Assembly (NCBI GenBank): GCA_038041915.1
Contig: JBBTFH010000184.1
Location: 1-41,604 of the forward strand
Origin: Myxococcota bacterium
Lineage (GTDB): Bacteria > Myxococcota_A > Polyangia > JBBTFH01
Direction: 5' to 3'
DNA length: 41,604 bases
In this document: piece after piece, positions 1-41,604 of the stretch
How the letters are laid out: each line of letters opens with the position of its first letter
How positions within the stretch are numbered: position 1 is the stretch's first letter
Notes under the pieces: generated by a model
What the model was told of the DNA's origin: nothing
Seen by the model: only the letters and a program-made list of their open reading frames with translations
Databases searched by the model: none
Position numbers and translations under genes: made by a program

Positions 1-686
1 TCCTTCGTTTCGGGGTTTTCCCACCACCAGCGGCCGGCGCGGATGTCCTCGCCCTTCTCGACCGCGCGTGTGCAGGGGGCGCAGCCGATCGACGGGTAGC
101 CCTTGTCGTGGAGCGTGTTGTAGGGGACGCCATTGGCCTTGATGTACGCCCACACCTGCTCGTGCGACCAGTCGGCGATCGGGTTCACCTTGAGGATGCC
201 GCGGTTGCCGGCGTCGATTTCGACCTTGTGCAGCGTTGTGCGCGTGACGGCCTGATCGCGGCGCAGGCCGGTTACCCAGCCGTCGAGATCGGCCAGCGCG
301 CGGCCGAGCGGCTCGACCTTGCGCGCACCGCAGCACTCCTTGCGGTTCTCGACCGAGGCGTAGAAAAGGTTCAAGCCCTTGCCGCGCACCATCGTCTCGA
401 CGCGGTCGTGCCGCGGGAACATGACCTCGAGCTTCAGACCGTACTTCTCGCGCACGCGCTCCATGACGTCGTACGTTTCGGGATTGAGCCTCCCGGTGTC
501 GAGCGTGAAGACGCGCGCGTCCGCGCGAACCTTGAGCATGAGGTCGAGGACGACCACGTCCTCGGCGCCGCTCCACGCGAACGCGATGCGCGGGTGTAGC
601 TTGCCGAGCGCCCATGCGAGCACGTCTTGAGCGGGCTTGGCGTCCAGTTCTTCGACCAGTGAAGGAGTGAGATCGAGGTTGGGCAT
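1..686 (-). CDS. cysH: APS/PAPS reductase (4Fe-4S APS-reductase type), 3' end runs off the window
   Basis: Manual translation (not in ORF track): MPNLDLTP...AWSGAED...FTLDTGRL...ECCGARKVEPL...WVTGLRRDQ...KVNPIADW...GYPSIGCAPCT...RAGRWWWENPETK. The CC...CxxC motif marks the Fe-S type. Confidence 0.93.
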   Translation of the reverse strand, partial: MPNLDLTPSLVEELDAKPAQDVLAWALGKLHPRIAFAWSGAEDVVVLDLMLKVRADARVFTLDTGRLNPETYDVMERVREKYGLKLEVMFPRHDRVETMVRGKGLNLFYASVENRKECCGARKVEPLGRALADLDGWVTGLRRDQAVTRTTLHKVEIDAGNRGILKVNPIADWSHEQVWAYIKANGVPYNTLHDKGYPSIGCAPCTRAVEKGEDIRAGRWWWENPETK

Positions 687-1821
687 GGGCGGTTATCTAC
701 TCGCTGGGCGACGGTGGGTCAACCTCGTCGCCCTCGCAGCGGCGCTGCTCGGCGCCCTGGCGGCCGCGCACGTCGCGCGCGAGACGTGGTGGCACCCCAT
801 GGTCGTCGTGCCGGCGCCGGAGATCGCCACGCGGCCCGCGGGGGAAGCGCCGACGCTGCTCTTTCTCGGCGACACCGCGCCGACCGATGCCGCGACTGAG
901 GCGCTGCGCGCGCGCGGCTGGGATTACCCGTTCGCAAGGACGGCGCCGATCGTGCGCGCGGCCGATCTCGCGGTCGCGAACTTCGAGTCGTCCATAGCGG
1001 CGGCCGACGTGCCCTTCGGCGTGTGGAAACGCTATCGCTATCGCGCCGAGCCCGACGCTCTCGCCGCGATCGCGCGCGCCGGCATCGACGCGCTCGGGCT
1101 CGCCAACAACCACGCGATGGACTGTGGCGCGCGCGGCCTTCGCGAGACGCTCGGTCACGCGGCGCGCGGCGGCCTCGCGACGTTCGGCGCCGGACGCGAC
1201 GCGGCCGAGGCGCGGCGCGGGCTGGTCGTGCGTCTGGGCGGCGTGCGCGTGGGCCTGCTCGGGTGGCTCGAGCCCGGCTTCGTCGACGCCGTGTGGTCGC
1301 GCGCGTTCGCCCGGGAAGGACGGCCGGGCGTGGCGCGCCTGTCGGAGCGCGATGTGCGCGCGGACGTCGCGCGGATGCGCCGCCACGCGGACGTCGTGAT
1401 CGCCAGCGTGCACTGGGGCGAGAACTACCAGGCGGTGACCGGCGGCCAGCGCCGCTTCGCGCGCGTGCTCGCGGCGGCCGGCGTCGATCTGGTCGTGGGC
1501 CACCACCCGCACGTCGCGCAGCCGCTCGCCATGATCGATCGGACGGTCGTTGCCTACATCATCGGCAACTACGGGTTCGGCACGTCGGGCCGCCGCGCGC
1601 TGCGCGCGGGGCTGATGCTGGGTGCGACGCTGCGCGACCGCCGCCTCGTGCGCGTCGCGCTCGTGCCGATCGACGTGCAGAACCGTCGCGTGAGGTTCCA
1701 GCCGCGCGTGCTTCGCGGCGACGCCGCCCGTCGCGTCCTCGAGCCTCTTGCGCGCGCGAGCCGGGCCCAGGGCGCGGAGCTGCGAGTCGAAGGGGACGAA
1801 GCGGTGCTCGACCTGCGCTGA
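685..1821 (+). CDS. CapA/PgsA (PGA_cap) family metallophosphoesterase with N-terminal membrane anchor; start uncertain
   Basis: Motifs LFLGD, ANFES, LANNHAMD, SVHWG, VVGHHPHV, GN; hydrophobic N-terminus. Confidence 0.85.
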   Translation: MGGYLLAGRRWVNLVALAAALLGALAAAHVARETWWHPMVVVPAPEIATRPAGEAPTLLFLGDTAPTDAATEALRARGWDYPFARTAPIVRAADLAVANFESSIAAADVPFGVWKRYRYRAEPDALAAIARAGIDALGLANNHAMDCGARGLRETLGHAARGGLATFGAGRDAAEARRGLVVRLGGVRVGLLGWLEPGFVDAVWSRAFAREGRPGVARLSERDVRADVARMRRHADVVIASVHWGENYQAVTGGQRRFARVLAAAGVDLVVGHHPHVAQPLAMIDRTVVAYIIGNYGFGTSGRRALRAGLMLGATLRDRRLVRVALVPIDVQNRRVRFQPRVLRGDAARRVLEPLARASRAQGAELRVEGDEAVLDLR

Positions 1822-1824
1822 ACG

Positions 1825-3018
1825 CTACCGGCAGCTTCGCGCCGGGTCGTCGACGGTATGGCACTTCAGGCACGCGCGAGGGTTCTTGTCCGCGAGCGCG
1901 CGGCAGCGGCGGGACGTGGCGAAGCCGGCCGGGTGGGGGTCGACAAAGCGCCCGACCGGCGAGGTTGAGCGCAGGCCGGCGGTCGCGTGGCTCGCGAGGC
2001 ACGTCTCCTGGGGGTGGCACGACGCGGACGCGGCGATGTTGCGCTGCGCCTGCGGTGCGTGGTGGCTCGGGCCGCGCGCGTCGTCGATCCAGCCTTCCGG
2101 GTGGAATTTCCGCCCTTGGGTGAAGTGCGCGTTGGTCGTCGTGTCGGCGGACGGATCGACGCCGCGGACGTCGCGCGCGAGAGCGACGCCGGAGCGCTGG
2201 TGGCAGCCGAGGCAGAAGGTCTGGCGGCGGTGGCACGACGCGCAGTCGGGGATGTTGCGGCGCGCGTCGGCGGCGTGCAGCGACAGGTAGTCGTTGCCGT
2301 GGAAGTCGAGCGGCTTGACGATCCCGTTGTGACAGGACTGGCACCACTCCTGGCGGTGGCAGTTCTCGCAGTAGCGCTCGTCGTTGGCCGCCACGCGGCG
2401 GTGATCCATCTTGAAGCGCAGGTCGTGCGCGTCGCCGCGCAGCACGCCGCTCGGCGTCAGCGTGCCGGTGGGCAGCGCCGTCTTGATGCGCCCCTCGGCG
2501 TCGCCGAGGTGGCAGGTCGTGCACTGCGACGGCGCCTGCTTGCCGTCGTGGCACGACAGGCACAGCGGCATGCGCGGCAGCTCGGCGCGCGTCGCGAGGT
2601 CGGCCGTCGGCACCGTCGCGTGGCAGGTCACGCACTCCACGCCGCGCGAGACGTGCACCTGATGGTTGAACTTGACGAACGGCGGCGGGATCTCGATGCG
2701 CGCCGGCTGGCCGATTCCCGAAAATCCGGGATGGCAGCCGCCGCACGCGGCGACCGGCTTGGCCTGCTTGTTCGGCTTGTCGCGCTCGATCGCGTGGCAG
2801 TCGGCGCAGACCTCCTCGGGCGGCACGAGGAAGTCGCGCGCGACGCGGCTCAGCGCGGCCTTCGAGTGGCAGAACTCGCACTTCACGTTGAGCGCGAGGT
2901 GCTGCCGGTGGCTGAAGCGCAGCGGGATGCGCTGCTCGGGGATGATGATCGTCGACGGCCCGCGCGCTTCGGCGGACGCGATGCTGGCCAGCAGTAGCGT
3001 GAGCGCCGCGCGCGTCAT
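1825..3018 (-). CDS. Periplasmic multiheme cytochrome c (11 CxxCH plus 2 degenerate motifs)
   Basis: Signal peptide MTRAALTLLLASIASAEA. Motifs CEFCH, CADCH, CGGCH, CVTCH, CLSCH, CTTCH, CENCH, CQSCH, CASCH, CLGCH, CLKCH; FSH..H and FNH..H c3/c7-like units. ATGA overlap with the upstream gene at 3015-3018. Confidence 0.92.
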   Translation of the reverse strand: MTRAALTLLLASIASAEARGPSTIIIPEQRIPLRFSHRQHLALNVKCEFCHSKAALSRVARDFLVPPEEVCADCHAIERDKPNKQAKPVAACGGCHPGFSGIGQPARIEIPPPFVKFNHQVHVSRGVECVTCHATVPTADLATRAELPRMPLCLSCHDGKQAPSQCTTCHLGDAEGRIKTALPTGTLTPSGVLRGDAHDLRFKMDHRRVAANDERYCENCHRQEWCQSCHNGIVKPLDFHGNDYLSLHAADARRNIPDCASCHRRQTFCLGCHQRSGVALARDVRGVDPSADTTTNAHFTQGRKFHPEGWIDDARGPSHHAPQAQRNIAASASCHPQETCLASHATAGLRSTSPVGRFVDPHPAGFATSRRCRALADKNPRACLKCHTVDDPARSCR

Positions 3019-4466
3019 GGGACGTACGCCAGGTCGAGCATCGCGAGGAGCCGCAGGTAGCTTGTATAGAGTTGGTTCGAGTTTTCCTCCGCCAGCAGGT
3101 GGAGCGCGACGCCGTCGGTGAGGACCCAGCGCGCGCCGGCCTGTGCGCCGAGGCTCCACATGTCGCGCTTGAGCGCCTCGGCGCGGACGTCGTTTTGGAA
3201 CTGCAGCACCGTCACGCGACCCTCCAACGCGACCGAATCCACGAGCACGTCGAAGCGCCCCGACACGTCCCCGCCGGCGGTGCGGCCGCCAAAACCGTCC
3301 TCGAAACGCCCATCGACGCGCGCGAAGCCGCGGCCGAACATGAGCCGCGCGCCGGCGCCGGCGCCGTGGTGCAGCGCCGAGCCCTCCGTCACCTCGTCCT
3401 GGACCTCGTTCGCGTAGCGTCGCGCGAGAGTGCGCGCGTAGCCTTCGATCACGTACGGATGCGCGCGCGTGACGACGACGTCGTAGGTGAGCGAGGCGTC
3501 GTGGTACGGCTCGGTCGAGTAGAGGTTCCAGATCGAATCGCCTTCGAAGTCGGGCGCGGCCATCGCCCACGCGGGCGTGACGGCGTGGCGTGGGTGCAGC
3601 GCGACGCGCACGCCGGCCTCGCCGAGATCGGCGCGAGCGGTCAGCGCGTTCCAGCGCACGCCGGCGTACGGGTGCAGGCCGTCGCCGATGCGCGCCCGCG
3701 CGGAGACGGCCAGCTTTTCCTCGTCGATGCCCTCGATCGCGCTGGTGCGCTCCGCGTCGGCGCCCGCCGTCGGCACGGCGACGACGGCGACGGTCGAGAA
3801 CGTCCGCCGGTAGCTCGCGCGCGCGAACACGTCGCGCAGCCCGTGCGTCTGGATCGCCCCACCGAACATCGGCGAGAGAGCCTCGGGCTCGTCGGGCGCG
3901 AGCACGCTGTCGGTCGTGCCGTCGATTTCGAAGGACGGCGAGGACAGCGGATCGGTCCCGCGCACCTGGAAGCCGCCGAAACCTTCGACGCCGAGGTAGA
4001 TGGGCGGATGGAAGAAGAACTGGCCGCCGTCGAAGGCATAGTAATCGAGGGGATCGACGACCACCTGACGGCCGACGCGGAAGTCGGTCGTCGCGTCGAG
4101 GAAGTCGCGCCCCTCGACGGTGAGCGAGAGGACGTCGAGTTGGTCGTTGTCGAGCTCGGGCACGACGACGATCCCGCCTTCGTCGGTGTTGTCGCGAAAT
4201 TCGGCGAAGTCGGTGTCGAAGCGGAGCGCGCCGACGAGCTGCAGCCTGGGGACGACCCTGCCGGAATCGGGATCCTGCGCCGGCAGGAAGCCGAAGACGC
4301 GCAAGCCGAGCAGTTGCGTGACGCGGCGCCGGGTGAGCAGCACGACCTCGCCGTCTTGGAAGCGACGGATCTGGTCGCCCTGGCCGACGGTGGTCGCGCT
4401 GATCTCGAAGTCGTAAGCGTGGGCGACGATCGGCCACAGCGCCACGAGAGCGAGTGCGCGTCGCAA
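3015..4466 (-). CDS. Putative outer-membrane beta-barrel protein
   Basis: TTG start, signal peptide LRRALALVALWPIVAHA. Many alternating amphipathic strands (FARASYRRTF, GAGARLMFG, VALEGRVTVLQF, SLGAQAGARWVL) and a C-terminal strand LLAMLDLAY. Confidence 0.7.
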   Translation of the reverse strand: MRRALALVALWPIVAHAYDFEISATTVGQGDQIRRFQDGEVVLLTRRRVTQLLGLRVFGFLPAQDPDSGRVVPRLQLVGALRFDTDFAEFRDNTDEGGIVVVPELDNDQLDVLSLTVEGRDFLDATTDFRVGRQVVVDPLDYYAFDGGQFFFHPPIYLGVEGFGGFQVRGTDPLSSPSFEIDGTTDSVLAPDEPEALSPMFGGAIQTHGLRDVFARASYRRTFSTVAVVAVPTAGADAERTSAIEGIDEEKLAVSARARIGDGLHPYAGVRWNALTARADLGEAGVRVALHPRHAVTPAWAMAAPDFEGDSIWNLYSTEPYHDASLTYDVVVTRAHPYVIEGYARTLARRYANEVQDEVTEGSALHHGAGAGARLMFGRGFARVDGRFEDGFGGRTAGGDVSGRFDVLVDSVALEGRVTVLQFQNDVRAEALKRDMWSLGAQAGARWVLTDGVALHLLAEENSNQLYTSYLRLLAMLDLAYVP

Positions 4467-4516
4467 GGGGCACCCATGGTAACGCCGGGGAGGGACGTTT
4501 GCTAGAGTCCGCCGCG

Positions 4517-5875
4517 ATGAACGTCCGTGTCTTGACGATCGTCGTTGCCGCCGCGGCCTGCGCGGGAAGGCCGCCGGTGGCGCCGCGGCCCTCGCCGACA
4601 GCGGTCGCGGGGTTGACCGCCGCCGAGCTGATCGTGCTGCTCGACCGCGCGCGCCTGGGCCGGGATGACGCGGCGCTGGCCGAGCTGTGGAAGGAGCTCG
4701 CGCTGGGCGGCGCGCCCGTGCGCGGCCTCGACGCGACGCGACGCGTGCTGGCAGCGCTGGCGCCGCGTGCGGCGGGCGACGCGGACGCGGCGGCGCTGGT
4801 GCGCGCCGACGCCGCGCTGCTCGATCCCCAGGTCGCGATGCTCGCGCCGACGCGTGAGCTGCGCGCCGTCGTGCGCGGGGGCGGCCCGCTGGCCGCTTCG
4901 GCGGCGCTGCGCCTGCACGCGGTCTGCGCGGAGGCGCTGCGCGAGGCGGCGTCCCTCGCCGGGACCGCGGCGAAGGTCGTCGCCGCCAACCGCTGCCTGT
5001 ACGCCGCGCAGGACGCGGATCCCGCGCCCTACTTCGCCGCGGATGCGGCGGCGCGGCCACCCGATCCGCCGTGGACTCTGCTCTCCGCGCGCTCTCGCGC
5101 GCTTCTCGAGGCGATTCCGGCGACGCACCCGCTCGCGGTCCTCGCGCGTCGCCGCTTGGACGAAGAGCGCGCCTTTCTCGAATCGGCCGCGCGGAGCTTG
5201 CCGGCGCCGGTCACGCCGCGCACGCTCGCCCTCCCCATCGTCGAGGGCGGCCTGCCGTACGACCGGCTGCCGCTGCTGCAGGTCGCGCCGGGCGGCATGC
5301 GCATCGACGGCGTCGAGCTCGGGTTCGACGACGGCAAGACGCTCTCGACGATCCTCGCCGAAGACCGACGCCTGCGCGTCACCCTCGTCGCGCCCGGGCA
5401 GATCGAGTGGTGGCGGGTGCACGAGGCGCTCAAGCTGGCGCGCAGGGCCGGCGCCGTCGTCGCCGAGCTCGGCGTCGCCGAGATGGTGCGCGCGACGGTG
5501 CCCGCGGGCGACGTCCACGCCGGCGAGCAGCCGCTCCTGCGCATCGCCGGCTTCCCCGTGACCCTCTACACGCTCGTGCCCGGCGAGTCCGCGCCGCCGC
5601 TGCCGCGCGATCTGCCGCGCGGATCGACCTACGGCGGCGATGTCGGCGACGGCGCGCTCGCGCGCATCGCGATCGGCGCAGCGGGAACGCGGCTCGTGAC
5701 CGACGGCGGGCCTCAGACGGGCGACGCCGTCGAAGCCTTGCGCGCGGTCAAGGATCTGCGCGGCGTGCGGCTGGCGGCGGCGCCCGACGTGCCCTACATG
5801 CGCGTGCTGGCCGAGATCGCGCGGGTCTACGCGGTAGCGCCGGCCATCGGGCTGGAAGGGTACGCGGCGCCGTGA
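4517..5875 (+). CDS. Hypothetical lipoprotein with possible ExbD/TolR-like C-terminal domains
   Basis: MNVRVLTIVVAAAAC lipobox-like signal. Segments VTLVAPGQIEWWRVHEALKLARRAG and VRLAAAPDVPYMRVLAEI resemble the ExbD periplasmic pattern. Confidence 0.6.
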   Translation: MNVRVLTIVVAAAACAGRPPVAPRPSPTAVAGLTAAELIVLLDRARLGRDDAALAELWKELALGGAPVRGLDATRRVLAALAPRAAGDADAAALVRADAALLDPQVAMLAPTRELRAVVRGGGPLAASAALRLHAVCAEALREAASLAGTAAKVVAANRCLYAAQDADPAPYFAADAAARPPDPPWTLLSARSRALLEAIPATHPLAVLARRRLDEERAFLESAARSLPAPVTPRTLALPIVEGGLPYDRLPLLQVAPGGMRIDGVELGFDDGKTLSTILAEDRRLRVTLVAPGQIEWWRVHEALKLARRAGAVVAELGVAEMVRATVPAGDVHAGEQPLLRIAGFPVTLYTLVPGESAPPLPRDLPRGSTYGGDVGDGALARIAIGAAGTRLVTDGGPQTGDAVEALRAVKDLRGVRLAAAPDVPYMRVLAEIARVYAVAPAIGLEGYAAP

Positions 5876-5929
5876 TCACTACGGGATGTGGGTAATGGGA
5901 CCGGCTCTGTGCTAGGTTCCGCCGCGAAA

Positions 5930-6244
5930 ATGGACAGCCGCGAAACGACGTTTTCCTTCCCGTGGTGGGAGTCGCGGAATCCGACGGCGGTCGGCGCGAC
6001 GTTCGCTTCGAGGCGCGAGGCGATGTATCTGCACGAGCTGGAGGAGCGCGCCGCGTTGCTCTTCCGGCTGCGCTACGGGCGCGACGAGATCGCGCGCAGG
6101 CTGCGCGGCAACCTGCGTTGGGACTTCGAGCTCTGCGCGCCGCCGGCGCGGCTGCTGGCTCGCGTGGAAGCAATCGTCGACGAGGTTTGCAAGCGCGGGG
6201 GCTCGGCCAAAGGGGCCCGACGCGCGCCACCTTCACTCGAGTAG
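5930..6244 (+). CDS. Small hypothetical protein
   Basis: ATG 5930 preceded by TGCTAGGTT; GC-biased third positions; helical-looking sequence (YLHELEERAALLFRLRY...LRGNLRWDFE); fills the gap before the ompA-like gene. Confidence 0.6.
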   Translation: MDSRETTFSFPWWESRNPTAVGATFASRREAMYLHELEERAALLFRLRYGRDEIARRLRGNLRWDFELCAPPARLLARVEAIVDEVCKRGGSAKGARRAPPSLE

Positions 6245-6258
6245 AGGAGGAGAGCGAC

Positions 6259-7044
6259 ATGAAGCGATCGGCCTTTCTGTGGACTCTGGGGATTCTGGCG
6301 GCCGGCTGCGGCGTTTCCGATGAACTGTACAACGCGCGGGTTACGGATCTGAACCGCACACGGGCCGAGACCGAGAAGGCGCAAGGAGACCTTGCGACCT
6401 GCCAGAAGGCGACGTCGACGATGGCGGCGCAGAACACCGCCATGCGCGAGTCGCTCGAAGCGGCCGGCCAGGACGTCTCGCGGCTTGGCGCCGAGCGCGG
6501 CTATCTCGAGAAGGTGCTCGCCGAGGCGCGCCGACGCGAGGAAGAGATGCGCAAGAAGCAGGAGCAGATGGAAAAGCGCGCGGCAACCTATCAGGAGCTC
6601 GTCGCCAAGCTCAAGGGCATGATCGACGCCGGCCAGCTCCAGGTCGAGACGCGCGACGGGCGCATGCTCGTCAAGCTGCCCGACAACATCCTCTTCGATC
6701 CAGGCAAGACGCAGCTCAAGCCTGCCGGCGTCACGGCGCTCAAGCAGCTCGGCGCCGTGCTCGGGCAAATCGCGGATCGCAAGTTCCAGGTCGCGGGGCA
6801 CACCGACAACGTCCCGATCAAATCAGGCAAGTTCAAGTCGAACTGGGACCTCTCGGCGGCGCGCGCCGTCGAGGTCGTTCGTATCCTCTCGGCGAGCGGC
6901 CTCGACCAGAAGCGCCTGAGCGCCGCCGGTTACGCCGACAACGCGCCGATCGCCGACAACCTGCTGGCGGAGGGTCGCTCGCGCAACCGCAGGATCGAGA
7001 TCGTGCTCCAGCCGAACATCGAAGAGCTGCCCCCGACCGAGTAG
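6259..7044 (+). CDS. OmpA/MotB-family peptidoglycan-binding lipoprotein with coiled coil
   Basis: SD GAGGAG; lipobox LAAGC; coiled coil; LFDPGK, VAGHTDNVP, NWDLSAARAVEV, NRRIEI. Confidence 0.9.
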   Translation: MKRSAFLWTLGILAAGCGVSDELYNARVTDLNRTRAETEKAQGDLATCQKATSTMAAQNTAMRESLEAAGQDVSRLGAERGYLEKVLAEARRREEEMRKKQEQMEKRAATYQELVAKLKGMIDAGQLQVETRDGRMLVKLPDNILFDPGKTQLKPAGVTALKQLGAVLGQIADRKFQVAGHTDNVPIKSGKFKSNWDLSAARAVEVVRILSASGLDQKRLSAAGYADNAPIADNLLAEGRSRNRRIEIVLQPNIEELPPTE

Positions 7045-7048
7045 GGGG

Positions 7049-7072
7049 CTCACCCCGTCCGACGGGACGTGC
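7049..7072 (+). repeat. 24-bp palindrome-containing element, copy 1 (CTCACCCCGTCCGACGGGACGTGC)
   Basis: Exact match to the reverse complement of 16167-16190; core CCCGTC-C-GACGGG. Confidence 0.85.
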
Positions 7073-7100
7073 TCCGCCCGGGGTCTTTCGGCGTCGCGGC

Positions 7101-7106
7101 TATACT
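7101..7106 (+). promoter_or_regulatory. Putative -10 box TATACT (leaderless promoter)
   Basis: Lies 5 nt before ATG 7112; no SD sequence. Confidence 0.5.
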
Positions 7107-7111
7107 CCCCC

Positions 7112-8317
7112 ATGGTGCTCACTCTCGCCGCGGTCCTCGCCTGGCCGGCGGCGGCCGCCCCGCCGTGGCTGGGGACCGGCCGCGTGCACGGCTTCGTGGT
7201 CGAGACGCAGGGCAGGCCGGTGCTCGGCGCCGCCGACGCGGTCGCCACCATCGAGGAGTTCGGCGCGTTCACGAGCGCGCCTTGCGCGGCGCTCGCGGCG
7301 CCGCTGCGCCGGCTGCTCGAAGAGCGGCAGGGCGCCGTCAAGCTGATCTTTCGCCACCTGCCCGGCGGGGGCGGTCCCGACGGGCGCGTCGCCGCCGAGA
7401 TCGCGGAGGAGGCGTTTGCGCAGGGCCACTTCTGGGAGTTTCACGAAGCCGCCTTCGCCCGCGCCGGGAAGCTTCGCTCCGACGACGCCTTTCGCGTCGC
7501 GTCGCTCGTCGGGCTGGACATGGCGCGGTTGCGCCGGGCTTTGGACTCGGGCCTGCACCGCGTTGCCGTCGCGGCCGACGAGCGGCTCGCGCGGCGGCGC
7601 GGCCTTCGCGCGGTGGCGCCCGTGCTGCTGGTCGGCGGGCGCGTCGTCGCCGGCGCCCTCGGCTACGATCTGCTGGCGAGCGCCGTCGATCGGGAGGTGG
7701 CGCGCGCGCGGTCGGCGACGTTGGCTGGCGCGGCGCCGCGGGTGGCGCAGCAGGCGCGGCCGGCTCGGCGTGTCGCCCTTCGCACGATCGGCGCGCCGAG
7801 CCGCGGGAGCGAGGCTGCGCGCGTCGTGCTCGTCGAGTTCGCGGACCTCGCGCGCCGGGATCGCGGCCATGTGGCCTCGATGATCGTCCAGTTGCGCCAC
7901 GACTTTCCTGACGGCGTGCGCCATGCGTTCAAGCACGCGCCCGCCGCGGCCGAGTCGATGGCGGTGCACGAGATCGCCGCCGAGGCGCACCGGCAGGGAC
8001 GTTTCTGGGAGCTCTACGATCGCCTCGCGCTGGGCGTGCTGCCGGCCGTCGGCGGCGCGGAGTCGCGTACGCGCACCGCCGAGCGGCTCGCGCAAGCGGC
8101 CGGCTTGGACCTCGCCGCGGTGAAGGCGGCGCTGGGCGCGGGCCTGCACCGCTCGGCGATCGAGCAGGATGCGCGCGAGGCGGCGCGGTTGGGTGTGCGC
8201 GACGGCGCGATCTTCGTCGACGGGCAAAAGATCGAGGCCCCGCCGACCTACCAGCTTTTGCGCGAAGCGGTCGAAGTGGCGCTCCGCGGCGGCCTGCTAC
8301 AGGCCCTGCCGCGGTGA
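7112..8317 (+). CDS. Exported tandem DsbA/thioredoxin-like protein with degenerate active sites
   Basis: Signal peptide; two repeats of LG-x-x-x-A-x-x-x-(I/L)-x-EF...F(R/K)H...AxxQGxFWE...LD. The CxxC positions read FTSAPC and FADLARRD. Confidence 0.75.
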   Translation: MVLTLAAVLAWPAAAAPPWLGTGRVHGFVVETQGRPVLGAADAVATIEEFGAFTSAPCAALAAPLRRLLEERQGAVKLIFRHLPGGGGPDGRVAAEIAEEAFAQGHFWEFHEAAFARAGKLRSDDAFRVASLVGLDMARLRRALDSGLHRVAVAADERLARRRGLRAVAPVLLVGGRVVAGALGYDLLASAVDREVARARSATLAGAAPRVAQQARPARRVALRTIGAPSRGSEAARVVLVEFADLARRDRGHVASMIVQLRHDFPDGVRHAFKHAPAAAESMAVHEIAAEAHRQGRFWELYDRLALGVLPAVGGAESRTRTAERLAQAAGLDLAAVKAALGAGLHRSAIEQDAREAARLGVRDGAIFVDGQKIEAPPTYQLLREAVEVALRGGLLQALPR

Positions 8318-9073
8318 CGCATCACCGCGGCCGCCGTTCGCCGCCATGCCCTGCGTGACGGTCTGCTTCCACGACTTGAGCATCTCGCGGTAGGCGTCAA
8401 GTTCGGTGGGCTCGAGGGCGAGCCACGAGAAGCCGGCGTAGAAGACCAGGCAGAAGAGCGCGAAGTCCCAGAAATAGTTCCGCAGGAAGAGGAAGACCGC
8501 CAGCCAGCCTATGACCCACGCCCAGATCGACGCGCGCACCCACGGCTGGAACGCGCGCCCGCGGTGGTTGAGCGTCGGGAACGTCGAGACGACGGACCAC
8601 GCGACCGCGAGCACCAGCGGCAGGGAGATCCACGGGCCGCCCCAGTGAAACAGCGCGGAGCGGGTGAAGGCGACGATGGTCAGGCCGGCGGCGGGGCGCG
8701 CCAGCCCGATCCAGCAGAGCGTGATCGGCGCCTCGAAGACGAGGTTGCGGACGTGCCGGATGGTCGAGGCCACGACGAGCGCGGCGCCGAGCGCCATGCC
8801 GATCCACGGGTGCGTGTCGCGATGCGCGGCGTAGACGAGGAATGCGGGCGCGACGCCGAAGGTAAGGTGATCGGCCAGGTTGTCGAGCTCGGCGCCGAAG
8901 CGGTTGCCGCCGCCGGTGAGGCGTGCGACCAACCCGTCGGAGACGTCGAAGACGTAGGCGACGATGAACGCCCACGGCGCCACGTCGGCGCGCCCGTCGA
9001 TGCACAGCACGATCGCCGCGGCCCCGGAGAGCAGGTTGCCGAGCGTCAGGATGTCCTTGAGCCTCAGCGGCAC
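8297..9073 (-). CDS. CDP-alcohol phosphatidyltransferase (PssA-like)
   Basis: LTLGNL; signature DVSDGLVAR...FGAELDNLADHLTFGVAPA; multiple TM helices. Confidence 0.88.
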   Translation of the reverse strand: MPLRLKDILTLGNLLSGAAAIVLCIDGRADVAPWAFIVAYVFDVSDGLVARLTGGGNRFGAELDNLADHLTFGVAPAFLVYAAHRDTHPWIGMALGAALVVASTIRHVRNLVFEAPITLCWIGLARPAAGLTIVAFTRSALFHWGGPWISLPLVLAVAWSVVSTFPTLNHRGRAFQPWVRASIWAWVIGWLAVFLFLRNYFWDFALFCLVFYAGFSWLALEPTELDAYREMLKSWKQTVTQGMAANGGRGDASPRQGL

Positions 9074-9209
9074 GGGCGGGAAAGATAGTCGATCGACGGC
9101 GCGCTCGCATCATTCAACAACACACACAACCACTCGCGGCGGCGGATCGTAGCAGACTCGATCGCGGGTACTCGTACTCGGTCTTTTTCCCTGGCAGAAT
9201 CGCGCGCGC

Positions 9210-11588
9210 GTGATTCGCTGGCTCCTCGATCGCCTCTTTGCACCGGTGACGTTCGCGCCCGAGAGCCTCGAACGCCTCCAGCAAGCCGCGGCGCGCGGCA
9301 CGTTGCTCTACGTCGCGCGTACGCTCTCGCTCGTCGAGTTCCTGAGCTGGCGCACGGTGCTGGCCAAAGCGGCCTTGCCGCTGCCGCTCGCCGGCAACGG
9401 GCTGACGCGCAGAGCCTGTCCCGACCTGTTCGCGCGGCTGCTGATGACCGGACGGTCCGTCTTCTTCTTCCTGCGCCGCGGCCGGCTGCGCGCGCCGAGC
9501 GGCTTCTCCGGCCCGTACGAGGACGCCTTCCTCGCTGCCGCGGCGCCCGCCGAAGGCAAGGACGCGCGCCCCATCCTCGCCGTGCCCGTCGCGCTGGTCT
9601 GGCGCGGCGAGAGGATGCGCGCCCTGGCGCGCCCGCCCTGGTGGGAGGCGCTGCTCGGCGCCGAGGAGGAGCCGGGGCCGCTGCGCCGCATCGTGCAGCT
9701 CGTGTGGCGTCGCGCCCGCGCCGAGGCGATCGTAGGCGAGCCGGTCGATCTCGCGGCCTTCGCCCGCGCGAACGCCGACCTCCGCCCGGAGGTGCGCACG
9801 CGCCGCCTGCGCTTCGAGCTGTCGGGCAACCTCGAGCGCGCCCGCCGCGCGCGCCTCGGTCCGCGGCGCAAGAGCGCGCGACGCCTGAGGCAGGAGATCG
9901 CGCGAACGCGCCGCCTCCGCACGGCCATCGACGAGGCCGCGCGCGACCTCGGCCGCGGGCGAGCGCGCCGGCGCGCCGATCGCTACTTGCGCGAGATCGC
10001 CGCCAACATCAAGCCGTGGTTCATCTGGCTCTGCCGCGTGGTCCTCATGCGCGTGTGGAAGCGCATCTACGAGGGGATCGAGGTTGACCTCGAGGGCATC
10101 GAGCGTGTGCGCGCCGCCGCGCGCCGCGGGCCGCTCGTGCTGGTGCCGAGCCACCGCAGCCACGTCGACTACCTCGTGCTGACGCACGTGCTCGTCGATC
10201 ACGATCTCGCGCCCCCGCTCATCGCCGCCGGCTCCAACCTGTCGTTCTTTCCGCTCGGCTTCCTCTTCCGGCGCGGCGGAGCGTTTTTCCTGCGCCGCAG
10301 CTTCGGCGGCAACCGGCTCTACGCGACGGTCTTCCGCGAGTATGTGCGCAAGATGATGCGCGAGGGCTATTCGATCGAGTTCTTCATCGAGGGCGGCCGC
10401 TCGCGCACCGGCAAGCTCCTCCAACCCAAGCTCGGGCTGCTCGGGATCATCGCCGACGTGGCGGCGGACGGCGACGCGCGCGGCGCGCAGGTGGTGCCCG
10501 TCTCGATCGCGTACGACAAGGTCATCGAGGAGGGTTCGTACGCCCAGGAGCTCGCGGGCGGGCGGAAGCGCAAGGAGGACCTGGGCGCGGTGCTGCGCAC
10601 GACGCGCGTACTGGCGTCGAACTACGGCCGCCTCTACGTCCACTTCGACGAGCCGTTCGATCTCGGCGAAGAGATCGCCCGCGCACGAACCGCGCCTCGC
10701 GAAGGCGATGAGGCGGGCCGCCGATCGATCGTGCGGCGCCTCGCGCACCGAGTCCTGTGGGGCATCACGCGCGCGAGCGTCGTTACGCCGACGGCGCTGG
10801 TCGCGGCGGCGCTGCTGGCGTCGGGCCGTCGCGGCGTGGCGCGGCCGGCGCTGCTTTCCAACGTGCGCTTCCTGCTCGAGAGAGCGCGCGCGGCGAGCGC
10901 GGCCGGAGCCGGCGGGCGGCTCGCGGTCGCGCTGCAGGACGAGCGCGGCGAGCTGCGCGAGGCCGCGATCGATCGCTCTGTCGAGTTGCTCGAGCGCGAC
11001 GGCGACCTCCAGATCCGCGGGACCGCGCGAGAGCCGATCTACGTCGTGCCCGACGAGCGCCGCCTACGCCTCGACTACTGCCGCAACACCGCCCTGCACG
11101 CGCTCGTCGCCGATGCGCTGGTCGCGACCGGATGGCTCGTCGCGTGCCGCGTGGCGGGAGGCGGCGTCGGCGACGGCGCCGATGCGCGCGTCGCCGCGGA
11201 GGCGCGCCGCCGCACGCTCGCGCTCAGCCGCCTGCTCAAGAACGAGTTCGTCTACGAGGTCGGCTCACCCTTCGACGCGATCTTCGACCGCACGCTCGAG
11301 CGCCTGGGCGCGAGCGGGGCGCTCGGCGACGCGTCACGCCTGTCGCTGCTGGCGGGGCTCGTGCGCGACTTCGTCGAGTCCTACTACGTCGTCGCGCGCG
11401 GGCTCTCCGGGGAGGGAGGCCGCGCGACGGTGCGCGACTTGCTGGCGCTGGGCGAGCGCCTCTACCTCGAGGGCGCCGTCAGCCGCCGCGAGGCGATCTC
11501 GCGCGCGAACTTCGAGAACGCCCTCGACGCCTTCAAGAACGGCGGCGTCACGCCCGACCCAGCCGCGATCGCGGAGTTCCTGGTGTAG
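9210..11588 (+). CDS. plsB: Glycerol-3-phosphate acyltransferase (PlsB/GPAT family)
   Basis: PSHRSHVD (HxxxxD), GAFFLRRSF, FFIEGGRSRTGKLL, VPVSIAYD. Confidence 0.88.
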   Translation: MIRWLLDRLFAPVTFAPESLERLQQAAARGTLLYVARTLSLVEFLSWRTVLAKAALPLPLAGNGLTRRACPDLFARLLMTGRSVFFFLRRGRLRAPSGFSGPYEDAFLAAAAPAEGKDARPILAVPVALVWRGERMRALARPPWWEALLGAEEEPGPLRRIVQLVWRRARAEAIVGEPVDLAAFARANADLRPEVRTRRLRFELSGNLERARRARLGPRRKSARRLRQEIARTRRLRTAIDEAARDLGRGRARRRADRYLREIAANIKPWFIWLCRVVLMRVWKRIYEGIEVDLEGIERVRAAARRGPLVLVPSHRSHVDYLVLTHVLVDHDLAPPLIAAGSNLSFFPLGFLFRRGGAFFLRRSFGGNRLYATVFREYVRKMMREGYSIEFFIEGGRSRTGKLLQPKLGLLGIIADVAADGDARGAQVVPVSIAYDKVIEEGSYAQELAGGRKRKEDLGAVLRTTRVLASNYGRLYVHFDEPFDLGEEIARARTAPREGDEAGRRSIVRRLAHRVLWGITRASVVTPTALVAAALLASGRRGVARPALLSNVRFLLERARAASAAGAGGRLAVALQDERGELREAAIDRSVELLERDGDLQIRGTAREPIYVVPDERRLRLDYCRNTALHALVADALVATGWLVACRVAGGGVGDGADARVAAEARRRTLALSRLLKNEFVYEVGSPFDAIFDRTLERLGASGALGDASRLSLLAGLVRDFVESYYVVARGLSGEGGRATVRDLLALGERLYLEGAVSRREAISRANFENALDAFKNGGVTPDPAAIAEFLV

Positions 11589-11592
11589 CGAG

Positions 11593-12888
11593 CTACTTGT
11601 CGTCCTCGAGGCTGATCTCGCCCGACAGGTCGACCGCCTCGGCTTGCAGGCGCGCGCCCGAGAGATCGGCGGTGGTCTTGCGCAGCCGCCCGGCGAGGAC
11701 CTGCACGAAGCTCCAGAGCAGCTTCACCGAGAGCGGCGTCTCCGCCTGCACGAGCTCGTAGAACTCCTTGCGCGGGATAGTGAGCAGCCGCGTCGCGTCG
11801 ACCGCCGTGACGGTCGCGGAGCGCGGAGCGCGGTCGACGAGCGCCATCTCGCCGAAGTGATCGCCGCCGGTGAGGTGCGTGAGGAACGCGCCATCCTTGT
11901 GCAGGGCGACCTTGCCCTCGAGCACGATGTAGAGTTCCTCGCCGTCGCTGCCCTCGCTGAGGATCGCCTCGTCCGGCTTGGCCTCGCGCACGGAGGCGAT
12001 GTTGAGCACCTTCACCAGCTCCTTGTAGCTGAGGTACTGGAAGATCGGCATGCCGCGCAGGCGCTCGAGGCGGAGGTTGAGTTCGCGGAAGCGCGCGTCG
12101 ACTTCGAGAGCCTCCTCGCCGCCGATGCGGACGTGCAGCGTGGTGACGTTGTCCTTGCCGCCGCGCGAGTTCGCCAGCTCGACCAGCAACTCGGGGCCCT
12201 TGCCGTCGGGGGCGGTCGCCAGGATGTCCTTGATCTCCGGCTCGCCCACGTGCAGGCCGAGGCCGTCACTGCAGAGCACGAACTGGTCGCCGCCCAGCAC
12301 GTCGAAGTCGATGGTGTCGACCTCGACGGTCTCGTAGACGCCGACGGCGCGGGTGAGCGCGCTCTTGTAGTTCGCGTAGGGCGAGGAGTCGATCTCCTCG
12401 CGCTTGAGCTTGCCGCGCCGCACCAGCTCGTTGACCAGGGAGTGATCCTCGGTGAGCTGGTGGATTTGCCCGCGGCGCAGGAGGTAGATGCGCGAGTCGC
12501 CCACGTGCGCGATGAAGCCGCGGTCGCCGCGCGCGCCGGCGATGAGCAGCATCATCGAGCAGGTCGTGCCCATGCCTCGCTTGGCCAGATCGGCCTGCGC
12601 CTCGGCGTGGATCGCGTGGCAGGCGCCCTTGACCGCTTCCTCGAGCAGCTTGAGCACGGTCCCGCGCTCGCCCTCGCCGCGGGCGTACGCCGCGATGATC
12701 TCGCGCTTCCGTTCCACGGCGCCTTGCACCTTCGCCACGGCCAGGGCGCTCGCGACCTCGCCGGCGGCGTGCCCGCCCATGCCGTCGCAGACACCGAAGA
12801 GGTGGATCTCGGGTGCGAAGAGAAAGCTGTCCTCGTTGTGATCGCGCGCGCGGCCGACGTCGGATTTGGCCCAGGCTAGGATCTCCAT
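11593..12888 (-). CDS. PP2C/PPM Ser/Thr phosphatase fused to a C-terminal cyclic-nucleotide-binding domain
   Basis: GRARDHNED, CDGMGGH, HVGDSRIY, LCSDGL, GGKDNVT; cNMP cassette GDHFGEMALVDRAPRSATV. Confidence 0.92.
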   Translation of the reverse strand: MEILAWAKSDVGRARDHNEDSFLFAPEIHLFGVCDGMGGHAAGEVASALAVAKVQGAVERKREIIAAYARGEGERGTVLKLLEEAVKGACHAIHAEAQADLAKRGMGTTCSMMLLIAGARGDRGFIAHVGDSRIYLLRRGQIHQLTEDHSLVNELVRRGKLKREEIDSSPYANYKSALTRAVGVYETVEVDTIDFDVLGGDQFVLCSDGLGLHVGEPEIKDILATAPDGKGPELLVELANSRGGKDNVTTLHVRIGGEEALEVDARFRELNLRLERLRGMPIFQYLSYKELVKVLNIASVREAKPDEAILSEGSDGEELYIVLEGKVALHKDGAFLTHLTGGDHFGEMALVDRAPRSATVTAVDATRLLTIPRKEFYELVQAETPLSVKLLWSFVQVLAGRLRKTTADLSGARLQAEAVDLSGEISLEDDK

Positions 12889-12937
12889 GGCGGAGAAGTG
12901 TCCGTCGAGACGGCGTCCGACGCAAGGAGGGGAGGGG

Positions 12938-13831
12938 TCAGCCGGCGCGAAGGAGCCGCACGATCGCCGCGATCGCCGCTATGAGCGCGGTCACGCCGAC
13001 GGCGGCGAGCGCGAGATCGGGCCAGGCGTGGCGGCGTGTACCCGCGGGCGGCGCGGCGGGCAGCGGGCGCTCGGAGGTCGTATCTCCCGCGCGCGCTCGG
13101 TCGGGCACGCCTTCGAGGTCGCGCAGGAAGGCCTCGGCCGGATCGCGGAAGCGCAGGCGCGTCGCGCCGAGCACGAGCTCGTCGCCGTCGTGCAGGCGTC
13201 GTTCTTCCTCGACGCGCCGGGCGCCGATGAGGACGCCGTTCTTGGAGCCGAGATCGGCGATCAGCACGCACGAAAGGTCGCGCCGCACCCGCGCGTGCTC
13301 GCGGCTGACGTCGGGATCGTCGACGGCGAGATCGCACGTGGCGCCGCGTCCGATCGTGTAGCCGCGCGTGCCTCGGTCGAGGCCGAGCGTGAGCCGGCGT
13401 CCGGCGTCCGGGCCGGCCGCGACCTCGAGGCTCGGTGCGGAAGCGTCGGGCCCTATGGTCGCGAGCGCTTGCTCGACCATGCGCCGCGCCAGCGACTCGG
13501 TCGTCTCGGTTCGGGTTACGGCTCCGTCCGCGCCGAGCCGCGCGACGATCAGGAAGTCGGCGATGGTGATGGCGTCGCCGTCGGCGAGCGGATGGCGCTC
13601 TCCATCCGCCAGCCGGCGACCGCCCAGCCAAGTTCCGTTGGTCGAGCCGTCGTCTTCGATGTGCCAAACCTCGCCGTCGCGCACCAGGCGCGCGTGGTCG
13701 AGTGACACGGCGGCGTCGGGGAGGCGCAGGTCGGCGCCCGCGCGGCGGCCGATCCGCACGACATCGCCGCTCGTGCGCAGGTCGTACGCGGGCGTGCCGG
13801 CGCCGGGGCCGCGAAGCGTCAGGCGGAGCAT
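12938..13831 (-). CDS. Tandem FHA-domain protein with C-terminal TM helix (alternative GTG start at 13849 overlapping the comEC stop)
   Basis: Two FHA signatures: IGR...VSLDHA...GSTNGT and IGR...VSREHA...GSKNGV; C-terminal hydrophobic helix. Confidence 0.88.
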   Translation of the reverse strand: MLRLTLRGPGAGTPAYDLRTSGDVVRIGRRAGADLRLPDAAVSLDHARLVRDGEVWHIEDDGSTNGTWLGGRRLADGERHPLADGDAITIADFLIVARLGADGAVTRTETTESLARRMVEQALATIGPDASAPSLEVAAGPDAGRRLTLGLDRGTRGYTIGRGATCDLAVDDPDVSREHARVRRDLSCVLIADLGSKNGVLIGARRVEEERRLHDGDELVLGATRLRFRDPAEAFLRDLEGVPDRARAGDTTSERPLPAAPPAGTRRHAWPDLALAAVGVTALIAAIAAIVRLLRAG

Positions 13832-13842
13832 CGGCGTGGTTT

Positions 13843-16125
13843 TTACCACCGGGCCACGCCGCCTTGCGCAACCGTCTCGACCGAGGCCGCGTTGCGACCC
13901 AGGCGCACGATCACCGCGCCGTGCTGGTCGGTTCGCAAGAGCGGCACGCCGCCACGCGCGTAGCGATCGATCACCTCGGCGTGCGGGAAGCCGAAGCGGT
14001 TGTCCGCGCCGAGCGAGGCGACGGCCAGACGCGGGCGGACGGCCACGAGCAACTCGTCGGTCGAGGATGTCCGGCTGCCGTGGTGCGGCACCTTGAGCAC
14101 GTCGGCGCGCGGGCGCTCGGCGGCGAGCAGGATCTCGCCCTCGGCCTCGAGATCGCCCGTGAGAAGGACGCTGCGCGCGCCCACGCTCACGCGCAGCACC
14201 AGCGAGTTGTCGTTGGTCGAGAGGGCCGGCGCCCACGACGGGCTGGGGTGGAGCGGCTCGACCAGCGCGTCGCCGATAGCCCAGCGGCGCGGCGGGCGCG
14301 GCTGCACGCCCTGCGCCTCGAGGGCGCCGAGCAGCGCGCGGTAGCCGGGGTGATCCGACGGCTCGCCCGAGGTCCACAGCTCACCCACCGGAAATCGTCG
14401 GGCGGCGGCGATGAGTCCGCCAAAGTGATCCGGGTGCGGGTGGGAGAGCGCCATGACGTCGATACGCGCCACGCGGCGCGCGCGCAGCAGCGGCAAGAGC
14501 GCCGCCTCGCCGACCTCGGGTCCGCCATCGAACGAGCCGCCGCCGTCAACCAGCAGCGTGCGCCCGCGCGGCAGCTCGACCAGGATCGCGTCGCCTTGGC
14601 CGACGTCGACGAAGGTCACGGTGGCGCCGCTGCGCCACGCGCGCGCGGCCGCGCCGGCGCCGACGACGAGCGCCAGCGCCGCGGCTGCGATGGCCGCGAG
14701 CCTGAGGCGCCCGCGCAGCAGCAGGGCGGCGGCGATCCACGCGAGCACGGCCTCGATCGCCGTCGGCCGGCCGACCGCGATCACCGCCGCCGGCGCGTCG
14801 GAAAAGAGGCGCGCGGCCTGAACGAGCACGTCCGACGCCGCTCCGGCGACCGCCAGCAGCGGCGCCGCGGCGCCCGGCCAGAAGGGCAGGAGCAACGTGC
14901 CGGCGAGCGACGCGGGCAAGAGGACGGCGGTCGTCCAGGGCACGCAGACGAGGTTTGCCACGCCGCCGGTGACGGGGAGCACGCCGAAGTGGATCGCGAC
15001 GAGCGGCGCGGTGGCGAGCGAGGCGGCGCCGGTCATGAGGGCCATCCGCGCGAGCCCGCGCGCCGGTCCTTTTCCCGAGATGCGCGGCGCGAGCATCAAC
15101 CCGACGCAGGCGGCGAACGAGAGCTGCAGCGACGGGTCGAAGAGCGCGACGGGATCGAGCGCGAGGATGGCGAGGGCGGCCAGCGCCAGCGCGCTCGCGC
15201 CGTCCGGCGGGCGTGCCGCGATGACGGCGCCCAGCAGCGCCGCGGCCACGATTGTCGAGCGCACGACCGGGTGGTCCGCGCCCGCCAGCAGGGAATAGGC
15301 GGCGCCCGCCGGGATCGTCGCCGTCGCCGCCAGCGCGCGGACGGAGACCGACAGCGCGAGCCGGGGCACGCGCGCGAGCAGGCGCCGCAGCGCGACGTAG
15401 GTCAGCAGGGCGAGCGCCGCCAGGTGCAGGCCGCTCACGCTGAGCAGGTGCGTGATGCCTGCGCGCCGGAACGCCTCTTCTACTGGTGGCGTGACCAGGC
15501 CGCGCTCGCCGAGGACCATCGCGCCGACGAGCGCGCGCCGGTCGCCGCTCAGGCTCTCGTCGAGATGCCTTCCGAGGCTCGCGCGCCACGCGGCCACGCG
15601 CGCCAGCAGGCTCGGCTCGCCCCGAGCGACCAGCCGCACGCCGCGTGGCGGCATCACCGCGCCGACCGCCTCGACGCCGCGTCCCCGCAGCGCCCGCTCG
15701 ACGTCGAACGCGCCTGGGTTCTTGTAGCCGCGCGGGCGGTGGAGCCGAGCCTCCGTGCTGACGACGTCGCCGGGCAGCAGAGCGCGACCTCCGCCTTCGA
15801 CACGCAGGCGCACGAGCGCGCGCACCGGCTGCCACGCGCGCACGCGCAGCGTCATCCTTCTGGCCTCGGGCACCGGCAGGCCCTCGACGCGCCCGACGAT
15901 CGTCGTGCGCTCCGCCGGAAGCGCGGGCGCCTCGCCCGACAGCGCCAGCGCCAAGCGCAGCGCGCCGGCGGCGAAGGCCAGCGCCGTCGAGACGACGAGT
16001 GGCCGCAGCCGCCTCGCGGTGGCGAGCGCCGGCAGCGCGGCGAGCGCCGCGACCGCGCCGAAACGATCGCCAGCCGCGACTCCCGTGGCGAACGCGACCG
16101 CGAGGATGGGGAGCGCGCGCATCAT
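13843..16125 (-). CDS. comEC: DNA internalization competence protein ComEC/Rec2
   Basis: DUF4131-like NPGAFD; GITHLLSVSGLH; SLQLSF; MBL domain DVGQGDA, SHPHPDHFGG, NDNSLVL, LLTGDLE, KVPHHGS, NRFGFPH. Confidence 0.95.
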   Translation of the reverse strand: MMRALPILAVAFATGVAAGDRFGAVAALAALPALATARRLRPLVVSTALAFAAGALRLALALSGEAPALPAERTTIVGRVEGLPVPEARRMTLRVRAWQPVRALVRLRVEGGGRALLPGDVVSTEARLHRPRGYKNPGAFDVERALRGRGVEAVGAVMPPRGVRLVARGEPSLLARVAAWRASLGRHLDESLSGDRRALVGAMVLGERGLVTPPVEEAFRRAGITHLLSVSGLHLAALALLTYVALRRLLARVPRLALSVSVRALAATATIPAGAAYSLLAGADHPVVRSTIVAAALLGAVIAARPPDGASALALAALAILALDPVALFDPSLQLSFAACVGLMLAPRISGKGPARGLARMALMTGAASLATAPLVAIHFGVLPVTGGVANLVCVPWTTAVLLPASLAGTLLLPFWPGAAAPLLAVAGAASDVLVQAARLFSDAPAAVIAVGRPTAIEAVLAWIAAALLLRGRLRLAAIAAAALALVVGAGAAARAWRSGATVTFVDVGQGDAILVELPRGRTLLVDGGGSFDGGPEVGEAALLPLLRARRVARIDVMALSHPHPDHFGGLIAAARRFPVGELWTSGEPSDHPGYRALLGALEAQGVQPRPPRRWAIGDALVEPLHPSPSWAPALSTNDNSLVLRVSVGARSVLLTGDLEAEGEILLAAERPRADVLKVPHHGSRTSSTDELLVAVRPRLAVASLGADNRFGFPHAEVIDRYARGGVPLLRTDQHGAVIVRLGRNAASVETVAQGGVARW

Positions 16126-16166
16126 CCACACTGATTCTCGGCGCCGCGCGCGAAATGTTGCCGGCG

Positions 16167-16190
16167 GCACGTCCCGTCGGACGGGGTGAG
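16167..16190 (-). repeat. 24-bp palindrome-containing element, copy 2
   Basis: Reverse complement identical to 7049-7072; lies in the divergent comEC/glycosyltransferase intergenic region. Confidence 0.85.
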
Positions 16191-16215
16191 GCGCCCTGCT
16201 GCTACCATCGCGCGT

Positions 16216-17466
16216 GTGACGCTTCACGGCGCGCTGCTGCTGCTCTGCGGCGTCGGCATGGCGCTCGCCCGCTCGCGCGCCGGGTTCGTCGCCTGGGAGA
16301 TCGCCGCCGCGGTGCCGTACCTGCTCGCCGTGCGCGCGGTGGTGCGGCAGCCTCGGGGTGATCGACTGCGCTGGCTCGCCGTCGCGGCGGCGCTCCACGG
16401 CGTGCTGCTCTTCGCGCGCGTGCCGCTCTCCGACGACCTCTTCCGGTACCGCTGGGATGCTCGCGTCGCGCGCGCCGGCATCGATCCTTACGCGTTCGCG
16501 CCCGACGCGCCCCAGCTCAGGCACCTGCGCGACCCGGATCACCGTCGCATCAATCATCCCGAGGTCCGCACGATCTACCCGCCGGGCGCGCAGGCGCTGT
16601 TCCGCGCGGTGACGGCGGTGTGGGACGATCCCTTCGCGTTTCGCCTCGTCGCGGCGGTCGCGAGCCTGCTCGCGTCGCTCGCGCTCGCGGGCTTCCTGCG
16701 CGCGCGCGGCGCTGACGATCGCCTCGCCATCGTCCTTTGCTGGTCGCCGCTCGCCGCCGCCGAGGCGTCGGTTGGCGCGCACATCGACGCCGCCGCGGTC
16801 GCGCTGCTCGTCGCGGGGCTCTGGGCGCTCGCGGCGCGCCGCGCCGCCGCCGCTGGCGCGCTCCTCGGTCTCTCCTTCGCGATCAAGCTCGGCGCCGGCC
16901 CAATCGCGCTGCTCGCCGCGCGCCGCCGGCCGATCGTTCTCGCCGCGTTCGCGCTCGCCGTCGCCGCGCCGCTTCTGCCGCATCTCGGCGGCCCGGTCAT
17001 GCCCGGCGCATCGGACTACGCCGATCGCTGGCGCTTCAACCCGTCGATCTTCGCCGCCGTCGAGGCCGCGGTCGATTTTGCCGCGGCGGTCTCGGCCACC
17101 CCCGCCGAAAGGCGCTTCGCCGCGCGCGTCGCCGCCGCCGCCGCCTGGCTCGCGCTGCTCGCGTGGCTGCTGGCGCGCCGTGTGGACGCCGCGGACGGCG
17201 CCCGCGCGCTGGTCGGCGCCGCGCTGCTGCTCTCGCCCACGGTTCACCCCTGGTACGCGCTTTGGCTCCTGCCGCTGCTGGCGGAGCGCCCGACGCCCGG
17301 CTGGCTCGCGCTCGCGTCGCTGCTCCCGCTCAGCTACCTGGGAGAGAGCGGGGGAATCCGCCTCGTCGAGTACGGCGTGCCGTTTGTCATTGCGGTCGCG
17401 TCCATGGCCCGGCGAGGGCGGCCGCGATTGACCGAGCGATTGACCGACCGAGGCTCGTCGCTATAA
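16216..17466 (+). CDS. GT-C fold membrane glycosyltransferase (GT87-like)
   Basis: LSDDLFRYRWD, INHPEVRTIYPP, WSPL...EASVGAHID, PTVHPWY; many TM helices. GTG 16216 follows TGCTACCAT. Confidence 0.8.
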   Translation: MTLHGALLLLCGVGMALARSRAGFVAWEIAAAVPYLLAVRAVVRQPRGDRLRWLAVAAALHGVLLFARVPLSDDLFRYRWDARVARAGIDPYAFAPDAPQLRHLRDPDHRRINHPEVRTIYPPGAQALFRAVTAVWDDPFAFRLVAAVASLLASLALAGFLRARGADDRLAIVLCWSPLAAAEASVGAHIDAAAVALLVAGLWALAARRAAAAGALLGLSFAIKLGAGPIALLAARRRPIVLAAFALAVAAPLLPHLGGPVMPGASDYADRWRFNPSIFAAVEAAVDFAAAVSATPAERRFAARVAAAAAWLALLAWLLARRVDAADGARALVGAALLLSPTVHPWYALWLLPLLAERPTPGWLALASLLPLSYLGESGGIRLVEYGVPFVIAVASMARRGRPRLTERLTDRGSSL

Positions 17467-17467
17467 T
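17440..17467 (+). promoter_or_regulatory. Sigma70-type promoter TTGACC-N16-TATAAT
   Basis: TTGACC at 17440-17445, TATAAT at 17462-17467, 9 nt before GTG 17477. Confidence 0.7.
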
Positions 17468-17476
17468 GCGCGCCTC

Positions 17477-18154
17477 GTGCGTCGCCCCCTGATCCTCGTC
17501 GGAAGCGCGCTGCTGGCCGTGGTCTCCGAGGCTGCCGTCGTGCAGGGCACGGTCGCCATTCCCGAGGGATTCGAGGCCGAGATCGACACGACGCCGTCGA
17601 TGTGGCTGATCGAGAACGGGCTCGTGCCGATAGCGCCGCCGCTCGAGGATCCGCGCACGCGCATGGTCGTGGTGCTCGAGGGCGGCGAGGCCGCGGCGGC
17701 CGCGGGCCCGAGCGCCACCGTCACGCTGCGCGACATGCGCCTCGACCCGCGCGTGTTGCCGGTGACGGTCGGCACCGCGGTCGACTTCAAGAACGAGGAC
17801 CGCTCCGTGCACGCGCTCTACTCGCCGGGCGATTCGCGCTTCGCGGCGCAGCCCCAGGCGCCCGGCGGCCTGCGGACGCACCGCTTCGATAGAGCCGGTG
17901 CCTACGAGATTCGCTGCAAGGAGGTGCCGCACGTGCGCGGCGTCGTCCTCGTGCTCGCCGGCGGCCTCTTCGCGCTGCCGCAGTCGGGCGGCGGGTTCCG
18001 CCTCGAGAACGTCCCGGCGGGCACGTACACGCTGCGCGTATGGTACGCGGGCGACTTCATCCACACGCAGGCGGTCGAAGTCGGCGCGGGCGACGCGCCG
18101 AGCGCGCAGATCGACGTCACGCTCGCGGCGCGCAAGGCCGCGAAGACCCCGTGA
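17477..18154 (+). CDS. Exported cupredoxin-like plus carboxypeptidase-regulatory-like domain protein
   Basis: Signal peptide; LDPRVLPVTVGTAVDFKNED..H...FDRAGAYEIRC; C-terminal FRLENVPAGTYTLRVW. Confidence 0.7.
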   Translation: MRRPLILVGSALLAVVSEAAVVQGTVAIPEGFEAEIDTTPSMWLIENGLVPIAPPLEDPRTRMVVVLEGGEAAAAAGPSATVTLRDMRLDPRVLPVTVGTAVDFKNEDRSVHALYSPGDSRFAAQPQAPGGLRTHRFDRAGAYEIRCKEVPHVRGVVLVLAGGLFALPQSGGGFRLENVPAGTYTLRVWYAGDFIHTQAVEVGAGDAPSAQIDVTLAARKAAKTP

Positions 18155-18164
18155 GGCCCATCTC

Positions 18165-19835
18165 GTGTGGCTGAGCAAGATCTGGTTCGCGGTGACGGCC
18201 TTCGTGGCGGCCGCCGCCGTCGCGTTCGGCCTGGTAGTCGCGAGCGTGGCGAGCGGCGAGGCGGATCGCGAGCAGGCCGAGCGCCTCGATCGTGCGCAGG
18301 ACGGCGCGCACCTGCTGCTCAAGGTCAACATTCGGAGCTGGATCGACGAGGTCGCGCGCCTGTCGACCGACGCCGCGCTCACCGACGGCGCGGAAAACTT
18401 CGGGCATGCCGCGGCCGCCGACGCGCCATTCATCCACGACTCCGTGCAGGCCCGCCTGCGGGCGCTGGGTGAGAAGCTCGGCGCCGAGCTGCTGATCGCC
18501 GTCGACGCCGGCGGCAAGGTGGTGGCGCGTGTAGGCGAGGACGAGGGGAGCTACGGCGACGGCCTGATCGGCTACCCTCTGGTCGAGGCGGTGCTGCGGG
18601 GCTACCGCCGCGACGATTCGTGGGGCGTGGGCGGCCAACTTTACCGCATGGCCGGCTCGCCGATCCCGAGCCGCACGCGCGAACGGGTCGTGGGCGGGCT
18701 CATAGTCGGGGACCGCGTGGACGACGCGTTTACCAAGTCGCTCGAGGCGCGGCTTGGCAGCGACATCGCGTTCTTTCTCGGCGGCAAGGTCGTCGCGCAG
18801 TCGCTCGGCTCGCCCGCCATCTTCAGCCTGCCCGCCCGCATCGAGGAGAACCGCGACACGCTGCGCAAGCAGGGACGCACGCCGGCGCTCGAGCTCGAGG
18901 CTGGCGTTGGCCGCTACCTCGCGGTGGTCGCGCCCGTCGTCGGCGAGGCCGCGGAGCTCGACGCCTGCTACGCGCTGATCGTCGAGCGCCGCACCGCCGG
19001 CGGCTTCGCGGCGCTGCTCGGGCGTATCGGGCGCGACGACGTCGCGTGGGGATCGTTTCCGTGGCTGCCGGTGGCGGGGGGGCTGGTGCTCGCGCTCGTC
19101 ATCGGTATCGCGGCGATGGTCTTCGAGGTCGACGTCCCGTTGCGGCGCCTGCTCGACGAGAGCCGCGACGTGGCCAAGGGCATCTCGGGCAAGGTCAACG
19201 ACGCAGCGCTGCGCGGGCGCTTCGGCAGCATCGGCCGCGCGATCAACGAGACGATCGAGCGGCTGAGCAGGGCCAAGCCGGGGCAGCGCGACATCGGCGC
19301 GATCCTCGGCTCGTCGGCGGGCGGCGAGCTGACGGCGACCGGCCGGCGCGGCGCGACGCTGTCCAACGTCCTGCCGGCGCTCGGATCGACGGATCGCGTC
19401 CCCACGCCGCCGATAGGCTACCCGTCGCCGCTCCTGTCCCAGCAGCCCTCGGGCGTCGTCCGATCGCTGTCGTCGCCGCTGTCGTCGCCGCTGTCGTCGT
19501 CGCTGTCGTCGTCGCGGTCGTCGTCGCCGGTGGCGCCGATGGGCGCGGAGCTCTCGGGCGCCGTGGCCGCCGTGGAGGATTCGTCGCTGCTCGAAGAGGA
19601 AGCGGCAGCCGAGGAGGACGCGCTCGAGGCGGCCCTGCTGCAGATCTACCGCGAGTTCATCGACACCAAGAAGCGCTGCGGCGAGGCGGACGTGGTCGCC
19701 TACGACCGCTTCGCCGAGAAGCTGCGCGAGAACAGGCGACAGCTGATGGAACGATTCGGCTGCAAAGACGTGAAGTTCATCGTCTACGTCAAGGAAGGCA
19801 AGGCCGCCGTGAAGGCCTCGCCGGTCAAGGCGTAG
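18165..19835 (+). CDS. MXAN_5187-family membrane protein (TM, Cache-like periplasmic domain, TM/HAMP-like, conserved C-terminal domain)
   Basis: GTG start VWLSKIWF; two TM helices; C-terminus IYREFIDTKKRCGE...FAEKLRENRRQLMERFGCKDVKFIVYVKEGKAAVKA matches the MXAN_5187 C-terminal pattern as I recall it. Confidence 0.75.
   Translation: MWLSKIWFAVTAFVAAAAVAFGLVVASVASGEADREQAERLDRAQDGAHLLLKVNIRSWIDEVARLSTDAALTDGAENFGHAAAADAPFIHDSVQARLRALGEKLGAELLIAVDAGGKVVARVGEDEGSYGDGLIGYPLVEAVLRGYRRDDSWGVGGQLYRMAGSPIPSRTRERVVGGLIVGDRVDDAFTKSLEARLGSDIAFFLGGKVVAQSLGSPAIFSLPARIEENRDTLRKQGRTPALELEAGVGRYLAVVAPVVGEAAELDACYALIVERRTAGGFAALLGRIGRDDVAWGSFPWLPVAGGLVLALVIGIAAMVFEVDVPLRRLLDESRDVAKGISGKVNDAALRGRFGSIGRAINETIERLSRAKPGQRDIGAILGSSAGGELTATGRRGATLSNVLPALGSTDRVPTPPIGYPSPLLSQQPSGVVRSLSSPLSSPLSSSLSSSRSSSPVAPMGAELSGAVAAVEDSSLLEEEAAAEEDALEAALLQIYREFIDTKKRCGEADVVAYDRFAEKLRENRRQLMERFGCKDVKFIVYVKEGKAAVKASPVKA
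19465..19529 (+). repeat. Imperfect 12-bp coding tandem repeat (CGCTGTCGTCG[C/T]) encoding LSSP/LSSS
   Basis: About 5 units: LSSP LSSP LSSS LSSS RSSSP. Confidence 0.7.
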
Positions 19836-19892
19836 CAAAGCGCTTCGATCGCGGACCGCGCGCGGATCGTGATCGACTCGAAAGGAGAGCAC

Positions 19893-20138
19893 GTGGACGA
19901 AAACACCAGCAGCGAAACGCCGGAGCAGGACACCCTCGTCGTGGCCTCGAAGGTGAAGAAGTACATTCGCGAAAAATCGGGCATGAACACGTCCGCGTCG
20001 CTGCTCGACGCGCTGTCCGAGCAGGTCCGAACGCTCTGCGAGCAGGCGGCCCTGCGCGCGAAAGCCGACGGCCGCAAGACGGTGATGGACCGGGATCTCG
20101 TGAGGCCGCCGGACGCGCCCGCCGCGCCCACGCCGTAG
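19893..20138 (+). CDS. Bacterial histone-fold protein (Bdellovibrio Bd0055/HBb-like singlet)
   Basis: SD AAAGGAG then GTG; LVVASKVKKYIREKSGMNTSASLLDALSEQVRTLCEQAALRAKADGRKTVMDRDL, with the histone RKTxxxxD motif. Confidence 0.88.
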   Translation: MDENTSSETPEQDTLVVASKVKKYIREKSGMNTSASLLDALSEQVRTLCEQAALRAKADGRKTVMDRDLVRPPDAPAAPTP

Positions 20139-20147
20139 ACCTCGCTC

Positions 20148-22451
20148 CTACTGCCCGCCCGGCTTCATCTGCTCGAGCAGGAACGTCTCCGCGTCGATCT
20201 CTCCGGCGCTGGGGGCGACCTCGACCGGCTCGGTGCCGGAGACGAAGATCTCGTCGATCGCTTCGGCCATCTCGGGCGGTGCGCGCAGGCCGGTGGCGGG
20301 ATCGATCCGCACCGACACGATGCCGGCGGGCTGGCGGAAGGCGCGCGCGGGGCGACCGGCGTGCGCGCCGAGCATGAAGTCGGTCCAGATCGGCACGGCG
20401 GCGCGGCCTCCGGCCTCACCCTTGCCGAGTGGCCGCGGCTCGTCGAACCCGATCCACACGGCGGCGCAGAGGTCGGGCGTGAAGCCGACGAACCAGGCGT
20501 CCTTGTGATCGTCGGACGTGCCGGTCTTGCCGGCGGCGGGGCGCGCGACGCGGCGCGCGGCACGGCCGGTGCCGTCTTCGATCACGCTGCGCAGTAGATC
20601 GACCATCACGTATGCGGCCTGAGCCGAAATTGCGGAGCGCTTTGCTGACGCGGGCTCAAGACGGCCGTCGATCTCGACGACGAACGACGGCTCGGTGCGG
20701 CGACCGCCGGCGGCGAACGTCCCGAAGGCGGACGCGAGCTCGAGCGGCGTCACGGCGGAGGCGCCCAGCGCCAGGCTCAAGTTGCGGTCGAGCGGCGAGG
20801 CGATGCCGAGGCGCCGCGCCGTCGCGATCGTCGCCTCGACGCCGACTTCGCCCAGCAGCTTCACGGCGATGGTGTTCACGCTGTCGGCGAGCGCGACGCG
20901 CAGGCGGAGCGGCCCGCGAAACGAGGTCGCGTCGTAGTTTCGCGGCTTCCAGCTTGCAAAGACCTCGGGCGAATCGACCAGCACGGTCGCCGCGGTGAAC
21001 CGGCCGGACTCGATCGCCGCGGCGTACGTGATCGGCTTGAAGGCCGAGCCGGGCTGCCGTCGCGCCTGTCGTGCGCGGTCGAAGCCGCCCGCGTGAAATC
21101 CGTAGCCGCCGACGAGCGCGCGCACCTGGCCGGTCGAAGGCTCGATCGCGACCAGCGCCCCTTGAGGGCCCATGTCGAGCGCGACCGCGTCCTTGCCGCG
21201 CTCGGGGGCCGCGCGCACGCGGAGCACGTCGCCCGAGCGCAGCGGCGGGTTCTCGCCGCTCTTCCCGGCGGCGAAGCGAGGCTCGGCCGTGAGATCGAGC
21301 GTCGCCTGCCGCGTGCCGAGATCGAGGCGTGCGGTGCGGCTCTTCGTGTCGACTTCGATGACGAGCGCCTCGACGGTCGGGCCGCGGCTTTGCCGCAGCC
21401 GCTCGAGCTGCTTGGCGATCGCCTTGCCCTCAAGGTGCCGCAGCGGCTTGCGATAGCCTTGCCGCTCGTCGAGGGCGCGCAGGCCCTGCTCGAGCGCGGC
21501 CCGTGCTTGGCTTTGCATAGCCGCGTCGATGCTCGTGCGCACGCGCGCGCCGAGATACGGCACGCGGTCGGCGCCGTAGCGCTCGGCGAGCAGAGCCTGC
21601 ACCCAGTCGACGATCTCGGGCGCCTGCACCGGGCTCGCCGTCAGCGAAGGCGTCCTGGCCAAAGGCAGGGCCGCTTCGCGCGCGGCGCGCGCGGAGGCCG
21701 CGTCGACGGCGCCGAGCTTCTCCATCTGCTCGAGGACGTAGACTTGCCGCCGCTTGGCGCGATCGGGGTGCCGAAGCGGCGTCAGCGCCTCGGGCGCCTG
21801 CGGCAGCCCGGCGAGCAGCGCCGCCTCGGCGAGCGACAGCTTCTCGATCGAGTGCCCGAAGTAGAAACGCGCCGCCTCCTCGAAGCCGTAGCGGCCGTGG
21901 CCGAGGTAGATCTGGTTCAGGTAGAGGTGGAGGATCTCGTCCTTGGCGAGCGCGCGCTCGAGGCGGCGCGCGAGGATGACCTCCTGCATCTTGCGGCGTA
22001 GCGTACGTTCGGGCGAGAGGAAAAAGGTCTTCACGACCTGCTGCGTGATCGTGCTGCCGCCCTGCGCGAAGCGGCCGGCGCGCAGGTTGGCGAAGAAGGC
22101 GCGCAGCATGCCGGCGTAGTCGAGGCCGCGGTGTTGGTAGAACTGCGCATCCTCGGCGGCGACGACGGCCTGCACGAGCAGCCGCGGGATGCGCTCCATC
22201 GCCACCACCGTGCGCCGCTCGCGGAAGATCTCGCCGAGCAGCGCGCCGTCGGCAAAGTAGATCTTGGTGGCGCGCGGCGGATCGTAGTCGCCCAGCCGCT
22301 GGATGCGCGGCAGGTCGGGATCGTAGGCGACGACGAGGAACGCGACGCCAAGCGCGCCCGCGGCGGCGAAGACGAGGCCGAGCAGCGCGGCGGCGAAGAC
22401 GAGGAGAGCGCGGGCGCGCCTCTTCTGCTTACGCTGCTTGTCGCGAGCCAC
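20148..22451 (-). CDS. mrcA: Class A penicillin-binding protein 1A
   Basis: GT51 motifs AAEDAQFYQHRG, GGSTITQQVVK, RKMQE; transpeptidase motifs QPGSAFK, SVN, KTGT. Confidence 0.93.
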   Translation of the reverse strand: MARDKQRKQKRRARALLVFAAALLGLVFAAAGALGVAFLVVAYDPDLPRIQRLGDYDPPRATKIYFADGALLGEIFRERRTVVAMERIPRLLVQAVVAAEDAQFYQHRGLDYAGMLRAFFANLRAGRFAQGGSTITQQVVKTFFLSPERTLRRKMQEVILARRLERALAKDEILHLYLNQIYLGHGRYGFEEAARFYFGHSIEKLSLAEAALLAGLPQAPEALTPLRHPDRAKRRQVYVLEQMEKLGAVDAASARAAREAALPLARTPSLTASPVQAPEIVDWVQALLAERYGADRVPYLGARVRTSIDAAMQSQARAALEQGLRALDERQGYRKPLRHLEGKAIAKQLERLRQSRGPTVEALVIEVDTKSRTARLDLGTRQATLDLTAEPRFAAGKSGENPPLRSGDVLRVRAAPERGKDAVALDMGPQGALVAIEPSTGQVRALVGGYGFHAGGFDRARQARRQPGSAFKPITYAAAIESGRFTAATVLVDSPEVFASWKPRNYDATSFRGPLRLRVALADSVNTIAVKLLGEVGVEATIATARRLGIASPLDRNLSLALGASAVTPLELASAFGTFAAGGRRTEPSFVVEIDGRLEPASAKRSAISAQAAYVMVDLLRSVIEDGTGRAARRVARPAAGKTGTSDDHKDAWFVGFTPDLCAAVWIGFDEPRPLGKGEAGGRAAVPIWTDFMLGAHAGRPARAFRQPAGIVSVRIDPATGLRAPPEMAEAIDEIFVSGTEPVEVAPSAGEIDAETFLLEQMKPGGQ

Positions 22452-22462
22452 GACCGCGAAGT

Positions 22463-23113
22463 CTAGCGCGCCTCACGGCGCAGGATCGCGTCGGCGGCGC
22501 TCACGCTGTCGCGGTAGAAGCGCGCGCGCAGCGCCAATCGCGCGGACTCATCGAGATCGCCGGCTGCGCCGAGGTCCGCGCGCACGCGGCGGCAGACGTC
22601 GAATGCGGCGACGGCGACGGCGACCGAGATGTTCAGGCTGCGCGTGAAGCCGTGCTGCGGGATGCGAAAGAGCCGGTCGAGGTCCGCGCGCGCCGCCGCC
22701 GACAGGCCGCGGTGCTCGTTGCCGAACACGAGCGCGATCGGTTGATCGACGGGGAGCGCGCCGAGCTCCTCGTCGGCCTCCGGGGCTGCGCCGGCCGTGA
22801 CGAATCCGCCGGCGCGGAGCGCGGTGATCGCCTCCTTCACGTTGGCATGACGGTGTAGCGACAGCCACTTCTCGGCGCCCTGCGTGACCTTGTCGGCGGG
22901 ACGGAAGGTCTCGACCGACTCGACGACATGCACCTCCCCGATGCCCAGCGCCTCGCAGGTTCGCAATACGGCCGCGGCATTGTGCGGCTCGTGGACGTCC
23001 TCGACCAGCACGCTGACGCCGCGCAGCCGCGCGCCCAGCACCGCCTCGATGCGCGCCCTCCGCTCGTCGGAGACATAGGGCGCGAGAATCTCCACGACGC
23101 GGGCGTCGGTCAC
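22463..23113 (-). CDS. trmH: SpoU/TrmH-family tRNA/rRNA 2'-O-methyltransferase
   Basis: EDVHEPHNAAAVLRTCEALG, LVFGNEHRGL, IPQHGFTRSLNISVA. Confidence 0.8.
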   Translation of the reverse strand: MTDARVVEILAPYVSDERRARIEAVLGARLRGVSVLVEDVHEPHNAAAVLRTCEALGIGEVHVVESVETFRPADKVTQGAEKWLSLHRHANVKEAITALRAGGFVTAGAAPEADEELGALPVDQPIALVFGNEHRGLSAAARADLDRLFRIPQHGFTRSLNISVAVAVAAFDVCRRVRADLGAAGDLDESARLALRARFYRDSVSAADAILRREAR

Positions 23114-23164
23114 CGCGCATTGATCGCAGCCCGGCGCGCGCGGCGCAAGTGGGAGGAAGGGCGT

Positions 23165-24478
23165 CTAGAACGAGAGCATGCCGCCCACGCCGATCGTCGC
23201 CACGTGGATCGGCGCGAACACGCCGCTGGGATCGAGCAGGAAGAGCCGCGCGTAGTCGCTGGTCGCGTAGATCGCCTTGCTCAGCATCACGCGCACGCCC
23301 GCGCCCACGACCGCGCCCTCCAGGCCGGGCGTCTGGCCGATGGCGCGGTGCAGCCACCGGGCTCCCACGACCACGCGGCGGCCGGTCGGCACGTCGAGGC
23401 GCACGCCCAGGAGATTGCCCTCGGGGCCGGGACGGCGCGAGAAGCCGCCCGCGAGCTTCATGCGCTTGGCTTCGACCGACGCCTCGGCGAGAAAGCCGTG
23501 GCCGCCAAAGCCGCCCGCGTCGGCGGCGGCGCGCTGCGTCGCCGGATCGCGCTCGGGCGCGGCGAGCGTGAACTGCAGGCGCGTCAGATCGTAGAGCGCG
23601 TCGGCGTAGGCGGGGATGTAGCCGTCCGACCCGAGGCGGTACTCGCCGCGCAGCGCGAGGCGCGCGGAGGCCGGCGTGATCTCGACGAGGCCGCCCGCGT
23701 GCAAGCCCGCGCCGAGGCCGAAGTGGAGGTTTCCGTCGACGTACGGCGTAAACGCGACGGCGTCATCGGCGACGCGCACGTCGAGATCGCCGCCGACCAT
23801 CGTCAGCGTACGACCGTAGGTCTCGAGGTTGCGCGCACCGTCGATCGAGCGCGTGCCGTCGAGGTTTTCGCGCACGCTCTCGGGCGCCCACAAGTCGAAT
23901 GCCGCGGTCGCGCCGACGGAGAGGTGCTCTTCGACGGGGTGGCCGGAGGCGCGCGCGGCGACCAGGCGCGGGCCGGTGACGTCGTCGACTAGCGCCTCGA
24001 AGCCGTACCAGGGGTGCTCGATGCGCACGCTCGCGCCGGCGTGCAGGTGGTCGGGGTCAACAGCATTCGTGTAGTCGCGGACGATCGTTCCGTGGCCGAC
24101 GGTAGCGCCGTCGTGCTCGCCGACGTGGATCTCGAAGCGACCCTCGGGCGCCAGTTCGTCTTCGATCGTGAAGTCGCGCAGGATGTGCGCGAAGTCGGAA
24201 GGCTCGTCCCAATCCTCGCGACGCAGCGCCGGTTCGTCGGGCCCGCGATCGAGCATCCGCAGCCGCATGCGGCCTTCGAGCAGCATCCGCCACGCGTCGT
24301 CTGACGCGAAGGCGGTTCCGTGCAGCGTCGCCATGCCGTCCTCGGCGAACGAGCCGACCCCGGCGTCCGCGGCGACGCGGCCCAGGCTTCCGCCGTCGGC
24401 CCCGGCCTCGACAGCCGCCTCCATCGACTCCGCCGCCGCCAAGCTACTCATGAAAATACAACATGTTACGTGTTTCAT
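23165..24478 (-). CDS. Hypothetical outer-membrane beta-barrel protein
   Basis: Signal-like N-terminus, many amphipathic strands, C-terminal Phe (GVGGMLSF). Confidence 0.6.
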   Translation of the reverse strand: MKHVTCCIFMSSLAAAESMEAAVEAGADGGSLGRVAADAGVGSFAEDGMATLHGTAFASDDAWRMLLEGRMRLRMLDRGPDEPALRREDWDEPSDFAHILRDFTIEDELAPEGRFEIHVGEHDGATVGHGTIVRDYTNAVDPDHLHAGASVRIEHPWYGFEALVDDVTGPRLVAARASGHPVEEHLSVGATAAFDLWAPESVRENLDGTRSIDGARNLETYGRTLTMVGGDLDVRVADDAVAFTPYVDGNLHFGLGAGLHAGGLVEITPASARLALRGEYRLGSDGYIPAYADALYDLTRLQFTLAAPERDPATQRAAADAGGFGGHGFLAEASVEAKRMKLAGGFSRRPGPEGNLLGVRLDVPTGRRVVVGARWLHRAIGQTPGLEGAVVGAGVRVMLSKAIYATSDYARLFLLDPSGVFAPIHVATIGVGGMLSF

Positions 24479-24480
24479 GA
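24448..24480. promoter_or_regulatory. AT-rich imperfect palindrome (candidate operator)
   Basis: TCATGAAA-...-AACATGTT-...-TTTCATGA overlapping the start of the beta-barrel gene. Confidence 0.45.
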
Positions 24481-24533
24481 CGACATTATCCTACATATAA
24501 CTACCCACCGCAAGAGACCTGCGCGCCGAGCGG

Positions 24534-26786
24534 CTACGGCGTGCCCAGGCGTGGGTCGTCGGCGCCGAAGTCGTCTTCGTCCCGCGGCGGTTCGGCATCG
24601 GCGGGCGGCGGCGCGTCGACGAACGGCAGATCGAGATCGTCGAGCGGCTCGTCGGGCGACGCTTCGACCATCTTCTTGACCAGCGCGAGGCACTCCTTCT
24701 CCGGCTTGGCCTCCGCCCGATCGAATACGAGCGTCTGCGCGAGCGCCTCCTCGTACTCGGCGTCTTCGAGTCGCGCTCGCTCGTGCATGCGCTTGAGGAT
24801 GCGCGGCAGGTATTTTTCCCACTTCGGCGAGAGCCTACCGCGGCAGTAGTGCTCGTAGCGGCGCTTGGGGCTCGGCAGGATGCTCGAGAAGAACGCACTC
24901 TCGAGCGGCGTCAGGTCGCGCGCGTGCTTGCCGAAGTAGTGACGCGCAGCACGCCCGATGCCGAAGATGCCCGGTCCGAACTCTATGGCGTTGAGATAAA
25001 TCTCGAGCGTCCGCTCTTTGGGCAGGTTCTGCTCGACGTACCAGGTCAGCACCAGTTCCTGCAGCTTGCGCGCAAGCGTCTTTTCGCGCGTCAGAAGCAC
25101 GTTCTTGACCATCTGCATGGTGATCGACGACGCGCCGAAGGCGAAGCGGCCTTGCAAGAGGTTGCGTGCGAGCGCTGATCGAAACTCGCGCGGGATGAAG
25201 CCCCTGTGCTCGAAGAAGCGCGAGTCCTCGGTCGTGAGCAGCGACGCGACCAGATAGGGCGAGACGTCGGCGAGCGGCACGAAGTCGGCGTTCTCGGGCC
25301 CGATCACGAAGGTCGCCTCGTGGCCGGGCGTGACCTCCATCGTGTGCTCGAAGCTGCCGAGGAGTCGCCGCACGTCGGCTTCGGGCGGCGCCTCGAGCAC
25401 GCGGCAGCCGCCCAAGGCGATCTTTCCGTCGAGCGCCACGGCGCCGAGCGCGACCTCGCGCTGCTGCCGCCAGCGGCCGCTGGCAGTGAGCTTGGCGAGC
25501 GTGTCGAAGTCGATGCGCGTGCGCACGTCGGCTTCGAAAAAGCCGGCGAGGCGGAAGCCAGCGAGCTTGGGCACGAGCGCTGGCGGCAACGCGTCAAGGA
25601 CGCTCTGGCAGGCGACCGGCGGGACGCGCATGCGCGCGGTGAGCAGCGGATGCGCGCCGAGGCGCTCGGCGCTGCCCTCGAGCACCGCCGTGACGCCCGC
25701 GTAGGTCACCACCGCCTCGTCGAGCGCGAGCTTCTGCGCGCGCGGATCGAAGCGCCCGCGCACCGAGGCCTCGATGGCCAGGCCGGGCACCGCGACCGGG
25801 CCGATGCGCGGCCCGAACAGCGTCAGGCCGGAGGCCGCGACAGAGCCTTCGAAGGAGATGTCGTCGCCGTGCTGGCGCAGCACGAGGTCGCCGCCGAGCT
25901 CCGCGCGATCGAGATCCTTGAGCGGAAGCTTCGCGAGCGCGTCGGCGACGCGCGCGAGGCTGAAGCGTTCGCCGTGCACGTGGAGCTCGGCCTCCGCTTG
26001 CCCCAAGCCGTGAGGCTGCGTGCCCTCCGATGGGCGAATCCAGCCCGACGCGTCCCACAGGCGCCCGCCCGCGCTGCCGTAGCTACCCGCGAGCGTGACG
26101 CCGAAGCCGCCGTCCTCGCGCGGCGCGATCCACCCGTCGATGCCGGTGAGCTCGACGCCGGGGAGCGCACGCACGCGCCCGTGGTGCAGCCAGACGCGCG
26201 TGCGTTGCGGCTGGCCGGCTTGGCCGCGCGGCGCGATCGTCACCTCGAGCCGCTCGGCCGCGGCCTCGGGTCCGGCGCGCAGCCGCGCGGTCGCCTCCGT
26301 CAGCGTCGCGCGCAGCGGCTCGCGCGGGCGCCAGGTCGCTTTGAGTCGCGCCCGGCCGTCGAGGCCGAGCGCGGGGTCCGCGTACTCGACCGTGACGTCG
26401 CTCAGTGTGACGGATCGAATCGTCACGCGGCCGGCCCTGCCGCCGCCGGACGTGGTTGGGCGCCGATCGTCAGGCCCGAGGCGCACCGACGCGCCGCGCG
26501 CGCTCACGTCGGCGTGGACGCGCAGCGCGAGCAGCGGCAGGAGGTCGTAGGCAAGAGCGACCTCGCGGATGAAGGCGCGGTCGCCGACGCGGACGTCGCG
26601 AAACGTCAATCGCCCGAGGCGCGATTCGATCTTCTCGGCGCTGACCGGCGCGCCGAGGCGCGCCGACGCGAGGCGCAGCGCCCGCCCGCCGGCGTAGGCG
26701 CCCCCGAGGCGCAGCAGAAGAAAGCCCGCGAGCGCGAGCGCGCCCGCACAGGCGAGCGCGCGACGCAGGAGGGGACTACGAAGCAA
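24534..26786 (-). CDS. Monofunctional biosynthetic peptidoglycan transglycosylase (GT51) with large N-terminal beta-rich region; start approximate
   Basis: TM helix; TTEDSRFFEHRG, GASSITMQMVKN, RKLQE, LEIYLNAIEFG; no transpeptidase domain. Confidence 0.85.
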   Translation of the reverse strand: MLRSPLLRRALACAGALALAGFLLLRLGGAYAGGRALRLASARLGAPVSAEKIESRLGRLTFRDVRVGDRAFIREVALAYDLLPLLALRVHADVSARGASVRLGPDDRRPTTSGGGRAGRVTIRSVTLSDVTVEYADPALGLDGRARLKATWRPREPLRATLTEATARLRAGPEAAAERLEVTIAPRGQAGQPQRTRVWLHHGRVRALPGVELTGIDGWIAPREDGGFGVTLAGSYGSAGGRLWDASGWIRPSEGTQPHGLGQAEAELHVHGERFSLARVADALAKLPLKDLDRAELGGDLVLRQHGDDISFEGSVAASGLTLFGPRIGPVAVPGLAIEASVRGRFDPRAQKLALDEAVVTYAGVTAVLEGSAERLGAHPLLTARMRVPPVACQSVLDALPPALVPKLAGFRLAGFFEADVRTRIDFDTLAKLTASGRWRQQREVALGAVALDGKIALGGCRVLEAPPEADVRRLLGSFEHTMEVTPGHEATFVIGPENADFVPLADVSPYLVASLLTTEDSRFFEHRGFIPREFRSALARNLLQGRFAFGASSITMQMVKNVLLTREKTLARKLQELVLTWYVEQNLPKERTLEIYLNAIEFGPGIFGIGRAARHYFGKHARDLTPLESAFFSSILPSPKRRYEHYCRGRLSPKWEKYLPRILKRMHERARLEDAEYEEALAQTLVFDRAEAKPEKECLALVKKMVEASPDEPLDDLDLPFVDAPPPADAEPPRDEDDFGADDPRLGTP

Positions 26787-26797
26787 CGCGGGGAAGG

Positions 26798-27250
26798 CTA
26801 TTTCTTCTTCGACGCGCAGTCGACCGCGAGGACGAGCGTTCCGCCGGCGTGCGCTCCGACGACCAGCGGGATCGGATCGCCCTCGCCGACCCTGTAGGTC
26901 GTCGCCACGCCGCCGTAATCCAGCTTGACGCGCAGGAGCGGCTTCTTGTCGCCCTTCACGCGCTCGAGGAACGTCACCACCAGCTTCTTTCCGCTGGGCA
27001 CCTCGACAGCGCTCTCCCGGCCGATCTCCGCGTCGACGGCGTCCTCCTTGATCAGCTTGAACGACTTGAAGCGGTCGAAGGGCGGCTTGCCGAGGAGCGG
27101 CCTCAGCTTGGCGATCTTCTTGTCGACGCCGCCGTCGGCGTCGAGCGCGTGGATCGACCGGACGCGGCAGCGCGCGGGCGGTTCGGCCCAAGCGGGCGCG
27201 GCGAGCGCGGGGGCAAGCAGCAGAAGCAGGTTCGCCGTTGCAAGCCTCAT
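26798..27250 (-). CDS. Small exported protein in the ECF operon
   Basis: SD GAGGAGG; signal peptide MRLATANLLLLLAPALAAPAWA; two Cys near the ends of the mature protein. Confidence 0.75.
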   Translation of the reverse strand: MRLATANLLLLLAPALAAPAWAEPPARCRVRSIHALDADGGVDKKIAKLRPLLGKPPFDRFKSFKLIKEDAVDAEIGRESAVEVPSGKKLVVTFLERVKGDKKPLLRVKLDYGGVATTYRVGEGDPIPLVVGAHAGGTLVLAVDCASKKK

Positions 27251-27251
27251 C

Positions 27252-27817
27252 TCATTCCTCCTCTTCGATCCACACCACGGGTGTTCCGCCTTCGGGCTGA
27301 TCCCAGCGCATGAACGAGCTGCCGGCCGCCACGGTATCGATCGACTCGATCTCGACGATCGGGCGCGTGGCCACCACGGGCCGCTTCTTGGGCGGGTGCA
27401 TGCGCGTCTTCTCGAGCAGGTGGTGCTTCGAGCGCTTGCGGCGCGGCGCGTCGGCCGTCGACTCGCGCGCGGGGCCGCCGCTGATCGCGAGCGTGATGGC
27501 TAAAGTCGCCGCCACGCCGGCCGCCGCGAGCGTCGGAACGAACCAGCGCGCTCGGACCCACTCGCCGGCACGCTCGCCCAGCGTCGGCGGCTTGCGGATG
27601 CCCGCGCGCACGGCGGCCCACGCGCCGGTCGGCGCATCGGCCTCCGCCTGCGCGTGGGCCAGGGCCACACCTTCGCGCAAGAGCACGCGCATCTCGCCGA
27701 GCGCTTCGAGACGCTTGGTCGCGTCCGGGTCGGCGGCGATCTCCTTCTCGACGCGCGCGCGCTCGGCCGGCGCGAGCTCGTCGTCGAAGTAGGCTTGCAA
27801 GTCTTCGTCTCGCACGC

Positions 27818-27821
<4 letters not shown>
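27252..27821 (-). CDS. Membrane anti-sigma factor
   Basis: ATGA overlap with the sigma factor stop; LQAYFDDELAPAERARVE anti-sigma helix; single TM helix; no HxxxCxxC. Confidence 0.82.
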
Positions 27822-28486
<665 letters not shown>

Positions 28487-28587
28487 GAACCGCGCTATTC
28501 AACCCCGGGAGGGCGCGCGGCGCAACCCAAACGGCGCCGGGGAGCCTTGCGTGCGATCGCGCCGTCGCGTAATCGTTACCTCCGGGC

Positions 28588-29604
28588 ATGGAAACGGTCT
28601 TCTCGGGAATTCAGCCGTCGGGCGAGCTGCACCTCGGCAACTACCTCGGGGCGATCCGCAACTGGGTCGCGCTGCAGGAGCAGCACCGCTGCATCTTCTG
28701 CATCGTCGACTACCACGCAATCACAGCTCCGTACGACGCGGTGACGATGCGGCGTCGCACGCTCGACATGGCGGCGAATCTGCTCGCCTGCGGCATCGAC
28801 CCGGCGCGCGCGACCCTGTTCGTGCAGTCGCACGTGCCCGAGCACACCGAGCTTGCCTGGGTCCTGAGCGCGGTCACGCCGATGGGCGAGCTTTCCCGCA
28901 TGACGCAGTTCAAGGAAAAGTCGCAGCAGCAGGCCCGCGGTAGAGGAACGCATCCTTCCGCGGGCACAGAGGCCGATCACGTCAACGTCGGACTCTTCGG
29001 CTATCCGGTGCTCCAGGCCGCCGACATCCTCCTCTACAAGGCGACGCGCGTGCCCGTGGGCAAGGATCAGATCCAGCACCTCGAGCTGGCGCGAGAGATC
29101 GCGCGGCGCTTCAACGCGCGCTTCGGCGAAACGCTGCCCGAGCCGCAGCCGCTGCTCTCGTCGACGCCGAAGATCATGGGGCTCGACGGCCAAGCCAAGA
29201 TGTCCAAGAGCCTCGGCAACACCATCGGGCTGCTCGAGGAGCCGGACGCCGCGCGCGCGAAGCTCAGGACCGCCTTCACCGACCCGCAGCGCCTCCGGCG
29301 CAGCGATCCAGGGCGACCCGAAGTGTGCAACGTCTTCACCATGCATGGCTTCTTCAGCGACGAGGCCAGGCTCGCCGAGATCGACGCGGGCTGCCGCACG
29401 GCGTCGCTCGGCTGCGTCGACTGCAAGAAGCTGCTCGCCGACGGGATGCTCGCGCGCCTCGAGCCGATCCGCGAGCGTGCCCGCGCGCTGCGGGCCGACG
29501 AGACGCGTGTGGCGGAAGTGCTGCGCGAAGGCGCGGAGCGCTGCCGCGTGATCGCGCGCGAGACCATGCGCGAGGTACGCGAGAAGCTGGGACTGCTTGG
29601 GTAA
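28588..29604 (+). CDS. trpS: Tryptophan--tRNA ligase
   Basis: FSGIQPSGELHLGNYLGA, YPVLQAADILLY, VPVGKDQIQH, KMSKS. Confidence 0.97.
   Translation: METVFSGIQPSGELHLGNYLGAIRNWVALQEQHRCIFCIVDYHAITAPYDAVTMRRRTLDMAANLLACGIDPARATLFVQSHVPEHTELAWVLSAVTPMGELSRMTQFKEKSQQQARGRGTHPSAGTEADHVNVGLFGYPVLQAADILLYKATRVPVGKDQIQHLELAREIARRFNARFGETLPEPQPLLSSTPKIMGLDGQAKMSKSLGNTIGLLEEPDAARAKLRTAFTDPQRLRRSDPGRPEVCNVFTMHGFFSDEARLAEIDAGCRTASLGCVDCKKLLADGMLARLEPIRERARALRADETRVAEVLREGAERCRVIARETMREVREKLGLLG
28933..28965 (+). repeat. 33-bp hairpin-forming in-frame insertion in trpS
   Basis: GCCCGCGG-TAG-AGGA-ACGCA-TCCT-T-CCGCGGGC; exactly 11 codons (ARGRGTHPSAG). Confidence 0.65.
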
Positions 29605-29989
29605 GGCTCTCGCGCTGCTCGTGCTTGCCGCGTGCTCGGGCGCGGGCGATCAGCAGCCCGACGAGGTCGCGCGGCGGTTCCTGCGCGCGGCGGCGGGAGG
29701 CGACGCGCGAGCGGTATTTTCGCTCCTCGACGAGACGACGCGCGCCGAGCTCGGCCGGCTGGCCGCTCGTGGCTCCGAGCAGGCCGGCGCCGGCGTGCGG
29801 CTGCGCGCCAGCGAGATGATCGCCTCGGGCCTGCGCGAGCGCTCGGCGCCGCCACCCGCTGTGCGCATGAAGGAGCGAAGCGCCGACCGCTGCGTCGTTC
29901 GCATCGAGTCAGGCGCGCGATCCGAGAATCTCGAGCTTCACCGCGAAAACGGCGAATGGCGCGTCCGTCTCGATCTCGGGGCGCGTTAG
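29597..29989 (+). CDS. Small lipoprotein (NTF2/DUF4878-like)
   Basis: TTG start overlapping the trpS end; lipobox LAAC; PDEVARRFLRAAAGGD...LHRENGEWRV. Confidence 0.7.
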   Translation: MGKALALLVLAACSGAGDQQPDEVARRFLRAAAGGDARAVFSLLDETTRAELGRLAARGSEQAGAGVRLRASEMIASGLRERSAPPPAVRMKERSADRCVVRIESGARSENLELHRENGEWRVRLDLGAR

Positions 29990-30024
29990 GCGGTGGCCGG
30001 GCCAAGTGAGCCGCGCGGCCGTGC

Positions 30025-31773
30025 TCACCCGCCGGCAGGCGTGCAGTCGGGCAGCGGCGGACCGGGCCAGGGCGATGGGTTGTCCTCGTCGATGGGCTCG
30101 GCTTCGAACGTCGTACTGAAGGGCTCGTCGCCGACGAGGAAGCGCCCGACGTACCAGAAGCGGTCGGGCGCGAGCGTCATCTGGCCGAGCGGCTCCCACG
30201 GGCCGTCGTTCATCAGAATCCATGGGTTTCCCGTGACGCCGTCACTCACCGAGCGGACGTAGAGGCCGACGTGATAGCAGCCGGGCGGCGGGTCAGCGTA
30301 GTAGACGCCGCTTTCGTCGCAGATCTCTATACGCACGAAAGGATCTTGCAGCGCGTCGACACACTCGCGAGGCACGTTCGGGCAGGGCTCGTCGAGGCAG
30401 CGGCAGAAGGCCGCGTTCTCGACGATCGGCCGGCACTCGTCTGCGCTCGTGCACGGCTGACCGGTGCCGCGCCGCGGCTCGCCCCAGTCGGGGAACAGGT
30501 TGGCGCGGTGGCAATCGTCGACCAGGCTGCCCCAGAAGCGCTCGGCGCCCGCGTCGCGGAGCAGATGCACGTAGACCCAGTCGTCTTCGTCCGCCTCGTG
30601 CAGAAAGTCGAACGTGAAGGCGTTCGGGATGGCGAGGATCTCGACCTCGACCGGTGGAGCCCAGGCCGTGCAGCCGCCCGCCGGGTCGCACAGACCGCCC
30701 TCGGCGCAGATCCCACCCTCGCAGAGAAGCGCGCAGCAGTCGGCGTCGGAGCGGCACCCATCGCCGGAACGACCGAGACCGCAGGCGGCACGCCGGGCTC
30801 CGACGCGCAACTCGAAGCGGTATCGGCCCGGATTGTCGGGATGAAAGCAGGACACCTCCGCGTCGCGCTGGTCTCCCCGGCAGAAAATCGATCCCGCCGT
30901 ATCGAACCCCGCGGGATCCTGCGTCTCGCCCCGGTTGAACTGCGGCGCGGTGACGCTGGCGTCGGGAAACTCGAGGGCCCGCCACGCGTATACTGTCTCG
31001 CCCGGCCCGCGGCTGCCGGCCGAATCGAGCGCGACCGGCTGGCGCACCCAGCGCGTCCTTTGCGGCTCGGCCGAGGCGCGCGCGATCGGCGTCCCGGAGA
31101 GCGCGGCGCGCGCCGCCGCCGCCGTCTCTGTATCCGGCTCCGCCACGACCTCGGCCAGGCCGCTGGCCTCCGGATCTTCACGGTACTCGACGGCCCAATC
31201 CCACGCCTCGCCGGGGCCGAGCACGCCGGCCGCGCCGCCGGTCAGCGCGAACTCGGTGCTCCCCTCGATGCGAGGCGCCGACACAGGAACCTCCTCGTCG
31301 CCCGTGTTGACCAGGCGCAGCGCCGCGGGTGCGGCAGCGTCGGGCCGCAGCACGAAGTCGACGGCCTCCGGCTCGAACGCGAGCCGCGGCGCCGTCGCGC
31401 GAATCGGCACATCGACCAGCGCCGCGCCGTCGCGATCGTAAAAGACCAACCGCCGCTGGTACGGGCCGAGATACGCTCGGACGTAGGTCAGCTCGATGAC
31501 GCAGGCCTCGCCGCCGCCGAGGTCGAGATCTTCGCGCGCGCAGCCGTTCTGCTCGGCCGGCACGGCCGTGAGCTGCGCGGAGGCCGGATCGAACGCGACG
31601 CGCGCGATGTGAACGGCCGCGCTGCCGGCGTTGCGCACGGTCACCACCGCGCTCCGAGCCTCGCCGAGCGGAGCGTGATCGAAGGTGATCGAGCCGGGAT
31701 CGGCGAAAAGCCCGGAGGCCGACTGCCCGCAGCCGGCGAGCGTGACGGCAATGACCGCGAGCGTCCGGCTCAC
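30025..31773 (-). CDS. Surface lipoprotein with Ig-like (ASH/choice-of-anchor D), PKD-like and Cys-rich segments
   Basis: Lipobox LAGC; repeats ITF...VTVRNAGS and VDF...LRLVNTGD; VALDSAGS...YAW; Cys-rich CRSDADCC and CTSADEC. Confidence 0.75.
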   Translation of the reverse strand: MSRTLAVIAVTLAGCGQSASGLFADPGSITFDHAPLGEARSAVVTVRNAGSAAVHIARVAFDPASAQLTAVPAEQNGCAREDLDLGGGEACVIELTYVRAYLGPYQRRLVFYDRDGAALVDVPIRATAPRLAFEPEAVDFVLRPDAAAPAALRLVNTGDEEVPVSAPRIEGSTEFALTGGAAGVLGPGEAWDWAVEYREDPEASGLAEVVAEPDTETAAAARAALSGTPIARASAEPQRTRWVRQPVALDSAGSRGPGETVYAWRALEFPDASVTAPQFNRGETQDPAGFDTAGSIFCRGDQRDAEVSCFHPDNPGRYRFELRVGARRAACGLGRSGDGCRSDADCCALLCEGGICAEGGLCDPAGGCTAWAPPVEVEILAIPNAFTFDFLHEADEDDWVYVHLLRDAGAERFWGSLVDDCHRANLFPDWGEPRRGTGQPCTSADECRPIVENAAFCRCLDEPCPNVPRECVDALQDPFVRIEICDESGVYYADPPPGCYHVGLYVRSVSDGVTGNPWILMNDGPWEPLGQMTLAPDRFWYVGRFLVGDEPFSTTFEAEPIDEDNPSPWPGPPLPDCTPAGG

Positions 31774-33726
31774 GGCGCGAACAGCGGCGAGGTCGGAGTC
31801 GCCGCGATGCGCGCGCGATACCTTGCCACGTCATGCCGCACCGCCTGCTGCACGGCGCAGTCGCGGATGCCGTCGTCGGCGTCGGGCGCCTGGCTCCGGC
31901 CGCAACCGTCCAACCGCGGGTCTATCGCCTCGTCGATCGTACGGAGCGCCGACGGAATATCGCCCGCCTTGATCAAGGCGTGGACGGCCTCCAGCTCGTT
32001 CTCCAGCGCACAGCACGGGCAAATAGGCGGCGCCGGCGAGATGCACCCGGGCAGGTGGTCGACGATCTCGTTCCGCGCGATGTAGCCAAGGATCGGGCCG
32101 AACTCGATGTTCTCGTCGGGCGCGAGCGGCGGCGGCGCGTAGGCCAGCGCATCCGGCGCGGGCATCTCGCCATCGAGCCACGGCGGTGGCAGCAGCAGCA
32201 CCGGGTCGATCGCCGCGACCGCTCCGGTGTCGAGCTGGACATGCCAGAGTGCGGCCGCCGTCACGCCGAGAGCCTCGTCCTTGATGCTCGTCGCGAGGAT
32301 CACGTCGTCCACGTCGGCGCGGTAGACGATGTCCTCCGCCTGACCAACGGTGAGACCGCCGTTGATGGATGCGGAAAGGACGGGCTTGGGCACCTCATCC
32401 AGGAACCCGAGAAAGACGGGTTCGCTGGACACGACCGGCGTATCCTGCCAGACAGTCAGCGGGATTGCGGCGCCGGAAGGCTCCGTGGCAAACGACAGCC
32501 CGAAGACATGCTTGAATTCTCTACCGGGAACGTCCCCGGTTCCTTCAATCGGCACCGAGGTCAAAATCAGGCCCGTCGTGGTGTCGATCGCGTGCACGTA
32601 GTGACTCGTATCCAAGGCATCGGAGGCCGAACCGACGCCCCACAAAGCGCCGAGGTCGTACGACGTAGCGCCAAAGAATCCGTACCCCGTCGCGAATGAG
32701 AATGACGTCACAGCCGGCGGCGTGAGCGCGCAGACCGAGCAGGCAGAGCCCGTGGCCGGGTCGATCGCGACCAGGCTCGCCTTGTTGGGCAGGCACGACC
32801 CGGGCGCTGGCGAACACGCTCCCGGCACCTCCGCCCAGCCCCACAGGAGGCCGTCGGCGAACGCGAGCGCCGTGAGCCGTGCATACGCGAGCTCGAGCGC
32901 CGTGAGCGCCGCGCCGGACGGGCAGTCGGGATCCGGAGAGCAGCTCGAGTCGAGTAGGTACGCGCCCAAATCCTCACTCGCGCCGGTCTCGTGGTCGATC
33001 CGGCGCACGCTCGTGAATCCGGCGTCGCCCAGCTTGAAGCTCGCGTAGAGATCGCCCGCGCCCACCCAGTCGCCTGGGATGGTGATGACGACATCCATCG
33101 AATCCATGCCGAAATAGCCCTCGTCGATCCCGAGGCCCGCGGCGTCGCCGCCGGTCGCCAGCGCGAGGACGCGCACGGGGCCCTCCACGGGGCTGCCGAC
33201 GCGAAGCACCGCGCGATGAACCGGCACGCGCACGCCGTCCTCGGCAAGCACTTTCGACGGTTCCCGGCTGCGGCGCTGGATCGGTCGCGGGCGACTCATG
33301 GCGACTATATCGCCGTCCTTCTCGACGCCGAGGCGCACCCCGTGCACCGAGGAGGTGGCGACGATCTCGGCCTCGATCATCGACCCGCGCACCGACACCG
33401 ATTCGATGCGCACGTGCGCCACTTCCGCCAAGACTCGGCGCGGGGACACGCTGGCCGGGACGCCGTTCAGGCGCACGGGGCGAAGCGTGCCGTCCTGCGC
33501 AGGATCGAGCGCGTAGACCTCGCCGGGGATGAGGCCGCTTTGGCTTGCGCGCACGAGGCCATCGGACGTGCCGTGAGGCGATATGAAACGAATCAAGCGT
33601 GAGGCCGGCGGCTCGGGCGCCGGATCGCCAAAGCGATGCCGAGGCGGAATCGGAGCGTCAACCTCAGGCTGCCCCCCCCCTGCAAGAAGCGAGCGTTACT
33701 GCGATCACGACCCAAGAAACTTTCAT
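31770..33726 (-). pseudogene. Lipoprotein gene frameshifted in a G9 tract (body ORF 31770-33596; signal peptide ORF from 33726)
   Basis: SD GGAGG, then MKVSWVVIAVTLASC and G9 (33672-33680), then TGA. Removing one G joins the signal peptide in frame to the 608-aa ORF (33726-33596 = 130 = 43x3+1). Confidence 0.7.
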
Positions 33727-33935
33727 GGCATTCCTCCGGTTTGGTTGGGTGGCGAAGCGTACCCGATTCATGCGTTGAAGCAGCGCCGAATCGTCCGAGA
33801 CGCGTCCGAGACGCGGAGGGGCGCCTCGGCGGCCGATCTGGGCACCGACCTGATCCCGGCGCGGACCCATACCCAAGCCAGGATTCGCTCCCTTTACGTC
33901 CGCGTCCGCGTTTGCGACAGCGTTGCGAAGCCGCG

Positions 33936-34823
33936 TCAGCGAGCGGTATCTGGGCCGCCCGCCAAAAACTCCTCGACGTCGCGGTTGAAGCGGTCGGGCT
34001 CGTCGATCATCGGGCAGTGCCCGGCGTCGGCGTACACGATCAGCCGCGAGCCGGGAATGCGCCGCCGCAGCGGCTTGGCGGCGGTGACCGGGAGCAGCAG
34101 ATCCTTGCCTCCCCAGACGATCAGCGTCGGCGCGGCGATCTCGCCGGCGCGCTCGACCATGTGACAGCGCACGACCCCGTGCATCGCGCGCAGCGCGGCG
34201 CGCAGGTAGAGCGGGTAGTCGGGGCTCTCCATGCCGGCGAGGTAGAAGCGGGTGAAGCGCGCGGCCTTGTCGGGGCGCGTTGGAAAGACCAGCTTGAAGA
34301 GCAGCGCCACCGTCGGCGCCGGAACCCGCGGAAGGCCCTTCCAGCCGCCGCCGCGGCCCCGCCGCGCGAGCGCGAGCGCGTGCAGGAGCAGCGAGATCGC
34401 GCGGCGCGGATACGCCGACACTCCGGCGGGCGAGACCAGCACGAGGCTTGAGACCGCGCGCGGGTGCGCGAGCGCGAACGCCATCGCTACTTGCCCGCCG
34501 AGCGAGTTGCCGACGAGTGTCGCGCGCGCGATGTGCTTGGCGTGGAGGAAGCGCGCGAGCACGCCCACGAAGTAGTGAACCGAGTAGTCGACGTCCGGCT
34601 TGTCGGAGCGGCCGAACCCGGGGAGATCGAGTGCGATCGCTCGGTGTCGCTGCGCGAAGTGCGCCGTCTGCGGCCACCAGAAGTCGAGCGTGGCGGTGAG
34701 GCCGTGGATGAAGACGATCGGCGCGCCGGCCCCTTCGTCGACGTGCACGAGGCGGACACCGTCGACGTCGACCGCGTGAAGGGCCCGCGCCCGCCTGGCG
34801 GGTTCGGGCGCGGCCGGCGTCAG
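33936..34823 (-). CDS. Alpha/beta fold hydrolase; start uncertain (CTG 34823 or GTG 34748)
   Basis: IVFIHGL, DLPGFGRSDKP, nucleophile elbow GNSLGG, WGGKD, AGHCP. Confidence 0.88.
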   Translation of the reverse strand: MTPAAPEPARRARALHAVDVDGVRLVHVDEGAGAPIVFIHGLTATLDFWWPQTAHFAQRHRAIALDLPGFGRSDKPDVDYSVHYFVGVLARFLHAKHIARATLVGNSLGGQVAMAFALAHPRAVSSLVLVSPAGVSAYPRRAISLLLHALALARRGRGGGWKGLPRVPAPTVALLFKLVFPTRPDKAARFTRFYLAGMESPDYPLYLRAALRAMHGVVRCHMVERAGEIAAPTLIVWGGKDLLLPVTAAKPLRRRIPGSRLIVYADAGHCPMIDEPDRFNRDVEEFLAGGPDTAR

Positions 34824-35926
34824 AAGCGACCTCCGACCGCGATGGCGGCGGTGTCGCCATTCGCGTCGGCGGCGATCCAGCCGTTCCAGAAGCAGAATCC
34901 GGTCGCGGCGGCGCCCGCGGCGGTGACGCCGACGAGCACGTTGGTGAGCAGTGCGCGCGAGCGGCCGCGGTCGCAGGCGCGGACGACGTCGGACGCGGCC
35001 TCGTCCTCGGCCTCCGCGCAGGCGTCGTCGCCCTCGCTGGCCTCGATGTAGCCCTGGGCGTCGGGATCGCCGCCCTCGCGCGACGCGAGGATCGCCGCCT
35101 GCCTGTCGTCCTCGATGCCGCGCAGCGAGAGGCCTGCCCAGACCGCGGCGCCGCCGGCCACGGCCGTCGCGCCCAGCCCGATCCACAGCGCCGTGCGCCA
35201 GCCGCTTCCGGGCGTCGTGTCGCCGCCCTGCGCGAGCCTCGCCTCAACGTCGGGCTTGAGCGGCACGAGCGTGACGTCGACCTCGACCGTCTCGCGCGGC
35301 GCCACGCGCACCGTCTCGGCCCACAGCTCGTAGCCGTCGAGGCGCACCTCGACGAGCCGCCGCCCCGGGTCCACGTCGCCTATGACAACCGGCTCTCGCT
35401 GTGCGACCCCGCCGCTCTGCCCATCGACCATCACCTCGGCGCCGTACGGCTTCACGGTTACGCGTAGCCGCCCGCGCGGCCGGTCGCCGGCGAGCTCTTG
35501 GATCCAGCGGCCGGCCTCGAGCACCAGGCGCTGCGAAGTCGCCTCGGAGCGCGGCAGGCGATCCTCGACGGTGCGCTCGATCCGCGCGCCCTCCACGTCG
35601 AGCATCTTGAGCGTGACCATGATCGTGTCGCCGGCGTTGCGCAGCGTACCGTAGACGAGCTTATCCGCCCCGAGCGCCGCGCCGGCGCGTACCAGGCACT
35701 CGGTGTCTTCGCTGCCTTCGCAAAAGACCAGCTTGGTCTCGACGAAGTCGCGCGCCGGGACCAGCCGCCAGCCGAAGCTGGCCGCCTGCGAGCGAAGACC
35801 GTCGCCGAGCGCGAGCCCGAGGCTGACGGGCAGATCCCGCGCTTCGACGCCGAGGATCGCGATCCGCGTGGGAGGCGCCTCGGCCAGCGCCGCGGACGCG
35901 ACGAGGACGCCGACGAGGTGCCTCAC
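34820..35926 (-). CDS. PEGA-domain exported/membrane protein
   Basis: GTG start, signal peptide; GRLRVTVKPYGAEVMVDG...PGRRLVEVRLDGYE; C-terminal hydrophobic hairpin and terminal GGRF. Confidence 0.8.
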   Translation of the reverse strand: MRHLVGVLVASAALAEAPPTRIAILGVEARDLPVSLGLALGDGLRSQAASFGWRLVPARDFVETKLVFCEGSEDTECLVRAGAALGADKLVYGTLRNAGDTIMVTLKMLDVEGARIERTVEDRLPRSEATSQRLVLEAGRWIQELAGDRPRGRLRVTVKPYGAEVMVDGQSGGVAQREPVVIGDVDPGRRLVEVRLDGYELWAETVRVAPRETVEVDVTLVPLKPDVEARLAQGGDTTPGSGWRTALWIGLGATAVAGGAAVWAGLSLRGIEDDRQAAILASREGGDPDAQGYIEASEGDDACAEAEDEAASDVVRACDRGRSRALLTNVLVGVTAAGAAATGFCFWNGWIAADANGDTAAIAVGGRF

Positions 35927-35976
35927 GAGCCGAATATACCAGCCGGGGGGGGGCGAGCGGCGAAGGACGCGCTGAA

Positions 35977-37578
35977 TCAATCCCCGGACCGAAGCGCGTC
36001 GCCATCGGGGACGTAGAGCTCGATCGACGTCTGACCGGTCCACCCCCCCTTGCCGTCGGGGCTGGTGGCGCCGCCGGCGATCAAGATCATCTGGTTGTCG
36101 AGCTTCGCCATCGCGTGCCAGAGGCGCCCGCCGGCGGCGAGGTTGATGAGTCCCCCCGATTCGCCGGTGCTCGGGCTCCATATCTCGGCGGTGTCTTGCG
36201 GCACGCCGGAGTCGTGTCCCCCGACGACGAGGAAGCGATCGGCGTCGATGCTGATCATCGTCGGGAAGGCTCGAGGCTCGCGCAGCGTCCTGCTGCCGAC
36301 CGGCGCCGGGATCGTCTCGAGGGTGTAGATCTCGACGCTCGTCATCGCGCTGCCGTTGGCGCCGATTCCTCCGGCGACGACGATCTCGGCTCCGGCCGCG
36401 CCGAGGAGAGCGGCGGCGTGGCCGTAGCGCTCCCGAACCCCGCCGTTTTCGACCACGTCGAAGCTTCCGGCGGCATCCGGGTCCGGGCACGCTGGGCGCT
36501 CCTCCGGATTCTGGCCTGGGCAGAAGACCATCGGTCCCGCGTGGTACCGCTCGACGGTTTCGTCCTCGGCGGGGCTTCCGTCGTCGCCTGCGCCCCCGAT
36601 GATCGCGACGTCCTCGCCGAGCGCGGTCGCGGTCGGCCACATTCGGGCCTCGACCATGTTTCCATCGACGGCGCCGAACTGCCCGCTCCGGCCCAGTGGC
36701 GTGAACTCGTCGGCCGTGCGCGATGCGGTCACCGAAAGGTCGCCCAGGGCGATCGGAAGTTCGGCGCCGGCTGCGACCTGCCCGCCGCCGACGAGCAGCA
36801 CCTCACTGCTGAGCAGCGCAGCCGCGGCGTGGCCGAAGCGCGGCTCGCGCATGGCCCCATCCGCGGCCTGAAAGGTCTCGTCGCCGGGATCGAAGACATC
36901 GGCCGTCGGGGTCGCCTGGACCGAATTGCCGCCGATCGTGAGGCCGCCGGCGAGGAGCACCCTTTTCACGCCGCTGGCGTTGCGCTTGAGCGTCGTCGCC
37001 GTGTGCCACGCGCGCGGCGTCGACATCGACGGGGCGGGATCGAGGCCGCCCGTGTCGGGATCGTAGAGAAAAGCCTCGGCGTGGATGCTCGTGAGCTTGC
37101 CGTCGCTGTCGATCTCGGCGCCGCCCGCGAGGAGCACTCGGCCGCCTTCGAGCGAGGTCGCCGACATGCCGGCGAGTCCAAACTCGAGCGCGACGTCGTC
37201 TCCCGACTCCTTCCGCGCGGTGAAGAAGGCGCCGGCCTTGCCGACGCTGATCGTCGTCTGGCGATCCTCGCCGGCAAACCGATAGCACGCCGAGCCGCCG
37301 TAGCCGACGATGTTCTCCTGGCCGTCGAGAAGCCGGACCTCGACGCGGTAGCTGTCGTAGCCGAGCTCGCCGAGGGTGCCCGAGCCGTCCGCTCGCTGGA
37401 AGCTCTCGACCGGCCGGCAATCGTTGCACTCGTTGGAGCAGAGCGAGACCTGGATGTCGGTGGCGCTGGCGAAGGGATCTTCCTCGGAGGCCGAGACCAG
37501 CGTGATCGACCACTGCGATCCCGCGGGCGCGCAGGCCGCGGCGAGCGCGAGAATGGGGGCAAAGCGAGAAGTCGTCAT
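35977..37578 (-). CDS. Kelch-repeat beta-propeller lipoprotein
   Basis: ATGA overlap with the upstream gene; lipobox LAAAC; repeats PRAWHTATTL..VLLAGG, PRFGHAAAAL..VLLVGG, RYGHAAALL..IVVAGG. Confidence 0.85.
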   Translation of the reverse strand: MTTSRFAPILALAAACAPAGSQWSITLVSASEEDPFASATDIQVSLCSNECNDCRPVESFQRADGSGTLGELGYDSYRVEVRLLDGQENIVGYGGSACYRFAGEDRQTTISVGKAGAFFTARKESGDDVALEFGLAGMSATSLEGGRVLLAGGAEIDSDGKLTSIHAEAFLYDPDTGGLDPAPSMSTPRAWHTATTLKRNASGVKRVLLAGGLTIGGNSVQATPTADVFDPGDETFQAADGAMREPRFGHAAAALLSSEVLLVGGGQVAAGAELPIALGDLSVTASRTADEFTPLGRSGQFGAVDGNMVEARMWPTATALGEDVAIIGGAGDDGSPAEDETVERYHAGPMVFCPGQNPEERPACPDPDAAGSFDVVENGGVRERYGHAAALLGAAGAEIVVAGGIGANGSAMTSVEIYTLETIPAPVGSRTLREPRAFPTMISIDADRFLVVGGHDSGVPQDTAEIWSPSTGESGGLINLAAGGRLWHAMAKLDNQMILIAGGATSPDGKGGWTGQTSIELYVPDGDALRSGD

Positions 37579-39014
37579 GGCCATGTGAAGGTCGGCTCCA
37601 CGGTTTGGGGCGCCTCTTGCGTCGCGAGGAGGTAGATGGTCACGCCCGTGCCCGCGGCGACCACGCCGCCGACGGCCGCCCAAAACCACCAACGGCGCCA
37701 GACGGGCGGTGTCGGGTCGATCTTCTCGAGCCCTTCCTTGTCGGTGCTGTCGATGATCACGGCGCCGGGCGCCGCCGCCGCGCCGCCGCTCTTTTCGTCG
37801 GGCTCGTCGATGACGACGGTCGTGATGTCGCGGGCCTGGGGGAATTCGCTGATCGCCGCGAGGATTTCCTCGGCGAGCTTCGCGACGCCGACCTCGAGGT
37901 TGAGCAGCTCGCCGTCGAACTGCACGGAGTTGAGCTCGGCCAGCAAGTTACCATCCTTGCGGTAGAGGTAGGCGCGCAGGCCGTAGCCCTTGGGATCGCG
38001 GCCGACGTGCCCGAGCACGAGGTATTCGGCCTGCGCCGAGCCGGAGAAGCCCTTGGCCACGCTCTTCATGCGCATGTCGACGAGACCCTCGCCGAGGCGC
38101 TTGCCGATCTCACTATAGTAGGCAGATCTCAGCACGTCGCCGGCGCCGCCGGGCGTGGCCGCGGGCGCGGCGGCGGCTGTGGCCGCGCCTTCGGACGTCG
38201 GCTGCGCGGGATCGAGCGCGAGCTGCATCGACGAGGTGGCGCCGGCCGCGACGTCCATCTTCTCGACGTGCGTCTTCATTCCGGCCGCGCGCAGCACGAC
38301 GTAGTGCGAGCCCGGCAGCAGGTTGTCGGCCTTGGCAGGCGCCTCGCCGGCCTTGCGCCCGTCGACGATGACCTCGGCGCCCGCAGGCTGCGTCGTGATC
38401 GCCACAGCGCCGGTCTTGCGCTTGAGCATGCGGCCGCGCGCGCTCTTCCAGATCGCCGTGACGTTGGGTGGGTGCCCGTCGAGCTTTGGGGCGAAGGTGG
38501 TCGAAAGCGTGATGACGCGCTGGAACGCCTCGTCGCCGGCCTCTTCTTGGCCGGCGAGGATCTGTGCGACGCCCAGCAGCGCCTGCGCCTCGAGAAAATC
38601 CTCGAACCGCCCAAGCTCGCTGATGCCGGCCTCGTAGCCCTCGACCGAGCTCGTCAGCGCCGCGGCGGCCGGCGCGAACTGCTCCTTCTTCACCAGCTCG
38701 ACGGCTTTGGCGTAGAGGGCGCGCGCTTCGGCAAGCCTTTCGGCGCTCTCGCCCGACGGGCGGGCGGCTGCTGCCTGCGCCGAGCCCGCCGCGCCTTGGG
38801 CCGCCGCGCCGGCGTCGAGGCCGAGGTCGGGCATGAGCGCGATGTCGGGCGAGCGGCCGAGCTCGGCGCGCAGTTTTTCGCTGAGGCGCTGCGGCACGAG
38901 CGGCGAGACGGCGGCGCCTACGGCACGGAGGCGCACTTGGTAGACCTTGGGCGGTTGCCGCAGAGGTTGCGCAAGCGACGCCGCCGCCAGCAGCGACGGG
39001 AGAACGAATCGCAT
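37575..39014 (-). CDS. PEGA-domain protein with TPR-like helices and C-terminal TM anchor
   Basis: Signal peptide; helical ARALYAKAVELV; GAVAITTQPAGAEVIVDG...PGSHYV; PVWRRWWFWAAVGGVV. Confidence 0.8.
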   Translation of the reverse strand: MRFVLPSLLAAASLAQPLRQPPKVYQVRLRAVGAAVSPLVPQRLSEKLRAELGRSPDIALMPDLGLDAGAAAQGAAGSAQAAAARPSGESAERLAEARALYAKAVELVKKEQFAPAAAALTSSVEGYEAGISELGRFEDFLEAQALLGVAQILAGQEEAGDEAFQRVITLSTTFAPKLDGHPPNVTAIWKSARGRMLKRKTGAVAITTQPAGAEVIVDGRKAGEAPAKADNLLPGSHYVVLRAAGMKTHVEKMDVAAGATSSMQLALDPAQPTSEGAATAAAAPAATPGGAGDVLRSAYYSEIGKRLGEGLVDMRMKSVAKGFSGSAQAEYLVLGHVGRDPKGYGLRAYLYRKDGNLLAELNSVQFDGELLNLEVGVAKLAEEILAAISEFPQARDITTVVIDEPDEKSGGAAAAPGAVIIDSTDKEGLEKIDPTPPVWRRWWFWAAVGGVVAAGTGVTIYLLATQEAPQTVEPTFTWP

Positions 39015-39042
39015 CAGGGGCGCGAAGGTATCACAGCGACCG

Positions 39043-41604
39043 TTACTTCTCGACCTCGACGAAGATCGCCGCCGTGTGCGCGTAGACGAGCGCTCCGGGG
39101 GCCACCGGCGCGAGATCCTGATCGGCCGGCCCGTCGACGCGCACGAGGAACCACGTGTTGGCCGTGACGGCGACCTCGATCACCTCGTCGAGCCAGACCG
39201 GCGGAGCGGGATCGAGCGGCAACTCCTCGGTGCCCCATTCCATGACCTCGCTGCCGCCGCCGCCGAAGACGCGCACGCGCTCGACGGGGACCCAGCTCGG
39301 CGCGAGCACCTCGACGTGCAGCGTGACCATTCCGTCGTCGACCGTGACCGTGTCGCCGGGCCCGGAGTCGGTCTCCGCCGTGAAGCGGATGAACGGCCCG
39401 GTCGTAACGATGGTCGCCGCGCCGAGCATCGCGGCGACGAAATCGTCGGTGTCGATGTCGGCGGGGCCGCCGGCCATCAGCTTGACGTAGGTGCGGGCGA
39501 AGCCCGCCTCGGGGATGCGGTGGTGCGAATCGGACACGCCGGTCGGCGCCACGCGCTTGCCGTGATCGAGCAAGCTCATGTACGTGCTGAAGAGCCCCTC
39601 GTTGGGCCCGCCCTTGCCGTTGTGGGTCTCCATCGCGTCAAAGTCGAGCGTGAAGTCCTCGCCGCCTTTTCCGCTCGCGAAGTCGTAGTCGGTGGCGGTG
39701 AAGTAGCCACCCGTGCCGAAGCCGTGGTTGATCTGGACGACCTGCGCGCCGTGCGCCCGCGCCGCGTCGAAGATCTGCTGCGGCGTGAGGCCGTCCCACC
39801 ACGGCACGGCGCCGCCGTTGGAGGCGTTCTCGTCGACGGTGAGGGGATAGGGGTTGAAGTGGCCCAGCGCGAACGTCGAAATCTCGTCGCTGGTGTAGCT
39901 CATCTGGAGATCGCCGAGCCCGATGCGATCGATGGTTGGCTGGTAGTCGATGACGCGGTCGTGGTCCGACGAGATGAAGAAATCGAGGCCCTCGGCGATG
40001 TTGGTGACGATGCGCTGCTCCATCGTGACCTCGCCGTGAAGCGACGGGCCGCCGTGCATGTGCATGTCGCCCTGCATCCAGCCGCTCGAATCGACCACGT
40101 CGATGAGCGCGAGCGTCAGATCGGTCGTCACGCCGCTCTCGACGACGACGGGGCCGGCGGTCGCCAACTCGTGCTCGGCGCCGCGCGACGCGGTGAGGTC
40201 GTAAGTGCCGGGCGGGACGTCGGCCTCGAAGCTGCCGTCGGTGGACCAGAGCACGCGCTCGAAAGGTGCGTACGGGTCGCGCTCGCCGAGCATCGGATCG
40301 GGCGGCGTCGGATCGCTGCCGGACGAAAAGGCGATGGTGAGCTTGGCCGGGGTTGGATCGCCATCGACGTTCTCGACGTCGACCGACAGGCGCCCTGGCT
40401 TGGTCAGCTCCAGCTCCACGGTGGCCTTCCCGCCTGCGACGACAGTAGCGCTGCCGGGCGCGCTCTTGCCGAACCCGTGCGCGAACACGCCGGCGGGCGG
40501 CGGGCGCACCGGCACTTCGACCTCCTGGCCGATGTCGCTGCCCGTCGCGGTGACGGTGTAACTTCCGGCCGGCAGCGCCGCCTCGTAGCGGCCTTTCGCG
40601 TCGGTGCGCGCCATCGAGGCGTAGCCGGCGTCGTCCTCGACGAAGTGGACGCGCGCGCCCTCGACCGGCAGGTCGCCGGCGGTCACGGTTCCCGAGATCG
40701 TGGCCGTGCCTTCGCGAGCAAGCGCTTCGAGGCGGGCGCGGTTGAGGTCGTCGATATCGCGTCCGAGGGCGACGAAGCGGCGGTGCGTCCCCGGGACGCC
40801 CGCGGCGTACTCGATGGCGCGGGTCGGGAAGAAGAGGGAGAGGTCGTTGGCGGCGAGGTTCTGCACCGCGCCGGCGATCGCCTGCTGCGTGCCGAGCGGT
40901 CCGTCGGCGAAGAAACCGTAGGCCATGTGCTGGTCCTCGCCCGCGATGCCCATCATGATCAGATCGTCGACGTCGCCGCCGCGCTCGAAGCCGGGGCCGA
41001 GCACCCACGGATCGAAGCCGTCGTCGCTCATCAGGATGAAGTCGCCGGTTTCGATCGTGGCGTCATCGGGCGAGACGGCGGTCGTGGTGACTTCGAGGTA
41101 AGAGGCGCCGGGCCGCAGCCGGTACTCGTTCATGACCTGGAGATTCCACGGCTGGGGGCTCAGGCCAAAACCCGCGACGAGCGAGATCAGCGCGTCGTGG
41201 CCGACGGCGCGAACCACCGCGTCCTCGCCGTCCGAGCCGTCCGAGACGACGCAAACGTCGTCGGCGGCGAAGGCGTTGAACAAGAAGGCCGTCGCGTACT
41301 CGTCGATGCGGTCCTCGCCCCACTCGTCGCCCGAGCGCACCAGGTCGGCGTCGATCAGCGCGCCGCCGTAGGGGACGTAGTTGTCGCCGTCGCGCTCGCT
41401 CTGGATGATGAACGCGACGCGGTCGTTGTAGAGTTTGAAGTCGCCGACCTTGCCGTCGCGGCTGTCGCCGCCGAGGAGCTGCGCCGCGTCGGTCACGCGG
41501 CCGGCGCGCACTTCCCCCGCGCCGAGCGCGGCAAGCTCGGTTGCGCCGTCGCCGCCGCCCTTGCACGTGAAGGCGAATTCGCCCTCGGACTCGGCTTCGG
41601 CCTC
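39043..41604 (-). CDS. CehA/McbA-like PHP-domain metallohydrolase with carboxypeptidase-regulatory-like domains; 5' end beyond the window
   Basis: Frame is open to the window edge (EAEAESEGE...); GDMHMHG, SSDHD, EIST..LGHFN, QINH, GVSDSH, GFARTYV, TTGPFI. Confidence 0.82.
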   Translation of the reverse strand, partial: EAEAESEGEFAFTCKGGGDGATELAALGAGEVRAGRVTDAAQLLGGDSRDGKVGDFKLYNDRVAFIIQSERDGDNYVPYGGALIDADLVRSGDEWGEDRIDEYATAFLFNAFAADDVCVVSDGSDGEDAVVRAVGHDALISLVAGFGLSPQPWNLQVMNEYRLRPGASYLEVTTTAVSPDDATIETGDFILMSDDGFDPWVLGPGFERGGDVDDLIMMGIAGEDQHMAYGFFADGPLGTQQAIAGAVQNLAANDLSLFFPTRAIEYAAGVPGTHRRFVALGRDIDDLNRARLEALAREGTATISGTVTAGDLPVEGARVHFVEDDAGYASMARTDAKGRYEAALPAGSYTVTATGSDIGQEVEVPVRPPPAGVFAHGFGKSAPGSATVVAGGKATVELELTKPGRLSVDVENVDGDPTPAKLTIAFSSGSDPTPPDPMLGERDPYAPFERVLWSTDGSFEADVPPGTYDLTASRGAEHELATAGPVVVESGVTTDLTLALIDVVDSSGWMQGDMHMHGGPSLHGEVTMEQRIVTNIAEGLDFFISSDHDRVIDYQPTIDRIGLGDLQMSYTSDEISTFALGHFNPYPLTVDENASNGGAVPWWDGLTPQQIFDAARAHGAQVVQINHGFGTGGYFTATDYDFASGKGGEDFTLDFDAMETHNGKGGPNEGLFSTYMSLLDHGKRVAPTGVSDSHHRIPEAGFARTYVKLMAGGPADIDTDDFVAAMLGAATIVTTGPFIRFTAETDSGPGDTVTVDDGMVTLHVEVLAPSWVPVERVRVFGGGGSEVMEWGTEELPLDPAPPVWLDEVIEVAVTANTWFLVRVDGPADQDLAPVAPGALVYAHTAAIFVEVEK

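What the first reader, a model, noticed from the sequence alone, without database searches (positions are those of the whole stretch)
19893..20138. Bacterial histone of the Bd0055/HBb type with short N- and C-terminal tails
The core (LVVASKVKKYIREKSGMNTS...AKADGRKTVMDRD) closely resembles the Bdellovibrio histone Bd0055 as I recall it and has the histone RKTxxxxD loop. It adds an acidic N-tail (DENTSSETPEQD, Ser/Thr-rich) and a Pro/Ala C-tail. A strong SD suggests high expression in a region where many genes look leaderless. Bacterial histones are recently described and little studied in this lineage. The Ser/Thr tail could be a modification site, given the FHA/PP2C signalling present; that part is speculative.
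Basis: partly seen in the sequence, partly recalled or inferred. Interest (0 to 1): 0.75.

Follow-up and report, generated by a model that had tools for sequence, protein, structure and literature searches.

The report
Bdellovibrio-type bacterial histone with floppy tails
This small gene really does encode a bacterial histone of the already described Bdellovibrio HBb type, here in an uncultured groundwater bacterium, so it is a good new example of a known kind and not a new kind of thing.

Summary
Window 19893-20138 (+) is an intact 81-codon gene with a GTG start and AGGAG 5 nt upstream. Residues 13-70 match the solved Bdellovibrio histone HBb/Bd0055 without gaps (phmmer E 5e-15, 58% identity). 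An AlphaFold model superposes on HBb at 0.5-0.7 A. The RD clamp and 9 of 10 HBb DNA-contact residues are kept. A homodimer model scores 0.56 against 0.00 for controls, though this may reflect memory of solved HBb dimers.

The protein belongs to the published 'bacterial dimer' class of alpha3-truncated histones. It is not the face-to-face, ZZ or archaeal nucleosomal type.

The tails are real and predicted disordered. The acidic N-tail is a recurrent subfamily trait: 37 of 122 relatives have 8 or more residues, and 35 of those are net negative. The Pro/Ala C-tail is rare and goes with high G+C.

New here: the gene lies in a 312-bp insert between two convergent genes. Those genes abut, 0-14 nt apart, in four related genomes. 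The host's class relatives mostly carry ZZ-type histones elsewhere.

Expression, abundance and tail phosphorylation remain untested. Verdict: new member of a known kind, of modest interest.

The parts
19836..20147 (.). 312-bp segment between the stop codons of two convergent genes. It consists of a 57-nt leader, the histone ORF and a 9-nt gap. It is absent from the same junction in four related genomes.
   Evidence: In L198, L213, L211 and L191 the two stop codons are 0, 13, 4 and 14 nt apart.
19883..19887 (+). Shine-Dalgarno-like AGGAG, 5 nt before the GTG start.
   Evidence: sequence read directly; the only candidate start with such a motif.
19893..20138 (+). Histone gene, 81 codons plus TAG stop (P0001).
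19893..19934 (+). N-terminal tail, residues 1-14 (MDENTSSETPEQDT). It has 5 acidic and no basic residues and is predicted disordered.
   Evidence: charge. (no helix before residue 18; mean pLDDT 51 for residues 1-10). (recurrent acidic tails in relatives).
19944..19979 (+). Helix alpha1, residues 18-29. S19, K20 and K22 correspond to the HBb DNA contacts S9, K10 and K12.
19980..19994 (+). Loop L1, residues 30-34 (GMNTS). T33 and S34 correspond to HBb T23 and S24.
   Evidence: (L1 of one chain pairs with L2 of the other).
19995..20066 (+). Helix alpha2, residues 35-58, the dimerisation helix. L41, V45 and L48 correspond to HBb L31, I35 and L38.
20067..20096 (+). Loop L2 and the one-turn alpha3, residues 59-68 (DGRKTVMDRD). 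It holds the RD clamp R61-D68 plus D59, and the DNA contacts K62, T63 and R67.
   Evidence: (R61, K62, T63, V64 and D68 invariant in 63 sequences).
20097..20135 (+). C-terminal tail, residues 69-81 (LVRPPDAPAAPTP). After L69-V70 it is Pro/Ala-rich, net neutral and of low model confidence.
   Evidence: (tails of 10 or more residues in 6 of 27 high-G+C against 2 of 93 lower-G+C relatives).
17898..19835 (+). Upstream gene for an MXAN_5187-family protein. Its true start is uncertain. Its C-terminal domain ends at the stop, 57 nt before the histone start.
   Evidence: MXAN_5187_C_dom 77.2 bits, cut-off 30. (found in 57 of 61 class genomes).
20148..22451 (-). Convergent downstream gene, a PBP1A-family penicillin-binding protein. 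Its stop lies 9 nt after the histone stop.
   Evidence: PBP_1a_fam 581.7 bits, cut-off 508.75.

Best explanation
The gene encodes a small nucleoid-associated histone of the HBb/Bd0055 'bacterial dimer' class.

Two chains should pair head-to-tail through their antiparallel alpha2 helices (inferred from the model and from HBb). Each end of the dimer then presents an L1-L2 surface (T33, S34, A35 of one chain; K62, T63, R67 of the other). The first turn of alpha1 (S19, K20, K22) adds a further surface. [quoted passage not shown] The result would be local bending and compaction of DNA, as shown experimentally for HBb (inferred by homology).

The protein lacks what face-to-face or archaeal histones use to form tetramers. 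It should therefore act as a dimer, or as dimers packed side by side, alongside the three HU/IHF-family proteins of the same genome.

The two tails are disordered. The acidic N-tail (net -5) sits directly before the alpha1 DNA contacts. It most likely weakens or tunes DNA binding or dimer-dimer packing (inference). The Pro/Ala C-tail is most likely a weakly constrained extension of the kind that high-G+C genes acquire (inference).

The gene appears to have been inserted into the gap between two convergent housekeeping genes in this lineage.
For: Sequence. phmmer to HBb chains 8cmp_A and 8fvx_A gives E 5e-15 over residues 13-70, ungapped. HLp scores 1.3e-8 and HTkC 2.6e-6, both weaker.

Fold. 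The AF2 model from 63 sequences has pLDDT 78.3, with helices at 18-29, 35-58 and 66-68. Foldseek's top five hits are HBb entries 9ezz, 9f0e, 8fvx and 8cmp: E 9e-6 to 4e-5, target TM 0.91-0.96, rmsd 0.5-0.7 A, 58-60% identity.

Residues. Window number = HBb number + 10. The published HBb DNA contacts K12, T23, S24, A25, K52, T53, R57 and S9, K10 are all identical here, and only T8 becomes A18. The RD clamp R51-D58 with D49 becomes R61-D68 with D59. The dimer-core residues V11, L31, I35, L38, I59 become V21, L41, V45, L48, L69 (paper sections read).

Dimer. ipSAE is 0.56 against a best control of 0.00. The mark was reached by 20 of 30 proteins solved as pairs of one chain and by 1 of 23 solved as single chains. 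The runs share at least 87% of contacts and partner pLDDT is at least 69. The best contacts are L1 (32-34) with L2 (63-65). HBb dimers are solved, so this pass may be from memory.

Genome. There is one histone copy and three PF00216 HU/IHF matches over cut-off.

Real gene. G+C by codon position is 0.65/0.48/0.88.

Tails. In my set of 122 distinct relatives with an SD-supported start, 37 have 8 or more residues before the core and 35 of these are net negative. C-tails of 10 or more residues occur in 6 of 27 loci with G+C of at least 0.62, against 2 of 93 below that.

Insertion. 0 of 29 relatives' MXAN_5187 loci hold a histone. In 4 loci the two flanking genes abut with 0-14 nt between their stops.
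Against: There is no experimental or expression evidence for this copy. No RNA run was listed, so abundance is unknown.

Curated family models do not call it: Pfam CBFD_NFYB_HMF 17.9 bits against a cut-off of 21.4, NCBIfam histone 18.8 against 50.

The whole protein is slightly acidic (pI 5.35, 12 K+R against 13 D+E). Only the core is basic (pI 9.65). DNA affinity could therefore be lower than that of HBb.

The DNA-binding mode of HBb itself is disputed: straight-DNA coating in Hocher 2023, bending in Hu 2024.

The direction of the insertion/loss event is not rooted. The genome is only 83% complete, so a second histone could be unassembled. The dimer pass may reflect memory of solved HBb dimers.
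Confidence: 0.82

Rival explanations
1. It is a histone-fold DNA binder, but a minor or specialised one and not a major chromatin protein. It would be low in abundance or condition-specific, like the weakly expressed second histone of B. bacteriovorus.
For: The genome keeps three HU/IHF-family genes. The gene looks like a late addition at the 3' end of an unrelated operon, with only 57 nt of leader and no sigma-70-like promoter match. Net charge is about neutral. Schwab 2024 warns that not all prokaryotic histones need be global organisers.
Against: It is of the HBb type and not the ZZ type. HBb is abundant and essential in its host. The start has a good AGGAG. The promoter scan expects about 0 matches in sequence this G+C-rich, so its blank says little.
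Confidence: 0.2
2. It works by coating straight DNA as a dense filament of dimers (the Hocher 2023 crystal mode), not by bending DNA as isolated dimers.
For: The L1-L2 contact residues used in that filament are conserved. In that filament the N-termini are exchanged between dimers, and acidic faces pack on basic ridges. An acidic N-tail could in principle take part in such packing.
Against: Hu 2024 reports bending in solution and in simulations for HBb. This protein adds 14 acidic and 13 proline-rich residues per chain, which should hinder packing at 1 dimer per 2.5 bp (inference only).
Confidence: 0.12
3. The Ser/Thr-rich N-tail is a regulatory modification site. It would be phosphorylated by the host's Hanks kinases and read by FHA proteins, giving a switchable bacterial histone tail.
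For: The tail has T5, S6, S7, T9 and T14, and is disordered. The genome holds 33 Pkinase and 23 FHA matches, and the window itself holds a two-FHA gene and a PP2C gene. T9-P10-E11 is kept in P0056.
Against: Nothing links these kinases to this protein, and such kinases are plentiful across this genome. In P0056 the N-tail keeps T9 and one more Ser/Thr position (T5 or S7, by-eye alignment); the rest are Ala/Gly. Across relatives the tails keep their charge but not their sequence. More negative charge on a tail that is already -5 would change little.
Confidence: 0.07
4. It is a recently acquired passenger gene with no role in the host.
For: It sits in a 312-bp insert absent from related genomes. 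Its G+C of 0.675 is somewhat below the window's 0.717.
Against: The frame is intact and all family-invariant residues are kept. Third-position G+C is host-like at 0.88, which argues against a very recent arrival. No mobile-element genes or flanking repeats were found.
Confidence: 0.05

Closest known systems
HBb / Bd0055 of Bdellovibrio bacteriovorus ('bacterial dimer' alpha3-truncated histone; PDB 8CMP, 8FVX, 9EZZ, 9F0E)
   Same: The match is ungapped at 58% identity over the whole fold. The model superposes at 0.5-0.7 A. It shares the same short alpha2, the one-turn alpha3, the RD clamp with the extra Asp, 9 of 10 DNA-contact residues and a dimer model with L1-L2 pairing.
   Different: This protein has 10 extra, acidic residues at the N-terminus, where HBb has MAEV. 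Its C-terminus is LVRPPDAPAAPTP where HBb-like proteins have IVIDHL, so the hydrophobic end of alpha3 is replaced by a proline-rich tail. T8 becomes Ala. The whole protein is near neutral in net charge. The host is a high-G+C, probably myxobacterial, groundwater MAG and not a predator of the Bdellovibrionota.
Acidic-tailed subgroup of bacterial dimer histones (uncultured Bdellovibrionia/Oligoflexia, Scalindua and other MAGs; e.g. L021, L025, L107, P0262)
   Same: These give the highest core identity, up to 75% for L107. They share the LVVASK...YIREKSGMNTSA core and N-tails of 8-22 residues rich in Glu, Ser, Thr and Asn.
   Different: Those proteins stop 1-3 residues after the RD clamp, whereas this one continues for 13. 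Tail sequences are not alignable beyond composition. I found this subgroup's tails described in none of the main texts I read or searched; the supplements were not seen.
ZZ histones (zinc-finger plus bacterial-dimer-like fold; Schwab 2024)
   Same: The histone domain is closely related. These are the best matches in the host's own class, at up to 59% identity.
   Different: This protein has no Cys-rich N-terminal domain: the frame is closed 33 codons before the core and the tail has no Cys. None of the ZZ forms lies at this locus.
Face-to-face histones (HLp of Leptospira perolatii, PDB 9QT0; HTkC, 9F2C)
   Same: They share the alpha3-truncated histone fold (E 7.6e-4 and 1.1e-3, target TM 0.91-0.92).
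   Different: The sequence match is weaker (1.3e-8 and 2.6e-6). The Asn that helps tetramerisation in that class is Asp59 here. Tails of that class are mostly basic, whereas this one is acidic.
Coiled-coil histones with strongly negative tails (Schwab 2024)
   Same: They have disordered acidic tails, proposed there to occlude the alpha1 DNA-binding face. This is the same mechanism I propose for the N-tail here.
   Different: They are a different histone class with a different architecture. The comparison is an analogy only.

Membership tests
Bacterial dimer (HBb/Bd0055-type) alpha3-truncated histones | Histone fold: alpha1-L1-alpha2-L2-alpha3 | tested here: met
   The AF2 model has helices at 18-29, 35-58 and 66-68. 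Foldseek's top hits are HBb entries, with target TM 0.91-0.96.
Bacterial dimer (HBb/Bd0055-type) alpha3-truncated histones | alpha2 about one turn shorter than in HMfB, and alpha3 only 3-4 residues | tested here: met
   The alignment to HBb is ungapped across residues 13-70. The model's alpha3 is 3 residues, 66-68.
Bacterial dimer (HBb/Bd0055-type) alpha3-truncated histones | RKTxxxD motif / RD clamp | tested here: met
   R61-K62-T63-V64...D68 is present, with D59 as in HBb D49. R61, K62, T63, V64 and D68 are invariant in 63 sequences.
Bacterial dimer (HBb/Bd0055-type) alpha3-truncated histones | Conserved alpha1 Ser-Lys motif and lysines that contact DNA | tested here: met
   S19, K20, K22 and K23 correspond to HBb S9, K10, K12 and K13.
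Bacterial dimer (HBb/Bd0055-type) alpha3-truncated histones | Clusters by sequence with HBb rather than with other histone classes (the class is defined by sequence clustering) | tested here: met
   The E-value to HBb is 5e-15, against 1.3e-8 to HLp and 0.03-0.4 to archaeal histones. My own tree is unresolved, and no CLANS map was made.
Bacterial dimer (HBb/Bd0055-type) alpha3-truncated histones | Homodimer, with no confident higher oligomer | tested here: inconclusive
   The dimer model passes: 0.56 against a best control of 0.00; mark reached by 20 of 30 proteins solved as pairs of one chain and 1 of 23 solved as single chains; runs share at least 87% of contacts; partner pLDDT at least 69. 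It may be from memory of solved HBb dimers. A tetramer was not modelled.
Bacterial dimer (HBb/Bd0055-type) alpha3-truncated histones | Non-specific DNA binding and bending; high abundance | not testable with these tools
   No RNA run was listed. There is no biochemistry.
Face-to-face (FtF) histones | Conserved Arg and Asn (R48, N52 of the FtF logo) at the end of alpha2 that make the dimer-dimer contact | tested here: not met
   By alignment to HLp the Asn position is D59. The Arg position is R55, but Arg there is also common among bacterial dimers. Mapping the logo numbers onto this protein is my inference.
ZZ histones | N-terminal ZZ-type zinc-finger domain | tested here: not met
   The frame is closed 33 codons upstream of the core and there is no Cys in residues 1-48. 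Class relatives do carry the Cys-rich domain.
Archaeal/eukaryotic nucleosomal histones (Pfam CBFD_NFYB_HMF) | Score over the curated threshold; 10-residue alpha3 and the tetramer His | tested here: not met
   The score is 17.9 bits against a cut-off of 21.4. alpha3 is 3 residues. The position of HBb A48, mutated to His by Hocher to gain wrapping, is A58 here.

The most novel reading that the evidence does not exclude
The acidic, Ser/Thr-bearing N-tail lies immediately before the alpha1 DNA contacts. It could be an intramolecular DNA mimic that holds the histone in a low-affinity state, with its strength set by phosphorylation from the host's many Hanks kinases. That would be a bacterial histone with a regulatory tail of opposite charge to eukaryotic ones. 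On this reading the whole acidic-tailed subgroup of HBb-type histones would be a tunable variant class.
Probability: 0.07. Interest if true: 0.7.

Novelty: new member of a known kind. Interest (0 to 1): 0.3.

Why it matters
Bacterial histones occur in under 2% of genomes, and only two (HBb and HLp) have been studied at the bench. This copy adds a confident HBb-type member from an uncultured, high-G+C, probably myxobacterial groundwater lineage whose relatives mostly carry the ZZ-type form.

Three points are useful to the field.

(1) Curated Pfam and NCBIfam thresholds miss it, so such genes are under-annotated.

(2) Short acidic N-tails are a recurrent trait of one HBb subgroup. I did not find this described, and it is directly testable with tail-deletion proteins.

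(3) The gene sits in a clean 312-bp insert between conserved convergent genes. This is concrete evidence that these small histone genes move or are lost as single-gene units, which fits their patchy distribution.

Tried and rejected
- **Expression.** The look-up of sequencing runs listed 11 holders in 5 studies, several labelled groundwater metagenome. No RNA holder was listed.
- **Population variation.** Contigs of 4 runs were laid on 19400-20600. Only identical pieces covered the histone gene (X1 in full; X4 over 19855-19997). No variants were available to judge selection on the tails.
- **Leader RNA.** The hairpin at 19845-19876 is no more stable than shuffles (z -0.04). Rfam gave only symR at 21.7 bits against a gathering score of 61.
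- **Promoter and terminator scan.** There were 0 sigma-70-like sites, with 0 expected. Two terminator-like sites lie on the minus strand inside the ORF, with 0.6 expected. Neither result is informative.
- **Flanking repeats.** Only short matches of chance size were found around the insert.
- **Tree.** 162 cores over 57 columns gave an unresolved tree. The window joins no starred clade, so no donor can be named.
- **Phage vector.** Only 3 viral loci were found, at 51-56% identity, which is more distant than the bacterial relatives.
- **Pfam ZZ model.** It did not detect the Cys-rich domain of the relatives' long forms. I call them ZZ-type from their Cys pattern and from their likeness to the long histone of B. 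bacteriovorus (L054), as described by Schwab 2024.
- **Earlier notes of this scan.** None exist for this place or sequence.
- **One mistyped call.** A paper reading 'find' was rejected because the terms were too short. I read the sections instead.

Full report
**Observation**

Window 19893-20138 (+) is an open frame of 81 codons. It has a GTG start and a TAG stop at 20136-20138. AGGAG lies at 19883-19887, 5 nt before the start. The only other in-frame start, GTG 19869, has no such motif. The nearest relative with the same build, P0056, starts MDET... in register with the 19893 start.

G+C by codon position over the open frame is 0.65/0.48/0.88. This is the pattern of the other coding frames in this 71.7% G+C contig.

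**What it is**

phmmer against all PDB chain sequences gives the Bdellovibrio histone HBb/Bd0055 as best match: 8cmp_A at E 5.2e-15 and 8fvx_A at E 5.6e-15, over residues 13-70 without a gap. Next come the Leptospira face-to-face histone HLp (9qt0, 1.3e-8) and HTkC (9f2c, 2.6e-6). Archaeal nucleosomal histones score only 0.03-0.4.

Curated family models miss it. Pfam CBFD_NFYB_HMF gives 17.9 bits against a cut-off of 21.4, and NCBIfam histone gives 18.8 against 50. Standard annotation would therefore call it hypothetical.

An AlphaFold2 model was built from a 63-sequence alignment (A1). It has mean pLDDT 78.3, with helices at 18-29, 35-58 and 66-68 and low confidence at both ends. Foldseek against the PDB puts HBb entries first: 9ezz, 9f0e, 8fvx and 8cmp, with E 9e-6 to 4e-5, target TM 0.91-0.96, rmsd 0.5-0.7 A and 58-60% identity. 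HLp and HTkC follow, and nucleosomal histones come only at E above 0.03.

**Residue check**

From, window numbering is HBb numbering + 10. I read sections of Hu et al. 2024 (PMC11317129). They name the following HBb residues:
- DNA contacts K12, T23, S24, A25, K52, T53, R57 in one crystal form, and T8, S9, K10 in the other.
- The RD clamp R51-D58, reinforced by D49.
- Dimer-core residues V11, L31, I35, L38, I59.

Here these are K22, T33, S34, A35, K62, T63, R67; A18, S19, K20; R61-D68 with D59; and V21, L41, V45, L48, L69. So 9 of 10 DNA contacts are identical, and the rest is kept or conservatively changed.

I read sections of Hocher et al. 2023 (PMC10627809). They made HBb wrap DNA by the mutations A48H, S45F and I61L. 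The equivalents here are A58, R55 and R71, so the tetramer-forming features are absent. Against HLp, the Asn that Schwab et al. tie to face-to-face tetramers is D59 here. That mapping is my inference.

**Dimer**

A two-copy model scored ipSAE 0.56 (three runs: 0.55-0.57) against 0.00 for the best of three controls. The mark was reached by 20 of 30 proteins solved as pairs of one chain and by 1 of 23 solved as single chains. The runs agree in at least 87% of contacts, and partner pLDDT is at least 69. The most confident contacts are L1 (32-34) of one chain with L2 (63-65) of the other, and alpha2 with alpha2. HBb dimers are solved, so the pass may be from memory. It shows likeness, not binding.

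**Class**

I read passages of Schwab et al. 2024 (PMC11390915). They define 'bacterial dimer' histones within the alpha3-truncated family. The class has the RKTxxxD motif, alpha1 lysines and no confident oligomer above the dimer, and is found among others in Bdellovibrionota and Myxococcota_A. This protein meets each sequence and fold feature I could test (see membership table). It is therefore a new member of a known kind.

**Family size and relatives**

- A word-indexed search gave 1486 proteins with E at or below 0.001 among 1491 candidates. The top of the list is dominated by 131-133-aa doublets, which score twice.
- An exhaustive search of 50%-identity representatives gave 656 clusters at E at or below 0.001 and 176 at or below 1e-10.
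- In genome contigs, 290 of 599 candidate stretches encode a relative. The best 80 kept are mostly Bdellovibrionota MAGs at 51-72% identity.
- In metagenome contigs, 182 of 597 candidate stretches encode a relative.
- Core identity to the window protein never exceeds 75% (L107).
- A tree of 162 cores over 57 columns is unresolved around the window protein.

**Host**

The window is a whole contig of a 3.39-Mb, 318-contig, 83%-complete assembly. No genome of the same family is in the collection, and relatives are 'same class' only.

Several lines point to Myxococcota. The upstream gene is of the MXAN_5187 family, which 57 of 61 class genomes carry. The window's TrpRS is at most 70% identical to anything else, and its named hits are Deltaproteobacteria and Polyangia MAGs. 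Runs that hold the stretch are labelled groundwater metagenome where a label is given. I therefore call it a probably myxobacterial groundwater MAG. This is an inference.

The genome has one histone copy by three searches and three HU/IHF-family genes over the Pfam cut-off.

**Tails**

Residues 1-14 (MDENTSSETPEQDT) carry 5 acidic and no basic residues. Residues 69-81 (LVRPPDAPAAPTP) are net neutral. The core has pI 9.65 and the whole protein pI 5.35.

To see whether such tails are unusual, I extracted histone ORFs from loci L001-L100 and L107-L186 with a core/L2 pattern. I kept distinct proteins with an SD-supported start within 40 codons of the core. Rows without such a start were dropped; these are mostly the long N-extended forms. 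This left 122 proteins, including the window's own and 2 doublets.
- The stretch before the core is 4 residues in 58 of them (the HBb build).
- It is 8 or more in 37, and 35 of those 37 are net negative.
- Typical tails read MSEEAEKSET, MSENETESKSEI, MNESNSEKEI.

The acidic N-tail is therefore a recurrent subgroup trait, and the window's is among the most acidic at -5.

Long C-tails are rare: 8 of 120 singlets have 10 or more residues. They are concentrated in high-G+C loci, 6 of 27 at G+C of 0.62 or more against 2 of 93 below. Kin are not independent, so this is a tendency and not a test. Both tails together occur in 5 of 122. P0056 (78 aa, 65% identical) shares both: MDETAAGATPEKD... and ...DRDLVAPSPPPAP.

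Composition is kept between the two, but sequence is not. Apart from T9-P10-E11, only one of T5, S6 and S7 lines up with a Ser/Thr in P0056.

I found no description of acidic tails on HBb-type histones. This covers the main texts of Hocher 2023, Hu 2024, Schwab 2024 and the HLp paper (PMC12701072, passages), and two literature searches for which I saw listings only. The supplements were not opened. Schwab et al. do propose that the negative tails of a different class (coiled-coil histones) occlude the alpha1 DNA face. I adopt that as the likeliest role here, as inference.

Two earlier notes of this scan (e1-4899563, e1-7606677) describe acidic-tailed HBb-type histones in other genomes. They are unchecked AI notes and agree.

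**Locus history (new here)**

The histone lies between the MXAN_5187-family gene (stop at 19833-19835) and a convergent PBP1A gene (stop at 20148-20150). I searched 61 class genomes with the C-terminal 311 aa of the MXAN_5187-family protein and fetched 29 relatives' loci. tblastn with the window's five local proteins found the histone in 0 of the 29.

In four genomes of one family (L191, L198, L211, L213) the same order is kept: upstream 225-aa gene, MXAN_5187 gene, convergent PBP1A. There the two stop codons are 14, 0, 4 and 13 nt apart. In the window they are 312 nt apart, and that segment is the histone gene with a 57-nt leader.

The histone matches that class relatives do have (25 of 61 genomes including the window's own, best 59% identity) lie on other contigs. 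The best of them carry a Cys-rich N-terminal domain like the long histone of B. bacteriovorus, that is, the ZZ type of Schwab et al. Pfam's ZZ model did not detect it.

The simplest reading is a single-gene insertion in this lineage. A precise loss in the relatives is not excluded because the comparison is unrooted.

The insert has G+C 0.667 against 0.717 for the window, but host-like third positions. It has no flanking repeats beyond chance size and no mobile-element genes nearby. Phage copies are more distant, at 51-56%.

**Mechanism, with status of each step**

- Shown by computation: the fold, the conserved contact residues, and a dimer model compatible with them.
- Inferred by homology to HBb: sequence-independent minor-groove backbone binding through L1-L2 and the first turn of alpha1, with bending and compaction.
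- Inferred only: the acidic N-tail lowers or tunes DNA affinity or dimer packing; the C-tail is a weakly constrained extension; transcription comes by read-through from the upstream operon or from an unrecognised promoter.
- Untested: abundance, essentiality and any modification.

**The modification idea**

The genome has 33 Pkinase and 23 FHA matches. The window itself has a PP2C/cNMP-binding gene at 11593-12888 (-) and two FHA domains at 13166-13759 (-).

**Verdict**

This is a real, well-supported HBb-type bacterial histone and a new member of a known kind. Two modest additions come from this work: the recurrent acidic N-tail subgroup, and a clean insertion site. Interest is 0.3.

Noticed in passing
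window 11593-14377 (-): A PP2C phosphatase fused to a cyclic-nucleotide-binding domain (11593-12888) lies next to an ORF with two FHA domains (matches at 13166-13360 and 13562-13759). This looks like a compact Ser/Thr-phosphate signalling pair.
   Followed up: partly
window 17477-19835 (+): A 225-aa gene with no family hit is followed by the MXAN_5187-family gene. This conserved pair recurs in most of the 29 relatives' loci. The function of both is unknown. The start of the second gene is ambiguous (17898 against about 18150).
   Followed up: partly
window 20148-22451 (-) and 24534-27191 (-): Two class-A PBP/transglycosylase genes lie within 7 kb: PBP1A, and an 885-aa ORF whose Transgly domain sits near its C-terminal end.
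   Followed up: no
window 1825-4989 (-): A long ORF (1054 aa as listed) has cytochrome c7-like multihaem repeats.
   Followed up: no
window 34820-39014 (-): A run of ORFs carries PEGA and Kelch repeats, and 39043-41511 (-) has a CarboxypepD_reg domain. These are probably secreted or envelope proteins.
   Followed up: no
L002, L004, L005, L007-L010, L049, L092 (class relatives and other Myxococcota MAGs): The best histone matches in the host's class are long forms with a conserved Cys-rich N-terminal domain (W-x-x-C-x2-C ... C-S-V-S-T-C-N-R ... F-C-S-V-x-C-W-x-x-H). This pattern is shared with the long histone of B. bacteriovorus (L054). Pfam's ZZ model does not detect it.
   Followed up: partly
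G036:C169:6356-6746: Two adjacent histone-fold matches on one strand lie 41 nt apart. This is either a tandem pair or a doublet histone in a class relative.
   Followed up: no
P0276: A 75-aa HBb-type histone ends in a Cys/Gly/Thr-rich tail (…VCGTGTCETTGESCCG), an unusual C-terminal extension.
   Followed up: no
Alignment A1, window residue C49: A cysteine in the middle of alpha2 (HBb C39) is kept in at least 90% of 63 family members. In the dimer model it packs against alpha1 of the partner. I did not see its role discussed in the passages I read.
   Followed up: no
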